NCBI GenBank assembly: GCA_041662125.1
Contig: JBAZTA010000006.1
Coordinates: 5,699-69,698 of the forward strand
Reading direction: 5' to 3'
Length of the DNA stretch: 64,000 bases
Origin: Candidatus Omnitrophota bacterium
Lineage (GTDB): Bacteria; Omnitrophota; Gorgyraeia; Gygaellales; Profunditerraquicolaceae
Each line of letters starts with the position of its first letter. Positions within the stretch are counted from its first letter, which is position 1. Made by a program: the position numbers and the translations under genes. Below the pieces are notes generated by a model that saw only the letters and a program-made list of their open reading frames with translations, searched no databases and had not been told where the DNA came from. This document shows positions 1-64,000 of this stretch, one piece after another.

Positions 1-1458
1 TTCGCAACAAGCGCCTTTATTCGAGCCCCAGCATAAAAGGACGCGCGAGGCTTTTGGGTCTCCATAAACTTTCACCGTTTCATACGCCTTCAATTCTTCT
101 GCCAAATGAGTTTCTTTGCGCAGCCTTTTTGCCTGCATCAAAGAACTTATTCCCGCATCTTCAATGGTAATGCCTGATTCATCATGCTCATAACTATTAA
201 CCTTAATGACCGTTCCTTTCTCAGGCGCAAAAGCTAACGGAGAAACTCCGGTTTCTGAATTGAAGTATCGTTTATAGGGAAGATCCCTATCCCAGAGCGG
301 CAGCAGCTCTTTGAGAATAGGAGGAACCGATTGCATATCAAAACTAAACGCGCCTTCTGCCAAAGTTTTATCAACCAAAACAATCGCCGGTATCTGATAC
401 TTCCACGCCAGCTGCAAAGCAACCGCTGACCAGTAATATGCCTCTTCTGTATCTCCCGGAGCGGCTATAAAACGAGGGAACTCACCCTGGCCTGCATGTA
501 ACACAAAATTCAACTCAGTTTGCGAGGTATACGTCGGCAATCCCGTACTCGGGCCCGGCCTCTGGCCAACGACAATGACCACCGGTAGTTCAGCCATGCC
601 CGCCAGGCTTAAGCCTTCAGTCATCAAACAAAAGCCTCCTCCTGAAGTTGAAACAGCTGTCTTCTCACCCGTATACGCAAACCCAAGCGCCATAAGAATA
701 ACACTGATCTCACTTTCAGGATGGATCACCTTAATCCCTCCATCCTCTGCCAGAGAAGCTAGAAAATGCAAGATCCCCGATGTCGGGGTCATAGGATAAG
801 CAACAAAATTACGCAGGCCACCCTTTAAAAGGCCAAGGCCAACCGCTTCATTACCGGTAATAACAGGAACTTTCCTGGAAGAAAGCTCAGGAATTGTTAC
901 CTGCCTTTCTACCGCGCCAAAACCACGCAGCGCTACTTTAAGATTAAGATCGAATTCTTTATCGATTTTTTTCTTAAAAACATCTTCAAGGATCTCCCAG
1001 GGGATCCCGGCAGCTTTGCAGAAACCGCCGATGATACATGAATTACGCATGACTTCAGCGGCACCCTCTTCCTGTAATATACCCGCCACAGCAATACCCT
1101 GCCCGGATGATTGCGCAACAGAAGCATCATAGACAACACTTGCATTATTTTTCAATCTCCCCTTATGGAGATCAACGGTATCCTGGTTGAGCGCCAAAAG
1201 AAAATCTATTTGCTCATTATGACAGCAAATTTTGCGTTCAGAGGCCCTGATAAGCGAATACGTATGGCCGCCTCGTATGAGTGAAGGATACTCACGATAA
1301 ACATAAATATAATACCCCAGCCGGTTTAACAGCCCCGCGATAATAGAACCGGCTTTATCGATACCAAAACCGGCTTTCCCTCCGATAAGAATTGAGATAT
1401 CATTTCTTTTTAAAGGGATTTCCCTGTTTTCTTTTATTGGTTCTTGTATGTTTTGCAT
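1..1458 (-). CDS. 2-oxoacid:ferredoxin oxidoreductase alpha subunit with fused gamma-like domain; partial, C-terminal end lies beyond the window edge
   Basis: I translated the reverse strand myself from ATG at 1458..1456 and it is an open frame to position 1 (not in the ORF track because it leaves the window). N-terminus 'ILIGGKAGFGIDKAGSIIAGLL' is a PFOR gamma (Rossmann-like) domain. It is followed by 'ITGNEAVGLGLLKGGLRNFVAYPMTPTSGILHFL', a PFOR/KorA alpha-domain signature. About 486 aa are visible. Confidence 0.75.
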   Translation of the reverse strand, partial: MQNIQEPIKENREIPLKRNDISILIGGKAGFGIDKAGSIIAGLLNRLGYYIYVYREYPSLIRGGHTYSLIRASERKICCHNEQIDFLLALNQDTVDLHKGRLKNNASVVYDASVAQSSGQGIAVAGILQEEGAAEVMRNSCIIGGFCKAAGIPWEILEDVFKKKIDKEFDLNLKVALRGFGAVERQVTIPELSSRKVPVITGNEAVGLGLLKGGLRNFVAYPMTPTSGILHFLASLAEDGGIKVIHPESEISVILMALGFAYTGEKTAVSTSGGGFCLMTEGLSLAGMAELPVVIVVGQRPGPSTGLPTYTSQTELNFVLHAGQGEFPRFIAAPGDTEEAYYWSAVALQLAWKYQIPAIVLVDKTLAEGAFSFDMQSVPPILKELLPLWDRDLPYKRYFNSETGVSPLAFAPEKGTVIKVNSYEHDESGITIEDAGISSLMQAKRLRKETHLAEELKAYETVKVYGDPKASRVLLCWGSNKGACCE

Positions 1459-1515
1459 AATTTAGCTTTTATTACCGTAAAACTAGTAACTACGATCCCC
1501 TCCCTCTTAACAAAT

Positions 1516-2148
1516 TTATCTGAAAAAACCAAAAATTAAAGCAATAAACCCGAAAATAAGATTTTCCATAAAGGAAATAACAGGATTCAAAAGGCGAGTA
1601 AAAAGCAGGAAAATTAATATAAAAAAACCATAGGGTTCAATTCTCGCGAGATTTTCTTGAGCTCGCTGGGGAAGAAAACTCATCAAGATCTTTGAACCGT
1701 CAAGCGGAGGTATCGGGATCAAATTAAAAGCGCCTAAGATAATATTAATCCTGACCACAACCGGCAATAACGTTGATAAAACAAGGTTCGTGCGAGGGCC
1801 TTCAAACTGTAATAAGATGAGCGCGGTCACCGCAATGAGTATATTTGCCGCGCACCCTGCCAATGACACGCTAAAAAGTGCTACGCGGGAATGTTTCAGC
1901 CGATAATAATCAACCGGCACCGGTTTTGCCCATCCAAAACCCACTAAAAAAAGCATCAAAGCTCCCATAGGATCAATATGTGATATCGGATTCAATGTTA
2001 ATCTGCCGTATCGCTTGGCAGTGTCATCGCCAAAAAGATATGCTACAGCTCCATGCGCGACTTCATGCGCGATAATAGAATAGAGCAATAACACGGCAAG
2101 AATAAGAAATAAAACCGGATTACTAAAAAACAATGATATTAACCCCAT
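1516..2148 (-). CDS. site-2 protease family (M50) membrane zinc metalloprotease
   Basis: 210 aa, multi-TM, HExxH motif 'HEVAHG', and a C-terminal 'LIPIPPLDG' typical of the S2P/M50 family. Confidence 0.8.
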   Translation of the reverse strand: MGLISLFFSNPVLFLILAVLLLYSIIAHEVAHGAVAYLFGDDTAKRYGRLTLNPISHIDPMGALMLFLVGFGWAKPVPVDYYRLKHSRVALFSVSLAGCAANILIAVTALILLQFEGPRTNLVLSTLLPVVVRINIILGAFNLIPIPPLDGSKILMSFLPQRAQENLARIEPYGFFILIFLLFTRLLNPVISFMENLIFGFIALIFGFFR

Positions 2149-2223
2149 ACCGTATACTCCTTTTATACTTACCTTTATTATACCTTAGATTTCAACATTG
2201 TTAACAAACTTTTACATCACGAT

Positions 2224-2447
2224 GGGTGTGTCGCTTTCTGCGGCGTGTGCTGCTTTCTGACCAGAAAGGGCGCACCCAGCAATCCTATATGCTGGGGTGC
2301 TGACTTACACCCCGCGCTGATTGGAAATTGCGCGGGTGTGCTGCTTTCTGCGTTACACCCGGCGCTATGTGGAAGTTGCGCCGGTGTTCCGCTTTCTGCT
2401 CAACACCCCACGCTAATTGGTATTGCGTGGGTGTGTGTCTTTCTGAC
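2224..2447. repeat. tandem array of GC-rich hairpin (REP/BIME-like) repeat units with a 48-bp period
   Basis: Units at 2305..2352, 2353..2400 and 2401..2447, with degenerate copies from 2224. Each unit is hairpin 'CACCCnGCGC-11/12nt-GCGCnGGTGTG' plus a 'GCTTTCTG' box. Units are about 81% identical, and stem mismatches are compensatory (C/G changed to G/C or to A/T on both arms). Confidence 0.7.
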
Positions 2448-2483
2448 ACAAAAAAGCCCGGAACACTGTTACATGTTCCGGGC
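2447..2483 (-). terminator. Rho-independent terminator of cspA-1
   Basis: The minus strand reads GCCCGGAACA-tgtaacag-TGTTCCGGGC (10-bp stem) followed by TTTTTTG, 18 nt after the csp stop. Confidence 0.6.
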
Positions 2484-2500
2484 AATATTTTGGATTAAGA

Positions 2501-2701
2501 TTATATTTTGACTACGTTTGTAGCCTGCTCGCCTTTAGGGCCTTTCTCGATTTGAAACTCGACTTGAGCACCCTCATCTAAAGACTTGTAACCTTCACCC
2601 TGAATTGCGCTGTGATGTACGAATACATCGCTGCCATTCTCAGGAGTGATAAATCCATAACCTTTTTGGTTATTGAACCATTTCACTATACCTTTTGCCA
2701 T
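2501..2701 (-). CDS. cspA: cold shock protein, CspA family
   Basis: 66 aa '[33 protein letters not shown]...' with the canonical CSD RNP1/RNP2 motifs. A strong SD (GGAGGAGAGGAGG) lies upstream. Confidence 0.95.
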
Positions 2702-2749
2702 TATTTACTACCTCCTCTCCTCCTAAAATTATAGTAAATAATGACAGAA

Positions 2750-2810
2750 TTAAAAAAAAACGCAAGGTTAGTACTCTAATCCTTGCGGCTTAAGACTTCT
2801 AATCTGTTAT
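2750..2810 (-). promoter_or_regulatory. csp 5'UTR element: conserved box plus hairpin (cold-box-like)
   Basis: On the sense (minus) strand: 'AGATTAGAAGTCTTAAGCCG' followed by hairpin CGCAAGG-attagagtactaa-CCTTGCG. A near-identical box and a covarying hairpin occur in the cspA-3 5'UTR at 40505..40560. Confidence 0.4.
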
Positions 2811-2824
2811 TTACTACAGAACTA

Positions 2825-2852
2825 AGTATACCCTATTTTCACGTTTTGTCAA
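2825..2852 (-). promoter_or_regulatory. sigma70-type promoter of cspA-1
   Basis: Minus strand TTGACA-16nt-TATACT. The predicted TSS gives a 5'UTR of about 115 nt, typical for csp genes. Confidence 0.5.
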
Positions 2853-2923
2853 TATAAATCTTTTATTTTTTTTCACTTTAATCTCATAGTATCAGGAACG
2901 CTTCCTAAAGGAACATGCGCCTG

Positions 2924-3496
2924 TCAGCGTTTTCCTACAGAGAAAGCTTCAGCCAAATACTTACCTGTCCCATAATAAGTGCGAGTTGCCGGATTAAAAC
3001 TAAATGGTTTTATTTTCCCAATATCAGGAACAACGCCTTTTTCCAGCATATCTTCATCAACCTTGATATCCTTGATTTCTCCGATAAATTGCGTATGCAA
3101 TCCGATCTTAATTGTATTAATAAGCTGGCATTCCAGATTAAGGGAGAATTCTTTAATGTAGGGAGCGTCAACAATATCGCTCTTACAGGCAGTCAATCCG
3201 GTGACAGCGAATTTATCTTCATTCTTGCCAGAAACAATTCCAAAATAGTCTGCTTCTTTAATATGTTTTTCTGAGGGGATATTAATAGTAAATGCCTTGC
3301 GTTCCATGATATTACCGTAGGTAGTGGTGGCTTCCCGCAGAGAGATAGCGATACAGGGCGGAACTGAACAACATATACCGCCCCAGGCAACGGCCGTAGC
3401 GTTGGGCTTAGAGGATTTATTATAGGTTGCGACAATATAAACCGGGGTTGGAAAAACAATTGTTTTAGCTCCAATGGATTTCTTCATAAAAACCAC
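2924..3496 (-). CDS. flavin reductase-like FMN-binding domain protein
   Basis: 190 aa. Length and composition ('[20 protein letters not shown]...') fit the split-barrel flavin reductase-like family. By-eye call only. Confidence 0.5.
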
Positions 3497-3504
3497 CTAC
3501 CTTA

Positions 3505-3921
3505 CTATAAATATTTCTGAATTGCTGTTAAGATCTTCGAAGAAGCTTCTTTATCGCCCTTAACTGCGCCCACGCGCACATCGATCTGGGAAGTAGTATC
3601 GCTTATCCGGCGAATATCAATCCAGATCGTCTTACCATCGCTATATTTACTGAGGAGCTGGGCAATATTTTCCTGTTTTGTCTCTTTTGTAACCTCAAAG
3701 TTCATTGATTGAAGAGCTAACAGAGAAGCTTTAATCGCCTTATCGAACGGGGCGTTAACTTCCTGAGACAACTTTTCAGAAAGCCAGGCAGCAGTGCCTG
3801 CTCCACCAGCAGCGCCGGCTAATAAAGCGACACAACCGTACACATTCACTAAAATAAGAATCGCGCATACTACCCCTACCAATCGCTTAAATACAACCAA
3901 TCTAGTTACATTGCCACTCAT
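3505..3921 (-). CDS. small membrane-anchored protein (possibly DUF3568-like)
   Basis: Start trimmed to the ATG at 3921 because a strong SD (GGGAGGT) lies 5 nt upstream; the longer ORF-track start runs into a repeat element. N-terminal TM, then a soluble domain 'FDKAIKASLLALQSMNFEVTKETK...'. Confidence 0.4.
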   Translation of the reverse strand: MSGNVTRLVVFKRLVGVVCAILILVNVYGCVALLAGAAGGAGTAAWLSEKLSQEVNAPFDKAIKASLLALQSMNFEVTKETKQENIAQLLSKYSDGKTIWIDIRRISDTTSQIDVRVGAVKGDKEASSKILTAIQKYL

Positions 3922-3937
3922 AAATACCTCCCTACCG

Positions 3938-4012
3938 CAGAAAGCGGCATACTTGGCTATCTTGCGTAGAAAACGCACACCCAGCAATCCGATATGCTGG
4001 GATGCGATAAGC
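3938..4012. repeat. REP-like hairpin repeat unit, in the opposite orientation to the 2305..2447 array
   Basis: 'CCGCAGAAAGCGGCATAC...CGCACACCCAGCAATCCGATATGCTGGGATGCG'. On the minus strand the GCCGCTTTCTGCGG hairpin directly abuts the SD of the 3505..3921 gene. Confidence 0.6.
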
Positions 4013-4104
4013 CAAGGTGAAATATGCCCGGGTGTAATTATTACTATTATAATAGAAAATGGCGAATATTCAAGTTCTTAAACAAGAAGTTACACGGTTT
4101 TAAG

Positions 4105-4222
4105 ACACTTAACACCCCCGCGCTAATCGGTATTGCGCGGGGTGTGCGGCTTTCTGCCTTACACCCGGCTTTATTGGAAAGACGCCGGTGTGCGGCTTTC
4201 TGCCGCAAGACCGGGTCTTGTT
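4105..4222. repeat. two REP-like units plus an AAGACCGGGTCTT hairpin
   Basis: Units 4109..4158 and 4159..4206 (CACCCCCGCGC-taatcggtatt-GCGCGGGGTGTG CGGCTTTCTGCC), inverted relative to 3938..4012. The AAGACCGGGTCTT motif also occurs at 18179 and 18216. Confidence 0.6.
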
Positions 4223-4225
4223 CGA

Positions 4226-4633
4226 TTATTTTAACCTGAGTTCGGAATTTGTGGCGCCGTCGTTTAAAATAACCATATCTTTTTGAATCTCAACGACGGT
4301 ATTACCCCCCACTCTTTCTCCAATACCGACAACAACGTCATCGATTATTGCCCGCGGAGATTTTTCATCCCAGATTATCCCGGTCAAGCCCGATAAGCCA
4401 CCGCTATTGAAAGAAAAAATGTTTCTCTTAAAAGAAGAAAAGCCCGTTTTCTTTGCGCGCCGATCCACCGGAGACATCAATTTCTCTAATCGGGCATTCT
4501 GCGCAAAATAACTACCTTCTGGTGTTAAAGAAATACCGCCCTTTCCTTTTACGGGTACGCTAATCCCACGCATTAAGCTTAAAATACCAGCAGCTCCTAA
4601 AATAATTAAAATTATAATTTTTTTGTCCTTCAT
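4226..4633 (-). CDS. PilP-like periplasmic pilus assembly protein with N-terminal TM anchor
   Basis: 135 aa, TM 'IIILIILGAAGILSL', C-terminal beta-rich 'GIIWDEKSPRAIIDDVVVGIGERVGGNTVVEIQKDMVILNDG' resembling the PilP/GspC fold. Sits directly downstream of pilO. Confidence 0.4.
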   Translation of the reverse strand: MKDKKIIILIILGAAGILSLMRGISVPVKGKGGISLTPEGSYFAQNARLEKLMSPVDRRAKKTGFSSFKRNIFSFNSGGLSGLTGIIWDEKSPRAIIDDVVVGIGERVGGNTVVEIQKDMVILNDGATNSELRLK

Positions 4634-4641
4634 TTTATTAT

Positions 4642-5163
4642 TTACCTGCCTCCCAAAAGATATATATCTAAGACCATATCTACTTTTAGTTTCTTTTCAT
4701 TTTCTATATTTAAGGCTGCCTCAAAACTCTTAACCTTTATTACGCTTCTTTTTAAATTTGCCAGCGTACCAATAAAAGACGCGAATTTCTGCTCAGGCGC
4801 GCTCATAGTTATCTCCAGCGGCAATATCTTGTAAAGCAACTCTTTCTCGCTTATTATTTCCCCGGGCTTTATGGAAATGAAATTGATCCCCCTCAATTTT
4901 CCGTGTTGTGTCAATTCAGCGATCGCAAGCGACACCTCATCTTCCGTAATAATCGCCCTATCTTCTAGCGTCATATCGGTTTGTTCTATGGCGTAACGCG
5001 CACCTTTTAAATACTTCTCCACGGCTTTATATTCCAAACAGCTTACCTTAAGCTTTTTTATTAACGGCGCATAAAGGGAAATATGTATCACAATTACAAT
5101 CAATGCGATTGCGATCGATATACCTAAAGCCATTTTTCTCTGTATGAATTCAAATTTATTCAT
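4642..5163 (-). CDS. pilO: type IV pilus assembly protein PilO-like
   Basis: 173 aa, single N-terminal TM then coiled-coil then a ferredoxin-like domain, positioned after the PilM-N gene. Confidence 0.55.
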   Translation of the reverse strand: MNKFEFIQRKMALGISIAIALIVIVIHISLYAPLIKKLKVSCLEYKAVEKYLKGARYAIEQTDMTLEDRAIITEDEVSLAIAELTQHGKLRGINFISIKPGEIISEKELLYKILPLEITMSAPEQKFASFIGTLANLKRSVIKVKSFEAALNIENEKKLKVDMVLDIYLLGGR

Positions 5164-5167
5164 TGTA

Positions 5168-6697
5168 TTAATCGATTTTGCATTTTAATTCAAATTCAAT
5201 GCCACCGTTGTCTCCCTTATTCTTGCTCTCGACCAATTTCACATTACTAAACAACCCTTTTTCTAACGCGAGTATAAAATGGGCAAGTATTTGCTCACCG
5301 TCCTGAGCTACAACAGCCCCTTCCATAGTAATTAAATTATCATTCATTTTAAGATGCGTGATATACGCTTTATCAGGGATCAGGTTTGAAAGTTCGATAA
5401 AAACGTCTTCCCATCGGGGCTCCTCAACCAATATCGCGGATGCGAAGTTCTGCGCTTCTACTTGCTTTAACTGCGGCTGTAAGCTGGAAAGCTCCAGCTT
5501 CGCAACAGAAATCCCTTTCTCGAAATTAGCCAGCTGTATTTTCATACCTATATAGGTGAGGATAAAAATAAGAGCAGCCGTTATTGCGATACTTTCGATG
5601 GTTATCCTCTTAAGCATTCTCCCTGCCTCTTCTTTCATTACAACAGGAAGAAGATTAAGCCCTTTTCCTTCACTTAAAGCCGCACCTATTGATAGCGAAA
5701 ACCGATGCGCATCCTTGCCTCTTTGGCCTATCGCCTCTTGTGCGTCCTTTAAGCCTGTTAACGGATCTCCCAGCCTGACTTCTACGCCTAATCGTTGGGC
5801 CAAGTATTTTATAATATCCCCCAACAAAGCGCCCTCTCCGGAGACAATAACCGAGTCGATCTTGCGCCCCACACCTTCTTCTTTATAATAATCAAAACTT
5901 TTTTCTATTTCGACTGCCAATCGCTCCAAAGGAATACGCGCCATAGAAAGAATCTGCATTGAGGAAATTTCATCACTCCTTTCAGGAGATAAAGTACTCG
6001 TCAAAACTTTAGTAAAATCATATTCTTTGACAGGTATCTTACGATTAAATACAAAATCCTTTCCTTTGCAGACGATTAATTCCGTATCAAATTCTCCTAT
6101 ATCAACAAAACATTGGGTTTCCCCTTCCTTAAAGTAGAGACACTCTGCCAATTTCTGCAATGCGTAAGAAAAAGGAACAAAACAAGACGATTTTACGCCT
6201 GCCTTTTCCAGCAAGGATAAATATTTATTGACTGTTTGCTCGGGGCTTACTGCGACTATTAATTCGTATTTCTTGATGCCGTTCTCAATAATCTCTCCTA
6301 ATATCTCAAAATCGAAAATAAACTGGTCTATCGAGAACGGAAAATAGTTTTTCGATTCTAATTTTACACCTTCACACAGTTCCGCCTTGGGCATGTAAGG
6401 CGCTGTTACTTTTCTTAGTACGGTTTGAGCACAATTAATGCTCACTATGATTTTGGCTTTATGTATATCAATACCTCTTAATAATACCTTTAAAGCCCCT
6501 ATCATTTCCTGCTCATTGACGCCAGCATCCCCGCCAGCCTGTTGAAACTCTTTTAAATCAATCCTAAGCAGATGCAGTCCGTCATCCTTCTTTACGAACT
6601 GCGAAACCTTGATCGCAGAAGAACTGATATCCAGGCCGACAATTAAATCTTTTCTGAATATTCCCATTAAATCCATTTTCTCTACACCTTTAAGCAT
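5168..6697 (-). CDS. pilM: PilM (actin-like ATPase fold) fused to PilN
   Basis: 509 aa. N-terminus 'IVGLDISSSAIKV' is PilM-like. A 'GLNLLPVVMKEEAGR' (PilN INLLP-type motif) plus a TM helix follows at about aa 350. The SD-supported start may be the internal ATG at 6676 (MDLMG...). Confidence 0.75.
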   Translation of the reverse strand: MLKGVEKMDLMGIFRKDLIVGLDISSSAIKVSQFVKKDDGLHLLRIDLKEFQQAGGDAGVNEQEMIGALKVLLRGIDIHKAKIIVSINCAQTVLRKVTAPYMPKAELCEGVKLESKNYFPFSIDQFIFDFEILGEIIENGIKKYELIVAVSPEQTVNKYLSLLEKAGVKSSCFVPFSYALQKLAECLYFKEGETQCFVDIGEFDTELIVCKGKDFVFNRKIPVKEYDFTKVLTSTLSPERSDEISSMQILSMARIPLERLAVEIEKSFDYYKEEGVGRKIDSVIVSGEGALLGDIIKYLAQRLGVEVRLGDPLTGLKDAQEAIGQRGKDAHRFSLSIGAALSEGKGLNLLPVVMKEEAGRMLKRITIESIAITAALIFILTYIGMKIQLANFEKGISVAKLELSSLQPQLKQVEAQNFASAILVEEPRWEDVFIELSNLIPDKAYITHLKMNDNLITMEGAVVAQDGEQILAHFILALEKGLFSNVKLVESKNKGDNGGIEFELKCKID

Positions 6698-6703
6698 AAC
6701 CGG

Positions 6704-7546
6704 TTAAATAGCCGGAACTATCTCGTTCCAATCTATCTGGTTGTATGCCGTTGGGGCCCCATCAGCTACAACTACCAGCCCGTCATGAATTGCCATGGTC
6801 CGTTCAATCTTTCTATTCATCACGCTCACTGTTCCTGTTGAGGTTATTTTTGCTCCTATAGCCTCTAAAGTCGCAATTATGACACCAGCGTTCGCGCTAA
6901 TCCTGGTAACTCTCAAACGAAGGTATTTAACATTAGATACAGCCGTAAATTCATGAGTCACATCATTTACGTTATTATTAGTTTTCGTAACCACCGTCGT
7001 ATACGTTACATTATCAGGAGAAACTTGCCACGTATAGTCCACAGGCCTGCGTGATGCAGAGGCCGTTGGCACTATAAAACGAACTTTATTTATCGTCAAT
7101 TTATATGGGAAAGTAACGGTAATGTATTGCGGTGTCCCCACTGACGGCCTTGCCGAAGATTGCCAATACGTCGTAGCTGAATTGTCTATAGCAAGGCCCG
7201 CCGCATGGCTTGCCGCGCTTGAAGAAGCCGTAACTGTTGCATTGTGAGATGCCAGGCTCCAGTCCCATCGTTCGACTTTCAAGGTATAACTTCCGGCGCC
7301 TAAGTTTTCTGTGGTAGCAGAAGTTACCCAATTTTCACCCTTGCCGCCTGATGCAACAGGAGTCTTAAGATTCCATACAGCCTTTTGAATTCCGGCTTCA
7401 GCAAGCCATAATGCCCGGGAACTGGCTATGCCATATCCTGACCCTTTGGTCTGAACAGATGTCATATACAAAAAAGATGCTGTAATAACAGTTAACGTTA
7501 TCATAATGATAAATGTAAGTATAAGTACCATGCCTTTTCTATTCAC
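6704..7546 (-). CDS. PilX-N-like minor pilin fused to a discoidin (F5/8 type C) carbohydrate-binding-type domain
   Basis: 280 aa. The N-terminal hydrophobic segment plus 'SSRALWLAEAGIQKAVWNL' matches the PilX_N pattern. The central 'ATTYWQSSARPSVGTPQYITVTFPYKLTINKVRF' is a classic discoidin-domain signature. Confidence 0.6.
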   Translation of the reverse strand: MNRKGMVLILTFIIMITLTVITASFLYMTSVQTKGSGYGIASSRALWLAEAGIQKAVWNLKTPVASGGKGENWVTSATTENLGAGSYTLKVERWDWSLASHNATVTASSSAASHAAGLAIDNSATTYWQSSARPSVGTPQYITVTFPYKLTINKVRFIVPTASASRRPVDYTWQVSPDNVTYTTVVTKTNNNVNDVTHEFTAVSNVKYLRLRVTRISANAGVIIATLEAIGAKITSTGTVSVMNRKIERTMAIHDGLVVVADGAPTAYNQIDWNEIVPAI

Positions 7547-8064
7547 AGATTCCTTGGCCTAATTGCTGTCCTTGAGCGTATCGTTTCATCGTTCCTCTTC
7601 AGGCTTAAATCGATAGTAATCAACGTGCCGCTTAGTGATAAGTCTGAAGTGGATGGGGGCAGTATATCAATCATTTTAACATCCCCCGAACCATAGGTAA
7701 ACGTCCCACTGATGCCTCCGGTAAGTGAAGCTTTGCGCAACTGATAAGCACTTTTATTAAATGCAGAGGGATACGAATCAGCTGCATTATAAAGATAATA
7801 AATATAATAACCAACCTGGTCAGACGAGAACCGTATCTCATCATTTGAACATTGGATCGCCCGTGCATCCCGTAAATCCCGGACTACCTCTTCAACGCCC
7901 CTGTCAATGTTTATATCAATGCCCGCCCTCGTTTCCTGACTTGACCAGCTCAATAATATTACCCTGAGCACAGAAACAAGGACCGAAGTCAAAATAACAA
8001 GCATTGCAATCGTGATCATAAGTTCTATTAATGTCAGCCCGCCTCTGCTTGTTCGCATTATCAT
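7543..8064 (-). CDS. minor pilin with prepilin-type N-terminal cleavage/methylation domain
   Basis: 173 aa with 'RGGLTLIELMITIAMLVILTS' class-III signal. Translationally coupled (TAATG) to the upstream pilin gene. Confidence 0.7.
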   Translation of the reverse strand: MIMRTSRGGLTLIELMITIAMLVILTSVLVSVLRVILLSWSSQETRAGIDINIDRGVEEVVRDLRDARAIQCSNDEIRFSSDQVGYYIYYLYNAADSYPSAFNKSAYQLRKASLTGGISGTFTYGSGDVKMIDILPPSTSDLSLSGTLITIDLSLKRNDETIRSRTAIRPRNL

Positions 8065-8438
8065 TAGTAATTTGCTACAAGAGTCATTACGCTTACGTTA
8101 GTCTGTCCGCCTTTAGTATCCCAGGAGACGGTTACATCTACTTGTTTAAGATTCGTCTGAGGGACGGTTACTGCTACTTGCCTTTGAAACGCAGAAAATC
8201 CCGATACCGCAGACTTAACTTCACTGGCAACATTCGCATACGTTTTATTTTTAATGTCTTCCATCTTCTCCTGAGCAAGGTTCAGGGCTAATTCCACACT
8301 CTCAAAATCACCAGAGGTAAATATCCCTGAACTAAACGCTCCCACGATCGATAGCACGCCCACGGTAAGAAGAAGAGTTGCAATAAGCACTTCTAAAAGT
8401 GTAAATCCATTCTTTCTACGCTTCATGGAATATTTCAC
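8064..8438 (-). CDS. minor pilin/pseudopilin (PilV/GspI-like)
   Basis: 124 aa with 'KNGFTLLEVLIATLLLTVGVLS'. Confidence 0.7.
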   Translation of the reverse strand: MKYSMKRRKNGFTLLEVLIATLLLTVGVLSIVGAFSSGIFTSGDFESVELALNLAQEKMEDIKNKTYANVASEVKSAVSGFSAFQRQVAVTVPQTNLKQVDVTVSWDTKGGQTNVSVMTLVANY

Positions 8439-8487
8439 TTATTGTTGCCGTTAACGCCACAGCAGTAATACTATACTAAACGAAGCT

Positions 8488-8946
8488 TTATGGTTGCGTA
8501 TCTTTCGTAGTACCGTTAGTAACATAAATACAGCTTGAGCCGTTAGTTTCGGTAATAACTCCCGCCGTTGATACTGCGGCGCTTCCATTAGCACCGACAC
8601 CAACAGAATAAATAGCATAATACTTAACCGGAGTTGCGCCATCAGTTGCATACCCATACTGAGTTGAACTGCTGAAAGGATCAGTCAACGCGCTACCAAT
8701 AATATTAGGAGCAGCAGCGGTAAGGGCAGTTTGCCAGGTAGCTCCGGAAGCCGGATAGGCATTATTATTATGGATATAGTAACTCTCAACAGCAGATTGA
8801 AGTGTCCTTAACTCACCCTTTGCCTGAGCAATCCTGCCTTCATCTTGCATGCCCCTGAAACGAGGCAAAGCAATACCAACCAAAATAGAAATTACGGCAA
8901 TTACGATTAAAAGCTCCATGATAGTAAAACCTTTTCTTTGCAACAT
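8488..8946 (-). CDS. pilA: type IV major pilin (PilA-like)
   Basis: 152 aa with 'QRKGFTIMELLIVIAVISILVGIALPRF' and the E+5 residue. Ser/Thr/Gly-rich C-terminus. Confidence 0.7.
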   Translation of the reverse strand: MLQRKGFTIMELLIVIAVISILVGIALPRFRGMQDEGRIAQAKGELRTLQSAVESYYIHNNNAYPASGATWQTALTAAAPNIIGSALTDPFSSSTQYGYATDGATPVKYYAIYSVGVGANGSAAVSTAGVITETNGSSCIYVTNGTTKDTQP

Positions 8947-8960
8947 TTTACCCTCCCTGT

Positions 8961-10175
8961 TTAACGTCTCAGCGTTTTTACCATATCAAAAATAGGCATA
9001 AGCATTGCTGCCATAATCATTCCAACCATAGACCCCATAACAACTAAAAATATCGGTTCGATAAGAGTGGTTAATTTCTTGACTGCATAGCCTACGCTGA
9101 TATCATAAAAATCGGCGATTTTATTAAGCATCTCGACTAAACTTCCGCTTTCCTCTCCTACTGAAACCATTTGAACGACATTTGCGGGAAATTCACCGCT
9201 TATTTTCATCGGCTCAGCCATCCGCTCGCCTTTCTCAACACTTTTTCGTATGTCTACAATAGCACGCATCAGTATTTCATTCTCAATCACCTCCTTGGTC
9301 AGATCCAATGCCCCCAAAATAGGAACCCCGCTTCCTAAAAGAGTAGCTAATGTCCTTGTAAATCGTGAAATATATACTTTTCGGTATAACGGGCCGATGA
9401 CATACATGCGCAACTTTAATTTGTCACGCAAATATGAACCCTGCGTTGTCCCCAAATAGTATCGTAGAGCAACCAACAGGCCAATAAAAAACATAACGAA
9501 TAAATACCAGAAACTTTTAAGAGCTATACCGGTTTTATATACGATTAATGTAGGGAGAGGCAGTTTGAGCCCCGCCCTTACATATATCTCGGAAAACTGA
9601 GGCATGATAAAGGTAACGACAAAAAGCATAACTGCAATTCCCGCGCAAAGAAGTATCATGGGATAAAAAAGCGCGCCAGTAATCTTTTCCTTAATGTCAT
9701 GTTGTTGTTCAAAGAAATGAGCATACCGCATCAAAACAACATCTAATTTCCCGCTTTTTTCACCTGAATTTATCATATTCACGAAAAGCTTACTAAATAT
9801 TCCTGGATACATTGCAAAAGCCGCAGAAAGATGACGCCCCGATTCAACCTGCCTGCCAACATTATCAATTGCCTCTTTTAAGCTTTTGTTTTCTATCTGT
9901 TTCGAGAGTGTATTCAGGCTCGCTAAAATGGTTATACCGGCATTAATAAGATTGGACAGCTGAAAATAAAACATAAGCATATCAGTGGAATTAATCCATT
10001 TAAATTTACCGAATATGCTTCCCGCCTGGCTTACTGCCGAAACTTCAGAAACATAGGTCGTCATATAGTTCAGCTTATGAAGTTCAGCAATGAGCGCTTG
10101 TTTGTTTGCAACCTCCATAGTACCTTTAACAGATTTACCGGCTGAATCTCTGGCTTTGTAATTGTAAAACGGCAT
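8961..10175 (-). CDS. pilC: type IV pilus platform protein PilC (GspF family)
   Basis: Two GspF repeats plus 3 TM helices. Start trimmed to ATG 10175 (MPFYNYKA...), which has AGGAGG 4 nt upstream; the longer ORF-track start runs through a repeat element. Confidence 0.85.
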   Translation of the reverse strand: MPFYNYKARDSAGKSVKGTMEVANKQALIAELHKLNYMTTYVSEVSAVSQAGSIFGKFKWINSTDMLMFYFQLSNLINAGITILASLNTLSKQIENKSLKEAIDNVGRQVESGRHLSAAFAMYPGIFSKLFVNMINSGEKSGKLDVVLMRYAHFFEQQHDIKEKITGALFYPMILLCAGIAVMLFVVTFIMPQFSEIYVRAGLKLPLPTLIVYKTGIALKSFWYLFVMFFIGLLVALRYYLGTTQGSYLRDKLKLRMYVIGPLYRKVYISRFTRTLATLLGSGVPILGALDLTKEVIENEILMRAIVDIRKSVEKGERMAEPMKISGEFPANVVQMVSVGEESGSLVEMLNKIADFYDISVGYAVKKLTTLIEPIFLVVMGSMVGMIMAAMLMPIFDMVKTLRR

Positions 10176-10187
10176 CAAACCTCCTGC

Positions 10188-10256
10188 CGCAGAAAGCGGC
10201 ACACCTGCGCAATACCTATTAAGCGCAGGGTGTAAGCAGTAAACGAAACACATCGC
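10188..10256. repeat. REP-like hairpin unit inside the pilC 5'UTR
   Basis: On the sense strand: CACCCTGCGC-ttaataggtatt-GCGCAGGTGTG then CCGCTTTCTGCGG, directly followed by the SD CAGGAGG. Confidence 0.6.
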
Positions 10257-10350
10257 TGTAAATATATCCTACTGTTTAACTTATCGGCATTACACCGTAT
10301 TTACTTTAGCAAAATTTTCGCTCAAAAAAACAATCAGTAGCGTATGAACA

Positions 10351-10398
10351 AGGCATAAAATAAGAAAGGCCGTGATCGATACTACCAATCACAGCCTT
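10351..10398 (-). terminator. terminator-like hairpin downstream of the giant ORF
   Basis: AAGGCCGTGAT-11nt-ATCACAGCCTT (11-bp stem, one mismatch) with T-runs on both sides, 30 nt after the stop at 10432. Confidence 0.45.
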
Positions 10399-10431
10399 CT
10401 TTTATAGCTATTCGCTAAAATTAAGCCTTAG

Positions 10432-13400
10432 TTATGTGGAGAACTTAGAATCAACAAGCACTAAAGCTTCTTTTATCTCAATCGGAAGGTCGTCAAGCGG
10501 CTCATTAGCTTCCTGCCACTGACAGATCTCAACTAATGCCACGATTAAATCGTTCAAATAGGTGTTTACATCACCTTTTTGCATACATGCGGCCATAAAT
10601 TCTTTGATCCGCTGGCCAGAAACCACAATACCGCTATCAGCCATATTTTTGATCTGTATCATTTCATCAGCAAGGTTCATCTTATCAAGTGCTGCCTGGC
10701 TCAATACCGGAAGGGTAAAATTCAATCCATTAAAACTCCCCATGGGTTTAATCACCAATGTCCTGTCAATGCCGCCAGCGAAATCAATACCACCTTTTTT
10801 AAACGGCGGCTCACCAGTCTTTATAATAGGAGATGCTGAAGCAGAACCTTTCTGTTCCTGATCATTAGCTGGATCGTTAGTTTTTGCAGCAGGCTCAAAC
10901 TGCTCAAGCGGCAGCTGCGGATCAACTCTGAGAAGCTCGAGCACCTTTTGACGTTGCTCTGCAGGCAAACGCCCTAATAATGGGTACAACGCGTTTAATT
11001 GTTTATCTTGTTTTTGTTTTAACTCACTTTTCAATAAATCTTTAGCTGGCTGAGTTAAATCAGCATCATTGATCTTTTGCGTTACTTCCGCGACATATGC
11101 GTCAATATCTTGAATGCTTGATTGAGGAACAAGAGCGATCTCTGAGCGTATTGCTGCCCTCGCCTTGCGGGCTGCCTCTTGAAGTTTGCTCTTTTGAAGC
11201 GCTGCTTCTTTTTCTTCAGCAGAAAATACCGGTTTTGTCGCATTCTGATATGCTGCTGCCACCTTTTTTATGAGCTCTTCTTTCTTAGCATCAGGTAAGA
11301 CTGAATCAGCGATCAAACCTTCAATCAAAGCTTTGGTTTGCTCTACTGCAATAGTATCCCTGCCGCTGCCTGGTACATACGTTAACAGATCATTGAGCCA
11401 ATCATTTATCTCATTATTTTCCCGGATGGCTCTTATTTGACGAATAGCTTCCTTGACAGCACTTTTTTCATCTTCATTCAGCGTTTCCCCCTCTTTCCCA
11501 TCTAAGGCCTCGCTTGCTAAATCATACGCTGCCCTAACATCTTCCGGCCGTGAGGCTGCGGACATTTCCTGCGCTAAATCTTTTATCGTCTCAGGAGTAT
11601 TCCCCGGGATCACTACACCTAATATCACTATTCCTGTTTCTTTCATTGCAGCTTTTGCGGCTTGCCGCTGTTTAGCTTGTTCAATAGCTTGCGCTGCTGC
11701 TCCGCGGATGATCTCTTCTATGGCTGCGCGGTTATCAATTGTTCTCCCGTCGATTACCATAGTCTTAATCGGCCCTTTATTTCCATGTAATATCTGCAAA
11801 GCATTCTTTTGCGCATCCAAGATCTGCTGTTCGTTCCTGTTTTTGGTAAACATATTGTTAACAATCCGCTTGATCTCTTTATTAGCCTTATGTTTATCTA
11901 ATTCCTTCATCCAATTTCGTGGAGCCGAAACTTTTACCGTACGTTTTTCATCAGTACCTGGCATTAATTCAGCTTTGCGCTTCTGGACAGCTTCATCAAT
12001 GGCTTTCATTATTACATCCGCAGCTTCTTGCGTCAGCAATTCATCAGCGACATCCCTTCCCAATAGCGTTGCTGCAGAATCCCTGATTTGTGTCACATCC
12101 TCAACTGTTTGGGCTTCATTAATGCCCTGTATCATTGTTAAAGCAAGCGGCGGTAATCCTTCTGCCAAAGATGCGCCAGCATTATCTGAACCCGGAGTAT
12201 TGACAACCTTATCCACAGCCGGAGCTTTATTTTCTCCCTCGCCTTCCTGCTTTTTATCTTTCCACAATCCAAGGCCTCTCCAAAAATCAGCAACAACAGC
12301 AATGCCTCCCCGGATCATCGCCTTAAACGGATTAACCGTTACCATCTGGTCAGTTGCATCACTTACCGTACGCACTGCCTGAAAAAATACTTCTTTCAAA
12401 AGCCCTGTCTTCTCACCCATCAAAGCCCAAACGCTTGAGCCGCGCCTGGCATGTAAATAAGAAAAAAGCGCGTTGGTCCTATTTTTGGCCGCTCCCAATC
12501 GAGGATCATTAAGCAAAAGGTTTAATATCTTTTCCACCTTTTGTGCTTGAGTCAATCCGTGGTCACGATAAATCCCTAACACATCCTGCAAAATAAGATT
12601 AAAAGTCTTACCATCAACATTCAGATACCCTTTATAGTACTTTGTAAAATAATTCATGAACCGAGCTAACGCCTGCGGATCAGCAGGATTAGTTAAACGT
12701 TCTCCAAATACTGCGATTAAATTTCTTTTTATTGCGGAAGTATTCCATATTGCCTCAAGTAAGGATTTCTCCAAATCATTGGTCACACCATTTACTTTCT
12801 TAATCCCGCTTGTCTTACAGTAATCCCTTACGATATGCCATACCGTAGGCTGTTTAACTCCGGGATTACCCACCTGCGCTTCAAAATACGCTTTAAATTG
12901 AGCCGCTTTACCAGGCCCAAGCAAGCGCAGTATTTCAGCGTTAAATCCCTGATCTTGCCATAATGCCGCAACAAATTGATCCTGCCAGTTGCTTACGTTT
13001 ATTTGCGCGAGAGTGACATCTCCTATGTATTGTTTAAGCGCATCAGCAATCGTATGGTTAGACATTCGTGAGACATCAACTAATTCAATTAGTTTTGCTA
13101 AATCCATCCCTCCGGCATTGCCTGAGAAAACATAAGCGATCGTTTCCTGGGTTTGCGCGGCGCTTATTCCCTTACTGATCAAAAACTGCTCCAAAAGAGC
13201 CTTATTATTCAACGCACTATAATGCTGCGCCATCAAAGTACCAAAATCCGCAGTTACGGCCTTAAATTCTATTTGCGCGTGAGTTGTATCTTCTAAGAAT
13301 TTCCGAAAAGCATTGGCGATCCTGGTATCAGGACTATTGATAAATTCCGCCAATTTATTGGTATTAAGTGTTCCCGGAGCCGGAGCCAGTTGGCTGATAA

Positions 13401-16400
13401 GATTGCTGCCATCGGTTATCCCAGCGTCGCTTAAAACCCGCGCCAATGTCCCCGAACTAATCTTAGCAAGAATATTTGATTTCTGCGTTGCCAGGAAATT
13501 CAACAAAGTATTCGTGGTAGTTGATCCAGGAGTAGGCGCAAACCATGACAGGCCTGCCAATAGTGTCGCCGGGATCAATTTCATTGCCAGAGGAATAATT
13601 ACAAAACTGGTTACACCAAATACAACCCCTCCGACTGCCAAAGCAAAAACAACCTTCACCGCAATTTCTTTTCTTTTAGCGGAGTTATACGCCTGAGTAT
13701 CTATTACGTCTGCCCTTGATATTTTAGTTTGAGCGCGGGCCATTTTAATCTCATCAGTTGTCAGCGCAAGATCCCGCATTACTTGATTAACCGCATCCCA
13801 AAGTTCTTTCCTTAAAGCCTCATCGCTTTTTGTTTCATGTGAATACTTGAATAAGGTTATTGATTGCCTGCTCTGTTGCTCCTGTTCCTGCAATTCCTGA
13901 TAATCTAATATCTTGCCAATTAATGCCAAAGCCTTATCTTTATCAGTGCCAACAGCCTGTAATTCTTCAATCGTCTTGGCAACATCCAGCTTCTGGGCTA
14001 ATGTTGCTTCTAACTTTTTATCTAATCCTGTGCGCTCCTGATTTGAGCGGCCTAAAAGGCCCATGTTATCACGCAACTCAGCCTGGATCTTACTTTGATT
14101 GACTTCCGTATTAGCCCTCAGCGCTGTTATGATCAACCCTGCGGCGATCGCAGGCACTGCAACAGGCCAACCTGCTAACCCGAGGCTGACGATTTTAACT
14201 ATACCGAATATGACTGCCCCATAACCTAAAATACTGATACCGGAGGTAACAATAAACGGAGTAGTCAACGGCCCGAATATACGGCTGCGCTGCATTACAT
14301 TCATAACAGCGGCAATAGCGCGGTTCCACCTGCCGGCAATCTCCGGAGTTTTGATCGCAACATCTTCACCATCAGACAAATCGACAGAAAGCGCGATATC
14401 ATTTGTCGCAAGCGAAGAAGTATCCCGGTTACTCCACCCAGCTTTCATAGTGCGCGCTGCCTGCAAAAGATTGCTCCCTAAAACATCACGGTCTTTATTC
14501 TTGCCGAAAATATCAAGGAGCCGTTGAGTAAAAGCGAAATCATCGACATTATTTTTTATGTAATCAACAAAAAGTTGTTTTATGTCTTCCAGTTGAGTCC
14601 CGGTTACCGGCGTGGTACCCACAGCCTTACCCGTCAATTGACCGTATACATTTTCCTGGATGGTATCGGCAAAAGCAGCCAACATATCGATAAATTGTTC
14701 CGGCGACTCCATATTTCTTAAAAGTCCCACTGCGACATTACGGTCTCCCAGCATATTCTCTAATTCTGTAATTAAGGCATTCAACTCATTTCTGGCTTCC
14801 GCGCTATTCCAGTTATTTATTATGGAGACTAACCTTGTTTGATATTCAGTGGCAAATTTTTCCCTCAGAGGTGCTGCCCTGAAGCGGGAAAAAGCTCTTT
14901 TCATTAATTTTGACCAAAAACCGCCTGTCTGCAAAGAGGCATTAAAACGTTCCTCGGCAAATGCTTGAGCAATGCTTCTGACTTTATGGATAGCGTTAAG
15001 AACTGTAGCTTTTACCGTAGTCCCGCCCGAACCATTATTACCCGTATCATCTTCTGTCTTTTTAGCTACAGCTAAAAGCTCTTCGTTATGTTTTACAATA
15101 ACAGGCTCATCGATCCCTTTTTGTTTACTTTCCACCAATCCGCTCAAACCTTCTCTGGTAGATGGCGATAAGGTGACCTTTAATTTATCTTCTATCCTTT
15201 TAATTACCTCTGCGGCATCAGGAGCTGCAGATTTCATTAATGGCGCGCCTTCAGTAACCCCTTCTACCTCCGGGCTCTGAAGTATCTCTAAGAGTTTTTC
15301 AATCAAATGCCCAATCTCTTTGGTCATTTCATTCGCTACTGTATACGGTGAAGGTGTAGGCTCATTCAACGTATCTATGAGCTTTCCCTGATCTAAGATT
15401 TTTATTAATTCTGCTTTTAGTTGGTCTAAAACTTCTTTTTTCTCAGCCTGGCTTATTCCCGGTTGCATTACCTGTTCGACCAATTTCCTCATTCCTTGAA
15501 GAGGCGCCATAAATGCCATAGGAAATTTCTGAACTTCTTTCTTATTTAAATAGCTATCGATAACTTCCAGCAGCTGCTTACCTGTAACAACGAAATCTTC
15601 TCCTGCTTGCGCGGCTTCTACGGCAGGCTGCATATAGGTGGGCATCGCGGCAATGGTAACACCTGTGGCATCATCAGTGACATTGACCACATCAAGAGCG
15701 TCCCGCACCGCATCATGCGCAAGCTGTTGCGCTGCTTCAGGGGGGACCCCTTGAGTCTCTAAATCAGAAACTAAACCATCAATAAGATCATAATAGTTAA
15801 TTGCCCCACGGACAAAACAAAGCTGCAGCCAAAAAGATTCTAATTGGTCACCCGGAGACTGCGCCCGCATAATTCCATCTGAATAGTGAGGATCCTTAAA
15901 AGGGTGCTTTAAAAAACCGGTGTTTTCTGATGTGGAAAGATTGGGAACCGCGTATTTTGCAGCATAACTATTCTTTATCGCTTCCCTTACCTGCTGCCTC
16001 CATTGCTCAATATTAAGCCCCGGTAAGATCTGTTGTTTTATCCCGCTTTCCTGCACTAACCCATGGATTTCGATCTTCGGATTTATCATTTTCGTAAGAA
16101 CAGCCAAGAATGGCGGAAAGGTGCAATAACCGCTGTCCACAAACATGACCTTTTCGGCGCTGGCGATCCCGAGAGATTGTAATTCTTTCTGGATTTGTTC
16201 GATCTTATCTTTAAAGTTTTTATCCTGAAGCATTTTATTTTTTATAAACTGTTCGAATTTAAGATAAAATTCTTCGCGTGTAACCCCGGGCGTATTCGCT
16301 ATTGATTGAATCGCACTCTTTATCTCACTATAAAAATCTTTAAAGGTCGCGTTTCTGCCGCTGATATAATACAAGAAAGCATCAACGTCTCCCTGAATAA

Positions 16401-18030
16401 TAAGATTTAAGGTATTATGCGCTGAAGCAAGTAACCCCGAATCCCGGGGAATACCTACAACTCTAAAGGCTCCATTCTGGTAAAAAAACATTTCTTCGCC
16501 GTTCCAGGCTGCCATAGCAGAGGCGTAATGCTGCTGGCTGGAGCCGTTATTGACCCTACTTATCAGTTCATTCACCTGATTTTCAACTTGAGTTCTTTGT
16601 TGAGGGTGTTTGGCGATCAGAATGTCTGCAATTTCTTTGATTGCTTTTTCATGGATATCGTTTAAGAATTGCTCCCGTTCTGCTAAAGTCATTTCTCCAT
16701 CTTTGACCTTCTGCCTTAAGGCGACCATTTCCTGGGCATAGCCGGATATTACCTGCCAATAAACCTTCTGCAATTCCTCCTGAGTAATAACCTCATCCTC
16801 TTGCTTTATAAGTTCAGGTAATGCTATCGGGCTTCCCGCGGTTGAGCCCTCTTGAGAATTACCAGCTATTCTCTGGTCAAGTAAACTACGTTGCCCATTA
16901 CCAGAAGTTGTTATTTCAGGGCCATTGATGCCCAACTCCATCAACTCTGTATTCGGCAAACGAGCACTTAAGGGACTGGCTCCCTGAAGGCCATTTATCG
17001 AAATATTTTTCGTAACATCAATTCCTCCGCTGAAATAACTGCGGATCACCTGGCCGGTAGGAGTATAAACAGGCTCTTTAATATTGTATTCACCTTCAGC
17101 AAATGATTTTTTGTAAGCCTCAAAATAAGTATTCTTGGCCCAATTACCCTTGGAGATTAAATTACTGAGGTCTCTTTTGTCGATACGCGCGGCATAGCTT
17201 GAATTTTGTCCTGCAAAACGTATCTTAAACCAGCGCGATAAAACAAGCGAATAATACACCTGGCGTAACGCGGCATAGCGTTTGGAAGCATTAACCTCTT
17301 TAGTTAATTTAGGTATGATGATCTCGCGGATAAGCTCTGAAGAATATTCATTCAATGCCTTTGCCCGTTCATCTTTAAAATTGTATTGTGTTGAATCCTT
17401 TAAATAATCCTGCTCCAGCATGACCTTGAGCGTGGCTTTATATATATAAGCGCTATCCTGGGCCTCACGGACAATGATCTCATTCGGGACGATCCAAGGC
17501 CGGGTCAGTGTAGGAATATTGACATTTTCCATCCCATATATTTCTGCCGCTTTTTTATATAATTTATCCCAATAAAGCTTTCCTTCAGAAGTTTCCGGAG
17601 AGGTAAAGAGTGCGGTATCTTTTTTAAGCTGTAGATCAGCTTCGAGCATGATCTTGCCAACATCAGTATTCTCAAGGTCTTTATCTATGATCTCATCAGA
17701 AGCATCAGGCCTTAAGTTAACCCAAAAAGTACTATTCGGAAGGCTTAAGCCTATTAAAAAGTAATCTATAAGGACCTTAGTTGTATCCTGGAGTTGGATA
17801 CCGGCAACATCTTTACTGTCTCCCTTATCCAAAAGAACCCTGATATTATTGTTTCCAGCGTCATAAGAAAAATAACGCAGGTGCATTGGCCGGAATTTAT
17901 CAATGACAAGATTAGAATTCATCTTGTGCAAATAACCGCCCACATTAAGTTCAGCGGCAACTTGCGCAAAACCTAATTGCTGAAACAATAAACTGAAGCT
18001 TATAACTATTGCCAGAATTCGACGGACCAT
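10432..18030 (-). CDS. giant 2,532-aa secreted/membrane-inserting protein of unknown function
   Basis: Uninterrupted 7,599-nt ORF. SD AAGGAGA lies 8 nt upstream. N-terminal Sec signal 'MVRRILAIVISFSLLFQQLGFAQVAA'. Two hydrophobic hairpins (about aa 1170-1225 and 1395-1445) separate an N-terminal ~1,150-aa domain from a K/E/A/Q-rich coiled-coil C-terminal ~1,080 aa. No motif I can assign to a known family. Confidence 0.85.
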   Translation of the reverse strand: MVRRILAIVISFSLLFQQLGFAQVAAELNVGGYLHKMNSNLVIDKFRPMHLRYFSYDAGNNNIRVLLDKGDSKDVAGIQLQDTTKVLIDYFLIGLSLPNSTFWVNLRPDASDEIIDKDLENTDVGKIMLEADLQLKKDTALFTSPETSEGKLYWDKLYKKAAEIYGMENVNIPTLTRPWIVPNEIIVREAQDSAYIYKATLKVMLEQDYLKDSTQYNFKDERAKALNEYSSELIREIIIPKLTKEVNASKRYAALRQVYYSLVLSRWFKIRFAGQNSSYAARIDKRDLSNLISKGNWAKNTYFEAYKKSFAEGEYNIKEPVYTPTGQVIRSYFSGGIDVTKNISINGLQGASPLSARLPNTELMELGINGPEITTSGNGQRSLLDQRIAGNSQEGSTAGSPIALPELIKQEDEVITQEELQKVYWQVISGYAQEMVALRQKVKDGEMTLAEREQFLNDIHEKAIKEIADILIAKHPQQRTQVENQVNELISRVNNGSSQQHYASAMAAWNGEEMFFYQNGAFRVVGIPRDSGLLASAHNTLNLIIQGDVDAFLYYISGRNATFKDFYSEIKSAIQSIANTPGVTREEFYLKFEQFIKNKMLQDKNFKDKIEQIQKELQSLGIASAEKVMFVDSGYCTFPPFLAVLTKMINPKIEIHGLVQESGIKQQILPGLNIEQWRQQVREAIKNSYAAKYAVPNLSTSENTGFLKHPFKDPHYSDGIMRAQSPGDQLESFWLQLCFVRGAINYYDLIDGLVSDLETQGVPPEAAQQLAHDAVRDALDVVNVTDDATGVTIAAMPTYMQPAVEAAQAGEDFVVTGKQLLEVIDSYLNKKEVQKFPMAFMAPLQGMRKLVEQVMQPGISQAEKKEVLDQLKAELIKILDQGKLIDTLNEPTPSPYTVANEMTKEIGHLIEKLLEILQSPEVEGVTEGAPLMKSAAPDAAEVIKRIEDKLKVTLSPSTREGLSGLVESKQKGIDEPVIVKHNEELLAVAKKTEDDTGNNGSGGTTVKATVLNAIHKVRSIAQAFAEERFNASLQTGGFWSKLMKRAFSRFRAAPLREKFATEYQTRLVSIINNWNSAEARNELNALITELENMLGDRNVAVGLLRNMESPEQFIDMLAAFADTIQENVYGQLTGKAVGTTPVTGTQLEDIKQLFVDYIKNNVDDFAFTQRLLDIFGKNKDRDVLGSNLLQAARTMKAGWSNRDTSSLATNDIALSVDLSDGEDVAIKTPEIAGRWNRAIAAVMNVMQRSRIFGPLTTPFIVTSGISILGYGAVIFGIVKIVSLGLAGWPVAVPAIAAGLIITALRANTEVNQSKIQAELRDNMGLLGRSNQERTGLDKKLEATLAQKLDVAKTIEELQAVGTDKDKALALIGKILDYQELQEQEQQSRQSITLFKYSHETKSDEALRKELWDAVNQVMRDLALTTDEIKMARAQTKISRADVIDTQAYNSAKRKEIAVKVVFALAVGGVVFGVTSFVIIPLAMKLIPATLLAGLSWFAPTPGSTTTNTLLNFLATQKSNILAKISSGTLARVLSDAGITDGSNLISQLAPAPGTLNTNKLAEFINSPDTRIANAFRKFLEDTTHAQIEFKAVTADFGTLMAQHYSALNNKALLEQFLISKGISAAQTQETIAYVFSGNAGGMDLAKLIELVDVSRMSNHTIADALKQYIGDVTLAQINVSNWQDQFVAALWQDQGFNAEILRLLGPGKAAQFKAYFEAQVGNPGVKQPTVWHIVRDYCKTSGIKKVNGVTNDLEKSLLEAIWNTSAIKRNLIAVFGERLTNPADPQALARFMNYFTKYYKGYLNVDGKTFNLILQDVLGIYRDHGLTQAQKVEKILNLLLNDPRLGAAKNRTNALFSYLHARRGSSVWALMGEKTGLLKEVFFQAVRTVSDATDQMVTVNPFKAMIRGGIAVVADFWRGLGLWKDKKQEGEGENKAPAVDKVVNTPGSDNAGASLAEGLPPLALTMIQGINEAQTVEDVTQIRDSAATLLGRDVADELLTQEAADVIMKAIDEAVQKRKAELMPGTDEKRTVKVSAPRNWMKELDKHKANKEIKRIVNNMFTKNRNEQQILDAQKNALQILHGNKGPIKTMVIDGRTIDNRAAIEEIIRGAAAQAIEQAKQRQAAKAAMKETGIVILGVVIPGNTPETIKDLAQEMSAASRPEDVRAAYDLASEALDGKEGETLNEDEKSAVKEAIRQIRAIRENNEINDWLNDLLTYVPGSGRDTIAVEQTKALIEGLIADSVLPDAKKEELIKKVAAAYQNATKPVFSAEEKEAALQKSKLQEAARKARAAIRSEIALVPQSSIQDIDAYVAEVTQKINDADLTQPAKDLLKSELKQKQDKQLNALYPLLGRLPAEQRQKVLELLRVDPQLPLEQFEPAAKTNDPANDQEQKGSASASPIIKTGEPPFKKGGIDFAGGIDRTLVIKPMGSFNGLNFTLPVLSQAALDKMNLADEMIQIKNMADSGIVVSGQRIKEFMAACMQKGDVNTYLNDLIVALVEICQWQEANEPLDDLPIEIKEALVLVDSKFST

Positions 18031-18091
18031 TGAATAATCTCCTTTTTTGGGATTTAAAAGTGAAATTTGATAAGAAATAATGTATTATGAT

Positions 18092-18120
18092 AAATATAAC
18101 CTATAAACGGGTGTTTTTCA
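18092..18120 (-). promoter_or_regulatory. candidate sigma70 promoter for the giant ORF
   Basis: Minus strand TTGAAA-17nt-TATATT, about 60 nt upstream of the SD. Confidence 0.3.
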
Positions 18121-18171
18121 AGGCGTTACGAAGGGTTTTTGAAAGCGTTTACACAAAAGCAAGACCCGTGC

Positions 18172-18228
18172 ACGGAAAAAAGACCCGGTCTTGGATTGCA
18201 ATTTCCCGTTATAGATAAGACCGGGTCT
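18172..18228 (-). terminator. Rho-independent terminator after macB
   Basis: Inverted copies AAGACCCGGTCTT and AAGACCGGGTCTT (13-bp stem, 24-nt loop) followed on the minus strand by TTTTTT. Confidence 0.55.
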
Positions 18229-18283
18229 TAAAATGGAAGACTTAAAACTTATTTATTTCTCTTTACCTATATAATAGGTCCTT

Positions 18284-20251
18284 TTATTCATACCGCAGCG
18301 CTTCGATAGGGTCAAGTTGAGAAGCTTTTTGAGCGGGCCAGAGGCCAAAGACGACTCCAACGACTAATGAAAATGTCGTGGCAAGAACTATTGAAGCAGG
18401 CGCAACTCTTACTGCCCATCCGGCAAACATAGTTATTAAAACCGCGGTCCCCGTTCCAAATAGAATACCTGCCACCCCGCCAATAAACGACATTAAAACC
18501 GCTTCAATAAGAAACTGCACCATAATATCTTTATTATTAGCGCCTATCGCCTTACGCAGGCCGATCTCACGGGTACGCTCAGACACTGAAACAAGCATAA
18601 TATTCATAATACCGATACCTCCGACTAAAAGCGAAATAGCGGCAATCGACCCCAATAACAGCGACATTGTTTTAGTTGTCGCTTCAAGAGTATTCTTAAT
18701 ATCAGTCATGTTACGGATTTCAAACGAATCTTCCGCGTCTTTCGGATTTAAACGGTGTTGTTTTATAATTACTTCAGATATCGATTCTTGCGCAGATTCT
18801 ATTAAATCAGGGCTTTTTGCTTCCACATAAATAGTATCAACATATTCTTTTCCGAACACCCGATACATTGCGGTCGTGATCGGGATAAGCGCGTTATCAT
18901 CCTGGTCTCGAAACGTACTTGCACCCTTACTCGGGAGCACGCCAATAACCTTGAAATTATTCAGGTTTATCTTTATCATTTCACCGACAGGATTAGCATC
19001 TCCAAAAAGCTCCCGGACAACTGTTGTTCCCAGTAACACAACTTTATCCCTGGCTCTAATTTCATCTTCAGTAAAAAGCCTGCCTACTTCAGGCATTGAA
19101 GCGCGCATGGCCGCATAATCTATTCCCACCCCTTCTACCTGCGTACTCCAATTTTTATTACCGTATACCATCTGGCCTCTTCCTGTCACTGAAGCACTTA
19201 CCCTATTAACTTCATCAGAAAGTTGTTTAATAGCAGTAACATCCTGCAGCGTCAAGCGAGTTACCGTACCGCTCTCTAAGGCTACACCATGAATGCGAGA
19301 AGATCCGGGCCTGACCACTAAAAGGTTAGAACCCAATGATGCAAGTTGTTTCTCAATTGATTCTTTCGCGCCAGCGCCGATCGCAAGCATCGCGATCACC
19401 GCAGCCACACCGATCAATATCCCCAGGATAGACAAAAATGACCGCATTTTATGGGTTACCATTGACACCGCTGCCTGACGCAGGTAATCTAAGAATTTGG
19501 TCCCCCGGGCGAGTCTTTCTGGCTCAGATAAAACAACATCAATGATAGAATCCGCCTGACTTTCAGGCAGGCTCTTTATTTCTGATGATTTCTTATCAGA
19601 AATAATCCGGCCGTCACGCATAAGAATGATCCGCTTGGCAGCAACGGCAACTTCATTTTCATGGGTAACCATGACAATGGTCTTACCTTTACGATTAAGC
19701 TCCTTCAGAATAGAGATAATTTCTTCCTTACTTTTTGAATCAAGGTTACCGGTAGGCTCATCCGCCATCAATATTAAAGGATCATTCACCAAAGAACGCG
19801 CGATCGCCACGCGCTGCTGCTGTCCGCCGGAAAGCTCATTAGGGCGGTGAGTCATTCTGTCAGAGAGGCCTACTTCCGCGATCTTCTGACGGGCCTTTTC
19901 CAAAAGAGCGCGTTTACCGGCATAAATTAAAGGCAGCGCCGCATTCTCTAAGGCCGTCATACGAGGAAGAAGATGGAACTGTTGAAAAACAAAACCTACC
20001 AGCCGGTTTCGTACCGCGGATAATTCTTCATCAGTAAGTTTATTAACTACCCTCTTGCCCAAACAGTATTCTCCGGAATCCGGCCTGTCAAGTAAACCTA
20101 ACAAATGCATAAGTGTCGACTTCCCTGATCCCGAAGGCCCCATGATCGCCACAAACTCACCGGGGGAAATAGTCAAAGAAACATCCTCCAGAGCACGGAC
20201 TTCGATATCACCCATTTGATAGGTCTTATACACATGTTTTAATTCGATCAT
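18284..20251 (-). CDS. macB: MacB-type ABC transporter (N-terminal ATPase fused to FtsX-like permease)
   Basis: 655 aa. Walker A 'GPSGSGKST', ABC signature 'LSGGQQQRVAIAR', then a large periplasmic domain between TM1 and TM2 and a 4-TM FtsX-type C-terminus. Confidence 0.85.
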   Translation of the reverse strand: MIELKHVYKTYQMGDIEVRALEDVSLTISPGEFVAIMGPSGSGKSTLMHLLGLLDRPDSGEYCLGKRVVNKLTDEELSAVRNRLVGFVFQQFHLLPRMTALENAALPLIYAGKRALLEKARQKIAEVGLSDRMTHRPNELSGGQQQRVAIARSLVNDPLILMADEPTGNLDSKSKEEIISILKELNRKGKTIVMVTHENEVAVAAKRIILMRDGRIISDKKSSEIKSLPESQADSIIDVVLSEPERLARGTKFLDYLRQAAVSMVTHKMRSFLSILGILIGVAAVIAMLAIGAGAKESIEKQLASLGSNLLVVRPGSSRIHGVALESGTVTRLTLQDVTAIKQLSDEVNRVSASVTGRGQMVYGNKNWSTQVEGVGIDYAAMRASMPEVGRLFTEDEIRARDKVVLLGTTVVRELFGDANPVGEMIKINLNNFKVIGVLPSKGASTFRDQDDNALIPITTAMYRVFGKEYVDTIYVEAKSPDLIESAQESISEVIIKQHRLNPKDAEDSFEIRNMTDIKNTLEATTKTMSLLLGSIAAISLLVGGIGIMNIMLVSVSERTREIGLRKAIGANNKDIMVQFLIEAVLMSFIGGVAGILFGTGTAVLITMFAGWAVRVAPASIVLATTFSLVVGVVFGLWPAQKASQLDPIEALRYE

Positions 20252-21207
20252 TATCTTCTGCGCCCCGGCATAAAGGGATTCTTGCCTGTTGAATTCTGGG
20301 GAAGTTTATATTGCTTTGATCTTACCATTATCCGGTCATTCTGGGTGACCCCGGAAAGCACTTCTACATTCTTATCATCAGAAACGCCTAGTTTAACGCG
20401 TGAGCGTAGCGGATCCTTGCCATTACCCTGCATTAACAAGACATAACTCTCTTTGTTATCCTTATTTATTGCTTCAGCCGGTATAAGCAGAACATTTTCT
20501 TTATCCTGCTCAATGAAATCGACCGTCGCATTCATGCCGGAACGGAAAAAAATCGGGATCTGCTGCGGGGCCAAATCCACCTCGTAAATAGTCACATTAT
20601 TGACTGTCTGAGACTCATAATAAATATGTTCAACCGTTGATTTTATGATCACATCGGGATACGCATCAAGGGTAACGTTAGCTTTTTTATCAAGGGTGAT
20701 CTTACCGATATCTGTTTCATCAACTTGAGCCCTCACGATCAAATGGTCAGATAAAACCACAACGGCATCGGCAGTCGTGACTGTTGAGCCGGGCTGAGTC
20801 TTGGCAACAATGACCTGGCCGTCGATCGGCGCAGGCATTGGTATCGGCTTATACGCTTCTTCCCAGTATTTATATACCTCATCCCCCTTGCCCCTGGCAG
20901 CATCCAGCAAGGCCGCCCGTTCAGTTGAGCTCATCCAAGCCAGGATCTGCCCGGCTTTTACTTCATCCCCCTCCTTGACTAAAATCCGTTCTATCCTGCC
21001 GTTTACCGGAGGCTTAACCTCTAATCGGTTTTTCGGAAGTACTGTCCCGGTAGATGAAATAAAGGTCTTAATAGAGCCAATAAAAGGCGAAACCTCTTTA
21101 ATAACTTCACCATTGACCTTCTTTTGATTCAATCTCCAGATCACCGCACCAGCGGCAATAACCACAACAAAAAGCGTAATGAATATTTTTAATTTTTTAT
21201 GGCGCAT
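20251..21207 (-). CDS. macA: MacA/HlyD-family periplasmic adaptor protein
   Basis: 318 aa with an N-terminal TM anchor and lipoyl-like and beta-barrel motifs. Overlaps macB by 1 nt. Confidence 0.8.
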   Translation of the reverse strand: MRHKKLKIFITLFVVVIAAGAVIWRLNQKKVNGEVIKEVSPFIGSIKTFISSTGTVLPKNRLEVKPPVNGRIERILVKEGDEVKAGQILAWMSSTERAALLDAARGKGDEVYKYWEEAYKPIPMPAPIDGQVIVAKTQPGSTVTTADAVVVLSDHLIVRAQVDETDIGKITLDKKANVTLDAYPDVIIKSTVEHIYYESQTVNNVTIYEVDLAPQQIPIFFRSGMNATVDFIEQDKENVLLIPAEAINKDNKESYVLLMQGNGKDPLRSRVKLGVSDDKNVEVLSGVTQNDRIMVRSKQYKLPQNSTGKNPFMPGRRR

Positions 21208-22483
21208 ATTCCAATATCTCTCCTTTCGCCTGGACCCAATAAGCCTCTGCTAATAAAGCGTTGGCCTCTGCGTTCAAAAAAACTTTTTTTCTGCTGACCA
21301 AATCATCTTCTATTATCGTCCAGGTATCAAACTGGATCAATCCTAATGAATATTGCGCTTCAGCGATCTTCGAGCGCTCTTCAACAGCCGCAAGGAATTT
21401 CCTTTCCACCGCAACTGTCTCAAGGGCATCCTGCAACGCAGCCCATGACTGCTGCAGGCCAACTATGATACTGTCTCTGGTACTTCGCTGATCAGCTTCT
21501 GCCTGATTATATATTGCTTTTGCCTGCGCGACTTGGGCGGACCGCAATCCTCCCTCAAACAAAGGGAAACTCAAAACTAACCCCGCATCCAATTGGTCGT
21601 TTTGCGGCAAGAAACGCGCCCCGGTCCTGTTTGCTGCAGCCTGTATTGATAGCTGAGGAAAATAATTGGCTTGCGCGGCCTTAATACTAAAAGAAGCGGA
21701 ATTTTTTTGCGCGATACTTTTGCCCAAAGACGGATGTTTACCTGCCAACGCCTCAAGATCAGGTTTTTCCAAAACCGCATCGTGCACATTAAAATCACCC
21801 AAGACCTTTATCAAGGAAAAACCATTCCTTCCGATCTCTTTAGTCAATTGGCTTTGCGCGACCTCAAACGCCCGTTTATTTTGAGTAATCTCAAATTCTG
21901 ATTGAGCTAAATTCGCCTGCGCGGTCAAAAGCGCGCCCTTATGTTCCATACCTGATTCATAGCGCAAGGTGATCAACTCTAAATTACTTCTTCTGATCGA
22001 ATAAATCTCCTGGGTTAGATTTAATAATTCCTGAGCCTTAAGCAGGTCAATAAATGCGGTCCGTAAACGAAGCCGCACTTCTGATGAAATGAAGGAAAAG
22101 TTATATTGAGCGGCTTTGATATTCTCCCCAGCTGAGCTAACCTCGTTGTTTGTTTTTTCCCCGTCGAAAAGCAGTTGACTGGCGCTGGCGCCATACTGAA
22201 ACGAATTCGCCGTCTTTTTGGTTTTATTTGAAGAAGCACTCGTTGTCGTCATAGACCGGGAAGCATCCAACGACGCATTGACCTGGGGGGCCAACGCGCT
22301 CTTGGAGATCGATTTGGCGGCTTCGGTTTGTTTAACAAATTCATGCGCCGATATTAGATCAGGATGGTTTTTTTGCGCTTCACGTAAACAATCCTGCCAG
22401 GTCAAAACCTCTTGCGCCTGTACGAATAGCGCGTGAGCAAACACAAGCAATACGCTCGCGCAAAAAACAGCAACTCTCTTCAT
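21197..22483 (-). CDS. TolC-family outer membrane efflux protein
   Basis: 428 aa, signal peptide, two repeated coiled-coil/beta halves typical of outer-membrane factors. Overlaps macA. Confidence 0.8.
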   Translation of the reverse strand: MKRVAVFCASVLLVFAHALFVQAQEVLTWQDCLREAQKNHPDLISAHEFVKQTEAAKSISKSALAPQVNASLDASRSMTTTSASSNKTKKTANSFQYGASASQLLFDGEKTNNEVSSAGENIKAAQYNFSFISSEVRLRLRTAFIDLLKAQELLNLTQEIYSIRRSNLELITLRYESGMEHKGALLTAQANLAQSEFEITQNKRAFEVAQSQLTKEIGRNGFSLIKVLGDFNVHDAVLEKPDLEALAGKHPSLGKSIAQKNSASFSIKAAQANYFPQLSIQAAANRTGARFLPQNDQLDAGLVLSFPLFEGGLRSAQVAQAKAIYNQAEADQRSTRDSIIVGLQQSWAALQDALETVAVERKFLAAVEERSKIAEAQYSLGLIQFDTWTIIEDDLVSRKKVFLNAEANALLAEAYWVQAKGEILEYAP

Positions 22484-22731
22484 TATTGCTCGTCCTTGAC
22501 CATAGGTTTAGTCTTGATCTTTGCCAGCATCGCGTTTGCCTGAGAAAGGAACTCACTGAACTGTTCAGCAGGCACCAGGCCTATCGGCCCTCCCCCGGAC
22601 TTGGCAAAAACGATCAGTTTATCCCCGGAATTGATCTTGAACATTTTCCTCACCTCAACCGGGATCACGATCTGTCCCCGCTCTCCTACCGTTACCGCTC
22701 CAAACAACTTAGGCATAGGGAATTTTTCCAT
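22483..22731 (-). CDS. AbrB/SpoVT-family transcriptional regulator
   Basis: 82 aa 'LFGAVTVGERGQIVIPVEVRKMFKINSGDKLIVF' is the swapped-hairpin AbrB domain. First gene of the TolC-MacAB operon. Confidence 0.7.
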   Translation of the reverse strand: MEKFPMPKLFGAVTVGERGQIVIPVEVRKMFKINSGDKLIVFAKSGGGPIGLVPAEQFSEFLSQANAMLAKIKTKPMVKDEQ

Positions 22732-22743
22732 AGGATTATCTCC

Positions 22744-22816
22744 ATTTACGTAAATATGATTTACATGATTTATGTGACTTATATGATAAGTATATCAAAT
22801 CATACTTACTTGTCAA
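22744..22816 (-). promoter_or_regulatory. promoter plus palindromic operator of the AbrB-like operon
   Basis: Minus strand TTGACA-16nt-TATACT (22789..22816). The 5'UTR carries the perfect palindrome ATTTACGTAAAT (22744..22755) and TAAATCAT direct repeats overlapping the SD region. Confidence 0.45.
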
Positions 22817-22847
22817 GGAAATTCCTCAAAAAACGCGTTGATCCTGC

Positions 22848-23390
22848 CTAATTCCCATAGAGGGCCTGCAATTGTTCGACTGTAGGATTCCCCTCGTAAT
22901 ATTCTCCCTGCGGCCCAACATAGCCTGACCCTCGTTTCACTAAGGTAACAGCAATAAAGCCACCTCTTACCTGAGGAACATTGATCACCACAGTTCCCGA
23001 AGTCGGAGCAGGAACAACAAAATATCCTCTCGGATGCCTGCGATAGTAAATATGGTTGTAATAATAGTATGGCTCACCCGCTACAATAACCGTGCTGTAC
23101 CCAAAGGGGAGGCTGGTGATAATCGCGCCGAGAGGAGGGGCATTCAAACTGAACGAAATACCAAACCACCCCGGCCGGTAAAACCTGCCCTGATGGTAGT
23201 AGTACCTATTATGATTGACTACCACGACTTCCCGGTGGGTCCGATAGTGACTGTCTCCTCTATGATCGCCGCGCACATCTCCATGCTCCCTGCCGCCATC
23301 CCTGGCAAACGCAGCAGAATAAGGCACTATGACTGACAAACACAACACTATCACTAACCACACTCTTAACACATTATATTTTTCTTTCAT
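22848..23390 (-). CDS. secreted Tyr/His/Arg-rich protein of unknown function
   Basis: 180 aa, signal peptide, then 'REHGDVRGDHRGDSHYRTHRE' (potential metal-binding) and Tyr-runs (YYYH, YYYYNHIYY). Confidence 0.45.
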   Translation of the reverse strand: MKEKYNVLRVWLVIVLCLSVIVPYSAAFARDGGREHGDVRGDHRGDSHYRTHREVVVVNHNRYYYHQGRFYRPGWFGISFSLNAPPLGAIITSLPFGYSTVIVAGEPYYYYNHIYYRRHPRGYFVVPAPTSGTVVINVPQVRGGFIAVTLVKRGSGYVGPQGEYYEGNPTVEQLQALYGN

Positions 23391-23611
23391 TTTCCCCTCC
23401 TCGGTAGGTTAAACTCTTACTCGATACGGTTTTTTCTCCTCCTCTTACCACTTAGACAACGAGAATACGAAAAAAGTTCCAGCCAAGAGTTTTTCTAAGA
23501 TTACCAGCCAAATGAGAAAGGTTAATGCTTCGGGATGGATTTTCGATATAATTAATGAAGGTAAGGCTGATTATGATCCGGAAGGAAAAAACATGCAGTA
23601 TCTAACTATTC

Positions 23612-24973
23612 TTAACCCATAAACTCCGGCGATTCAAAAAGAGAAGAATTCATCCATTTGCGCTGCCAATACCGCCGGGTAAGAAAGATCGTCTGTATGA
23701 TTATCGAAATGTTCATCGACCACCAGACAGCAACCGCTCCAAACCCGAAATACACCCCTAACAAGTAACTCAAAGGCAAGCGCACCAGCCAGATGCTCAG
23801 AGAAACAACTTTCATCACTCCCCGCGTATCCCCTGCGCCATTCAGGCATCCTCCTAAGATTACACCCCAGGCCATAACCGGCTCAAAAATAAGGCTGATG
23901 CGGATATAACGAACACACTCAGAAACGACGATCTCATTTTTAGAAAGCAGCAAAGCGATCGGCCGCGCAAAAACCATCCCCAAAACCGATAAAACAGTAA
24001 CAATACCCACACCTACCGCAGCAGTGACCAACCCTGAATGAAAAGCCTGCTGGCTTTTCTTCCCGCCCAACAGATTCCCCGTCAAAACAGCGGCAGCCAG
24101 ATTAAACGCAAATGCAGGCAGGAATATCGCCGACTCAACCTTCAATCCATTCGTAAAAGCCGCCAGTAATTCAACATTATGATACGGCAATTTGCTTAAT
24201 ACCAGATATAACACAAGCGCGGCTAACTGCCATAATATCTGCAAGAGCCCCGCAGGCCAGCCTATATGAAAAACCTTCATTGCCGCTTTCCAGGAAAATG
24301 TATAAAAGCCATCCATAAGTTTACGGATAAAAACCATATTTATTAAAACCCCGGCCATCGAACTGACGACCGTAGCCACCGCAATCCCCTGGTATCCAAG
24401 CGAGGTCCCGAACGCGAAAGCAAAATTAAGTATTATATTTAACAAACAAACGACCAGCATGGTCCCCAGAGACCTTTTGATCATTTTACAGGCTCGTAAT
24501 ATACCGTTGGTGGCAATCAGTGAGTAGTTGAACAAAAGCCCCACGGAATAAATACGCAGAAAAGCAGTCGCCAAACCTTTCAGCTCATCAGGCACATCCA
24601 TAGCTCGAATAACGGGTCCGGAAAATATAAACCCGATCACGCTCGCTATCAGGCCGCAACAAAAAGTCAATATAAGTGTGGAATCAAGCGTGCGGTTGAA
24701 TTCTTCCTTTTCACCGGAAGTAAACAGCCTCGACAAAATAGACACCGCGCCAACCGTAATGGCAAAAACAATAATGCTCAAAATAAAATATATCTGGCTC
24801 GCCAGGCCGTACGCAGCCTGCACCTCTTTCCCGAACATACCCGCGACATAAACATCGGAAAAACCGATAAGAAAGATAAAGAACATGATCACAGCCATAG
24901 GCCAGCTTATTGCCCAGCTTTCTTTCAAGATACTCGTATCACGCAATAACCGCTGCAGGTTAGCCTTCATCAA
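23612..24973 (-). CDS. MATE-family efflux transporter
   Basis: 453 aa, 12 TM, NorM-like N-terminus. Confidence 0.85.
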   Translation of the reverse strand: MMKANLQRLLRDTSILKESWAISWPMAVIMFFIFLIGFSDVYVAGMFGKEVQAAYGLASQIYFILSIIVFAITVGAVSILSRLFTSGEKEEFNRTLDSTLILTFCCGLIASVIGFIFSGPVIRAMDVPDELKGLATAFLRIYSVGLLFNYSLIATNGILRACKMIKRSLGTMLVVCLLNIILNFAFAFGTSLGYQGIAVATVVSSMAGVLINMVFIRKLMDGFYTFSWKAAMKVFHIGWPAGLLQILWQLAALVLYLVLSKLPYHNVELLAAFTNGLKVESAIFLPAFAFNLAAAVLTGNLLGGKKSQQAFHSGLVTAAVGVGIVTVLSVLGMVFARPIALLLSKNEIVVSECVRYIRISLIFEPVMAWGVILGGCLNGAGDTRGVMKVVSLSIWLVRLPLSYLLGVYFGFGAVAVWWSMNISIIIQTIFLTRRYWQRKWMNSSLFESPEFMG

Positions 24974-26607
24974 CTTTTATCCTCTTCACTCATAGTTTTA
25001 TACAACGCATGCCGCTGCTCTTTGATCTGCTCATGAGCAAGGTATTCGTCATAGCTCATAGCGCGGTCGATATATCCACAGGGAGTTATCTCAATAATAC
25101 GGTTGGCAACAGTCTGCACCAATTGATGGTCATGCGAAGAAAACAGGATGGTCCCGGCGAATTTTTCAAGGCCCCGGTTAAGAGAAGTGATCGCTTCCAG
25201 GTCCAGGTGATTTGTCGGCTCATCGAGTATTAAAACGTTAGGCTGCGCAACCATCATACGGGCGAACATGCATTTTGCCTTCTCTCCTCCGGAAAGGACA
25301 TTTACCGGCTTCAAAGATTCATCTCCTGAAAAAAGCATTCTTCCCAGGAATGAACGGATAAACTCCTCATCTGCATTAGCCGAATACTGCCGAAGCCAGT
25401 CCACAACACTTAAATGAACGTTAAAATATGTTACATTGTCGCGCGGATAATACGCGCGTTTCACCGATGAACCCCATTTGAAACTTCCCTGGTCACTCTG
25501 GGCCTCCTGCATCAGGATCGCAAAAAGCATGGTCCTGGCAAGGTCATGCGGCCCCACAAACGCGACTTTATCTCCTCGATGAATAGTAATATTCAAACGC
25601 TCAAAACAAACCTGTCCGTCGACAGATTTAAATAAATTATTAATGCTTAAGATGTCATTACCGGCAGCTCGCTCTTGTTCAAAATTAATAAAAGGATACT
25701 TCCGGGAAGAAGGCTCGATATCATCAAAGGTAAGTTTTTCCAGGATCTTCTTACGGCTGGTCGCCTGGCGCGACTTAGACGCGTTATTGGCAAAACGCAT
25801 GATAAACTCTTTTAATTCTTTGCGTTGTTCCTCGATCTTTTTATTGGCTTCGCTGCGCTGGCGCGCCGCAAGCTGGCTTGCTTCAGACCAAAAAGTATAG
25901 TTGCCGGGATAAAGGTGGATCTTGCCGAAGTCGATATCCGCGATATGGGTGCAGACCTTATCCAGGAAATGCCGGTCGTGAGAGACTACGATCGCCGTAT
26001 TCTCAAAATAGCACAAAAACTCCTCCAGCCACATGCAAGACTCAACATCCAAGTGATTTGTCGGTTCATCCAAAAGCAGGATATCAGGATTACCGAACAA
26101 TGCCTGGGCTAATAAAACACGCACTTTCTGCCCGCTCTCCAGCTGTTTCATATGCAGCATATGCAACGACTCTTCGATCCCTAAATCACTTAACAACTTT
26201 GCCGCGTCAGATTCCGCGCTCCATCCTCCTAATTCCGTAAATTCACTCTCAAGCTCTGAAGCGCGCATGCCATCCTCAGCAGTAAACGGAGCCTTCGCAT
26301 ATAACGAGTTTTTCTCAGTAATGATCTCAAAAAGCTTCTTATGGCCCATAATGACCGTCATCAATACCGTGAACTTATCAAAAGCAAACTGGTCCTGTTT
26401 TAACACAGAAACACGCTTGCCCGGAGCAATAGCAACATCCCCCGCCGAAGAATCTATCTCTCCCGAGAGGATCTTTAAGAATGTAGATTTACCGCAGCCG
26501 TTAGCTCCGATCAAACCATAGCAATTTCCCGAAGAGAAAACGATATTAACGCCGGAGAAAAGTTTGCGCTGGCCAAACTGCAATGATACATTATTAACAG
26601 AAATCAT
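24970..26607 (-). CDS. ABC-F family ATPase (EttA/Uup-like translation factor)
   Basis: 545 aa, two ABC cassettes (GANGCGKST and a second Walker A) joined by a charged linker, no TMD. Confidence 0.85.
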   Translation of the reverse strand: MISVNNVSLQFGQRKLFSGVNIVFSSGNCYGLIGANGCGKSTFLKILSGEIDSSAGDVAIAPGKRVSVLKQDQFAFDKFTVLMTVIMGHKKLFEIITEKNSLYAKAPFTAEDGMRASELESEFTELGGWSAESDAAKLLSDLGIEESLHMLHMKQLESGQKVRVLLAQALFGNPDILLLDEPTNHLDVESCMWLEEFLCYFENTAIVVSHDRHFLDKVCTHIADIDFGKIHLYPGNYTFWSEASQLAARQRSEANKKIEEQRKELKEFIMRFANNASKSRQATSRKKILEKLTFDDIEPSSRKYPFINFEQERAAGNDILSINNLFKSVDGQVCFERLNITIHRGDKVAFVGPHDLARTMLFAILMQEAQSDQGSFKWGSSVKRAYYPRDNVTYFNVHLSVVDWLRQYSANADEEFIRSFLGRMLFSGDESLKPVNVLSGGEKAKCMFARMMVAQPNVLILDEPTNHLDLEAITSLNRGLEKFAGTILFSSHDHQLVQTVANRIIEITPCGYIDRAMSYDEYLAHEQIKEQRHALYKTMSEEDKS

Positions 26608-26743
26608 ACTATTATTCCTTGTTTAAAACAATTAATAAAAACTAAATTGGGATCAAATTAAGGATCGCTGGAAGGAATGTATTATAACAGCATGGTAAAA
26701 AAAGTAAAGCCCTGTATATATTACCTGCCCCTATAAACCTCGT

Positions 26744-27805
26744 TTATTTCGCTGGCAAATGGCACGCCGGCTTAATACCGCGCTTCTGGAAATACTGCTG
26801 ATGGTATTCTTCAGCAGGATAAAACACTTGAGCTGGAACGATCTGTGTTACGATCGGATCACGGAACTTACCTGATTTCGCAAGTTTATCCCGAGAAGCA
26901 AGCGCCGCAGACATCTGTTCAGGGCTATGATAAAAGATTGCCGAGCGGTATTGGCTACCGATATCAGGCCCCTGCTTATTCAAAGTCGTAGGATCATGAA
27001 TAGTCCAAAAAACATCCAGCAATTGCTCATACGATATGATGCCGGGATCATACTCTATTTCCAAGGCTTCCGCATGCCCTGTTTTATCAGTACAGACATC
27101 TTTATAAGCAGGATTCTTTGTTTTACCTGCGGTATACCCTACGACAGTCTTAATGACACCTTTGATCTGTGCGAACGCCGACTCAACCCCCCAAAAACAG
27201 CCTGCCGAAAAAATAGCTTTCTCAAATTTTGTTTTTTTCGGTATATCGATCTTTGCAAAAGCCAGCGCGACAGCATTAATACAATATCGTTTGCCGGTAG
27301 GCGGCGGGCCGTCATCAAAAACATGCCCCAGATGAGCGCCGCAGCGCGCACATATGACCTGCGTCCTTTTCATTCCAATGCTATTATCCTGCGCTTCCAA
27401 GACATTCAAGTCAGAAACAGGCTCCCAGAAACTCGGCCAGCCGGTTCCCGATTCAAATTTTGTCTCAACCAGAAACAAGTCAGTCCCGCAACAAACACAT
27501 CTATAGACTCCCTCTTTTTTTTCAGGAATAACACAATGGCCTTCGAATGGTTTTTCCGTGCCTTTTTGGCGCGTAACATAAAACTGTTCAGCAGTTAAGA
27601 TCTTTTTCCGCTCTGCCTCAGATCTACTGATCTTTTCTACTTCTTCGACCTGAGCGGTTGCGGCATTAAATATCTTGACCTTCCGGGGTCCTTCTCCTGA
27701 ATATACATCCATATGCCCTCCCAAAATTACAAAAACCATCACTACCGATAAAAGAAAACACATTACAGGACTTCTCCAGAATTCAAACGTCTGCTTTAAA
27801 ACCAT
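26744..27805 (-). CDS. msrAB: bifunctional peptide-methionine sulfoxide reductase MsrB-MsrA with N-terminal membrane anchor
   Basis: MsrB zinc CxxC pairs (CVCCG...CARCG) and 'RCVCCGTDLF...GWPSF', then the MsrA 'GCFWGVES' motif. N-terminal TM helix. Confidence 0.85.
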   Translation of the reverse strand: MVLKQTFEFWRSPVMCFLLSVVMVFVILGGHMDVYSGEGPRKVKIFNAATAQVEEVEKISRSEAERKKILTAEQFYVTRQKGTEKPFEGHCVIPEKKEGVYRCVCCGTDLFLVETKFESGTGWPSFWEPVSDLNVLEAQDNSIGMKRTQVICARCGAHLGHVFDDGPPPTGKRYCINAVALAFAKIDIPKKTKFEKAIFSAGCFWGVESAFAQIKGVIKTVVGYTAGKTKNPAYKDVCTDKTGHAEALEIEYDPGIISYEQLLDVFWTIHDPTTLNKQGPDIGSQYRSAIFYHSPEQMSAALASRDKLAKSGKFRDPIVTQIVPAQVFYPAEEYHQQYFQKRGIKPACHLPAK

Positions 27806-28878
27806 CTTTTCCTCTTAAAATAAAGGATCATGCCGAATGCTACTGAAGCCATTATCCCGAGTACGAAAAAGTATCCAAACTTCCAATTTAATTCGGGCAT
27901 ATTAAAGCGCGACCCCTGCCAGTTAAAATTCATCCCATAGATTCCCGCGATAAATGTCAAAGGCATAAAGATCGTAGCAATGATGGTCAAGACCTTCATG
28001 ACTTCATTGAGGCGGTGGCTTAAACTAGAAAGATAAATATCAAGCATTCCCGTAACGGTATCCCGGAACGCTTCAATAGTATCAACTACCTGGATGACAT
28101 GGTCATAAATATCCCGATAGTACACCAAGGCATTTGCACTCAGCAAACTCGACCCGGACTGAGTAAGCCCATGGACTACTTCACGCAGGGGCCAAACCGA
28201 TTTCCTCAGAAAAATCAATGTTCTCTTAAGTTTATTTATTGTCTGTAAAACTTCCGGGTCAGGCTTGTCAACAACAGCCTCTTCCAACACCTCAACTTTT
28301 TCTCCCACTTTCTCAAGGATAAAGAAATAACTGTCAACTATCGCGTCCAGGAGCGAATACGCCAGGTAATCCACTCCCATCTTCCGGATGCGTCCTTTAT
28401 TAGTTCGGATCCTTTGACGGATACCATCAAAAACATCTCCCTGCTTTTCTTCCTGGAAAGAGATCAGAAAATTTTTTCCTAAGATCATGCTTACCTGTTC
28501 ATCGACAAGTTCATCTTTCCCATCATCGAAAGTAAGCATTTTTGCCGCGATATAAACATATTCGCCGAAATCCTCGACCTTGGCACGCTGATTGATATTT
28601 AAGATATCTTCCAGCACCAGATGGTGGATCTGGAAACCTGATGTCAATTTCTCCAAGAGGTCAATACGATGGACCCCATCCACATTGATCCAGGTCACTG
28701 TCGATTTTTCTTTGAACGGGATACAATCTTCAGCCCCATACGTTTCTTTCTCTATAAAATTATTTTCATTATAATCAAAAATCGTTATCTTGACATGTTC
28801 AGATCTTGCTTTACCTTCATAAAGCAATGTCTCCGGCGGCTGGCCAATAAGTTTTGATTTCCTGAAAAGATTTGTCAT
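27796..28878 (-). CDS. corA: CorA magnesium/cobalt transporter
   Basis: 360 aa with C-terminal 'YGMNF' GMN motif and two TM helices. Confidence 0.85.
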   Translation of the reverse strand: MTNLFRKSKLIGQPPETLLYEGKARSEHVKITIFDYNENNFIEKETYGAEDCIPFKEKSTVTWINVDGVHRIDLLEKLTSGFQIHHLVLEDILNINQRAKVEDFGEYVYIAAKMLTFDDGKDELVDEQVSMILGKNFLISFQEEKQGDVFDGIRQRIRTNKGRIRKMGVDYLAYSLLDAIVDSYFFILEKVGEKVEVLEEAVVDKPDPEVLQTINKLKRTLIFLRKSVWPLREVVHGLTQSGSSLLSANALVYYRDIYDHVIQVVDTIEAFRDTVTGMLDIYLSSLSHRLNEVMKVLTIIATIFMPLTFIAGIYGMNFNWQGSRFNMPELNWKFGYFFVLGIMASVAFGMILYFKRKRWF

Positions 28879-28919
28879 GCGTAACTCCTTTTAATAATAG
28901 CATTGAGCAAGACGCGTGT

Positions 28920-29276
28920 TTACTTAACTTCGTAGCCTCGTTTACGCAATTCCTGCCCTATTGGCTCCCGATGATCCCCCTGCAATTCAATAGCATAACC
29001 CTTAACCGAACCACCCGTGCCCAAGCGCTGTTTTAATTTCTTAACTAATTCCAAAAGGCCTTCTTCACTCAAGGGCAACCCGCTGATAATGGTCATCCCT
29101 TTTCCTTTACGGCCTTTGGTCTCATAACGCAGGCGCACGGCCCCGTCAGTTTTAGGCACCGTTGTTCTTTTAATTTTACGGCAGGCGCAGGTATCGATCG
29201 ATTGGGCACAATCAGGACAGACCGGACCATGAGCGCTTGAATAAATTAAACGAATATTTGATCCAGTGTTTTGCAT
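28920..29276 (-). CDS. yciH: translation initiation factor SUI1/YciH
   Basis: 118 aa with 'DGAVRLRYETKGRKGKGMTIISGL...GTGGSVKGYAIELQGDHRE' matching the YciH/eIF1 family. Confidence 0.8.
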   Translation of the reverse strand: MQNTGSNIRLIYSSAHGPVCPDCAQSIDTCACRKIKRTTVPKTDGAVRLRYETKGRKGKGMTIISGLPLSEEGLLELVKKLKQRLGTGGSVKGYAIELQGDHREPIGQELRKRGYEVK

Positions 29277-29307
29277 AAGATACTAACCAATAAAAACAGC
29301 GTCCCCT

Positions 29308-30528
29308 TTAAGGGGTTAAAACACCTGCTTGGCAGACACCGGCAAACAACCGTGCACTTTCCCTAATGGTCCTCTGAAACGTCTTATAATCAATATCGAT
29401 CAAGCCAAACCTCGGGGTAAAACCTTTATCCCACTCAAAATTATCCATGAGCGACCAATAAAGGTATCCTTGCACATCAACACCTTCTTCCATAGCGCGA
29501 TGAATATTCTCCAAATGCAAGCGAATAAACTCCCAGCGCTCTGTATCATCTTGCGTGCAGATCCCGTTCTCAGTCACAATAACGGCAAGCTTATATTTCT
29601 TAAGTTTCACCAACACATCATATATGCCTTCAGGATAAATATCCCAGCCCAAAGAATTTTTTTTAACCGGATGATGGTTGTCTGGACAGACATCCATTAA
29701 GAGGGGCCTTATCCCCACTTTCTTTACCTCTACCAATTGCCGGGAATAATAATTCAAACCGATAAAATCCAGGGTTTTCAAGCGCATAAAAACATCAATG
29801 AACCCGCAATTAAACCAGTTATGCCTCAAAGACGCGGCAAAACGGTTTAAAACATTTTCACTGCACGGGATATACGCCTGCATATGTTGAGAAATGCTTA
29901 CTGCAGGGCTCTTCTCTCCTAATTTCTGGTATGTTGCGTGAATAAAACGATATGCTTTCAGATGCGCTAAGATAAAATTACCCTCAACTGCTTTTACTTT
30001 CAGGATCGACTTTTTCTGGGGAGGCCAAAAACCAAAAAAGTACGCGTGTGAGATATATATGGTCGGCTCATTGATCGTGATCCAATAATGGACATCTTTT
30101 GCCAAAGCAGACACTACAAAACCGCAGTAACGAAGGAAATAATCCACAGCCTTCTTTTTTTCCCACCCGCCCATACGGGTGAACCACTCGGGATTAGTAA
30201 AATGATGCAGGGTCACGAAAGGTTCAATATTACGTGTTCGTAGCGCTCGGATAACCTGAGAATAGTGTTGGAGCGCTTCTTGGGAGAATTTTCCTTCCTC
30301 AGGCTCAATACGGCTCCACTCGATAGAAAGGCGGTGGGCATTATGATGCAGGCTTTTGGCAAGGTCAAAATCCTGTTCGTACAACTGGTAATGCCGGCAG
30401 GCAGCTCCGGAATTTTCTTTTCCAACAGACTTCTCCCACTGCCACCAGTCAGCGTAAACATTTTCACCTTCCACCTGATAGGAAGAAGTCGCAGCCCCCC
30501 AAATAAAATGACGCGGAAATACCTTCAT
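29308..30528 (-). CDS. glycoside hydrolase family 1 (beta-glucosidase-like)
   Basis: 406 aa. N-terminus 'FIWGAATSSYQVEG', acid/base 'TINEP', nucleophile 'VTENG'. Confidence 0.85.
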   Translation of the reverse strand: MKVFPRHFIWGAATSSYQVEGENVYADWWQWEKSVGKENSGAACRHYQLYEQDFDLAKSLHHNAHRLSIEWSRIEPEEGKFSQEALQHYSQVIRALRTRNIEPFVTLHHFTNPEWFTRMGGWEKKKAVDYFLRYCGFVVSALAKDVHYWITINEPTIYISHAYFFGFWPPQKKSILKVKAVEGNFILAHLKAYRFIHATYQKLGEKSPAVSISQHMQAYIPCSENVLNRFAASLRHNWFNCGFIDVFMRLKTLDFIGLNYYSRQLVEVKKVGIRPLLMDVCPDNHHPVKKNSLGWDIYPEGIYDVLVKLKKYKLAVIVTENGICTQDDTERWEFIRLHLENIHRAMEEGVDVQGYLYWSLMDNFEWDKGFTPRFGLIDIDYKTFQRTIRESARLFAGVCQAGVLTP

Positions 30529-30584
30529 GGTAAAATTATATCATTACAATCGACAAATCTTAATAAATATTTTTATTATTACCT

Positions 30585-30613
30585 CTCTTGACGGCAGGGT
30601 AAAAACAGTGTAA
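30585..30613 (+). promoter_or_regulatory. candidate promoter giving a near-leaderless flippase transcript
   Basis: TTGACG-17nt-TAAATT ends 9 nt before the ATG at 30623, and no SD is present. Confidence 0.25.
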
Positions 30614-30622
30614 ATTAAACCC

Positions 30623-31918
30623 ATGCATTCTTTAATAAAACTGATCAAAAAAACATACTTAATGGCCCGGCCCCAGGAAAGCAGAGTGGTCATAGATAAT
30701 GCCGCCGCCCTTTCAACGCTGCAATTCATAACCTATATCCTGCCTATAATCATCTTGCCATACCTTTTCAGGGTGATCGGAGCGGATAAATTCGGTTTAC
30801 TGGCATTCGCGCAGGCCTTTGTCCAATACTTCATGATACTGATGGATTATGGTTTTAACGTTTCCGCGACAAAAGAAATCTCGCTCTGCCGCGACAACCT
30901 CTCGAAGATGTCAAAGATATTCTCCGCGGTCATGATGGCAAAAGCCGCGTTAATGTGCGTCAGCCTGATCCTCTTCTGCGGCATCGTCTTCTCTATCCCG
31001 AAATTCAGGAACGATTGGCCAGTCTATCTCTTGACTTTTACCGGAATGATAGGAAACGCGCTCTTTCCTACCTGGTTTTTCCAAGGCACGGAAAAAATGA
31101 AGTATATCACCAATTTGAATATTGTCGGAGGGATCCTATTTGCGGGATTGATCTTCGTCTTTGTACACGGGCCGCAGGATTATCTTTTGGTGCCGTTTAT
31201 AGGCTGTTGTATCTTTTTGCTCAGCGGGATCTTAGGGCAAATAATTGCCTTAAGAGAATTCCAGATATCATTCTCATTCCAGGGCTATAAGAATATCGGA
31301 AAACACCTAAAGAACAGCTGGGATATTTTTATTTCCATCGCGGCAATAAACGCCTATACCGCCTCACGAGTCTTTGCTATTGGACTCTTAACCAACAATA
31401 ACATCACCGGATACTATTCTATTGCGGAAAGGGTCGCCGGCGCCTGCCAAACATTTCCTTTAATGTCTTTTTCCCAGGCGATCTTCCCCCGGTTAAGCCA
31501 TATATTCCATAGAAACAAGGCCAAGGCATTTCAAATAATGTGCCATATTCAACAGATCACGACAACGATGTCTTTAATTTCTCTGCCTTTGATTTTTATA
31601 TTTACGCCTTCAATTGTAGGATTTATTTGCGGGAATCAATACCCGGAAGCGGTACTATCATTACGGCTGCTGCTTATCTCAGTATTTTTTGTGCACGCTA
31701 ATGCTTTCCGGGTACAATTCTTACTGGTCAGCGGAAAAACACAGCTTTATTCCAAGATACACGTCGCCATGGCAATACTGGGACTTCCTTTAATCATTTT
31801 ATTAATATCATCTTTCTCTTATACAGGAGCAGCTGTGGCGACAATTGCCATCGAATTGGGGATCTTTACCATCACTTATTTTGTCATAAAAAACTTACAT
31901 TTTCCCAAATCACATTAA
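30623..31918 (+). CDS. polysaccharide biosynthesis protein / Wzx-like oligosaccharide flippase (MOP superfamily)
   Basis: 431 aa, about 12 TM, N-terminal pattern typical of Wzx/PST family flippases. Confidence 0.75.
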   Translation: MHSLIKLIKKTYLMARPQESRVVIDNAAALSTLQFITYILPIIILPYLFRVIGADKFGLLAFAQAFVQYFMILMDYGFNVSATKEISLCRDNLSKMSKIFSAVMMAKAALMCVSLILFCGIVFSIPKFRNDWPVYLLTFTGMIGNALFPTWFFQGTEKMKYITNLNIVGGILFAGLIFVFVHGPQDYLLVPFIGCCIFLLSGILGQIIALREFQISFSFQGYKNIGKHLKNSWDIFISIAAINAYTASRVFAIGLLTNNNITGYYSIAERVAGACQTFPLMSFSQAIFPRLSHIFHRNKAKAFQIMCHIQQITTTMSLISLPLIFIFTPSIVGFICGNQYPEAVLSLRLLLISVFFVHANAFRVQFLLVSGKTQLYSKIHVAMAILGLPLIILLISSFSYTGAAVATIAIELGIFTITYFVIKNLHFPKSH

Positions 31919-31950
31919 AAATTTAAGGTGAGATATAGGCAGCGAATATA

Positions 31951-32736
31951 TTATCTTTGCGCTATGATATCCTGAACCGTGACCTCGGGATGGACATACC
32001 GTTTCTTGCCCAAGGTAGACTTTTTGTATTGAATGGCTTCAACCGGGCACCACTGAAGGCAAGCCATACAATGCTGGCAATGATCAAGCCAGGCAGGTAA
32101 ACTATCGCGCATTTCAATATTTGCTACCAAACAGACCTGTGCGCAGAGCCCGCAGTGAGTGCAAGCATCAGTGGCCCAAAAACCTTTCGCTGAAAGCGGG
32201 ATCTGCCGAGCGCCCCCCCGGTAGAATAACGCATAAAGCAGAAAATTCGCTACAAGAGGCTTTTCCTCAATGATACCGGTTTTTTTCTCCCTGACGATTT
32301 GAGCGATTTCTTTTACCTTCAACTTCTCTTTTGCAAACTCTTGGTTCTGACGTTCTTGAGGAATTGCTCCATAAAGGGGAATATAATTCCCAGGCATACG
32401 CACAGAAAACCCCGCAGAAAGCGGTATTTTACGTTTTCGCAGGATTTCTTTTGCCAAGCTATGCGCTCTTCCCGGCAAACCGCCTAATGTCGCGACACTA
32501 AACACATACGCGCCAGGCAGTATCTTCACCTTCCTTAAGAAATCTGCGACAAGAAGCGGCAAACCAAACATATATACAGGATAAACGATACCAACTGCCG
32601 CAGCCGTATTTGCTTCATCCGCCCTGAGTGCTTTAGGTATCGCAACAAGCTCTGCATCGCCGATTTCCCGCGCCAAGTCTCTGGCTACCACCAATGAATT
32701 GCCCGTAGCTGAAAAATAATAAATAATCGTTTTCAT
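31951..32736 (-). CDS. EFR1-family flavodoxin-like protein fused to a 2x[4Fe-4S] ferredoxin domain
   Basis: N-terminus 'IIYYFSATGNS' is flavodoxin-like. C-terminus 'CTHCGLCAQVC...CQHCMACLQWCP' is a two-cluster ferredoxin motif. Confidence 0.6.
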   Translation of the reverse strand: MKTIIYYFSATGNSLVVARDLAREIGDAELVAIPKALRADEANTAAAVGIVYPVYMFGLPLLVADFLRKVKILPGAYVFSVATLGGLPGRAHSLAKEILRKRKIPLSAGFSVRMPGNYIPLYGAIPQERQNQEFAKEKLKVKEIAQIVREKKTGIIEEKPLVANFLLYALFYRGGARQIPLSAKGFWATDACTHCGLCAQVCLVANIEMRDSLPAWLDHCQHCMACLQWCPVEAIQYKKSTLGKKRYVHPEVTVQDIIAQR

Positions 32737-32947
32737 GATCTTTAAACTTTTTAGTTTTAAGGGTTATTTTTTCAATACGCCTATTTTAACCTTGGAAGCC
32801 ATCAAACGCAATATAATCTTTTGCATCAATATCAACCCTCTATGAATGCCCTCAAGAAAACAATTATAACATTTCAGAGACTATTATGATATTATAATAC
32901 GTATATTGATTTTTTTCATTTAAAACACTTTTCTTTGGAGAGATACG

Positions 32948-34024
32948 ATGCCCGTTAACGTTTTTACCGAATGGGGGCCATTAAAAGAAATCATTATAGG
33001 CAACAGTATTAACTTTACTATGAAAGGTTTCGACGAGGTCTTCGCCTACCTTTACCGGGACCAAATAAATCAGCTCAAGGGCACGCGCAAGTATCCACTC
33101 ATGATCAACCGCCAATTTACTATAGAGCGGCAGGAAGACCTGGACAATTTCGCCAACACGCTTAAGAAAAAAGGAATACGGGTAAAACGGCCCAAGCAAC
33201 TGAGCATGGCATCAGTGATTAAAACTCCATATTTTAAAGCCATGGTAAACGCCCTCGACGCTCCTCGAGACACTTTTCTCTGTATAGGTAATGAAATAAT
33301 TGAAACTCCTCCCACCAACAGGAACAGGTACTTTGAAGGATTAATGTTAAGAGAAGTTTTTATGGATTATTTCAGGAGTGGCGCGCGATGGACCTTGGCC
33401 CCCCGGACAAGGCTGATGATGGAAAGCATGGATATTATACACTGGAGTAAAGTAAAAAAACTTCATTCGTTAAAAAGTATCGAGCCACACTTCGATATCG
33501 CCTTTGATGCAGCTAATTGCCTCAAGTTCGGAAAGGATATCGTGATGAATGTCGGGAACAAAAACCACGAACTCGGAGCCATCTGGCTGCAACGGCATTT
33601 AGGAAATACCTTTAAAGTCCATCCGGTGAGGATCTGCGACTGGCATATCGATGGAAGCCTCATGCCTTTAAAAGCAGGAGTCTTGCTTATAAACCCGAAC
33701 ATGAAAAAAAGGTTACACCTTTTGCCTAAACCTTTACGGAAATGGTCGATCATTGAAGGCAGCAATGAAAGCGATGGAAAGTTTAACTACCCCGCTAACC
33801 ACCAACAGATAGCATCCTTTAGCGGGATGAGCATCAACGTCTTATCGATTGATGAAAATACCGTCTGCGTACGAACAGAAGATCAGCTCCTGCAAAAAAA
33901 GCTGGAAAAAGAAAAATTTACCGTAATACCGATACAAATGAGGCACTGCGAACTTTTTGGAGGAGGATTACACTGCATCACGCTCGATGTAGCCCGTGAC
34001 GAATCTTTAGAAAGCTATTGGTAA
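32948..34024 (+). CDS. amidinotransferase-superfamily enzyme (StrB1/AGAT-like)
   Basis: 358 aa with 'HIDGSLMPLKAGVLLINP' and the C-terminal catalytic-Cys motif 'GGGLHCITLDV' characteristic of glycine/inosamine amidinotransferases. Confidence 0.7.
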   Translation: MPVNVFTEWGPLKEIIIGNSINFTMKGFDEVFAYLYRDQINQLKGTRKYPLMINRQFTIERQEDLDNFANTLKKKGIRVKRPKQLSMASVIKTPYFKAMVNALDAPRDTFLCIGNEIIETPPTNRNRYFEGLMLREVFMDYFRSGARWTLAPRTRLMMESMDIIHWSKVKKLHSLKSIEPHFDIAFDAANCLKFGKDIVMNVGNKNHELGAIWLQRHLGNTFKVHPVRICDWHIDGSLMPLKAGVLLINPNMKKRLHLLPKPLRKWSIIEGSNESDGKFNYPANHQQIASFSGMSINVLSIDENTVCVRTEDQLLQKKLEKEKFTVIPIQMRHCELFGGGLHCITLDVARDESLESYW

Positions 34025-34027
34025 ATA

Positions 34028-34864
34028 TCACGTAAAATCGATCATTCGTAATATACGCCCCGCAGGAGGAATATACCTAGACATGAACACGCCGTTCCTG
34101 AACACCGACAACTCATTATGACGCAACAGGAATTCATCGCCACACGATAAAACTTGCAGCATCCCTTGTAACAAACCGTCAGGGGAAACATCTTTTAAAA
34201 CTCCACAAGGATAAAAATATATGATTCTTTTATACTGGACCTTCCCCCGCTCTGCCTTTCCTTCAAACCCAATAGCATATTTATCCAATAAAAGCACCGG
34301 AGTCTTTAAGAACATCCGTATCTCTTCATAAAGCACCCGGTTATCATGATCGATAAAGCGCGACAACTTTTCTGCATAAGCAAAGGTGTTCCTGCATCTC
34401 AAAGAACAAGGCCTGTGCTTAAAAAGATGAAAAGGAGAAGCACGGGTAAAAGGATTTAACAAAAATGAAAATGTATTCGTTTCTTTATTCACAGAACGAA
34501 AATTACGAAACCAATCGTCACTATGCGCCGGAGCTACTTTGTGAAATTCAGCGAAACAACAGTCGGGTATAGACAATAATTTCTTTTGCTGCTCACCGAT
34601 CCTGTTTATGTGATACTTCGGCAGCCGCTCGCAGGAGATCACGATTTTATACTCATGCCTGTTGATATAATAATAATGGTAAAATCCGACCTCTTCAGCA
34701 AATTTCTTTATCGCCGGGTATTCCGATAAGAAGAGTTGTTCATCAGCAAGGCTCAATTGAGTTACGATCTTTAAATGATATTTCAAAGCTATCAGCTCGG
34801 GAAGATAATCACAGAGTACCCTGTATTTCCTATAATAATAAGCTTTGGCTTTATCAAGTAGCAT
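34028..34864 (-). CDS. hypothetical protein
   Basis: 278 aa, Cys/His/Tyr-rich, no recognisable motif. Lies between the amidinotransferase and the GHL10 gene. Confidence 0.4.
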   Translation of the reverse strand: MLLDKAKAYYYRKYRVLCDYLPELIALKYHLKIVTQLSLADEQLFLSEYPAIKKFAEEVGFYHYYYINRHEYKIVISCERLPKYHINRIGEQQKKLLSIPDCCFAEFHKVAPAHSDDWFRNFRSVNKETNTFSFLLNPFTRASPFHLFKHRPCSLRCRNTFAYAEKLSRFIDHDNRVLYEEIRMFLKTPVLLLDKYAIGFEGKAERGKVQYKRIIYFYPCGVLKDVSPDGLLQGMLQVLSCGDEFLLRHNELSVFRNGVFMSRYIPPAGRILRMIDFT

Positions 34865-34909
34865 ATTTTACTGTTACAATGGCAAAAAGCTTCTGCACCC
34901 CAAGCATGA

Positions 34910-36025
34910 TTACAGTTCGTTTTGCTTCTTACGGATGAGTAAAACATTCTTAAGCTCAGGGCCTTCCAATAAACTGCCATAGTGAAAAATAACGCAGTCA
35001 CCGCGGGCTTCTTCACAGTGCCGGAACTCCCGCGCAAATATTTTAGGTGAACGCAATAATTTATAGGCCCCAACGCCTATTTTGACTTTGGAAAAATCAG
35101 GGACTATCTTTTTTACAGTCGCGATCCAACTTTCAAATTCTTTCGGATCAGGAGAATAACTCATGATCGTCACAAAATCAACCAGGCCTTCTGCAAGCCA
35201 TGAGGGCCAATCTTGATAGGCCTCATAATACGCCCGTGAATACGGCATGCATCCGGTTGCAGAGACTTGAATGCCCGGCCTTAAGGTTCTGGCTTCTTTA
35301 ACCAGGTTTGCCAGCAATTCTGTCACCTGAGTGCGTTTCCAGTCTTTCCAGGTTTGGCTATTCTCTTCGACAGACCTAAACCCGGTTGCTTTCTTAAAAC
35401 GTTCAATATTGCTTTTTGCGTACCCATAATGAGGATTGGTATCCGGATAACGGACATAGTCAAACTGGATGCCGTCCAAATCAGGATAATTCATAAGGAG
35501 TTCAGAAACTATTTCTACAAGCTCTTTTCTTACCCGCGGGTCTCCCGGCTCAAGAAAATACTGGGAATCGACCATAAAATCCTGGAGTTCCTTCTTTTGA
35601 GTTGTATTTTGGGTCAAAATCTCAGTCCCGTATTTCTTAAGGAATACGGCATCCTGGTTATTTGCCAGGCTTAACATATTGACCCATGCATGCACCTGGA
35701 TACCAGCGCTATGAGCTTCTTTGATCAATAACGCAAAAGGGTCTTCAGACACATCTTTGAGGCACTTTTGATATGGAGCATCATCGGCGATCTGTGACGG
35801 GAACCAAGCCTGATTCTTACGATAAACCTGCACAAAGAGCAGCTTAATATGTGCTTCTTTCGCGAAATCAAGCAACTGTTTGATCCCCTTACGGCTGGAA
35901 AGTACCGGAGGGTCCTGCACAACAGATACAAAAAGAGCGCACGGCATCACCTCCCTGCTTTCTACCGGGACAATAGAAAAAAACAAGAAAACAAAAACCA
36001 AGAACAAGCTGCGAACCGTGGGCAT
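34910..36025 (-). CDS. secreted glycoside-hydrolase-like family 10 (DUF187/YngK-type) protein
   Basis: Signal peptide and the 'GIQFDYVRYPD' motif of the GHL10/DUF187 TIM-barrel family. Confidence 0.6.
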   Translation of the reverse strand: MPTVRSLFLVFVFLFFSIVPVESREVMPCALFVSVVQDPPVLSSRKGIKQLLDFAKEAHIKLLFVQVYRKNQAWFPSQIADDAPYQKCLKDVSEDPFALLIKEAHSAGIQVHAWVNMLSLANNQDAVFLKKYGTEILTQNTTQKKELQDFMVDSQYFLEPGDPRVRKELVEIVSELLMNYPDLDGIQFDYVRYPDTNPHYGYAKSNIERFKKATGFRSVEENSQTWKDWKRTQVTELLANLVKEARTLRPGIQVSATGCMPYSRAYYEAYQDWPSWLAEGLVDFVTIMSYSPDPKEFESWIATVKKIVPDFSKVKIGVGAYKLLRSPKIFAREFRHCEEARGDCVIFHYGSLLEGPELKNVLLIRKKQNEL

Positions 36026-36825
36026 TATTGATAAAATCCTTTTGTACGGGCGATCTGTTCCAAATTATCTCCCCCTTCTACAGGATATCGCACTAAAGTA
36101 TAGCTCTGGTCTTTGCGGAAAATATAGCCGTTGTTTAAACCGTTTATGGTAACCGCAGCGTCAAAGCCGGCTTGTTTGACTATCGAGATCACCGTATCGT
36201 TGTAACTGCCGAAGGGATAAGAAAAAACGACAGCCGACATATTGATCTTTTTTTCAAGGATCTTTTTAGAATCAATGATTTCACGCGGCAAGAGTTTCTC
36301 TGGTACAGTCGAAAGTTTAGGATGGGTATGTGAATGAGGCTCAATATCCATTCCGGCCGCAACCATATTCTCAAGGTTCCCCCAATCCATGTATGCCGAA
36401 TGTCCAACGGAATCAGTAATAATAAAAAAAGTGGCAGTAAATTTATATTTCACTAACGCCGGAAACGCTCCAGAATATTGGTCTTTCCACCCATCATCAA
36501 AAGAAAGCACTATCGGGGCTTGAGGCAGAGGTTTCCCCCGGGTACGGGCAGCGATCAAGTCTGCCAGCGTAATTGGGGTAAACCCATGCGCCAAGATCCA
36601 AGCTAATTGTGACTCAAATTTTTTTGGCGAAAGAGTCCAACGCTTTTGTGAGCGGCTGGCCGTATCAGGTAACTCTGCGATATGATGATACAAAAGGATC
36701 GGAACAGCCTTTTTTTTAAGCGACGCTCTGCTTGGCTCTAAAGAAACATGCGCGCATCCTCCTAAAAAAAAAGCACCACATCCTATCACCACGAACAATC
36801 GAATCCTTCTCAACAGAAATAACAT
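36025..36825 (-). CDS. polysaccharide deacetylase (CE4/NodB) lipoprotein
   Basis: Lipobox 'FLGGC' and NodB motifs 'SFDDGWKDQY' and 'EPHSHTHPKL'. Confidence 0.8.
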   Translation of the reverse strand: MLFLLRRIRLFVVIGCGAFFLGGCAHVSLEPSRASLKKKAVPILLYHHIAELPDTASRSQKRWTLSPKKFESQLAWILAHGFTPITLADLIAARTRGKPLPQAPIVLSFDDGWKDQYSGAFPALVKYKFTATFFIITDSVGHSAYMDWGNLENMVAAGMDIEPHSHTHPKLSTVPEKLLPREIIDSKKILEKKINMSAVVFSYPFGSYNDTVISIVKQAGFDAAVTINGLNNGYIFRKDQSYTLVRYPVEGGDNLEQIARTKGFYQ

Positions 36826-36950
36826 AAATTAATTATGTGCTATCTCCCCACGGGAGCACTTAACATGGATCATGTAATACACCAGAGACACAGAGAGAAT
36901 TGAAACGAAAAGATTTATTTAGGAGCTTTCTGCTTATGCTTTTTTTCACC

Positions 36951-37012
36951 TTGGCCGAGGTGGACATGGCAATACACTTCGTGATTATAAATACTTAATA
37001 TATGTTTGCAAG
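36951..37012. repeat. conserved ~55-nt element E1, duplicated at 39081..39142
   Basis: 'GTGGACATGGCAATAcacttcgTGATTaTAAATACTTAAtAT' versus 'GTGGACATGGCAATAttcctcaTGATTgTAAATACTTAAgAT'. The 15-nt and 11-nt cores are identical. Both copies are in the same orientation, 130-190 nt upstream of a minus-strand gene start. Confidence 0.55.
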
Positions 37013-37230
37013 AAGAAAATTTACATTTCCTCCCTTTGACTGAAGTCCTTGTTTTCTTCATTTTACGCCCCCTCATCTAATAGTTATACACAGCTACTCT
37101 ATATAATCGCTTCCTGAAAAGCGTGCGCAGAGGGACAAAAATCAAGCGCACAAAAGACGTATTTTATTATTATAGCACGATAAAAAGGATAGGAAACAAT
37201 TCTTTGGTTCGGACGGCCTCTTAAATTCTA

Positions 37231-37269
37231 CCCTAAAAGCAACGCACCCAGCCATTAATGGCTGGGTGC
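37231..37269 (-). terminator. terminator-like hairpin after the zinc-ribbon gene (REP-family stem)
   Basis: GCACCCAGCC-attaat-GGCTGGGTGC, a perfect 10-bp stem, followed on the minus strand by GTTGCTTTTAGGG. Confidence 0.45.
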
Positions 37270-37315
37270 GATATGCCAAGGCTTACTCAATAAACAGCCT
37301 CAATACTACTTTTTT

Positions 37316-37495
37316 TTAACGACCTTCGTTCTTGCGCTTTGAATAACAATCTTTGCAGTATACCGGACGGTCATCACGGGGTTTAAAGGGAACTTCGCAC
37401 TCTTTCTTGCATTCCGAACAAACCGCCTTGTGCATCTCCCGAGCCCCACCGCCAAATCCACCGCCGCCACCACCACCACCGTATTGATATGCCAT
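37316..37495 (-). CDS. 59-aa Gly-rich protein with C-terminal CxxC-x17-CxxC zinc ribbon (absent from the ORF track, below its length cutoff)
   Basis: I translated it myself: MAYQYGGGGGGGGFGGGAREMHKAVCSECKKECEVPFKPRDDRPVYCKDCYSKRKNEGR. AAAGGAGG lies 5 nt upstream of the ATG. Paralogous to 38264..38422. Confidence 0.7.
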   Translation of the reverse strand: MAYQYGGGGGGGGFGGGAREMHKAVCSECKKECEVPFKPRDDRPVYCKDCYSKRKNEGR

Positions 37496-37689
37496 GGTAC
37501 CTCCTTTTTAATTCAGGTTTTGTTTAATGCCGCCCTCATTGGGAGCTAACTCTGAGTCCGCTTGAGGCTGCACCTTCTTATCCAGTTTTCTTTGTTTTTT
37601 TTCTTCCGCCTTCTTTTTCTTTGCCAATTCTATCTGGTACCTCTTATAAGAATAGTTATCTCTTGCCAACATATCCTCCTTTTGTCCGG

Positions 37690-37812
37690 AAGGGACAACA
37701 CTCGCGCAATTCTGCCGCAGCAAGCGGCGTACCCCGCCACACCTATTAGGCGGGGTGCCAATTAGCGCGGATGCGATTAGCGCGGGGTGTATTCGCTGAA
37801 AATACGCCCCCA
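37690..37812. repeat. REP-like hairpin repeat cluster in the csp-2 3' region
   Basis: GCCGC-agcaa-GCGGC, CCCCGCC-acacctatta-GGCGGGG, and GGGGTGTATT-cgctgaaa-AATACGCCCC. Confidence 0.55.
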
Positions 37813-37864
37813 ATTAAAAAGGGCACGCATCTAAAAAGATACGGGCCCCTCATCGATTTCAAAA

Positions 37865-38065
37865 TTATAGCTTGACTACATTCGTAGCCTGTTCGCCTTT
37901 AGGGCCTTGTTCGATATCAAACTCGACCTGGGCGCCTTCAGCTAAAGATTTATAACCCTCACCCTTGATTGCGGAATGATGCACAAAAACATCTTTACCG
38001 TTTTCAGGCGTGATAAATCCATAACCCTTTTGTTCACTGAACCATTTTACTATTCCTTTTGCCAT
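37865..38065 (-). CDS. cspA: cold shock protein, CspA family (second copy)
   Basis: 66 aa, 80% identical to the 2501..2701 product. Confidence 0.95.
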
Positions 38066-38229
38066 TGCTTGTTACCTCCCTTTCCTATTACTTTAAGTAA
38101 ACTGCATAGAAATCCTTATCATCTTTACCTGCTAGACTATAGACTCCTAACGGGGCAAACAATGACAAATAGAAATAGCCGTAAGTTCAGATATCCTGCA
38201 CTCACGGCTATGACCTCTAAACTTTTTAT

Positions 38230-38257
38230 ATTTTACCACTGCTCTTCTGCTTGTCAA
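38230..38257 (-). promoter_or_regulatory. sigma70 promoter of cspA-2
   Basis: Minus strand TTGACA-16nt-TAAAAT. Gives a 5'UTR of about 160 nt containing hairpin AGCCGT-21nt-ACGGCT. Confidence 0.45.
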
Positions 38258-38263
38258 GGAATA

Positions 38264-38422
38264 TTAACGGCCGCTATCTTTTCGCTTTGAGTAACACTCT
38301 TTGCAATAAATTGGACGAGCTCCATTAGGCTTAAAAGGAACTTCGCACTCTTTTTTGCAATCAGAACACACTGCTTTATGCATTTCCCGCGGCTGCCTGC
38401 TAAACCCATCTTGAAACCCCAT
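38264..38422 (-). CDS. 52-aa CxxC-x17-CxxC zinc-ribbon protein (paralogue of 37316..37495)
   Basis: Start trimmed to ATG 38422 (MGFQDGFSRQPREMHKAVCSDCKKECEVPFKPNGARPIYCKECYSKRKDSGR) because AGGAGG lies 8 nt upstream. The ORF track extends it to 71 aa. Confidence 0.65.
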   Translation of the reverse strand: MGFQDGFSRQPREMHKAVCSDCKKECEVPFKPNGARPIYCKECYSKRKDSGR

Positions 38423-38512
38423 TTTGCTTCCTCCTTGTAAATACCTGTCTAAAGGTACTTCGCTAAAATAACTATTCACCTAACATACGTAAAGTTCAAA
38501 ACTAAACGTTGT

Positions 38513-38953
38513 TTATTCACGGCTTTTTCGCTTGTAAGGAAACGGCTTCTTTTTATGTTCAAACCCTCCCCTTGGGCCGTCGTTACGCCTCGCAAAATTA
38601 CGGTCCTGGCTAAAACCACTTTCCCGGGAATCACCAAACGTCTTCCTCTTATGGTCAAATCTCGGGCTTTCTTCACTTGGGCGTTTTCCAAAATGGCGCC
38701 CGCGGTCAAATCTTTTTTCTCCAGAGGCATCACCATGCGCTCTGTCAAAAGGACGGTGAGGGCGGCTGAAAGACCGGAAAGGTTTTGAAAAAGGCCTCTC
38801 GCCTGAAGGCCTGCGTGAAGACTGCTCGAGTAGAATATCTATCTTTTTCTCCAAAGCGGCCAACTGCTGTTGCATTTTCCTGATCAAAGCCACGGCATCC
38901 TGATCATCGGGCTCTACAGGTAAAGAATCTTTATGTTCAAAGTGCTCACTCAT
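38513..38953 (-). CDS. basic Arg/Phe/Asp-rich intrinsically disordered protein with N-terminal coiled coil
   Basis: Start at ATG 38953 (MSEHFEHK...) with AAGGAG 6 nt upstream. Coiled-coil 'ALIRKMQQQLAALEKKIDILLEQ', then RPF/RFD/RHF repeats. Confidence 0.55.
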   Translation of the reverse strand: MSEHFEHKDSLPVEPDDQDAVALIRKMQQQLAALEKKIDILLEQSSRRPSGERPFSKPFRSFSRPHRPFDRAHGDASGEKRFDRGRHFGKRPSEESPRFDHKRKTFGDSRESGFSQDRNFARRNDGPRGGFEHKKKPFPYKRKSRE

Positions 38954-39080
38954 GCATTCTCCTTTTTTACTTATCAAGAATAGTTGCCGGATACACAAAC
39001 CATATATCAATAATTACACAAACGAATTATTGATTCCGCAAACGACAACGATCTTATCTTATTCTCTGAAGTTTGTCATC

Positions 39081-39142
39081 CTGCCCTAAGTGGACATGGC
39101 AATATTCCTCATGATTGTAAATACTTAAGATCTGCTTACAAT
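39081..39142. repeat. conserved element E2 (copy of 36951..37012)
   Basis: See E1. Overlaps the last codons of the 39125..40261 gene. Confidence 0.55.
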
Positions 39143-40261
39143 GTGGGAATCTGCATTTTCTAGATTTTGCTGAGGTTTTAACTTTTTTAATGATACACGC
39201 GTCCCTTCCACAAGCTCGGTAATAAGTTCTTTTACCGAAACAATTTTTTTGATGCGATAGGCATTACTGCCGCACATAGCAAATCCTTTATCCATCTGGC
39301 CGGCAGCTGCATTAAACAAGGCGTTAGCGATACAATAGTTGACCTTTTGATGATCACAGGTAGACAGACATTTGTAAGGGCAACCGAAATCAATACGCTC
39401 GCCGCTTGATATTTTTCTGACAAATTCATTATTGATGACCCTTCCCGGCATTCCTACCGGGCTTTTAATGATCACGATGTCTTCTTTTTTAGCTTTTAAA
39501 TACGCTTCCTTATAACTATAAGCCACATCACATTCATGGGTACAAACAAATCTTGTAGCCATCTGCACAGCGCTTGCCCCTAAACGGATAACCCGAGCAA
39601 TATCTTCCCCGTCAAAAATGCCTCCCGCGGCGACTACCGGGATCTTCGCTCCCTGGCTTTTAAAATCTTTGACTGCCTCTAATACTGTCATCAAAATATT
39701 ATCAAGAAACACGCGCTTCGGGTCTTTAATATCCTCCAAACTATACCCCAAGTGCCCGCCAGCCAAGGGCCCTTCGACCACAATAGCGTCAGGCAAACGG
39801 TTATATTTCTTCTTCCAGACACGGCAGATCAATTGAGCTGCCCTGGCAGAAGAAACAATCGGCACAAGCTTAGTCCGTCTATTCTTAATAAGCGAAGGTA
39901 ATTTAAGCGGCAGGCCTGCTCCAGAAATAATAACATCCACTGACTCCTGCTGCGCGGCATCAACCAAGTCATCATAATTGGTGAGGGCGCACATAATATT
40001 CACCCCAAAAGGCTTATCAGTCATTGTACGAGCCTTCCTGATAGCACTTACAAAGGAGTTGCGCGAACGAGCAGCGTAGTCGCCTGATGAAACAGTAGCA
40101 CCTTCGCCAAGCCCCACAGACGCTATAACGCCCAAGCCGCCCTCATTAGATACCGCGGAAGCCAAACCAGCTGTTGAAACCCGGACACCCATACCACCCT
40201 GAATAATGGGAATCTCAATCCGTATATCCCCGATCATAAAATCTTTGAATTCAATATCCAT
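39125..40261 (-). CDS. nitronate monooxygenase / FMN-dependent 2-nitropropane dioxygenase-family oxidoreductase (FabK-like)
   Basis: 378 aa with 'IIQGGMGVRVS' and a Gly-rich FMN motif. The C-terminus carries an extra Cys-rich segment 'FGCPYKCLSTCDHQKVNYC'. Confidence 0.75.
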   Translation of the reverse strand: MDIEFKDFMIGDIRIEIPIIQGGMGVRVSTAGLASAVSNEGGLGVIASVGLGEGATVSSGDYAARSRNSFVSAIRKARTMTDKPFGVNIMCALTNYDDLVDAAQQESVDVIISGAGLPLKLPSLIKNRRTKLVPIVSSARAAQLICRVWKKKYNRLPDAIVVEGPLAGGHLGYSLEDIKDPKRVFLDNILMTVLEAVKDFKSQGAKIPVVAAGGIFDGEDIARVIRLGASAVQMATRFVCTHECDVAYSYKEAYLKAKKEDIVIIKSPVGMPGRVINNEFVRKISSGERIDFGCPYKCLSTCDHQKVNYCIANALFNAAAGQMDKGFAMCGSNAYRIKKIVSVKELITELVEGTRVSLKKLKPQQNLENADSHIVSRS

Positions 40262-40264
40262 CGT

Positions 40265-40471
40265 CTAGCTAACCGCGATTTTGATATTTATAGCCCGCGG
40301 ACCCTTCGGAGACTGCTCAACCTCAAACTCCACCTGCTGCTCTTCACGTAATTCATCAAACTTTATATCAATGACACTGGACTGATGAAAAAAGATCTCT
40401 CTGCCATCAGTATCATTTATAAAACCGAACCCTCTCTCACGCACAAGTTTCTTGATTTTCCCTGTATGCAT
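40265..40471 (-). CDS. cold shock protein, CspA family (third, divergent copy)
   Basis: 68 aa 'IKKLVRERGFGFINDTDGREIFFHQSSV'. Stop lies 3 nt before the downstream oxidoreductase start. Confidence 0.9.
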   Translation of the reverse strand: MHTGKIKKLVRERGFGFINDTDGREIFFHQSSVIDIKFDELREEQQVEFEVEQSPKGPRAINIKIAVS

Positions 40472-40504
40472 TATACCCCTCCTTCATGATATTCATTAAC
40501 TACA

Positions 40505-40615
40505 AATAAAAAAGACCGCAAAGGTTAGTAGTCATGCCCCTTTACGGCTAAAGATCTTCTAATCTTTTTTTGTACAACTTTATTCAGTATATCATATTCC
40601 TGGGATTTTACAATT
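40505..40615 (-). promoter_or_regulatory. cspA-3 promoter and conserved 5'UTR box plus hairpin
   Basis: Minus strand TTGTAA-16nt-TATACT, then 'AGATTAGAAGATCTTTAGCCG' and hairpin CCGTAAAGG-gcatgactactaa-CCTTTGCGG, which covaries with the cspA-1 UTR hairpin. Confidence 0.4.
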
Positions 40616-40646
40616 AATACCTAAGTTTATTTTTCGCCATGTTTAT

Positions 40647-41153
40647 TTAGCCAGCGGCACGCACGCTAATTTCGGTCACATATAAAAAATGAACTCCGCC
40701 CCATCCCCACGAATTCTGCATTTTCTTTCCTGCTAAGCTATAGGTGCCAATGAAGCGAAGATAATCAAATTTCATTTCGACCTTCTTGCCAGGCTTGAGA
40801 TCAGCCATCGTTCTGGTGGCGGCCGCGCTATGAGTAAGCAAAAGGAAATTTTTTGCATATTTTTTCCAAAACGGCTGACAAGATTTTTTGTTTTTAACGT
40901 ATTCTTCCTTAAATATACGATACGCGTCTTCCGTGCAAAACTGCAGGCTTCCTTTGATAACCGAACTGCCTCCTATTATACCTGGCGGATACGGAAGGAT
41001 TCTGCCGCTCAAAGTCATTTCCTTTCCTTTCTTGAATTTCCAAACATAGCCGCTGTCATCAGGAAAACTGAGCGTTTCTCCGCGGTTAGTATGAACGAAT
41101 TGCCACGTCAAGAAACCAATGATACTCACAAGGATTGCTATAAAAATCTTCAT
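40647..41153 (-). CDS. hypothetical membrane-anchored protein
   Basis: 168 aa, N-terminal TM helix, 'NSWGWGGVHFLY' near the C-terminus. No family assignable. Confidence 0.4.
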   Translation of the reverse strand: MKIFIAILVSIIGFLTWQFVHTNRGETLSFPDDSGYVWKFKKGKEMTLSGRILPYPPGIIGGSSVIKGSLQFCTEDAYRIFKEEYVKNKKSCQPFWKKYAKNFLLLTHSAAATRTMADLKPGKKVEMKFDYLRFIGTYSLAGKKMQNSWGWGGVHFLYVTEISVRAAG

Positions 41154-41162
41154 ATTTCTATT

Positions 41163-42743
41163 TCACCTGCGTTGATTACCAGAAAGGTGCTTTTTTGCCT
41201 TTTGTAATCTTTCCAGAAACGCATCTTTTTTGAATTGTGTTGCCCATCGTTTCATGACGATCCATCCTCCAAAACGGATCAAATCATTGCGCCATGGCCT
41301 ATACCATTTTTGCCAGCCTAATTTAATATTATGCAAAAAGAAAACTAATGCGGGGAATGAAACTATATTTAACGCTATCATAAAAACATATTTAAAATGA
41401 TAAAACCTCCCCATAATCTTTCTATTGGAGAACTGCATCTCTTCAGCGGTCATAGGCTCATCAGGCTCAAAAAGCGGGAAATTACCATCATAATATTCCC
41501 AACCGACATCCTGAAACGAATAAAGCCTGTTTTGATCGCCGAGCCTATGCCTTAACTCTGTCCCGGGCAGAGGCGTAGGCAACAAGATCTGTATTGTATC
41601 AATCCTTGCTTTTTTGATGAAGCTCTTAAAACGCTTTATCCTCTGGCTTATCGACATGCTAAAATTCACGCCTTCTTTCATGGGATAACCGAAAATAAAC
41701 ATGCCGTGCACTAAAAACCCGAATTTATGATATATCCTGGTGAGCGCGACCATATCTTCAGGCATGAGATGTTTATTCATAGCCTTGAGCTCTTCTTCAA
41801 TAGGCGACTCAAAACCTATAGCCACTGTGTTGATCCCGGTTTGGCGCATCGCAAAAAGAAGTTCTGGATCTTTAGCTTTATCCAGTCTTATCTGAACGAC
41901 TAAATCCACCCGCGTACCTATACTTTTTTGATAATCTTTTAGCATAACACAGAAGCGTATTGTTTCATCCCTGTGCTGGCCAAAAAGGTCATCAACAATA
42001 AAAAAATGCCTGGCATCATAGGTCTCAACAAGACGGCTGATACATTCAAGCAGGCGTTCAGGAGAAGCATCCCTTGGCTTACCTTTAACCGTGCAAAATT
42101 CGCACTCCATACCACAGCCTCGTATCCTTTCAACAGGATACACGTCAATTTTAGCGTAACGAACCAGGGAAAAATCAGGCGAAGGAAGTTTATTAAAATC
42201 AATGAGGGGCGCTCTTTTAGAAGTATAAACGGGCAAGCCATTTTTAAGATAACCAACACCTTTAACCTCACCTATATCTCGTTTTCCTTCTACGACTAAA
42301 AGAAGCTCTCGTATAGCCTCTTCTCCTTCACCGATAACCACATAGTCGATACCGGCACGCAAGGCCTCAGGTATTGTTTCTTCAACAAAATGCTGCCCGC
42401 CGGCAATAGTGACAATCCCTTTTTTCTTATAAAAACGGGATAGTTCATAAAGCCGAGGGATAGTGCTTGTCAATCCGCCATAAAATCCAACAACATCCGC
42501 AGGCCTCTGAGTTTGTAAAAATTCATGGTCAGCGCCGCCCGAAGCGCCAAGAGGCCCATGCCTGCGAAGATTGTTCTCGTCAATAACCTCGACATCCCAT
42601 CCTTCCATCTCATGGGCCGCGCTTGCAACACATACCGGGCCTAAAGCTGTAGTTTTATTAGCAATATGAGAATAGATGTTAAACGCCGGATAAGCCGGGA
42701 CAATAATTCTTAATCTAAACCTTTTTTTGCATGCATCTAACAT
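41163..42743 (-). CDS. B12-binding domain radical SAM protein with C-terminal TM segment
   Basis: N-terminal cobalamin-binding Rossmann-like domain, radical SAM 'CGMECEFC' (Cx3Cx2C), and a hydrophobic helix 'FMIALNIVSFPALVFFL' near the C-terminus. Confidence 0.8.
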   Translation of the reverse strand: MLDACKKRFRLRIIVPAYPAFNIYSHIANKTTALGPVCVASAAHEMEGWDVEVIDENNLRRHGPLGASGGADHEFLQTQRPADVVGFYGGLTSTIPRLYELSRFYKKKGIVTIAGGQHFVEETIPEALRAGIDYVVIGEGEEAIRELLLVVEGKRDIGEVKGVGYLKNGLPVYTSKRAPLIDFNKLPSPDFSLVRYAKIDVYPVERIRGCGMECEFCTVKGKPRDASPERLLECISRLVETYDARHFFIVDDLFGQHRDETIRFCVMLKDYQKSIGTRVDLVVQIRLDKAKDPELLFAMRQTGINTVAIGFESPIEEELKAMNKHLMPEDMVALTRIYHKFGFLVHGMFIFGYPMKEGVNFSMSISQRIKRFKSFIKKARIDTIQILLPTPLPGTELRHRLGDQNRLYSFQDVGWEYYDGNFPLFEPDEPMTAEEMQFSNRKIMGRFYHFKYVFMIALNIVSFPALVFFLHNIKLGWQKWYRPWRNDLIRFGGWIVMKRWATQFKKDAFLERLQKAKKHLSGNQRR

Positions 42744-43031
42744 ACTATACTTTCTCTTCCGCCTTCTTCAAGATCTCATTGCATTTTAAACATACTATGA
42801 ATCTTTCATGTCTTTCTTTTGTCGCTTTAAAAAATGTTACCAAATAATTATGTTGATATTTAACTCCGCATCTCACGCAGCTATTCATTGTATTCTCCCT
42901 TTGTGATGGTTAATGAACAAAACTACTGTTATTCAGGTAACAGCAGCAAAACATTGTGTATAATTATACCACTTTAAAAGCGTTAAAACAATTCTTTAAT
43001 CCGGAAGGGGCTTTTTTAACCAATTCAGGAC

Positions 43032-46000
43032 TTACTGAGAATGTTTTGGGCGATCTTGAGGCAACTTTTTTATCTCAGAATGGTACTTCCAGATAGTATA
43101 AACTGCCGGCAAAACCACTAACGTCAGGACCGTGGAAGTTGTCAATCCTCCGATCAGGGGAGCCGCGATACGCTTCATCACATCAGCGCCGGTCCCCGTA
43201 CTTAGCATGACCGGCATCAGGCCAAAAATATTTGCTCCCACAGTCATCAACTTTGGCCTTAAGCGTTGCACCGCGCCTTCCATCACAGCATCATAGAGAT
43301 CAGTAAGATTATTCATTTTCCCCTGAGCTTTACGACGAGAATAAGCTTCATCTAAATACACGATCATGATAGAGCCTGTTTCCGCAGCAACACCTGCCAA
43401 GGCGATCAAGCCGACCCAGACCGCGATGCTCATATTATAACCCAGCAAGAACAGATACCATATGCCGCCGATCAATGCAAACGGCACAGACATCATAACG
43501 ATCACAGTTTCAATTACTGACTTAAAGGTAAAGAAATAAAGTATAAATATGATAAAAACAGTAAGCGGCACAAAAATTTTGAGCCTGTTCTTGACCCTTT
43601 GCATATATTCATACTGTCCCGACCAGATAAGCGAATATCCGACGGGTAATTTTATCTCTTGGCTTACCGCCTTTTTAGCATCCGCGACAAAACCTCCCAC
43701 ATCACGGCCAGCAATATCCACATAGACATAACCGGATAGCAGGCCATTTTCATCTCTGATCATCGACGGCCCTAACTTTAAATTAATATCGGCGATCTGC
43801 GCTAAAGGGATATGCCTGCCGTCCATTGTCGTCACTAAAACGGCTTTAAGCTTATCCACATTATCCCGTAACTCCCTGCCATAGCGCACATTGACAGGAT
43901 ACCGCTGCCTGCCTTCAACGGTCGTAGTAATATTCTCTCCGCCAATAGCAGACATAATAATATCTTCGGCATCAGCCACAGTCAAGCCATACCGGGCGAG
44001 ATCCTTACGCTTGAGATCAAAATCGACAAAATATCCGCCGGCAACCCGTTCGGAATAAACACTACGCGTTCCGGAGACCTGTTTTAAAACCTGCTCAATA
44101 TGTATCCCGATCTTTTCTATCTCATCTAAGTTTGAGCCGTAGATTTTAATACCGACAGGAGTGCGCACTCCCGTGGTAAGCATATCGATCCGGCCCTTAA
44201 TAGGCATGGTCCAGGCATTCGTTGTTCCCGGGATCTTCATCTTGCCATCCATCTCATCGATGAGTTTTTCCCAAGTCAACCGAGGACGCCAATATTTCCT
44301 ATCCTTTAACACAACGGTTGTCTCCATCATGGAAAAAGGCGCCGGGTCGGTTGAACTCGTGGCCCTGCCTGCCTTGCCGAATACCCGCTCAACCTCCGGG
44401 AAAGATTTCAAGATCTTATCCTGCGTCTGCAATAATTTTGTGGCTTCTGTTACAGAAAGCCCTGGCAGCGTCGTAGGCATGTAAAGTATTGTCCCCTCAT
44501 TAAGAGGCGGCATAAATTCCGATCCCATCATCAAAAACGCAGGAACGGTAAGCGCCATACTCAAGAGGGCTACTGCCACGACGGCATTGCGATGCTTGAT
44601 CGCCCAATGAGCGACAGGATGATATAGTTTGATCAAAAATCTACTGATAGGATGGCGGTCTTCAGAGATGATCTTGCCGCCGATAAAGAAATTAGTGATA
44701 GCGGTTAAAAACTTATTCTTGAATTTGTATTCCTTTCCCCGCACAAACACCATGACCAATGCGGGAGTCAAAGTAATAGCAAGAAGCGCTGCAAAGAATA
44801 TGGAATAATTCTTGGTAAAAGCCAGCGGTTTAAAGAGCCGTCCTTCCTGCGCCTCAAGCGTAAATATAGGCATAAAGGCGACTGCCATAACCAAGAGCGA
44901 CGCAAATATCGGCGGCCCGACTTCTTTCATTGCCCCGATGATGATCTCATCGCGCGACCCTTTTCTTAACCCCTTCGTCCATTCGTCTAAGCGTTTATGC
45001 ACATTTTCTACAAAAACTATTGAGCCATCGACCATATCCCCGATAGCCACGACGATGCCCCCCAAAGACATAATATTAGAGGTCAACTTCATCCAACCCA
45101 TAGGGATAAAAGCAATGATCACCGCAATGGGCAAGCCTATGATCGGCACCAGCGCTGAACGAAAATGCAACAGGAAAAAAATAAGCATAAAGCTGACGAT
45201 GATAAGTTCCTGAACGAGATTATCCTTTACCGTATCAATAGAAGCCTTAATTAAATCGGAACGGTCATACACCGTAACGACTTTTACCCCTTTAGGCAAT
45301 GAAGGCTCAATTTGTTTTAGCTTTGCCTTGACTTTATTAATTACCTCCAAAGCGTTTTCTTTGTGGCGCATGACCACAATGCCGCCGACAACTTCGCCTT
45401 TACCGTCAAGCTCAGCCACCCCCCTTCTTATATCCGGCCCTAAAGAAACTTGGGCTACCTGTCCTATAGTTACGGCCGCGCCATTCATTGACGAACCGAC
45501 CACAATATCTTTAAGGTCATCGATACTTTTAATATACCCGCGGCCCCGCACCATATATTCGGCGCCGCTCCATTCAATAAGCCTGCCTCCAACATCATTA
45601 TTGCTTTTACGGATATTCTCGATCACCCGCATTAAGGGGATATTATAGGCTAAGAGCGTATTGGGATTAATAGTGATCTGATACTGCCTGACAAATCCAC
45701 CGACTGTTGCTACTTCAGCTACTCCCGGCACAGCCTGCAGATAATAGCGTAAATACCAATCCTGGAAGCTGCGTAAGTCCGCTAAAGAATTCTCACCCGT
45801 TTCATCTACAAGCGCATATTGGAAAACCCATCCCACCCCTGTTGCATCCGGCCCTAATTCAACCTGCACTCCCTCGGGTAAACGCGGTATGGTCTTACTT
45901 AAATACTCCAAAATGCGGGAACGCGCCCAATAGATATCTGTCCCGTCTTCAAAGATAATATAGACGTAGGAAAAGCCGAAATCAGAAAACCCCCGAATAT

Positions 46001-46247
46001 CTTTAACTTTTGGCGCTCCTAACATCGAAGTCACGATCGGATACGTAACCTGGTCTTCGATGATATCGGGTGAGCGGTCCCAACGGGAATAAATAATTAC
46101 CTGCGTGTCGGAAAGATCGGGTATCGCGTCAAGCGGGACCTGCCTCATAGAGTAAAGCCCGGCCAAAGTCACTACGCCGACTAAAAGAAATACGATAAAT
46201 TTATTCTTGGCGCAAAACTCGATTATATTTTCTACTAACTTAGTCAT
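43032..46247 (-). CDS. cusA: CusA/CzcA-family heavy-metal efflux RND permease
   Basis: 1,071 aa, 12 TM plus two large periplasmic loops, HME-RND N-terminal pattern. Confidence 0.9.
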   Translation of the reverse strand: MTKLVENIIEFCAKNKFIVFLLVGVVTLAGLYSMRQVPLDAIPDLSDTQVIIYSRWDRSPDIIEDQVTYPIVTSMLGAPKVKDIRGFSDFGFSYVYIIFEDGTDIYWARSRILEYLSKTIPRLPEGVQVELGPDATGVGWVFQYALVDETGENSLADLRSFQDWYLRYYLQAVPGVAEVATVGGFVRQYQITINPNTLLAYNIPLMRVIENIRKSNNDVGGRLIEWSGAEYMVRGRGYIKSIDDLKDIVVGSSMNGAAVTIGQVAQVSLGPDIRRGVAELDGKGEVVGGIVVMRHKENALEVINKVKAKLKQIEPSLPKGVKVVTVYDRSDLIKASIDTVKDNLVQELIIVSFMLIFFLLHFRSALVPIIGLPIAVIIAFIPMGWMKLTSNIMSLGGIVVAIGDMVDGSIVFVENVHKRLDEWTKGLRKGSRDEIIIGAMKEVGPPIFASLLVMAVAFMPIFTLEAQEGRLFKPLAFTKNYSIFFAALLAITLTPALVMVFVRGKEYKFKNKFLTAITNFFIGGKIISEDRHPISRFLIKLYHPVAHWAIKHRNAVVAVALLSMALTVPAFLMMGSEFMPPLNEGTILYMPTTLPGLSVTEATKLLQTQDKILKSFPEVERVFGKAGRATSSTDPAPFSMMETTVVLKDRKYWRPRLTWEKLIDEMDGKMKIPGTTNAWTMPIKGRIDMLTTGVRTPVGIKIYGSNLDEIEKIGIHIEQVLKQVSGTRSVYSERVAGGYFVDFDLKRKDLARYGLTVADAEDIIMSAIGGENITTTVEGRQRYPVNVRYGRELRDNVDKLKAVLVTTMDGRHIPLAQIADINLKLGPSMIRDENGLLSGYVYVDIAGRDVGGFVADAKKAVSQEIKLPVGYSLIWSGQYEYMQRVKNRLKIFVPLTVFIIFILYFFTFKSVIETVIVMMSVPFALIGGIWYLFLLGYNMSIAVWVGLIALAGVAAETGSIMIVYLDEAYSRRKAQGKMNNLTDLYDAVMEGAVQRLRPKLMTVGANIFGLMPVMLSTGTGADVMKRIAAPLIGGLTTSTVLTLVVLPAVYTIWKYHSEIKKLPQDRPKHSQ

Positions 46248-46249
46248 CC

Positions 46250-47434
46250 TTAGTTCCCATGCTTATGCTCACTGCCCGTTATAGCAGACTGTAACCGCGA
46301 CTCAGAATCGATCAAGAAATTCCCGGAAGTTAGGATAGTTTCGCCTTCGCGTACCCCTTCGAGCACCTCATAAAACCCCTCGGCGCTTTGGCCTAATCTA
46401 ACTTCCTTGCTTAAGAAATTCCCTTTTTCGTCAGTAACGACCACCACCGCCCTTTTCCCGGTATTGATCACTGCTTCTTGTGAAACAGCCAATTTTTCTC
46501 CGAGATCCACATTGATCTTTACATTGACAAACATCTCAGGCTTGAGTTTATTGTCTGGATTACCAACCTCGGCCCTTGCTTGGACAGAGCGGGTCATGGG
46601 GTCTAAAACCGGAGTAATACTGGTTATTACGCCGCTAAATTTCTCACCCGGAAAGGCAATTGACTCTATTTCCACAGAAACCCCTTCTTTGATATATCCT
46701 ATCTCATATTCATAAATGGTCATATAAACCCAAACGGGGCTTTCCTTTGCAGGTAAATAAAGATTCTCCTGGGGTTTATTCTGTTGTTCTAATTCTTTGA
46801 TCTGCGCTTGATTCATCCCCAAAAGAAGCAGTTTTCTTTCTGCTGCCTCTGCCAAAGAATCAGACTGCGCGGAGATGAATGAATCACGCAAAGCATTCTG
46901 GGTCTTAAGCGCTTGGAGATATTCCTGTTGGGCTACATACAAGTCAGGATCATACGCAATTTTTCCTATGGTAAGAATTTCATGGGTTAGTTTTCTTTTC
47001 TGGACCTTTTCTTTCTTTACCCCTGCCAATTGCTGCCTCTCAGGGCTAATATAAATACCCGATGCGCCTGCGGCCTCGTTTTCATAAACCGGGACATACT
47101 CCATCCCCATAGGATCCTTCATGGGGACAGGTGAAGTGACTGCTGGATTCATGGGATTACGATAATAAATGATCTTCCGATCTTTGGCCTTCGTATCCGC
47201 GCGTCCTTCATGCCCTGAAGCTTCCTGCTTAACTAATTTCATGCCGCATATTCCACAATCCCCTGGCTTATCAGATGTAAACTCCGGATGCATTGGACAA
47301 GAATACACACTATTTTTCGCGCTCTCGGGGCTATTCCCAGAACTCGCAAAAATCATGTCGCGCGATGCATAAAAAACAAAACCCGCGATGCTTAATCCCA
47401 GGATAATTATAATTACAATATTCTTCTTTTTCAT
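46250..47434 (-). CDS. cusB: CusB-like RND periplasmic adaptor with N-terminal heavy-metal-binding domain
   Basis: 'YSCPMHPEFTSDKPGDCGICGMKLV' is the CPMHP...CxxCGM HMBD motif. The rest is membrane-fusion-protein-like. Confidence 0.8.
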   Translation of the reverse strand: MKKKNIVIIIILGLSIAGFVFYASRDMIFASSGNSPESAKNSVYSCPMHPEFTSDKPGDCGICGMKLVKQEASGHEGRADTKAKDRKIIYYRNPMNPAVTSPVPMKDPMGMEYVPVYENEAAGASGIYISPERQQLAGVKKEKVQKRKLTHEILTIGKIAYDPDLYVAQQEYLQALKTQNALRDSFISAQSDSLAEAAERKLLLLGMNQAQIKELEQQNKPQENLYLPAKESPVWVYMTIYEYEIGYIKEGVSVEIESIAFPGEKFSGVITSITPVLDPMTRSVQARAEVGNPDNKLKPEMFVNVKINVDLGEKLAVSQEAVINTGKRAVVVVTDEKGNFLSKEVRLGQSAEGFYEVLEGVREGETILTSGNFLIDSESRLQSAITGSEHKHGN

Positions 47435-47445
47435 AATTTATCTCC

Positions 47446-48702
47446 TTATTGTTTCAGATCTACTCCTACGGCGCGCTCCAGATCTGCCACGTTCATATCA
47501 TACTCTATTAGTGCTTTATAATATTGCAGTTTAGTCTCAATAAACATCCTTTGATTATCCAAAAGCGCCATAAAATCGCCTTTACCTGAACGAAACGCAA
47601 ACAAGGATACTTCAAGAGAACTCTGCACTATCGGTAAAAGGCTGTTTTTAGAGAGCGCTATTTTGTTTTTCGCGATTTTGGTCTTTACCGCTAAGTCCTT
47701 TACCTCGGCAAACAACTTGTTTTGCATTGCCTTATACGCGGCTTCTGCTTCTTCAAGGCTGGCGATCGCCTCTTTTACCTCATACTTCTGCTTAGTCCAA
47801 AACCAGAGCGGGACGCTAAAAGACAGCATTAAATCCCAGGGGCCAAGCGTTCCGGAAGTAATACCGCGTTGCACGACACTTGCCATCAGATCCGGGAAAA
47901 AACTTTTTTTCGCCAGAGATTTAGCGTGTTTGTTCTTCTCTACCGCCAATGAAAAAATAAGCAGTTCCGGTTGATTCATGACTGTCAATTGGTATAATGA
48001 CTTAATGTCGGCGCTAAAATTCACGTCTTCGCTCAGCTGCGGGATACCAAACGGACTTTCAGGATCTCTATTTAATACCGTATTAAGGCGGGTTTGCCTG
48101 GAAGATTGTTCTAACTCTAAATTTTTTATGGTATTAGCTAAGCGGGCAACCTCCAGATGAATTTTATAGACCTCTTCTTGAGAAAGAGCGCCTACTGAAT
48201 ATTTTGACTCGGCAACTTTCGCAATACCTTCTAATAAAATCAGGCTCTCCTGCATAAGCTCTCTTTCTTTGTAATTCATGAAGAGGTCATAATAGGCATT
48301 CCTCACCTGATTAATGACCTGGAGCTCTTGAGCCTTATATTCCGCGGCAAACATCTGTGATTCGACCACCGCGATCTTGCCTTTTAAAGACAATTTGCCA
48401 AACAAAGGAAAAAATTGCGAGAGAGTCAGCATACGGTCGTCTGGCATGGTTTGATTTAATTTTAAGGTCCCGCGGGGAATACGCTCCAAGGTAAGGCCTA
48501 TACTCGGATCTTCAAGCGACTTCGAAAGTGGGATACGCGCTACAGATGCTTCCCAGCGCTTTTGAGCGGCTAAAATATCGGGGTTATGATTTCTGGCCTC
48601 CTCGATCAGAGGTTCTAAAGAAAGAATGTCTGAGGAATAGGCAATTCCTTGTGTTAAGAATATTGCGCTGATCAAAAATAAAATAAGCGTTTTCTTAAAC
48701 AT
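47446..48702 (-). CDS. cusC: TolC/CusC-family outer-membrane factor
   Basis: 418 aa, signal peptide, duplicated OEP repeats. Confidence 0.8.
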   Translation of the reverse strand: MFKKTLILFLISAIFLTQGIAYSSDILSLEPLIEEARNHNPDILAAQKRWEASVARIPLSKSLEDPSIGLTLERIPRGTLKLNQTMPDDRMLTLSQFFPLFGKLSLKGKIAVVESQMFAAEYKAQELQVINQVRNAYYDLFMNYKERELMQESLILLEGIAKVAESKYSVGALSQEEVYKIHLEVARLANTIKNLELEQSSRQTRLNTVLNRDPESPFGIPQLSEDVNFSADIKSLYQLTVMNQPELLIFSLAVEKNKHAKSLAKKSFFPDLMASVVQRGITSGTLGPWDLMLSFSVPLWFWTKQKYEVKEAIASLEEAEAAYKAMQNKLFAEVKDLAVKTKIAKNKIALSKNSLLPIVQSSLEVSLFAFRSGKGDFMALLDNQRMFIETKLQYYKALIEYDMNVADLERAVGVDLKQ

Positions 48703-48779
48703 CGTGAACCGGACTTTCTAAAATGAAGGACAAGCGCTACGGCTTCAGAAAACAACACAACATGAGATATTTAATTATA

Positions 48780-49898
48780 TCACGACAAAAGAGTTAGGTG
48801 AGAATTATTTGATTCAACATGCACAAACCACTTTTGTGTTTTAACACAAATCTTAACCAACAGCAACATGACCGGAACTTCGATAAAGACTCCGACAACC
48901 GTGGCTAATGATGCTCCGGAAGATAGCCCAAAAAGGATTGTTGACGTCGCAATCGCTACTTCAAAATGATTACTGGCTCCCACTAATGCTGAAGGTGCCG
49001 CATCACGATAAGGCATCTTTAACCACTTCGCTAATCCATAAGAAACTGCGAAAATAAGGCACGTCTGAATAAAAAGCGGAACGGCGATCAGAAAAATAAT
49101 CTGCGGCTGATTAATAATAAGCTCTCCTTTAAATGAAAATAACAAAACAAGAGTAAGTAATAATGCCCCTATTGAAACCGGTGTTAAATAATGCAGAAAC
49201 TTCCCTTCAAACCACTGTAAACCTTTTTTAGCAATGAGCCATTTTCTTGAGTAATATCCTAATAAAAGCGGTAATCCGACATAGATAACCACCGATAAAA
49301 CAATTGTTTGCCAAGGTATAGGCATTTTGTTAACACCCAAAAGCCATCCTCCTAAAGGCGCATAGAGGAACAGCATGGTAAGTGAATTAATTGCGACCAT
49401 CACTAAGGTGTGGCCGTCGTTGCCGCGGGCTAAATGCCCCCAGATCAAAACCATCGCCGTACAAGGCGCTATACCTAAAAGAATACATCCGGATATATAT
49501 GACCTGAAAAGTTCAACCTGCGAGCCGTCCTTGACAATCTCCATCCCCGGCAACCATCCTTTGAAGATAACACCGAGAAAAAGCGTTGCGATTGCCAGCA
49601 TAGTAAACGGTTTAATGCACCAGTTCACAAATAACGTAAGGATAACCGGCTTTGGCGCTTTGCCTGCTTTAATCACCTCGGCAAAATCTATCTTAACCAT
49701 GATAGGATACATCATAAAAAACAGACAGATAGCAATAGGAATAGAAACTTGATAAATAGATAAATTGTCTAATGTAAGAGCGACACCCGGAAAAAATTTT
49801 CCCAGAATGATCCCGAAGCCGATACAGGCAAAAACCCACGCAGTAAGATATTTCTCAAAGAAACTTAAGCGGCGCTCTTGATGTATACCATGTTCCAT
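48780..49898 (-). CDS. acr3: ACR3-family arsenite efflux transporter
   Basis: N-terminus '[27 protein letters not shown]' matches ACR3 (compare B. subtilis '[27 protein letters not shown]'). About 10 TM. Confidence 0.75.
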
Positions 49899-49910
49899 GT
49901 ATCCCCCCTG

Positions 49911-50600
49911 CTAAAACAACTTCAAGATATAAATCCCGGTATAGTACAAACCTACGATGATAAAAATACCACCCGTTATCCTGCGCATATAATACTCAAA
50001 TTTTGTGATCTTATTAAACCAATGGTTCAAAGAAGTCGCCCCCAACGCAAGAGCAACAGCAAAAACAAGAACTGGCAACCCTGTGCCAATCCCATAAAGA
50101 AGCGGCATGACGATGCCGCTTTTACTGTTGATCGCTAAAGGAATAAGGCTCCCAAAGAATAGCGCCGCAGAAAACGGACAAAACGCCAGAGCGAAAACAA
50201 AACCGAGCGCAAAGGCACCCATAGCTCCAGACTCTACAAGTTTATTGTGATGCTTTTGTGAAAGTGATAGCCCCGGCAAACGGATAGTGATCATCTCAAG
50301 CAAAATAAAACCCATAACAATTAAAAGCGGCCCCAAAGCTTTACCCATGTACTTCTGCAAAGCTTGAGCAACCAGAGGAACGCTGGAGAGTGAATTAATA
50401 ATAATCCACCCCAGAGCAGCATAGGAAACCATCCGCCCGAGGGTATATGCTAATCCGGATAAAAACACCAGCGCCGGATGGGATATTTTTTTAGCGAGGA
50501 AAGAAACAGCAGCCACGTTACTTGCCAAAGGACACGGGCTCACTGACGTTAATATCCCCAGCCATAACGCTGAACCGAAGCCGATCAAAATACCCGTCAT
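49911..50600 (-). CDS. DsbD/CcdA-like thiol-disulfide membrane protein (possibly ArsG-type)
   Basis: 229 aa, 6 TM, conserved Cys in TM1 ('VSPCPLAS') and TM4 ('AFCPFS'). Confidence 0.5.
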   Translation of the reverse strand: MTGILIGFGSALWLGILTSVSPCPLASNVAAVSFLAKKISHPALVFLSGLAYTLGRMVSYAALGWIIINSLSSVPLVAQALQKYMGKALGPLLIVMGFILLEMITIRLPGLSLSQKHHNKLVESGAMGAFALGFVFALAFCPFSAALFFGSLIPLAINSKSGIVMPLLYGIGTGLPVLVFAVALALGATSLNHWFNKITKFEYYMRRITGGIFIIVGLYYTGIYILKLF

Positions 50601-51019
50601 TTTGCTTCCTCTAAAAATGCGCTGACTTGCTCGACAACATAATTAATAAACTTTTGTTTATTACGGGAATAATCCCAGATCTTATCGAGGTTTTTTGATT
50701 TAATCTCTTTTCCATCTTTCTTCAGAGATAAAACCAGCGACTTAGTGTAAAGCTGATAGTCTTGCACAAAATGTTCGTTCTCTTGCTCTTCAACATTGAC
50801 CTCTTTGAACTCAAGTTTCCCTGATGCAAGGGCATCTTTAAAATTCACATCGATCGCTTCCCTCGAATATTTCTCCAGAGTGGTGCAGGTAACGCAGCGG
50901 AAGGATCCATGGAAATAATACACGCTTACCTGGGTGAGGCCGGTTTTCCCCTCTAAAGATGCGCAGAGGTTGCCGCTCATTAAAACAAAGGCCATCAAGA
51001 TCAATAATAATCTTTTCAA
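50597..51019 (-). CDS. secreted thioredoxin-fold CxxC protein (possibly ArsF-type partner of the DsbD-like protein)
   Basis: 140 aa, signal peptide, 'FRCVTCTTLE' CxxC. Overlaps the downstream gene by 4 nt. Confidence 0.45.
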   Translation of the reverse strand: MKRLLLILMAFVLMSGNLCASLEGKTGLTQVSVYYFHGSFRCVTCTTLEKYSREAIDVNFKDALASGKLEFKEVNVEEQENEHFVQDYQLYTKSLVLSLKKDGKEIKSKNLDKIWDYSRNKQKFINYVVEQVSAFLEEAK

Positions 51020-51029
51020 ATTTCCCCTT

Positions 51030-51281
51030 TCATTTACTCAATATTTTCTTTATTTCATCCTTGCTTAAAACCTTGCCCGAAGAGACAACAATACCGTCTA
51101 CCACAAGCGCGGGAGTCAACATTACGCCGCATGCAATGATCTTATCGATATCAGTTATCTTGCCGATCTGAGCTTGGATATTTAACTCTTTTACTGCAAC
51201 TTCGGCATTAACGGCAAGCTGAATACATTTCGGGCAATTAACTCCTAATATCTCAATTTTCATTGGTTTTGCCTCCCCCAT
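51030..51281 (-). CDS. small thioredoxin-family redox-active disulfide protein
   Basis: 83 aa, 'GVNCPKCIQL' with CPKC in a thioredoxin_3-like fold. Confidence 0.65.
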   Translation of the reverse strand: MGEAKPMKIEILGVNCPKCIQLAVNAEVAVKELNIQAQIGKITDIDKIIACGVMLTPALVVDGIVVSSGKVLSKDEIKKILSK

Positions 51282-51332
51282 TTAGACACTCCTTACAAAA
51301 CCAACTTCGCAGCCTGCGCAGCAAATTTCAAA

Positions 51333-51353
51333 GAAATTTGCAAGTGATTAGGC
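51333..51353. promoter_or_regulatory. perfect 9-bp-arm palindrome GCAAATTTC-aaa-GAAATTTGC in the arsM-trx gap
   Basis: The only non-coding gap (93 nt) inside the ars operon. Candidate operator or internal attenuator. Confidence 0.3.
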
Positions 51354-51374
51354 AAAAAGTGATCCTGCCTCCGT

Positions 51375-52160
51375 CTATCTTTTCACTGCCGCGACTTTTA
51401 TGCTAACCACCGCATCCTTGATACTCTTAAGATCATCATTAACCATAGCATCCAGAGGATAATTCGACTCACTCACAACTTTTACATCTTTGAATCCAGC
51501 TGCCGCTATAAACTCCAGATACTCATTTTTCATAATGGCTCCGGCAAAGCAACCGACATACGCCTCAACCGATTCTTTAATGATATTCGGTAACTCCTTG
51601 ACCAACACCAGGTCAGAAACCATCAACCTGCCGTTAGGCTTAAGCACTCTGAATGCCTCCTTAAAACATTTTTGCTTCTCAGGCGAAAGATTAATAACGC
51701 AATTCGATATGATCACATCAATAGAATTATCATCGACAGGGAGTTTCTCAATTTCGCCTAAACGAAACTCTACATTTTTATATTTGCCTTTCTTTGCGTT
51801 CTTTTCAGCTTTTTCAACCATCTCCGGAGTCATATCAACGCCGATAACCCGGCCTGCGAGACCCACTCTTTGCGCCGCCAGAAAAGCGTCGAATCCTGCC
51901 CCGCTTCCTAGATCAAGCACGGCATCACCTTCTCTTAACGAGGCGATGGCGACCGGATTACCGCACCCAAAACCCAAATTCGCGCCTTCCGGAACGGCGT
52001 TGATTTCCGCATCGCTATAACCGACTTTCTTGCTTATAGTTTTTGCCTGGCCTGTACTACCACAACAAGAGTTTGTAGAACAGCATGAAGTATTTTGCCT
52101 GATCGCCTTGGCATAACCTTCTCTAACGATTTTCTTTATATCGCTTGTTTTTCTTTTCAT
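51375..52160 (-). CDS. arsM: arsenite S-adenosylmethionine methyltransferase ArsM
   Basis: N-terminal Cys cluster 'CCSTNSCCG', SAM motif 'VLDLGSGAGFD', and 'VIISNCVINL' with the conserved catalytic Cys, all typical of ArsM. Confidence 0.85.
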   Translation of the reverse strand: MKRKTSDIKKIVREGYAKAIRQNTSCCSTNSCCGSTGQAKTISKKVGYSDAEINAVPEGANLGFGCGNPVAIASLREGDAVLDLGSGAGFDAFLAAQRVGLAGRVIGVDMTPEMVEKAEKNAKKGKYKNVEFRLGEIEKLPVDDNSIDVIISNCVINLSPEKQKCFKEAFRVLKPNGRLMVSDLVLVKELPNIIKESVEAYVGCFAGAIMKNEYLEFIAAAGFKDVKVVSESNYPLDAMVNDDLKSIKDAVVSIKVAAVKR

Positions 52161-52169
52161 AGTACACTC

Positions 52170-53342
52170 CTATTTAACGATAGAACCAAATATCATTCCG
52201 CTTATGGTTGCCATAACAACAACCAAAGTCACATAAACGACAGTCTTTTTAATACCCATAATACTGCGCAATACGAGCATGCTTGGTAAACTTAACGCCG
52301 GACCTGCCAAAAGAAGCGCCAAGGCAGGACCTTTACCCATCCCTGAATTCATCAATCCCTGCAATATGGGCACCTCGGTAAGCGTGGCAAAATACATGAA
52401 TGCCGCTACTACAGACGAAAAGAAATTAGCCCACAAAGAATTCCCGCCGACAAGCGCCACAATAAAGCGCGACGGGATCACTCCTTCATGACCTACCCTT
52501 CCCAAGAGGAATCCCGATACAAGCACGCCACCCAAAAGAAGTGGAAGGATCTGAAGGGCAAAACCCCATGTAGCGCCGATCCATTCTTTTAATTCATCCT
52601 TTTTGAACCATTTAAAGAGCATAACAGATAGGCTCACAAGAGAAAAACCGGCGATCCACCACTTGTACTGATAAATTATTGGCCAGACACCATGGTCACC
52701 CTCAAGCGGCTTACCCCAGTTAGCAAATACAAGGAATACAACCATCGAAGCAAAATAAAGAACTGTCTTGCCTAAAGAGCGGGTTTCTTTTATTTCTCCT
52801 ACATTAAAATCACCGTTTGCATGACGCGCCCGTTCTTCTTTCAAGAATATAAGGTGCATTAATAAACCGATACCGACACTAAAAACAACCGCGCCTATTG
52901 CCCGCGCTAATCCTAATTGCCAGCCAAGGATACGTGCCGTTAGAATAATAGCCAAAACGTTTATGGCAGGCCCTGAATATAGGAAGGCAACCGCAGGCCC
53001 AAGACCAGCCCCTCTTTTATAGATACCTGAAAATAACGGTAGAACCGTACAGGAGCAAACAGCGAGAATCGTTCCGGATACGGAGGCAACGCTATAGGAA
53101 AGGAACTTATTTGCCTGAACGCCGAAATACTTCATGACCGATGCCTGGCTTACAAATACCGAGATCGCTCCAGCGATAAAAAATGCAGGGACAAGGCACA
53201 AAAGCACATGCTCGCGGGCGTACCATTTGACCAGAGCCAAAGCCTCAAAGATTGCGTTATTAAAACGCATATTTTCTACCGGCAGATAAAAACAAGCCAG
53301 AAACGCAGCTAATACATAGAGGAACTTCTTCCAATCTTTCAT
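52170..53342 (-). CDS. arsP: ArsP-family (DUF318) organoarsenical efflux permease
   Basis: 390 aa permease with 'AVCSCTVLP', which matches the ArsP TPFcSCSxxP signature spacing. Confidence 0.7.
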   Translation of the reverse strand: MKDWKKFLYVLAAFLACFYLPVENMRFNNAIFEALALVKWYAREHVLLCLVPAFFIAGAISVFVSQASVMKYFGVQANKFLSYSVASVSGTILAVCSCTVLPLFSGIYKRGAGLGPAVAFLYSGPAINVLAIILTARILGWQLGLARAIGAVVFSVGIGLLMHLIFLKEERARHANGDFNVGEIKETRSLGKTVLYFASMVVFLVFANWGKPLEGDHGVWPIIYQYKWWIAGFSLVSLSVMLFKWFKKDELKEWIGATWGFALQILPLLLGGVLVSGFLLGRVGHEGVIPSRFIVALVGGNSLWANFFSSVVAAFMYFATLTEVPILQGLMNSGMGKGPALALLLAGPALSLPSMLVLRSIMGIKKTVVYVTLVVVMATISGMIFGSIVK

Positions 53343-53644
53343 TTCTTACTCCTTGCGCCGACCTTACAACAGCCACCTTCAATCCGGATGGCTTTAATAT
53401 TAACTAAACCATCAGCAATCTTATTTTGGGCAGAAGTTAAAATCCTTGAGAATGTCGGTCGGGAGATCTTCATTAACTTTGCTGCATCAACCTGTTTCAT
53501 ACCTTCAAGACAAGCTAAACGTACAGCTTCAAACTCATCAAGAAACAGATACACTCCCTCGCACTTGCTTAATGGCTTACACCGTGGTTTGAAACAGCGC
53601 TCACCCGGAGCGCACTTTACCCATCTGGTCTTCTTTGGCCTCAC
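53339..53644 (-). CDS. DUF134/UPF0251 family DNA-binding protein (putative ars operon regulator)
   Basis: GTG start with GGGAGGA 5 nt upstream. 'FKPRCKP...VYLFLDEFEAVRLACLEGMKQVDAAKLMKISRPTFSRIL' fits the UPF0251 sigma-70 region-4-like HTH. C-terminal 'GGCC'. Overlaps arsP by 4 nt. Confidence 0.6.
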   Translation of the reverse strand: MRPKKTRWVKCAPGERCFKPRCKPLSKCEGVYLFLDEFEAVRLACLEGMKQVDAAKLMKISRPTFSRILTSAQNKIADGLVNIKAIRIEGGCCKVGARSKK

Positions 53645-53661
53645 AGATCCTCCCGCCAGTT

Positions 53662-53677
53662 ATGAACATATGTTCAT
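53662..53677. promoter_or_regulatory. perfect 16-bp palindrome ATGAACATATGTTCAT, 18 nt upstream of the DUF134 regulator start
   Basis: Classic operator geometry at the head of the ars operon. Confidence 0.45.
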
Positions 53678-53768
53678 TATTAGTTTAACACATACGCCAG
53701 CTTTGTCAAATAAAAACTCTGAATTATATTAATTAACGTGTGAGGAGGCAGGAACAAAAAAATATTAC

Positions 53769-55160
53769 TTACCACTTCCCTGTTTTCTTCTTGGATGGTT
53801 TTGGTTTATCTTTAAGGACTGCTAAAGACCTTTGCAATTCTTCATCAGGTAAAGAATAATCGGTGAGCTCGCCTTTAAGGAATTTTTCATACCCAGCCAA
53901 ATCCATCAAGCCGTGTCCGCTGTAACTAAAAAGTATGACTTTTTCCTTACCTTCCTCTTTGGCTCTCCTGGCTTCCTCTATAACGCAGGCAATCGCATGG
54001 TTTGTTTCCGGCGCAGGGATCGCGCCTTCGGTCCTGGTCCATATAATTCCTGACTCATAACACTGTATTTGGTTATATGCCCGGGGCGTAAATAATCCTT
54101 CTATCGTAGCCTGGCTTACTAAAGGAGCCACTCCATGGTAACGTAACCCGCCCGCATGGATAGGTGGCGGAACGAATTTATGGCCGAGAGTATGCATCGC
54201 TAATAACGGCGTCAAGCCTGCTAAGTCTCCGAAGTCATAAGAAAACTCACCGCGAGTCAAACTCGGGCAGGCGGTGGGCTCAGTAGGAATGATCTGTATC
54301 TTGGCGCCGTGGATCTTGTCACAGGCAAAAGGAAACGCTATTCCCGCGAAGTTACTCCCTCCGCCTACGCAGCCAATGACAATATCAGGGTTTTTCTCGC
54401 CAATATTCTTAAGCTGTTTTTTTGCTTCAAGCCCGATTATCGTTTGATGAAGCAACACATGATTTAATACGCTTCCCAGCGCATAACGCGTCTTGCCGCT
54501 TTTATCCGTAACCGCTTCTTCTACTGCCTCGCTGATAGCTATGCCCAGGCTGCCGGGAGTTCCCGGCATCTCTTTAAGGACCATCCTGCCGGATTCTGTT
54601 TCATTGCTGGGACTGGCGATACATTGGGCGCCCCAGATCTGCATCATAAGTTTGCGTAACGGCTTCTGGTCAAAACTGATCCTGACCATATATACTTTAC
54701 ATTCAATTCCCAACAAATTACAGGCAAAAGCCAAAGCGCTTCCCCACTGGCCTGCGCCTGTTTCAGTGGTCAATCGTTTAATGCCAAATTGTTTGTTATA
54801 CCACGCCTGAGCCACGGCAGTATTGGGCTTATGACTGCCGGCAGGGCTCATACTTTCATCTTTATAATAAATCCGAGCGGGAGTATCGAGGAACTTTTCT
54901 AAATATACCGCCCTGCGTAAAGGCGAGGGCCTCCAGCGATACAGGATCTCAAGGATCTCCTCAGGTATATCTATCCAGCGTTCCTGAGAGACCTCCTGTT
55001 CAATAAGATTCATCGGGAATACCGCAGATAGCATTTCAGGTTTAATCGGCTTACCGTCCGGGCCAAGAGGCGGCTGCAGGGGAGTCGGCAGATCTGCTGC
55101 TAAGTTATACCACTGCCGCGGCATATCTTTTTCGCTTAAATAAATCTTTTTTTCACTCAT
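53769..55160 (-). CDS. TrpB2-type tryptophan synthase beta-like PLP enzyme
   Basis: 463 aa. N-terminal extension '[15 protein letters not shown]' and '[12 protein letters not shown]' (PLP Lys) are characteristic of the TrpB2 clade. Confidence 0.85.
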
Positions 55161-55819
55161 CGCTTCAACTCCTTTGTTAAAGGATCAAATGCAGGGTGTT
55201 TTACGATACGTTTCAAAGCTTTTCTTAGCAAACTCTTCCCCGGCTCTTTACGATGCCAGGGAGAGGCTCCCGAAGGATGCGGCAAGGGAATAAGATCAAA
55301 ACGATCATGCTCGCGCGTTATCGTGAACTTTTTACCGATGATCTGATCAAGCTTTTGCAAAGGGATGAATTGTTCTATAGCCAGCTTGCCGACAGGAATG
55401 ACTAATGCCGGTTTGAGTATCTTTAATTCGCGGTTAAGCCAGGCGCTGCAATGCAACACCTCATCGGGCGACGGAACGCGGTCCCCGCCCAAGGGATTTT
55501 TCCCGGGGAAACACCGGCACACCGCTGCCATATATATGGAAGCGCGGAATTGTTCTTCACTCATTCCCGCGGCCTCGGTGAACCAGCGAAAAAGTGTCTT
55601 GCCCGCGGTCCAGGCAAACGGCCGCCCTAGCTTCGGCTCCTTATCCCCCGGAGCCTGGCCCACCAAAAGAATTTTGCTCACCACGGGCCCGCCGCTAACC
55701 ACCGGCGGATGCATCCGCGGACACAAAGCACACTGCCGCAATTTCTCAACATGCGCGGTGAGTTTTTTGGCAATATCCATATTATAGTATAGACCCGGAG
55801 AGGAGTTCTCGTGCCCCAT
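55157..55819 (-). CDS. uracil-DNA glycosylase superfamily protein, family-4-like with Fe-S cysteines
   Basis: 'LLVGQAPG' (a GE[AG]PG-type motif with Q), 'HPS' near the C-terminus, and Cys residues 'CALCP', 'CRCF', 'HCSAW'. Confidence 0.75.
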
Positions 55820-56495
55820 TCTTGTCTTGAATATATACTTCAGGAATGAATTCGATTGAATTAGGGATAAGTTCGGCTATGACTTTCTTTATTCGCGCCT
55901 GCTGTGTTTGATTCTGATCATTAAAGATAGGATTAAGGCTCAGATCGTTCAATAAAAGAATGACCGGCACTCGCGAGAATGTGTAATCTTTTAAAAGCTT
56001 TTTGATAAAAAGGTCTAGATAATCCGGCTTGTCTTTGAATACATCAACAGCGGTTTTAAAAGTGATTTTCCCCCAATCTTCATCAATTTTCTTATGAATG
56101 AACGCATAGACAGAAGAATATTTGATCAATGCAGTCTTACCGGGGGTTAACCTTCTGGCCTCATTGATAATGACAGCAGTGAGTTCGGAATGTTTAAATG
56201 ATTTGATTTCTTTATGGATATCGATAGCCAGAAGGTCAAAAGCATAAACGCCGCGCACGCTGGATGTGGCTTCGATGGTGCTGCGCTTCACAAAATCCTC
56301 CACCGCATCCCAGAGAAGGATTTCGTCATTGCGAATAAAATTCAATGCCAAGAAATCGCAGGTTTGATCTTCGCGAACCGCTTTATATTGACGGACTTTC
56401 TCCTGATTATGCCCGGAATACGTTATTTCGTCAAAAAGCGGCATATGCCGGAAGAGAATTGAATCTTGAAACCCGGAATCAATTAAATTGAGCAT
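55782..56495 (-). CDS. hypothetical protein
   Basis: 237 aa with no recognisable motifs. Overlaps the UDG gene by 38 nt. Confidence 0.4.
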   Translation of the reverse strand: MLNLIDSGFQDSILFRHMPLFDEITYSGHNQEKVRQYKAVREDQTCDFLALNFIRNDEILLWDAVEDFVKRSTIEATSSVRGVYAFDLLAIDIHKEIKSFKHSELTAVIINEARRLTPGKTALIKYSSVYAFIHKKIDEDWGKITFKTAVDVFKDKPDYLDLFIKKLLKDYTFSRVPVILLLNDLSLNPIFNDQNQTQQARIKKVIAELIPNSIEFIPEVYIQDKNGARELLSGSIL

Positions 56496-56536
56496 ACATT
56501 AATCTTCCCAGCGAAAATACAGGGAGATCCTCCCCC

Positions 56537-57052
56537 TTATTGCGCAACCAACTTATTTATTAAAGCATTACCCGATGAATCCACTAAAACTTCAACCCTG
56601 ACCGAACTCTTATTCCCCTGCATATTTTTTTCGATTCCTTTACCAACACCCTCCGGGACAAAATAACTCTCAATTCCATAATTAAGCTCTAATTTCTTAT
56701 TATAACAAGATCTAACGCTGGCCTTGATATATACCCTATTATCAGAAACAGGCATTTTTGTGTTAACGGCTGTTGCTTCCCAGGATCTTTCTCCTGGTTC
56801 AACTTTTACATAAACTTTCCTGCCATATTCATAATATGATCTCTCACTGGCCGTCTTCTGCAAGTCAATCGAACTTATTTTATACCGCAAGATAACATAA
56901 TCGCCTCTCAAGAAATCCCGGGGGTCTACGGGGACAGTTTCGAGAAGCACAGTTTTACCTGTCCGTATAATATGCTGTTTAGAAATGATCAAACCCACCG
57001 CCACCGCTATCCATATAAGGCTCACGGCAAAAAAAATCAGCTTTTTATTCAT
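56537..57052 (-). CDS. GDYXXLXY domain-containing protein
   Basis: 171 aa with an N-terminal TM helix and the literal motif 'GDYVILRY'. Confidence 0.6.
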   Translation of the reverse strand: MNKKLIFFAVSLIWIAVAVGLIISKQHIIRTGKTVLLETVPVDPRDFLRGDYVILRYKISSIDLQKTASERSYYEYGRKVYVKVEPGERSWEATAVNTKMPVSDNRVYIKASVRSCYNKKLELNYGIESYFVPEGVGKGIEKNMQGNKSSVRVEVLVDSSGNALINKLVAQ

Positions 57053-58710
57053 CCTGATTTCATCCTTTCTATGATCATCTTTCTTTGTTTTTCTAAAAAT
57101 GTCCCGAGGAATAAAATTACTAAACCCCCGGCTATAAAGAACAGCGATTTTTCCTTTAATTTCCAGGTTACATCAATATAACGAGTAATAATGAATAACG
57201 CAAAGATCACAATGCCCAAAGTAAAAATATGGTGCTTTTTAAGCTCAACACCCAAGAAGATGTTACAGAGCGCAAAAACCACCAAAACACTATTCATAAC
57301 TATCGTATTCAATAATAGTGTATGCGGGCTCACCAAGAGAACGAGGTTCCCTGCAAAGGCTGCTAGTATAGCTGTTAATTCTATTCGGCGAGACTTGTTC
57401 TTAAAATCACCGCACTTTACTGCATCGATCAAAAACAAAGCTATAATTCCCGTTAAGATCAGTGATCCGATCAAATATATATTATTTACTGTTTGCGTCC
57501 ATTCACCAAGAAGCGCCTTAAACGCTAAAAGATATACACAAATAAATACCACTAAGTAACCAAACATTTTATAGATCACAGGGAATAAATATCCTCTCCT
57601 GCGGGAAACGATCCCCACAGAATAAATAGATAACCCCAGAAATGATTGAAAAACCATGAACTGCAGCCAGTCAAAGGGATAATTAAACATACGAGAAAAC
57701 GAAGATAACGCTAAATTTATCCCTATCATCAAACCTGCCAGGCAAAAAACCAAATTCTTCTCTAGAGTATCTTTATATGTCAAATAAAGCATATATCCTA
57801 TCGGCAGCAGAAAATAGATATTAGGCTGAAGTTGTCTTACGGTAAAATAAGTGATATCCCAGAAAATAAACGAAAGGCACGCAGTATAAAGATACGCGCG
57901 CTCTTCTTTCTGGGCTAAATAACAGGCCAATAACCCAACGCTTATCAAAAGCGATAGCCATTCATATTTATAAAAACAACAGTAAAAAGATGCCAACAGC
58001 AGGCCAATGATATTGATCCTGCGGGTGAGGATTAAATTCTTAGCTGTCGGCAGCATGAAGAGAAAAATAATAAGAGGATAATAATAATTAGCTATACTGT
58101 TACTACCGCTGTAAAGAAAGTTCCAGATAATGAACAAAACTGAGGCAAGGATATGCACATAATTATTCTTAAAAAAAAGAGCAACGGGCACAATAGGGAA
58201 AGCCCACAGCAGTATGATATACCAGTTTTCAGAAGTAGGAATATTATAGATCTGCCCGATAAGCGCTATAGTGCCTCCCCAGAAAAGTGAGGCTAAAAGC
58301 AATAAACTTTTTCCTAAATTAACAAACCCGTCTTTTTCATAACTAAAGATGTATCCTGCGTAGAGTGTGCCGATAGTTATGGCTAAAAGCATAGCGGTCC
58401 TGAAAAGAGAAGGAATTCTCTGCCAGTTTGACCCCACGAAAAAGATAACGCCTAAACCCACGAATATAACGCCGACAAGAGTGAGGACTTTAACCATATC
58501 CATCTTTTTTCCAGCAACCACTCTTTTTAATTTATAAAGGCTTAAGACAGCATCACCCTGCTCTTTACTGATAATATTTTTCTCTTCCCATAACGGGACT
58601 TCCCGCTGCAGCCAGGAAGAAGGTTTTTTAAAGGCACGAGCGACTGATTTCACAATAACAAAAATAATTACTCCCCACGTTAACAAACTAAGTAATATGC
58701 TCAATATCAT
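57049..58710 (-). CDS. polytopic membrane protein (DUF2157/DUF4401-like) partnered with the GDYXXLXY protein
   Basis: 553 aa. N-terminus 'REVPLWEEKNIISKEQGDAVLSLY' resembles DUF2157, followed by more than 12 TM helices. Overlaps the downstream gene by 4 nt. Confidence 0.5.
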   Translation of the reverse strand: MILSILLSLLTWGVIIFVIVKSVARAFKKPSSWLQREVPLWEEKNIISKEQGDAVLSLYKLKRVVAGKKMDMVKVLTLVGVIFVGLGVIFFVGSNWQRIPSLFRTAMLLAITIGTLYAGYIFSYEKDGFVNLGKSLLLLASLFWGGTIALIGQIYNIPTSENWYIILLWAFPIVPVALFFKNNYVHILASVLFIIWNFLYSGSNSIANYYYPLIIFLFMLPTAKNLILTRRINIIGLLLASFYCCFYKYEWLSLLISVGLLACYLAQKEERAYLYTACLSFIFWDITYFTVRQLQPNIYFLLPIGYMLYLTYKDTLEKNLVFCLAGLMIGINLALSSFSRMFNYPFDWLQFMVFQSFLGLSIYSVGIVSRRRGYLFPVIYKMFGYLVVFICVYLLAFKALLGEWTQTVNNIYLIGSLILTGIIALFLIDAVKCGDFKNKSRRIELTAILAAFAGNLVLLVSPHTLLLNTIVMNSVLVVFALCNIFLGVELKKHHIFTLGIVIFALFIITRYIDVTWKLKEKSLFFIAGGLVILFLGTFLEKQRKMIIERMKSG

Positions 58711-58790
58711 CAGATCCTCCTCATTATTTCCCTATCTGTTTTACACGCAGAGACTTGAATACAACCTGCACCTTGAAAAAACATACTCAC

Positions 58791-59453
58791 TTACTGACTT
58801 TTTCTCTTATAATCTATGCTATAGCAATAAATTTTCAACCTTTCATCTTTCTTTTTAAGATTTCTTAAAATCTGCAATATTTTATTATTCCAACTAAGCC
58901 GTAGGTCATAACGAAGAAACGAAGCATAACCGCGCTCCTCTTTTCGCTTCTTTTTTCTCTGCAAAATTAAATAACATGAGCGCGATGCTCCACCGTTTTT
59001 AGGTTTCAGTAAACATTTTAGCTTCCTGATATCGTTCCGAACGCCTTCTTTTGAAAGTTGGCTGCTCCAATCAGTTATATATTTAATCTCACACGCCCAA
59101 AGTATTGGATCGTTATCCGGCTCTTTAATACTGAATTTTACCCCCATATTTCTATATATTAGTATATCGGGATAATATGGCTTTTTTTTGATATATGTTT
59201 TCGGTTTACAATAAATCCAATCAACATATTCCTCATCAATCAAATCCCTATAGGCATTATATTTCTGTAACCGAAATTTGTTTTTTCTAAGCAATGATTT
59301 TATTCTAAAATAAAGCTCTGCATGGACATCTGCTTCAGACTCCCAAGCGTAAGGAAACTTCGCCCATTCTTTAACAAAGTTTTCGATTTCGCCTTCTACA
59401 ATCCTAATTATTTTTCCTTCTTGCATATAAATAATTACTTTCTTCCTGAACAA
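58791..59453 (-). CDS. hypothetical protein with PD-(D/E)xK nuclease-like motif
   Basis: 220 aa. 'YYPDILIY' ... 'WACEIKYI' gives the D...ExK spacing of restriction-endonuclease-like folds. Very basic C-terminus. AT-rich gene. Confidence 0.35.
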   Translation of the reverse strand: MFRKKVIIYMQEGKIIRIVEGEIENFVKEWAKFPYAWESEADVHAELYFRIKSLLRKNKFRLQKYNAYRDLIDEEYVDWIYCKPKTYIKKKPYYPDILIYRNMGVKFSIKEPDNDPILWACEIKYITDWSSQLSKEGVRNDIRKLKCLLKPKNGGASRSCYLILQRKKKRKEERGYASFLRYDLRLSWNNKILQILRNLKKKDERLKIYCYSIDYKRKSQ

Positions 59454-59533
59454 ATTTAAATTTGAAGATATAAATTATAAAATTTACTCAATTACCTGTT
59501 CCAAAAGTGACTGTCACCTTATTCCCAAAACAA

Positions 59534-60985
59534 TCAACCTATACAATTCAAGTAGCTTTTTATCTGTTGTAACCGATTCTGTAAATCGCTAACCTCCGCC
59601 AAATTTGAGAAACCTTTCAGAAATGGGAAGAATTTTCTATCATCACAATAAGCATTAAAAATACCTTCATTAAGAATTTTTGACTGTGGTGGCATTGATT
59701 CTCTCTCTTTTCGCTTATTAAATGGCGAAGTCTGAACTTGAATGCTCATTTGTAAGAAATCTCTCAAGCACCTAAAGTCACTATCGTTCTTCAATGAGGC
59801 ATAAACAACTGGAAAATATTCGGCAAGAAGGAGCAAAAACAATAAAGCTGGAACATCAGCTGGATTTTTTTCCACATCAAACAGTCTGGCTGCTTCAAGC
59901 AACATCAGCTTATTGACTATCCTCTCCATTCTCCTAGGGTTGCCTAGTAGATCGTCATCGAAAATGTTTTCCACTTTGGCTAATTCCTTATAAACCTTGT
60001 CCCGCGAGTCTCCTGCATGAGAGTCTTTTTCATACATTTTTCCCCATTCGTATCTCTTCATAAAGTGGTATCTTCCCGCGCTGCCTTCTCCCTTGTTATT
60101 CTGCTGCGGAACAGGCATTTTTAGCGCCACTTGAACAATTTTCTCTAGATAATGAGCACCATCAAAGTCCGGATACCGATGATTTACTGCTTTAATCACA
60201 TTCTCCTTATCCATAGCGAGCACATAGATACACGGCAGGCCACGAATCGACAAGAAGCTCGATATGTCCTCAAGGAGAGAAATAACAATATTGGGCAAAC
60301 AACGATCCAGATTATCAATAAAAAAAACAACTTTATTTATATCTCTATTTCCTGAACGTTTTTTAGCCTCTTCTAAACATGCGCGAATAAACTCCGAATA
60401 TTCACATTCTATCTTTTTAACATTATCTTCGTACCGTTCATACTGCTTAAGCAATTTTTTCTTTACAGCTGTGTCAGCTTGATCAAAGTCTATACCAATT
60501 TCTTTATTAATGTATTGATTGGCCAAAACGAGGCCTAACGACCCTAACAAAGAGAATTCTTTTCTCCTAGCTCGGCACCAATATTGTACTCTTTCCACAA
60601 CATTCTTTTCTCCGTCACGACATACAGCAGGTGAGAGACTGCTTTCTAATGCGCACATTAAAGGCAAAACAAGATTGCTTTCATGTCGATATTTCCACGC
60701 ATCAAATACCAATGTTAAATAATTATCTTTTTGTAACTGCTCAACTATGCCATTAATCATGGTTGTCTTCCCACTCCCCCAAGGCCCATACAAACCGATC
60801 GTCAAGGGAGATGTGGCAGCCTCAATGATCCCTATGAATATACCTCTAGCTGTATTAAAACCTAACGTATCAGAATCCCCATATGATTTATCTTTAGGGA
60901 AAAAACATTCGCCAATACGATAAGCATCACCCATGCGATTCTCCTTTTTAATTATATACTGGTTACATCTTGAAATCCCATGCAT
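59534..60985 (-). CDS. KAP-family P-loop NTPase
   Basis: Walker A 'GLYGPWGSGKTT', Walker B region 'VVFFIDNLDRC' (the KAP IDDLDRC signature), and the long helical insert typical of KAP. Confidence 0.8.
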   Translation of the reverse strand: MHGISRCNQYIIKKENRMGDAYRIGECFFPKDKSYGDSDTLGFNTARGIFIGIIEAATSPLTIGLYGPWGSGKTTMINGIVEQLQKDNYLTLVFDAWKYRHESNLVLPLMCALESSLSPAVCRDGEKNVVERVQYWCRARRKEFSLLGSLGLVLANQYINKEIGIDFDQADTAVKKKLLKQYERYEDNVKKIECEYSEFIRACLEEAKKRSGNRDINKVVFFIDNLDRCLPNIVISLLEDISSFLSIRGLPCIYVLAMDKENVIKAVNHRYPDFDGAHYLEKIVQVALKMPVPQQNNKGEGSAGRYHFMKRYEWGKMYEKDSHAGDSRDKVYKELAKVENIFDDDLLGNPRRMERIVNKLMLLEAARLFDVEKNPADVPALLFLLLLAEYFPVVYASLKNDSDFRCLRDFLQMSIQVQTSPFNKRKERESMPPQSKILNEGIFNAYCDDRKFFPFLKGFSNLAEVSDLQNRLQQIKSYLNCIG

Positions 60986-61090
60986 TCTGCTTCTTGTTGA
61001 AGATCTGGGAACACATTACTCAACTCCATCACTATGTTGAATAATTAAATATTGTGTCCCCCGAACTTATGTTGCTGCTTGCTACCGCAA

Positions 61091-61651
61091 TTAACTACGC
61101 TTCCAAATCAAATGACCTATAGACTTAAATTTACTCACACCTAAAGCGCCTCTTTCATTTCTAGCTTTTGAACCAGGAACTAACAAAGCCTTTTTAATTT
61201 CTGATCGTTCAGCTTCATACATACTTAATACCTCAAACTCTTCATCTAGCAGAACTAAAATAACAATATCCCAGTCTTTGTCTAACTTAATACTCCCTAC
61301 CCTCTGCCCTGGTTTTGAATTTCTAAGAACACAGCGACCCTTGATTTGAATTTTGATTTCTTTCCCATTAGCGTGACGAATCGCGTCATATCCAGGCTGC
61401 CTTACTAAAGATAATTCTAGGCCCAAAATCTTAGCTGCAGCAAACTCAGCCACTTCACCGGTTATGCCTAAAGGCTTTCCAGTCAACTCCTTATATTTCT
61501 TAGCTAAATTCTTAGCCTCTTTAATTATCGGTTCAATTTCTGATAATAAAACCACTAAACACTCTCCAAATGAATCGTTCTCTTTTATTTTCTCAATTCG
61601 TTTAAACAAACCCAATCGCCAGGCGCGCGCTCGTATTCCCAAAAGAACCAT
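61091..61651 (-). CDS. hypothetical protein, possibly nuclease-like
   Basis: 186 aa. 'GYDAIRHANGKEIKIQIKGR' has D...E-x-K spacing. The 5' end overlaps the upstream GIY-YIG gene by 67 nt. Confidence 0.35.
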   Translation of the reverse strand: MVLLGIRARAWRLGLFKRIEKIKENDSFGECLVVLLSEIEPIIKEAKNLAKKYKELTGKPLGITGEVAEFAAAKILGLELSLVRQPGYDAIRHANGKEIKIQIKGRCVLRNSKPGQRVGSIKLDKDWDIVILVLLDEEFEVLSMYEAERSEIKKALLVPGSKARNERGALGVSKFKSIGHLIWKRS

Positions 61652-62286
61652 CCGTTAACTGCCGTACCTTTAGCCGCAATAGACTTCCCCGCCATCGATG
61701 GCGAATAAAATTTCTTACCATTAACCATTATTATCCCGTTACGACGAACAAAAGCTCTACATTTCTTACCTTTATACCTAGTCCTCAATCGCAAACTCTG
61801 CCGAAAACTTTGCATATATTTTGCAAGAACTGCTTTCTTCTCTTGTCTTTCCTTGCCATCCAATACCAATCTAGTCATCTCACGTCCTAAAAGCCGATTA
61901 AATTCATTCTTCTGACTATCTCTGATGTCTTTTGCAAAATGGCGTTGCAAATTTTCTGACTTTTTGAATTTACCTTTAACCTTATTCCCAATAGGTTTTG
62001 ATATACGAAGAACTAGAGATTCCAACTCCTTCATATGCTCACTACCGATAGTAAGATATACACTGAATCTATTCCATAATTTTTTATGACGATCCCGTAA
62101 ATGTCCTTTTAAACGAGATCGTAAATTATGAGCTAATCCAACATAATAAAGACGATCGTTCCTATAAAGGGCATAGATACCACTACGTCTCCTGACGTAA
62201 TGCCGAATGATTTTTTGATATTTTTCCAAAGCTTCACTAGAAATATTCTCTAAATGCTGACAAACTAAATGCTCAGATTTAGCCAT
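61585..62286 (-). CDS. GIY-YIG nuclease-domain protein with a Trp-rich C-terminal domain (DUF4357-like)
   Basis: 'SGIYALYRNDRLYYVGLAHNLRSRLKGH' is a GIY-x10-YVG motif. C-terminus 'NGWFFWEYERAPGDWVCLNELR'. Start overlaps the hsdM stop. Confidence 0.6.
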   Translation of the reverse strand: MAKSEHLVCQHLENISSEALEKYQKIIRHYVRRRSGIYALYRNDRLYYVGLAHNLRSRLKGHLRDRHKKLWNRFSVYLTIGSEHMKELESLVLRISKPIGNKVKGKFKKSENLQRHFAKDIRDSQKNEFNRLLGREMTRLVLDGKERQEKKAVLAKYMQSFRQSLRLRTRYKGKKCRAFVRRNGIIMVNGKKFYSPSMAGKSIAAKGTAVNGWFFWEYERAPGDWVCLNELRK

Positions 62287-62287
62287 T

Positions 62288-63739
62288 TTAGCTCCTCTTT
62301 TCCAAGTCCTCTATTACCCCCCTAAATTCCTCCAACGCAGATTCGAGGTCTTTGACGATGTCTTCGGCAATTATGTTAGGATCTGGCAAATTCTCTAGAT
62401 CCTCTAATGATTCATCTTTGAGCCAGAATATATCCAGGCTGATTTTATCGCGTTTAAGTATTTCCGCGTAATCGAATGCTTTGAAACGCTCGCTTTCTTT
62501 TCGCTTATTCCGGTTATCCGGGTTATAGCACTTGATAAAATCTGCCAGGTCTTCGAACTTAAGCGTATTCTCCTTTAAAGTAAAATGCTTATTGGTTCGC
62601 AGGTCGTAAAACCATACCTTTGAAGTCCAGGGCTTTTCCTGGGCTGGTTTTTTGTCGAAAAAGATAACATTAGCCTTAACTCCCTGGGCGTAGAAAATCC
62701 CTGTGGGCAGTCGTAAGATCGTATGCAGATCAAAATCATGTAATAGCTTCTTCCTAACCGTCTCCCCAGCGCCGCCCTCAAACAAAACATTATCCGGCAC
62801 CACTACAGCCGCTCTGCCATGCACTTTCAGGATCGAGGCAATATGCTGGACAAAATTCAGCTGTTTGTTCGAAGTCGTAGTCCAGAAATCATCCCGCTCA
62901 TATGTATCTTTTTCTTTTGCCGCCTTACCGTTCTCTCCAATAATCGTGGTTGAGCTCTTCTTCCCGAAAGGAGGATTGGTCAAAACCATATCGAAATGTT
63001 CGCTACCTTTAGATGCCAAAGCATCAGCCACTTCAACCGGACAACGTTTTGCTCCAATGCCATGGAGATACATATTCATAACACACAAACGAGCAACAGA
63101 TTCAACTATATCCACACCATACAAGGCTTCATTAACCATAAACTCTTTATCGCCTTTGGACATAGTGGGGAACTTTTTGAAGATATAATCAAAAGCATGG
63201 AGCAAAAAACCACCTGTGCCGCAAGCAGGATCGGAGATCTTCATTTTCGGCTCCGGCTTCATCACCGCAACCATCGCCTTTATCAAGGCACGCGGGGTAA
63301 AATACTGGCCGGCGCCGCCTTTAGTATCCTGCGCGTTCTTTTCAAGCAAGCCTTCATAAATAGCGCCCTTAATATCAATATCCAGCCCCAGCCAGGTTTC
63401 ACCATCAATCATGTTGATTAACCGTTTAAGCTTTGCCGGATCCTGGATTTTATTCATAGACTTAGTAAAAATCCGGCCAATAATTCCTTTTTGCTTACCC
63501 AACTCCCGAAGTACGGTTATATAATGCCCCTCAAGCGGTTCACCTTCCAGTTTCTTGAGCGACTTCCAGTTATGCTTTGCAGGAATATCGCAGTCATGAT
63601 ATAACTCATCTCGCTCATCGGACATCTTAAGAAACAGCAAATACGTCAACTGCTCAACGTAATCGCCATAGCTTACTCCATCATCCCGCAACACATCGCA
63701 ATAATTCCACACTTTCTGGACGATTTCATTCTCGCTCAT
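62288..63739 (-). CDS. hsdM: type I restriction-modification N6-adenine DNA methyltransferase subunit HsdM
   Basis: 483 aa. N-terminal HsdM_N 'VWNYCDVLRDDGVSYGDYVEQLTYLLFLKM', SAM motif 'DPACGTGGFL', catalytic 'NPPFG'. Confidence 0.9.
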   Translation of the reverse strand: MSENEIVQKVWNYCDVLRDDGVSYGDYVEQLTYLLFLKMSDERDELYHDCDIPAKHNWKSLKKLEGEPLEGHYITVLRELGKQKGIIGRIFTKSMNKIQDPAKLKRLINMIDGETWLGLDIDIKGAIYEGLLEKNAQDTKGGAGQYFTPRALIKAMVAVMKPEPKMKISDPACGTGGFLLHAFDYIFKKFPTMSKGDKEFMVNEALYGVDIVESVARLCVMNMYLHGIGAKRCPVEVADALASKGSEHFDMVLTNPPFGKKSSTTIIGENGKAAKEKDTYERDDFWTTTSNKQLNFVQHIASILKVHGRAAVVVPDNVLFEGGAGETVRKKLLHDFDLHTILRLPTGIFYAQGVKANVIFFDKKPAQEKPWTSKVWFYDLRTNKHFTLKENTLKFEDLADFIKCYNPDNRNKRKESERFKAFDYAEILKRDKISLDIFWLKDESLEDLENLPDPNIIAEDIVKDLESALEEFRGVIEDLEKRS

Positions 63740-63775
63740 AGGTTCTCTTTTCTTCCTTAAAAATCATTTTTTTAA

Positions 63776-64000
63776 ATCAAATAAGAAATTATCGACCCCT
63801 GATTTGATTATCTCTTCTACTTTTTTATTGTGGTATTGCTTAAAATAGAATTGCTTCTTAAGAACTCCCCTATCTAGACTCTTAACTTTTCCTAATGATT
63901 GGATTATTTGATGAAAAATATATTCCCTATAATTTTGGGGGTAATGAACAGAATCCTTATAAATATCCAGGATTCTAAGTCCGTCAAAGTCTCTAACAGC
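63776..64000 (-). CDS. partial CDS of unknown function (C-terminal 74 aa; start beyond window)
   Basis: I translated the minus strand myself from the window edge: '...AVRDFDGLRILDIYKDSVHYPQNYREYIFHQIIQSLGKVKSLDRGVLKKQFYFKQYHNKKVEEIIKSGVDNFLF*', stop at 63776..63778. Does not look like an HsdS or HsdR C-terminus. Confidence 0.4.

Follow-up and report, generated by a model that had tools for sequence, protein, structure and literature searches.

The window examined here, a 64-kb stretch of DNA, contains on its minus strand one uninterrupted open reading frame (ORF) at positions 10432 to 18030, which begins with ATG and encodes a protein of 2,532 aa. At 7.6 kb it far exceeds every other ORF in the window, the next-longest being that of AcrB (1,071 aa). 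The genes for TolC, MacA, and MacB lie on one side of the giant gene and pilC, the pseudopilin genes, and pilMNO on the other, which agrees with its earlier placement between an efflux pump and pilus genes. The terminator hairpins previously said to bracket the gene were recovered on both sides, and the upstream hairpin splits it from the efflux operon. The candidate promoter of its own that had been noted was also found, as a promoter-like consensus match, and the count of sigma-70-like sites in the region does not exceed that of shuffled sequences. Rfam and tRNA scans of the 64-kb window gave no match. The predicted protein is identical to WDL87_08895, a protein of a Candidatus Omnitrophota metagenome-assembled genome (MAG). 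The features of the locus, in the direction of transcription, are as follows.

18180..18229, minus strand: terminator-like hairpin 3′ of macB (13-bp stem, then a U-run; folding energy −25.3 kcal/mol, z score −3.45)
18093..18121, minus strand: sigma-70-like promoter match, TTGAAA-17-TATATT (10/12, a consensus match only)
18039..18043, minus strand: Shine-Dalgarno sequence AGGAG, 8 nt upstream of the ATG
17965..18030, minus strand: predicted signal peptide, aa 1-22 (MVRRILAIVISFSLLFQQLGFA, followed by Q), with a basic n-region, a hydrophobic core, and the c-region GFA/Q (the slash marks the predicted cleavage site)
17020..17964, minus strand: family N domain, aa 23-337, ending in an invariant S-G-G; 55 to 72% identical among paralogues
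16783..17019, minus strand: junction 1, aa 338-416, a poorly conserved linker with [AGS]SP[ILV] twice (ASPL at 351, GSPI at 399)
15061..16782, minus strand: cargo module, aa 417-990 (∼570 aa), with no Pfam or PDB match
14263..15060, minus strand: orphan cargo, aa 991-1256, with homologues only in the two orthologues
14113..14262, minus strand: hydrophobic hairpin 1, aa 1257-1306, two helices with a single Lys between them and Arg flanks; kept in P0002 and P0003
13672..14112, minus strand: inter-hairpin segment, aa 1307-1453 (dN/dS about 0.1)
13537..13671, minus strand: hydrophobic hairpin 2, aa 1454-1498, preceded by KRK and with a short second helix; kept in the orthologues
12061..13536, minus strand: orphan cargo, aa 1499-1990, rich in Ala, Leu, Thr, and Asn
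10837..12060, minus strand: charged region rich in Ala, Glu, Lys, and Gln, aa 1991-2398, the least conserved between orthologues, with indels
10705..10836, minus strand: junction 2, aa 2399-2442, with ASPI (2399), GGIDF (2413), a duplicated GGIDR (2419), and PMGSF.GLNF
10435..10704, minus strand: family C domain, aa 2443-2532, a five-helix bundle that includes Cys 2482 and Cys 2503
10365..10399, minus strand: intrinsic-terminator-like hairpin between the giant gene and pilC (16-bp stem and T-rich tail)

An ORF of unusual length from a metagenomic source could be an assembly chimera, several genes read through as one, or a pseudogene in decay, and a frameshift or chimeric join inside it had been named as a result that would count against the initial reading. 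P0002 and P0003, both full-length orthologues assembled independently (ENA, Logan, and JGI), are collinear with the giant protein at 78 to 80% identity, and the same architecture was regained across independent ENA, Logan, JGI, and NCBI assemblies. At a dS of about 1, dN/dS is 0.11 overall and between 0.04 and 0.23 in every 150-codon window; the gene is under purifying selection along its entire length. Because collinear orthologues come from independent assemblies and dN/dS is low in all windows, the ORF is a genuine gene rather than an assembly artefact. The family domains described below also sit at the expected ends, and the chance of a chimera or pseudogene is negligible. The earlier description of an autonomous gene of host-dependent nanobacteria is supported in that the gene is real, looks autonomous, and belongs to such a phylum, Omnitrophota.

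The protein had been reported as a giant without recognizable domains. For curated libraries, the lack of recognizable domains was borne out: the whole protein gave only subthreshold noise against Pfam, NCBIfam, and PHROGs, no Pfam or NCBIfam model, adhesin classes included, matched most of its length, and no PDB sequence matched it. By homology, however, its two ends (∼340 and ∼120 aa) are conserved domains that define a family of thousands of proteins, so the protein is neither unique nor devoid of domains. BLASTP delimited the parts common to the paralogues as aa 1-340 and 2410-2529, and in 107 of 115 paralogues both end domains lie at the extreme ends. Between them, the paralogues are wholly different, despite the 55 to 72% identity of their N domains. 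Among GTDB species representatives, the family occupies 416 loci, almost all of which carry the label Omnitrophota, and a genome holds several of them. Neither end domain is present in Pfam, NCBIfam, or the PDB, and a literature search returned no description of the family. It is thus almost certain that the giant protein belongs to a very large family, confined to Omnitrophota and unnamed in curated databases, with a fixed “bookend” frame. The frame begins with a Sec signal ending in GFA/Q, an N domain of ∼315 aa, and an [AGS]SP[ILV] linker; the variable cargo is followed by a second such linker, the motif GGIDF, and a C-terminal helical bundle of ∼90 aa. The giant protein has the N domain, GGID[FL] with the helical C domain, and [AGS]SP[ILV] at both junctions.

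The Sec signal noted in the initial annotation was confirmed as a canonical tripartite N-terminus, running from MVRR through a hydrophobic core to GFA/Q. The same n/h/c pattern recurs in all 183 family N-termini, where positions −3 and −1 hold small residues; (G/S)FAQ itself occurs in 141/183 and a related c-region motif in 171/183. A type IV prepilin-like leader at GFAQ was rejected, since the hydrophobic stretch precedes the motif instead of following it and there is no Glu at +5. A twin-arginine signal was likewise rejected, as most paralogues have RK and not RR.

The N domain follows the signal peptide at the extreme N-terminus of the giant protein, where the motifs FWVNLRPD, LQLKKD, IPTLTRPWIVP, and Y.SGG are all present, and about 90 columns of the family alignment are invariant. 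An exhaustive hidden Markov model (HMM) search with this domain retrieved at least 7,698 protein clusters at an E value of ≤1e-3, 6,392 of them at ≤1e-30. The domain is a single N-terminal copy in the family, forming one stretch at residues ∼1 to 350 in all 150 matches listed. Gene conversion or cassette exchange was considered as the source of its conservation and rejected: identity within genomes (0.70) is about that between genomes (0.68), and the conservation is therefore attributed to constraint. AlphaFold2 (AF2) predicted an alpha/beta fold with three beta-hairpins (pLDDT, 73; pTM, 0.69), a model of moderate confidence built on a shallow alignment of 18 sequences. The domain had no sequence or fold match in a PDB profile search or in a Foldseek comparison with viral structures, which came back empty. 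PDB profile searches with the N domain, the C domain, and the cargo module yielded only weak matches that were judged meaningless, including a penton (E value, 0.11), a designed PPR protein, and ACP (E value, 0.09). The N domain thus appears to be without a detectable structural relative, where “novel fold” would mean that no match was found for a moderately confident model.

At the other end, homology extends over about aa 2410 to 2532. The compact Cys-containing C-terminal domain described earlier corresponds to these last ∼120 aa, modelled as an all-helical bundle behind a junction that was modelled as extended with low confidence. The conserved region starts with GGIDF, whose G-I core is invariant; GGID[FL] occurs once per protein, 116 aa (median) from the C-terminus, also in members of 6.4 kAA and longer. 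Candidate stand-alone C-domain proteins were rejected, the short matches being fragments on short contigs or products of frameshift-ridden assemblies. The motif [AGS]SP[ILV] is enriched 24-fold over shuffles and is 6 to 8 times denser at both junctions than in the interiors; in the giant protein it occurs at aa 351, 399, and 2399 and nowhere in the interior.

The cargoes of the paralogues are largely enzymes typical of the cytoplasm. Domains of glycolysis, gluconeogenesis, or the pentose-phosphate pathway were found in 51 of the 115 paralogues and other cytoplasm-type domains in 34 (among them kinases, radical SAM, NUDIX, receiver, MutS_V, and nucleotide kinase domains), while 30 had no Pfam match; most paralogues lack an internal transmembrane (TM) segment. 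In one genome, a family member is adjoined by a stand-alone enolase of 451 aa, which indicates that at least some fused enzymes are extra copies. Across 79 family loci no conserved neighbor was found, the most widespread neighbor family being present at 8/79, and a dedicated adjacent transporter, protease, or chaperone was rejected on this basis.

The cargo of the giant protein is non-enzymatic, as judged by all of the sequence searches. Its first module (aa 417-990) is marked by HYAxAMAAWNGEEM, FPRDxGLL, LFYISGxNxTF, VxFVDSGYxTFP, and INSKHxGxDxPVI and is common to six other retrieved proteins: the two orthologues, P0004 (four copies), P0005 (two copies), P0006, and P0121. Pfam searches of P0004, P0005, and P0121 gave no match by which to name it. 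When aa 1001-2400 were compared by a sensitive search with every retrieved protein, only the orthologues matched, and self-BLAST revealed no internal repeats. The two hydrophobic hairpins of the initial annotation exist, at aa 1257-1306 and 1454-1498 rather than at 1170-1225 and 1395-1445, a displacement of 60 to 90 residues. Similarly, the K/E/A/Q-rich composition once attributed to the C-terminal half is limited to about aa 2000 to 2400 and does not extend to the rest of that half. Because two tight hydrophobic helical hairpins lie in a non-enzymatic cargo, the giant protein is most likely a membrane-inserting or anchoring member of the set. Hairpins insert into membranes in colicin pore domains, the diphtheria toxin T domain, type III translocators, and the “bilobed” domains of chlamydial Inc proteins. 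The giant protein resembles these in form only, having a two-helix hydrophobic segment of 40 to 50 aa with a minimal turn, within the 40 to 60 aa of a bilobed hairpin, in an otherwise soluble protein predicted to be exported; no homology to colicins, the T domain, type III translocators, or Inc proteins was detected, and the window holds no type III system.

The closest published relatives in character are the Omnitrophota giants described as “Archaeovorins” (West-Roberts et al. 2023, bioRxiv) and “multi-enzyme metabolic clusters” (Nielsen & Lui 2026, bioRxiv), large proteins with signal peptides and sugar-metabolism domains that are predicted to be extracellular (doi 10.1101/2023.11.21.568195; 10.64898/2026.06.07.730766). 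They share with the giant protein the phylum, a signal peptide, mostly unannotated sequence, and a proposed surface or host-directed role, and they share with its family relatives PGM/PMM, TIM, GPI, FBP aldolase/phosphatase, PPDK, radical SAM, NUDIX, HEAT, receiver, and ROK domains. The published classes, however, concern proteins above 10 to 30 kAA grouped by Pfam content, whereas the protein studied here has 2.5 kAA and none of the defining Pfam domains. Archaeovorins in particular exceed 90 kb of gene and 30,000 aa of protein and carry glycosyl transferase, methyltransferase, glycosyl hydrolase, peptidase, SAM-methylase, and NUDIX domains; the 2,532-aa protein has no Pfam match at an E value of ≤1 above cutoff and agrees with them in its Omnitrophota origin and in a signal peptide, with only four TM helices. 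A conserved N domain of ∼340 aa or a GGIDF C domain is not described in either paper.

In more distant systems, the logic of the frame recurs. TpsA exoproteins, PE/PPE proteins, and oomycete CRN effectors are paralogues that share an N-terminal targeting module at or after the export signal, with a remainder that varies and may be enzymatic. The Omnitrophota family differs from them in having no similar sequence or fold (an alpha/beta N domain in the AF2 model, not a beta-helix, and no TPS or Haemagg_act match in Pfam), no adjacent transporter, a second conserved domain at the C-terminus, and housekeeping metabolic enzymes rather than toxins as cargo. A neighboring TpsB, with POTRA and a ShlB-type barrel, was likewise absent from the annotated neighbors, none of which is conserved in the 79 loci. 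MARTX and polymorphic toxins also place conserved flanks around interchangeable modules, and MARTX toxins are processed at module borders; the family, in contrast, has no RTX repeats, no cysteine-protease domain, a Sec signal in place of type I secretion, no evidence of toxicity, and no sign of recent cassette exchange or gene conversion.

A giant adhesin or RTX-like toxin released by type I, type V, or type IX secretion would account for the large size, the signal peptide, the conserved C-terminal domain, and the adjacent ABC-MFP-TolC genes, but this origin is highly improbable. No Ig-like, cadherin, RTX (PF00353), TPS, autotransporter, or T9SS-CTD (TIGR04183/Por_Secre_tail) match was obtained at an E value of ≤1, nor were there Bap/SiiE-type Pfam matches; the ABC gene is of the MacB type, not HlyB, and RTX substrates of type I systems lack an N-terminal signal peptide such as the one present here; no TpsB or Omp85 gene lies nearby. 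The modelled C domain is helical, neither the beta-sandwich of a type IX cargo nor the terminal 12- to 16-strand beta-barrel of autotransporters and inverse autotransporters, the N-domain model is not a beta-helix, and self-BLAST showed no internal repeats.

Taken as a whole, our best explanation has a probability of about 0.5, a compromise between an architecture that is close to certain and a mechanism that we hold with rather less than even confidence. The analysis itself demonstrates the frame along with its size and distribution, shows that the N domain is strongly constrained, and reveals what kinds of cargo are carried. Under the proposed mechanism, the chain would be exported through Sec and its signal peptide cleaved, as predicted from sequence, and the end domains may act as generic handles that engage a conserved partner or machine encoded elsewhere or that bind each other head to tail. 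With these handles, the cargo could be sorted, anchored, or assembled, either on the cell surface or at the zone of contact with a host or prey, and enzyme cargoes that need ATP, NAD, or phosphorylated sugars would be sensible only where exported proteins meet the cytoplasm of another cell. Open cytoplasmic contact between Velamenicoccus and its prey is reported from transmission electron microscopy (TEM) in PMC13153191, which cites Kizina 2022. For the giant protein itself, a surface, host-directed, or membrane-inserting role seems most plausible. Whatever explanation is chosen has to fit the family frame, in which most relatives carry cytoplasm-type enzymes and no internal membrane segments.

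Several observations pull against export. Cargoes that depend on ATP, NAD, or Fe-S clusters (PGK, kinases, radical SAM, and receiver domains) would be useless in the periplasm, and Fe-S enzymes are not matured after Sec export; these cargoes could instead mean that the family stays in the cytoplasm of the producer. No partner gene for a handle machinery is conserved next to family members at the 79 loci. The Arg/Lys flanks of the hairpins fit cytoplasmic flanking segments under the positive-inside rule, which conflicts with simple export of the entire chain by Sec into the membrane of the producer itself. As an alternative, the N-terminal hydrophobic segment might not be used for export at all, with the N and C domains tethering housekeeping enzymes and the giant protein in an assembly in the cytoplasm or at the membrane face, as the radical SAM, receiver, MutS_V, and nucleotide kinase cargoes and the positive charge of the hairpin flanks would suggest. 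We consider this improbable, given a complete signal pattern with small residues at −3 and −1 in all 183 full N-termini, the stand-alone enolase that makes at least some fused enzymes extra copies, and published topology predictions that give long Omnitrophota proteins signal peptides as well. Marginally less unlikely is a local accessory function, in which the hairpins anchor the protein in the producer's inner membrane, where it works with the type IV pilus/type II secretion system (T2SS)-like genes or with MacAB-TolC, for example as a periplasmic scaffold or substrate. The signal peptide and membrane hairpins are in keeping with this, and pilC follows the gene directly, in the same orientation, in each of three or four related genomes, but that synteny involves close relatives only (N domain about 91% identical, whole protein 78 to 80%), the gene is set apart from pilC by a strong terminator and from macB by another, and the pump is of the MacB type and not a protein-exporting type I ABC transporter. 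Synteny with MacAB-TolC, which the initial annotation had suggested checking, varies: at one orthologous locus, an OEP-MFP-MFS efflux operon comes between macB and the gene, and other family members have no conserved neighbor.

The alternative that deserves the most weight, although still a minority view, is that family members are precursors or polyproteins, which is compatible with the best explanation. The junction motifs would then be processing sites (SGG with [AGS]SP[ILV] after the N domain; [AGS]SP[ILV] and then GGIDF before the C domain), and the end domains a pro-region or chaperone cut off to release the cargo. The enrichment and junctional density of [AGS]SP[ILV], the exact position of GGIDF at the border of cargo and C domain, and the fact that C39 peptidases cut after Gly-Gly all favor processing. 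Cleavage of giant Omnitrophota proteins by their own C39 and S8 peptidase domains has, moreover, already been proposed (West-Roberts et al.; doi 10.1101/2023.11.21.568195). The giant protein, however, contains no protease, none is conserved next to family genes, and flexible linkers, glycosylation sites, or structural elements would account for the motifs just as well.

Returning to export with handles, a broader and distinctly tentative extension is that a modular “externalised metabolism” or effector system operates across the whole phylum Omnitrophota. In it, thousands of Sec-exported proteins, including complete glycolytic sets, would be sorted by their N and C domains, possibly into head-to-tail heteromeric chains that mimic the covalent giants, and would form a surface coat or be delivered to a host or prey cell whose cytoplasm has been opened, with the hairpin member inserting into the target or anchoring membrane.

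Discussion of large unannotated Omnitrophota proteins has so far centered mainly on single giants whose “extracellular” glycolytic domains are puzzling. To this picture our results add a frame common to at least 7,700 protein clusters, with neither of its domains in Pfam, NCBIfam, or the PDB. With two new domain models, thousands of proteins that are now “hypothetical” or misnamed would be relabelled, such as predicted exported fusions of 2 to 3 kAA called “phosphoglycerate kinase.” One N domain and one C domain also offer an experimental handle on the sorting or assembly partner of the whole family, and they sharpen the question of whether cytoplasm-type metabolism is truly exported by ultra-small episymbionts.

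The giant ORF is a real gene. It opens with an ATG preceded at 8 nt by a Shine-Dalgarno sequence (AGGAG); the second-longest ORF of the window, an AcrB homologue, has 1,071 aa. Its product is identical to the hypothetical protein WDL87_08895 of a Candidatus Omnitrophota MAG, and two full-length orthologues (P0002 and P0003; 78 to 80% identity) were found in other assemblies. Orthologues are collinear with the giant protein in ENA, Logan, and JGI contigs. In a codon alignment with the orthologue at locus L001, dS was ∼1.0 and dN/dS was 0.11, ranging from 0.04 to 0.23 across all 150-codon windows. Because independent orthologues are collinear and dN/dS is low in every window, a chimeric join, read-through, or pseudogene is ruled out for practical purposes. 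The promoter and bracketing terminators proposed in the initial annotation are present as sequence features, as consensus matches only, and shuffled sequence yields promoter-like sites at least as often as the region around the gene does.

Features of the giant gene and its product (nt, window positions; aa, positions in the giant protein; all on the minus strand)
Upstream, same strand: TolC-MacA-MacB
nt 18229-18180: 13-bp hairpin with U-run, 3′ of macB (−25.3 kcal/mol, z −3.45)
nt 18121-18093: sigma-70-like site, 10/12 consensus match, consensus only
nt 18030 down to 10432: giant ORF, 2,532 aa, ATG start
nt 16969-16980, 16825-16836, and 10825-10836: junction motifs at aa 351, 399, and 2399
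aa 417-990: cargo module with strongly conserved motifs (homology)
aa 1257-1306: hydrophobic block 1, helix pair with one Lys between (simple hydropathy)
aa 1454-1498: hydrophobic block 2, helix pair with one Lys between (simple hydropathy)
nt 10399-10365: 16-bp terminator hairpin, consensus match only
Downstream: pilC, three pseudopilins, PilX-like pilin with discoidin domain, PilM-PilN fusion, pilO

In addition to the orthologues, hundreds of Omnitrophota proteins (1.4 to 4.4 kAA) came up in the first search; they cover just 13 to 18% of the query yet are 55 to 72% identical to it. By BLASTP, the regions common to these paralogues are aa 1 to ∼340 (the N domain) and ∼2410 to 2529 (the C domain), and 107 of 115 paralogues carry both at their extreme termini. 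The protein had been described as lacking recognizable domains; by homology, both of its ends are family domains. An exhaustive N-domain profile search against 1.84 billion cluster representatives matched 7,698 proteins at an E value of ≤1e-3 and 6,392 at ≤1e-30. Among the matches listed, the N domain forms one stretch at residues ∼1 to 350 in 150/150, and protein lengths run from ∼450 to 7,391 aa. A scan of GTDB with one genome per species gave 416 N-domain loci, nearly all in Omnitrophota-labelled MAGs, with several per genome and tandem pairs in some; the few Planctomycetales-, Thermodesulfovibrionia-, and similarly labelled loci are probably mislabelled bins. The bookend family, in which the two end domains frame a variable middle (the cargo), is very large and confined to one phylum.

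Adjacent family genes lie head to tail at loci L015 (653-9979 and 10001-15919), L031, and L059 and on opposite strands at L025. At least five N-domain ORFs run off the 10-kb flank at >3,680 aa, and some members may be much longer than is seen within such flanks. Stand-alone C-domain proteins at L084 (ENA contig_4667) were rejected as artefacts of a frameshifted assembly, in which many genes (DHO_dh, OMPdecase, enolase, and PEP-utilisers) are split into short pieces. This case calls for caution in counting family members from public protein sets.

The N-terminus of the giant protein, MVRRILAIVISFSLLFQQLGFA/QVA, has all three parts of a Sec signal, and one signal-peptide pattern is common to 183/183 full-length N-termini: a basic n-region (median of three Lys/Arg, no acidic residues), an 11-residue core with a mean hydropathy of 2.9, and a c-region, which is (G/S)FAQ in 141/183 and fits a looser form of this motif in 171/183. 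Judged from these N-termini, the predicted signal peptide is universal across the family. Among 4-mers of the variable parts, SSPV, ASSP, SSSP, AGSP, and SSPI showed the strongest over-representation, and [AGST]S[SA]P[ILMV] was 24 times as frequent there as in shuffled sequences. The looser motif [AGS]SP[ILVM] is concentrated where the end domains meet the cargo, with 8.8 per 1,000 aa in the first 100 residues past the N domain and 6.7 in the 45 residues preceding the C domain, versus 1.1 in the cargo interior. The giant protein has exactly three junction motifs, every one at a junction. The linker [AGS]SP[ILV], usually A/S-S-S-P-V/I/L at these borders family-wide, may mark a site of processing or glycosylation or act as a hinge.

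Conservation of the N domain might reflect gene conversion or recent cassette shuffling, an explanation rejected because its median identity is alike among paralogues of one genome (0.70) and between genomes (0.68). Since, in addition, the nearest relative lies in a different genome for 33/41 paralogues, the cause is old purifying selection. About two-thirds of N-domain residues are effectively fixed while the downstream sequence is free to vary, which argues for an invariant interaction partner or a catalytic role. A survey of neighbors at 79 loci, with flanks of up to 10 kb on each side, found no conserved gene as a partner candidate; the commonest neighbor family occurred at 8/79 loci.

Precomputed Pfam domains of the 115 listed paralogues identified enzymes of glycolysis, gluconeogenesis, or the pentose-phosphate pathway in 51, commonly several per chain (PGK, enolase, TIM, GAPDH, iPGM, PGM/PMM, PPDK/PEP synthase, aldolase, FBPase, GPI, transaldolase, and transketolase). 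Another 34 carry other cytoplasm-type domains (guanylate/adenylate kinase, ROK and FGGY kinases, radical SAM, NUDIX, HD, metallophosphoesterase, receiver, MutS_V, PRTase, and GNAT), and 30 have cargo with no Pfam hit. A stand-alone enolase (451 aa) adjoins a family gene at L057, so the fused version duplicates an existing enzyme in at least some cases.

For the cargo of the giant protein, searching with aa 346-2400 alone recovered only six proteins. The aa 417-990 module is present once in each orthologue and in the related proteins P0006 and P0121, twice in P0005, and four times in P0004; Pfam and PDB profile searches with it gave no identification. P0004 and P0005 are products of adjoining genes (HQL24_05990 and HQL24_05985), located on an Omnitrophica contig of 114.8 kb, and are divergent members, with an N domain ∼32% identical, a shorter C domain whose GGIDF lies 63 aa before the C-terminus, and the 570-aa module in tandem copies. 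The remainder, aa 991-2398, is homologous only to the two orthologues and contains both hydrophobic hairpins, kept in 2/2 orthologues, and a charged Ala/Glu/Lys region, which is the least conserved part of the protein between orthologues and has indels. Most paralogues lack an internal hydrophobic segment. Hydropathy bears out the hairpins of the initial annotation, which had placed them 60 to 90 residues too early; the Ala/Glu/Lys/Gln-rich composition it gave the C-terminal half holds for ∼aa 2000-2400 and not for the rest.

The giant gene lies immediately 5′ of pilC in every related genome seen. On the macB side, synteny is broken in the P0003 contig (JGI 3300075153), where an extra OEP-MFP-MFS (EmrAB-like) efflux operon separates macB from the giant gene; from this, genes appear to have been gained or lost in the intergenic stretch 5′ of the giant gene. 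As the genomes compared are close relatives, synteny says little about function. In the pilC-pseudopilin-pilMN-pilO cluster, PilM and PilN are fused (509 aa; 5168-6697, minus strand), and the PilX-like minor pilin with an F5/8 type C (discoidin) domain (6704-7546, minus strand) is a candidate adhesin for the pilus tip, of the type discussed for Omnitrophota host attachment.

The remaining window is typical of a diderm bacterium (CusCBA-like pump, arsenic-related genes, CorA, MsrAB, and glycosidases). The tripartite pump (43032-53342, minus strand; AcrB family protein, MFP with heavy-metal-binding domain, and OEP) is followed by an arsenic-type gene set coding for an SBF/ACR3-like transporter, a DsbD-like protein, a SAM methyltransferase, and an ArsP permease. 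GC falls to 0.36 to 0.39 at 56000-62000, versus ∼0.43 elsewhere; this stretch may be an island that was acquired horizontally or is related to defence, and it encodes a KAP-family P-loop NTPase (59534-60985) and a DUF2157 membrane protein alongside ORFs lacking annotation. The minus strand carries almost all genes of the window, GC skew stays negative along its whole length, and the 64 kb contain no tRNA or Rfam match.

Large signal-peptide-bearing multi-domain proteins of Omnitrophota are already known, and the giant protein is a variant of these. Matching domain content is reported for Omnitrophota proteins of >10 to 30 kAA, whose predicted extracellular site puzzled the authors of both preprints (West-Roberts et al. 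2023, doi 10.1101/2023.11.21.568195; Nielsen and Lui 2026, doi 10.64898/2026.06.07.730766). Neither these preprints nor Seymour et al. 2023 describe the N or C domain, and wider literature searches found no description of the family. Along with the bookend frame, the N-domain constraint, the junction motifs, the cytoplasm-type enzyme cargoes, and the hairpins of the giant protein are established. From the signal peptides, bookend proteins would leave via Sec, with the N and C domains as generic handles for later sorting, anchoring, or assembly. Cargo enzymes might then work at sites where exported proteins come into contact with the cytoplasm of another cell; in Velamenicoccus, open cytoplasmic contact with prey is reportedly visible by TEM (PMC13153191). 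The giant protein's hairpins would serve membrane insertion or anchoring. The main objection to export comes from biochemistry. Cargoes that depend on Fe-S clusters or ATP are difficult to square with Sec, which keeps alive the alternative that the family forms a cytoplasmic scaffold. An attractive variant of the export reading is putative head-to-tail docking of N domains with C domains, which would make family members non-covalent counterparts of the covalent giant multi-enzyme Omnitrophota proteins.

With coordinates corrected, the original observation of the giant gene was essentially right, and its interpretation was right in part. The interest lies not in size or a lack of domains. It lies, rather, in membership of a huge uncurated family that joins a conserved export-type frame to interchangeable, largely cytoplasm-type cargo.

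Follow-up and report, generated by a model that had tools for sequence, protein, structure and literature searches.

Putative RNA-binding modules of small zinc-finger proteins and basic partners encoded beside a cold-shock gene in an uncultured Omnitrophota bacterium

A 64-kb stretch of DNA from an uncultured Omnitrophota bacterium, referred to here as the window, carries two conserved gene pairs next to a gene for a CspA-family cold-shock protein (csp). In each pair a gene for a strongly basic protein, ARG or LYS, is followed by a gene for a small CxxC-x17-CxxC protein, ZR1 or ZR2. Our best explanation, which we hold with about as much confidence as doubt, is that genes for small, basic, putative nucleic-acid-binding proteins are clustered at this locus as separate transcription units and that the two pairs form RNA-binding or RNA-chaperone modules beside Csp. 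All features of the locus are on the minus strand (Table 1).

Table 1. Features of the csp locus in positions of the window.
Feature	Positions	Strand	Remarks
CH1, 48-aa Cys/His protein (…GRKCKFSSCKHILSIYNHEVYCHVHL…)	36915..37061	-	pI 10.1; orthologues near ZR
Strong intrinsic terminator closing the LYS–ZR2 unit	37243..37270	-	12-bp stem with 9 GC pairs, then T-run
ZR2, 59-aa CxxC-x17-CxxC protein, LYS-linked subtype	37316..37495	-	Gly8 N-terminal tail; SD AGGAGG
LYS, 53-aa Lys-rich protein (M)ARDNYSYKRYQIELAKKKKAEEKKQRKLDKK…	37508..37669	-	conserved TTG start 5 nt past AGGAGG
GC-rich, strongly structured spacer from csp terminator to LYS	37673..37817	-	fold z = -3.2
Intrinsic terminator after csp	37818..37850	-	aligned to the Rfam cspA terminator
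csp, 66-aa CspA-family cold-shock protein	37865..38065	-	Pfam CSD 101 bits; KGYGFI and VFVHH motifs
csp leader, predicted, ~157 nt	38066..38229	-	hairpin with U-run, then box UGUCAUUGUUUGCCCC
Putative sigma-70-like csp promoter, TTGACA-16-TAAAAT with TG extension	38257..38230	-	11/12 consensus positions
ZR1, 52-aa CxxC-x17-CxxC protein, ARG-linked subtype	38264..38422	-	SD AGGAGG; Arg directly before PREMHKA
ARG, 146 aa	38513..38953	-	SD AGGAG 5 nt before ATG
CH2, second copy of the ~45-aa Cys/His protein (…RKCRFPHCKQILSIYNHEEYCHVHL…)	39054..39191	-	phmmer E = 7e-17 against CH1
NMO/FabK-like flavoenzyme, 378 aa	39125..40261	-	Pfam NMO 224 bits
csp3, divergent 68-aa cold-shock-domain protein	40265..40471	-	Pfam CSD 72.8 bits

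The four genes ARG, ZR1, csp and ZR2 named in a preliminary description of the locus are real, lie at the coordinates given there, have Shine-Dalgarno (SD) sites and are conserved as proteins. Their common direction, also pointed out there, is true but has no weight, given that almost all genes of the 64-kb window lie on that same minus strand. The gene list was incomplete, since a fifth gene, LYS, lies between csp and ZR2, and the proposed co-transcription of the four genes was not borne out: csp is flanked by a promoter-like site and a terminator of its own (both predicted). In the closest relative (locus L001), a terminator and another small gene are located between ZR and csp, and a promoter precedes csp (predicted). 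On these predictions, namely the promoter and terminator flanking csp and the arrangement in L001, we reject a single four-gene operon. The conserved units are the two pairs ARG→ZR1 and LYS→ZR2; the ZR2 start follows the LYS stop at a distance of 12 nt.

The small open reading frames are real genes, as the ZR, LYS, ARG-helix and CH1 families are most variable at the third codon position. The entropies at the first, second and third position are 0.32/0.31/1.24 for ZR, 0.35/0.40/0.88 for LYS and 0.61/0.40/1.18 for the ARG helix. The GC-rich spacer before LYS is genome-specific. It is present in a single copy in the window and is absent upstream of LYS in the other loci, which speaks against a repeat element; the other LYS loci have TATAAT-like sequences ~45 nt before the start instead, as seen by eye. 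A scan of the whole window against Rfam at gathering thresholds gave no match.

ZR1 and ZR2 are true members of the CxxC-x17-CxxC family, which had been presented as needing discovery but is already catalogued as TIGR04272 (cxxc_cxxc_Mbark) in NCBIfam and PF23477 (zf_Tbcl_2) in Pfam. In HMM searches against PF23477 and TIGR04272, ZR1 scored 66.2 and 65.9 bits and ZR2 68.8 and 67.9 bits, respectively, well above the curated cut-offs of 27 (Pfam) and 36 (NCBIfam), and the cysteine spacing is identical. The two proteins are paralogues, and the shared motif quoted for them in the preliminary description is correct. Over 41 codons the identity of their ZR domains is 80.5% at the protein and 74.8% at the DNA level; 17 codons are identical, 16 differ synonymously and 8 non-synonymously. 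Due to this pattern of codon differences, ZR1 and ZR2 are old paralogues under purifying selection. A recent tandem duplication of ZR is ruled out by the 16 synonymous differences and by the partner that each subtype has of its own. The four cysteines, C19, C22, C40 and C43 in ZR1 with equivalents in ZR2, are invariant in 34 homologues, and the intact CxxC-x17-CxxC spacing of the homologues confirms the conservation of these small genes. Our search yielded 453 close homologues and, at 50% identity, 6208 clusters. ZR (~55 aa) shows strong conservation from Omnitrophota and Margulisbacteria to several archaeal phyla, and the CxxC-x17-CxxC family occurs in Omnitrophota, Patescibacteria and many archaeal phyla, with several ZR paralogues per genome and with tandem multi-domain forms that contain RGG linkers.

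In the AlphaFold2 model of ZR (pLDDT 75 for ZR1), a zinc knuckle sits on a β-hairpin and a C-terminal helix bears the second CxxC, which suggests a C4 treble-clef-like finger. Foldseek with the ZR model gave no significant structural match pointing to a ligand. Sequence searches of the PDB with the ZR profile, LYS, CH and ARG gave no true homologue, and the ZR profile had only a marginal match to LIM. The label “DNA-directed RNA polymerase” on some ZR homologues is rejected because no RNA-polymerase model of Pfam or NCBIfam matches. The proteins A00184 and A01980 of M. mazei belong to the same family as ZR1 and ZR2. When purified, both bind zinc as determined by ICP-MS, and proteomic analyses reportedly detect them every time with the highest confidence (PMC12704099). 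By analogy with these Methanosarcina homologues, ZR1 and ZR2 probably bind zinc as well. The N-terminus MAF/MGY is common to the ZRs and the Methanosarcina proteins (MAFNDRN… according to published primer sequences). The literature on PF23477, TIGR04272, zf_Tbcl_2 and cold-adapted methanogens yielded nothing on function; the sole relevant paper is the one on zinc binding (PMC12704099).

The partner proteins are all strongly basic with pI values of 8.9-10.3. ARG contains 21 Arg, 13 Phe and 14 Lys residues (pI 10.3). Its AlphaFold2 model has one confident helix at residues 17-46 (pLDDT >90) and a remainder without secondary structure (pLDDT ~50), so that ARG is predicted to consist of an N-terminal amphipathic helix and an Arg/Phe/Lys-rich disordered tail. 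The ARG family has 143 database members and the LYS family 140 database homologues, and all named ones in both families are hypothetical proteins of Omnitrophota. Pfam gave no match for LYS homologues and none for ARG family members except the ZR domain in fusions. Within a sample of 80 related loci, ARG directly precedes ZR or is fused with it in 14 and LYS immediately precedes ZR in 13; moreover, ZR follows ARG in 3 of 4 ARG-centred look-ups. The sequence TTGGCAAGAGAT or a close variant was present in 13 of the 17 LYS loci examined, and in loci without ZR, LYS adjoins Csp and BipA or an RRM and an RF-1-domain gene. The pairings of ARG and LYS with ZR are subtype-specific: an Arg directly before PREMHKA is found in 8 of 10 ARG-linked ZRs versus none of 13 LYS-linked ones (Fisher p = 9e-5). 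Neither the pairing of ARG or LYS with CxxC-x17-CxxC genes nor the link to csp was found in the literature searched.

Natural fusions suggest that ARG and ZR act jointly. ARG contains an inserted ZR domain in L058, L020, L032, L070, P0354 and P0363, and Patescibacteria have single-chain proteins of the layout RGG–ZR–RGG–ZR–helix–Lys-tail. The multi-ZR proteins contain RG-rich linkers, a Lys-rich tail and a helix, QLxALNxKLDxLI, that resembles the ARG helix, a likeness of low statistical strength (E = 0.002-10, set of 150). Because of the natural ARG–ZR fusions and the single-chain proteins of Patescibacteria, the window genes look like split modules of one protein. A fusion of the cold-shock domain with ZR was not seen among the 80 loci or the ten multi-ZR representatives that were read.

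We compared the genes within 5 kb of ZR in the 80 related loci. A gene for Csp, ABC-F, BipA, DEAD-box helicase, RRM or IF-1 occurs in 34 of them, with Csp at 13 loci, ABC-F at 14, BipA at 7, DEAD-box helicase at 5, RRM at 4 and IF-1 at 1; two further loci have a truncated DEAD-box helicase copy immediately upstream. In E. coli, DEAD-box helicase, BipA, ABC-F, RRM and IF-1 count as classic factors of cold shock, RNA or translation. The pairing of csp and ZR recurs across species, in 13 of 80 loci. Csp is less than 1 kb from ZR in 9 of these 13 (p = 1.7e-4 compared with a uniform spread) and shares its strand in 12. The enrichment estimates are based on this internal distance distribution and on typical gene copy numbers. 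In Woesearchaeota, ZR follows the exosome genes and Rpo6 in the order Rrp4–Rrp41–Rrp42–Rpo6–ZR, and further archaeal neighbourhoods are archease→ZR and AlaRS→ZR. Recurring neighbours not related to RNA include response regulators, B12-radical-SAM enzymes, flavodoxin-like proteins and NMO. Together, the neighbourhoods point to a role of ZR in RNA handling or translation. However, guilt by association is weaker here than it appears: because all loci are from one phylum, the neighbour counts are inflated by conserved synteny, and the gene immediately upstream is neither ARG nor LYS for 50 of the 83 classified ZR genes of the 80 loci.

We propose that each module consists of a tiny, zinc-binding, treble-clef-like ZR and a polycationic, largely disordered partner. 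ARG, with a putative oligomerising helix and an Arg/Phe-rich tail, would act with ZR1, and the Lys-rich peptide LYS with ZR2, so that the two pairs would be the split-gene equivalent of the RGG-linker–ZR–RGG-linker–ZR–helix–Lys-tail chains. The folded zinc module could give a defined docking surface, to which the Gly/Arg/Lys-rich tails and partners would add multivalent electrostatic RNA binding. The modules may act alongside Csp, DEAD-box helicase, BipA and ABC-F in RNA folding, ribosome assembly or translation, probably in a cold or otherwise stressful setting. RNA as the ligand, any contact with Csp and induction by cold are inferred.

The preliminary description had likened the locus to the domain grammar of Lin28/YB-1-type proteins. 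Lin28, the plant cold-shock-domain proteins (CSDPs; AtCSP, WCSP1) and YB-1 have RNA-chaperone or RNA-binding roles, the plant ones in cold acclimation. The parts list is indeed the same, namely a cold-shock domain, a small zinc module and Gly/Arg-rich low-complexity sequence. The likeness is an analogy only, since in the eukaryotic proteins the parts are on one polypeptide, whereas here they are encoded by separate genes in separate transcription units. Furthermore, the zinc module of Lin28 and the CSDPs is a CCHC knuckle (C-x2-C-x4-H-x4-C), while ZR is a C4 finger with 17-residue spacing and unrelated sequence, and the Pfam search of ZR gave no match to zf-CCHC. The closest architecture to the multi-ZR chains and the ARG–ZR fusions, a C4 finger within RG/RGG-rich disorder, is that of the FET proteins. 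FUS, EWS and TAF15 have the layout RGG – C4 zinc finger – RGG, with a RanBP2-type finger of 10-residue spacing. This finger is not homologous to ZR; the sole RanBP2-type finger in the Foldseek results, Nup358 ZnF4, has an E-value of 9.4, which is not significant. The second finger of LIM domains (CRP1, CRP2, MLP) shares with ZR the C-x2-C-x17-C-x2-C spacing, the YCkxCYxK motif and probably a treble-clef-type fold, with E-values that are not significant (0.077 for Pfam LIM and 0.015 for a CRP1 chain in the PDB profile search). The LIM domain is a eukaryotic protein-binding module of two fingers (C2HC and C4), whereas ZR has a single predicted zinc site. The RNA-chaperone activity of TRAM proteins has been addressed by complementation in an E. 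coli csp quadruple mutant (PMC5572242).

A ribosomal site of action is unlikely, but part of the same evidence is compatible with it. ZR, with or without LYS or ARG, would then be an accessory ribosomal protein or an assembly or hibernation factor. Many ribosomal proteins are small, basic and zinc-binding, and the ZRs are tiny, basic, extremely conserved and, judging from the M. mazei homologues, zinc-binding. The consistent, highest-confidence detection of these homologues in proteomics (PMC12704099) and the neighbours BipA, ABC-F, IF-1, RF-1-domain protein and the 50S-ribosome-binding GTPase family (MMR_HSR1) also fit. However, no PDB chain, with many ribosome structures included, matches in sequence, none of the loci examined had ZR within a ribosomal-protein operon, and stoichiometric ribosomal proteins do not usually have multiple paralogues and tandem RGG-linker forms. 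DNA-binding, histone-like proteins, too, typically have Lys-rich AKK-type tails. The (A/P)KK Lys-rich tails of the multi-ZR proteins resemble histone-H1-like bacterial DNA binders, and in Woesearchaeota ZR adjoins Rpo6. The proteins could accordingly be nucleoid-associated or transcription factors whose polycationic tails and finger compact or regulate DNA, with Csp taking part via ssDNA binding. We consider this quite improbable, because the recurring neighbours act on RNA or the ribosome, none of them is a gene for DNA replication, repair or the nucleoid, and the polymerase annotation is unsupported by any RNA-polymerase match in Pfam or NCBIfam.

The variable partners and gene order among genomes, the predicted promoter or terminator of each unit, and the unrelated upstream neighbours of most ZR genes would also be expected if small, highly expressed genes merely gathered in permissive spots. 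ZR, ARG, LYS and Csp would then be independent, and ZR might serve, for instance, as a buffer for zinc or redox state or as an adaptor between proteins, the latter in line with its weak similarity to LIM fingers, which are protein-binding modules. Yet the natural ARG–ZR fusions and the subtype-specific pairing argue for a joint function, Csp lies at distances from ZR that deviate strongly from uniformity, and an RNA-related context is independently present in archaea, so that we regard a meaningless adjacency as very improbable. Among these explanations we favor RNA-binding or RNA-chaperone modules beside Csp.

More speculatively, ZR, ARG and LYS might be an unrecognised modular prokaryotic RNA-chaperone or ribonucleoprotein-organising system with a zinc treble-clef anchor and detachable polycationic disordered arms. 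This tentative and rather doubtful reading includes that the system occurs as split genes in Omnitrophota or as single chains in Patescibacteria, Thermoplasmatota and Woesearchaeota, that it works with Csp, DEAD-box helicase, BipA and ABC-F in cold- or stress-adapted translation, and that it is the prokaryotic counterpart of the eukaryotic RGG–zinc-finger proteins and possibly condensate-like. For the CxxC-x17-CxxC family, which is large, extremely conserved and consistently found in Methanosarcina proteomes, our analysis provides a testable hypothesis of RNA or ribosome association with polycationic partners. Should this hypothesis prove right, prokaryotic RNA biology would gain a new class of small RNA-binding proteins, and RGG-rich regions would be paired with zinc fingers outside eukaryotes as well. 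New are the two partner families ARG and LYS, together with the fusions that show which proteins should be tested jointly.

The csp gene itself resembles the E. coli CspA system (RF01766) in being a standard CspA-family gene with a leader and its own terminator; unlike this locus, the E. coli system is without neighbouring zinc proteins. Its assignment to the CspA family is based on a cold-shock domain with RNP1 and RNP2 motifs, read in the sequence as KGYGFI and VFVHH. Against the CspE model of NCBIfam it scores 108.8 bits, under the cut-off of 120. The promoter-like site is the best in the region, and the Rfam cspA model aligns with its 5' end at 38234. Compared with RF01766, csp scores 43.2 bits (E = 5.5e-9) and does not reach the gathering threshold of 78; the alignment is full-length, with a score that mostly comes from the csp coding region. 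The terminator after csp forms a hairpin followed by UUUUU in the minimum-free-energy fold and has a weaker version in the consensus scan. According to an RNAalifold prediction from 6 leaders, the leader box UGUCAUUGUUUGCCCC pairs with the csp SD and AUG region, with a duplex energy of -21.6 kcal/mol (z = -2.8), so that the leader is predicted to be able to sequester both. Our covariance model of the leader (R1) found 5 further csp leaders at E < 1e-7, and the leader appears to be a lineage-specific element. Its pairing with the ribosome-binding site of csp makes it a separate candidate for a cis-regulatory RNA that is not in Rfam. The element was sought before ZR, ARG and LYS and was not found there; co-regulation of these genes with csp is thus unsupported.

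A further cold-shock gene, csp3, is located beside a nitronate-monooxygenase-like gene as the preliminary description had it, and ends 3 nt before this NMO/FabK-like gene. Just upstream of csp3, at 40480..40571, the csp-leader model has a weak match of 28 bits. The NMO gene is not a FabK equivalog because it scores 198 bits against TIGR03151, below the cut-off of 453. The order CSD→NMO→ARG→ZR recurs in L082, and an NMO-like gene is near ZR in 6 of the 80 loci.

The Cys/His protein CH1 has orthologues near ZR in 7 of the 80 loci, which makes 8 sources when the window itself is counted; it gave no match in Pfam, NCBIfam or the PDB. Its second copy, CH2, is in a different frame from the NMO gene and overlaps the final 67 nt of that gene. 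At the start position read from the sequence CH2 lacks a canonical start codon, and it may start at ATT or be a remnant.

In the window, a row of small genes on the minus strand runs from about 40.5 kb to 36.9 kb (table), and its conserved units are two gene pairs, ARG–ZR and LYS–ZR. In each, a tiny CxxC-x17-CxxC zinc-ribbon protein (ZR) is joined by a partner of its own: ZR1 by ARG, an Arg/Phe-rich protein, and ZR2 by LYS, a Lys-rich peptide. The preliminary description had listed a csp gene, two zinc-ribbon genes and an Arg-rich gene. These four are borne out: the Shine-Dalgarno sequence described before each one is present and the motif reported as common to both zinc proteins matches exactly, but LYS had been left out. 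ZR, LYS, ARG and the small Cys/His (CH) family vary by codon position in the way expected of genuine coding sequence.

Features of the small-gene locus and its csp leader elements (positions in the window unless a locus from another genome is named)
Feature	Position	Strand	Description
csp leader element, weak match	40480..40571	-	
csp3	40265..40471	-	68 aa, divergent cold-shock domain
NMO/FabK-like flavoenzyme	39125..40261	-	378 aa, 3-nt gap from csp3 end
CH2	39054..39191	-	~45 aa, Cys/His ORF over NMO 3' end
ARG	38513..38953	-	146 aa, helix and Arg-rich tail
ZR1	38264..38422	-	52 aa, zinc protein
csp leader element	38054..38229	-	
csp	37865..38065	-	66 aa, CspA family
LYS	37508..37669	-	53 aa, Lys-rich, between csp and ZR2
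ZR2	37316..37495	-	59 aa, zinc protein, Gly8 tail
Terminator, strong	37270..37243	-	after ZR2
CH1	36915..37061	-	48 aa, Cys/His protein
csp leader element	2690..2811	-	
Further standard csp	2504..2704		
csp leader elements elsewhere	L001 5585..5767; L043, L008, L038, L079, L068, L034, L066, L035		

Both zinc proteins, ZR1 and ZR2, score 66–69 bits against Pfam PF23477 (zf_Tbcl_2, "probable treble clef zinc finger"; cut-off 27 bits) and NCBIfam TIGR04272 ("CxxC-x17-CxxC domain"; cut-off 36 bits); the HMM search suggested earlier thus makes both members of a catalogued family. A set of 5.8 billion proteins contains 453 close homologues, an exhaustive search returned 6208 clusters at 50% identity, and a genome scan gave at least 600 pattern matches, 598 of the 600 matches listed encoding a relative. 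Carriers in that scan are Omnitrophota, Auribacterota and Margulisbacteria among the bacteria, and Woese-, Bathy-, Heimdall- and Aenigmatarchaeota and Methanomassiliicoccales among the archaea. In an alignment of 34 homologues the protein of about 55 aa is remarkably conserved, with the consensus M[GA][YF]Q, a Gly-rich run and PREMHKAxCxxCKKECEVPFKPxxDRPVYCKDC[FY]SKRKxxGR. AlphaFold2 (pLDDT 75) places the first CxxC in a β-hairpin and starts a C-terminal helix from the second, a predicted topology that is treble-clef-like. A profile search of the PDB found no related solved structure: only the second finger of the LIM domain matched, and that marginally (E = 0.015). Foldseek returned nothing significant. 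Methanosarcina mazei, a genetically tractable organism, has eight paralogues. Two family members from this species bind zinc and were robustly detected by proteomics (PMC12704099); beyond that study, we found no other experimental information on the family in the literature. Over the 41-codon domain, ZR1 and ZR2 have 17 identical codons, 16 synonymous and 8 non-synonymous differences, and are by this comparison old paralogues.

The pairing of the ZR genes was followed in six-frame ORFs of 80 ZR loci from species-representative genomes. In 14 of the 80, an ARG homologue either immediately precedes ZR or is fused with it, and in 13 a LYS homologue immediately precedes it. Conversely, ARG-centred look-ups found ZR immediately downstream in three of four cases, one of which, L082, has the same gene order as the window, csp3–NMO–ARG–ZR. 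Each partner goes with its own ZR subtype: Arg stands just before PREMHKA in 8 of 10 ARG-linked ZRs, while all 13 LYS-linked ZRs have a pure Gly/aromatic tail (Fisher p = 9e-5), and the window has one of each. The database contains 143 ARG and 140 LYS members; every named one is a "hypothetical protein" of Omnitrophota, and none matches a Pfam family except through the ZR domain in ARG–ZR fusions. The LYS N-terminus ARDNYSYKKYQKELAxKKKAEEKKQRKL is strongly kept in the approximately 140 Omnitrophota proteins. Because TTGGCAAGAGAT or a close variant stands 5 nt past GGAGG in 13 of 17 loci examined, TTG is the likely LYS start codon; the LYS stop and the ZR2 start are 12 nt apart.

Several Omnitrophota proteins (e.g. 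L058, L020, L032, L070, P0354 and P0363) carry a ZR domain within the disordered region of ARG. The top matches of the exhaustive ZR search are multi-ZR proteins of 150–340 aa, one named example being from Patescibacteria; two shorter ones, which lack helix and tail, are from Thermoplasmatota. Several of these sequences have the architecture RG/RGG-rich linker–ZR–RG-rich linker–ZR–short helix–Lys-rich tail, and their helix, QLxALNxKLDxLI, resembles the ARG helix QQQLxFLEKKIDxLI. In about 28 of 150 multi-ZR proteins, the ARG-helix profile matches this helix downstream of the ZR repeats, with individually weak E-values. For ARG itself, AlphaFold2 predicts one confident helix (pLDDT above 90, residues 17–46) whose hydrophobic positions follow a heptad-like pattern; everything else is disordered. 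Given these fusions and single-chain forms, the separate genes of the window, encoding a helix with an Arg-rich tail, a zinc module and a Lys-rich peptide, resemble the split counterpart of one modular protein found in other lineages.

The four genes had been described as one co-transcribed unit, a reading that is not supported, as csp has its own predicted promoter and terminator. The best promoter-like site of the region, TTGACA-16-TG-TAAAAT (38257..38230), precedes csp and predicts a leader of about 157 nt, and a hairpin with a U-run follows the gene (37850..37818). A terminator and a small SEC-C-motif ORF separate ZR from csp in the closest relative examined, L001, where csp again has its own promoter. 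In the window, the stretch from ZR1 to the csp promoter shows no terminator, which leaves room for some read-through from ZR1. Upstream of several LYS–ZR pairs in other genomes, about 45 nt from the start, a TATAAT-like sequence was noted by eye outside the promoter scan. The shared orientation of the genes is uninformative on operon structure, since the minus strand carries nearly all gene-like ORFs of at least 120 aa across the full 64 kb.

The ORFs surrounding ZR in the 80 loci were clustered and the clusters named with Pfam. The csp/ZR association, whose conservation the preliminary description had proposed to check, recurs: Csp occurs in 13 of the 80 loci, 12 times on the same strand and nine times within 1 kb (p = 1.7e-4 against a uniform spread). 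Other neighbours are ABC-F ATPases (14 loci), BipA/TypA (7), DEAD-box helicases (5, in addition to L002 and L003 with a truncated copy immediately upstream), RRM proteins (4) and IF-1 (1, immediately upstream of ZR). At least one of these six lies within 5 kb of ZR in 34 of the 80 loci, counts that are not independent events because the loci all come from one phylum. LYS genes without ZR are found directly before csp with bipA adjacent (L087) and, in L086, close to genes for an RRM protein and an RF-1-domain protein. Archaea supply an independent set of contexts. In Woesearchaeota an RGG-tailed ZR follows exosome genes in the order Rrp4–Rrp41–Rrp42–Rpo6 (RpoK)–ZR–enolase (L071 2135..6553; L057), and elsewhere ZR follows archease or AlaRS, and a GTPase of the 50S-ribosome-binding GTPase family (Pfam MMR_HSR1) is a further neighbour.

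Our proposal is that RNA or the ribosome is the target of these modules, which would work in the setting shared by Csp, DEAD-box helicase, BipA and ABC-F. ZR would serve as a zinc-stabilised docking module, and ARG and LYS would contribute disordered, positively charged surfaces for multivalent RNA binding, with probable oligomerisation through the ARG helix. We give this proposal an even chance. A strictly ribosome-bound factor is unlikely in our judgement. A role in transcription was put forward as speculation by the authors of the M. mazei study (PMC12704099), and Rpo6 precedes ZR in Woesearchaeota; set beside the RNA-related neighbours, a DNA or nucleoid protein seems distinctly unlikely. 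Non-RNA neighbours recur as well, namely response regulators, B12-radical-SAM enzymes, flavodoxin-like proteins and NMO, and the recurrence of the radical-SAM, response-regulator and FMN-reductase genes may be synteny within the phylum. That the genes of the locus have no functional link at all is, alongside the subtype-specific pairing and the fusions, very unlikely.

The domain grammar of Lin28 and YB-1, recognised earlier in this locus, stands as an analogy only, as it does for plant CSDPs: those proteins combine their domains in a single polypeptide and carry a CCHC knuckle, whereas here the domains are on separate polypeptides and the zinc module is of a different type. The eukaryotic FET family comprises RGG–C4 zinc finger–RGG proteins. 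Its architecture is closer to the fused ZR forms, although the two are not homologous. Among prokaryotic proteins, archaeal TRAM proteins have been assayed by complementing the cold-sensitive E. coli quadruple csp mutant BX04 and with a transcription anti-termination reporter (PMC5572242). The CxxC-x17-CxxC domain and Csp are already known. What appears undescribed in the literature searched comprises ARG and LYS as families, the specific match of each to a ZR subtype, the relation between split and fused forms of the modules, and the RNA-related neighbourhood of ZR.

The csp leaders of Omnitrophota consist of a hairpin with a U-run followed by a shared box, UGUCAUUGUUUGCC(CC), which is complementary to the Shine-Dalgarno and AUG region and pairs with the ribosome-binding site (duplex about -20 kcal/mol, z about -3). 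Long and short leader types differ by a G-C to A-U exchange that is compensatory, and a covariance model built from six leaders found five more at E < 1e-7. The element is a candidate thermosensor or autoregulatory element acting by ribosome-binding-site sequestration. It is absent from Rfam, whose cspA thermoregulator model aligns end to end (38234 to 37818) at only a sub-threshold 43 bits versus 78, a score derived mostly from the coding region.

The csp terminator and LYS are separated by a GC-rich spacer of about 145 nt that is highly structured (37673..37817, minus strand; fold z = -3.2) and has short repeats of CGCGCTAAT and CCCGCCTAAT forms. It has no second copy in the window and is absent from orthologous positions, where TATAAT-like sequences stand instead. 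The csp3–NMO pair (39125..40471, minus strand) is tightly coupled and also precedes ARG–ZR in L082 (1479..2826); ZR has an NMO-like gene nearby in 6 of the 80 loci, a response regulator in 10, a flavodoxin-like FMN reductase in 8 and a B12-binding radical-SAM enzyme in 9, including the window (41163..42743, minus strand). Searches of Pfam, NCBIfam and the PDB returned no match for the small, basic Cys/His family (…GRKC[KR]FxxCKxILSIYNHExYCHxHL…), whose members recur near ZR in 7 of the 80 loci (L001 6345..6523, L002, L004, L006, L009, L050, L068). CH2 covers the last 67 nt of NMO in a different reading frame. It lacks a canonical start codon and may be either a remnant or a gene starting with ATT. 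In L001, the SEC-C-type ORF at about 5430..5510 (…CPCGSGKKYKKCC…) is one more tiny zinc-motif gene in the cluster.
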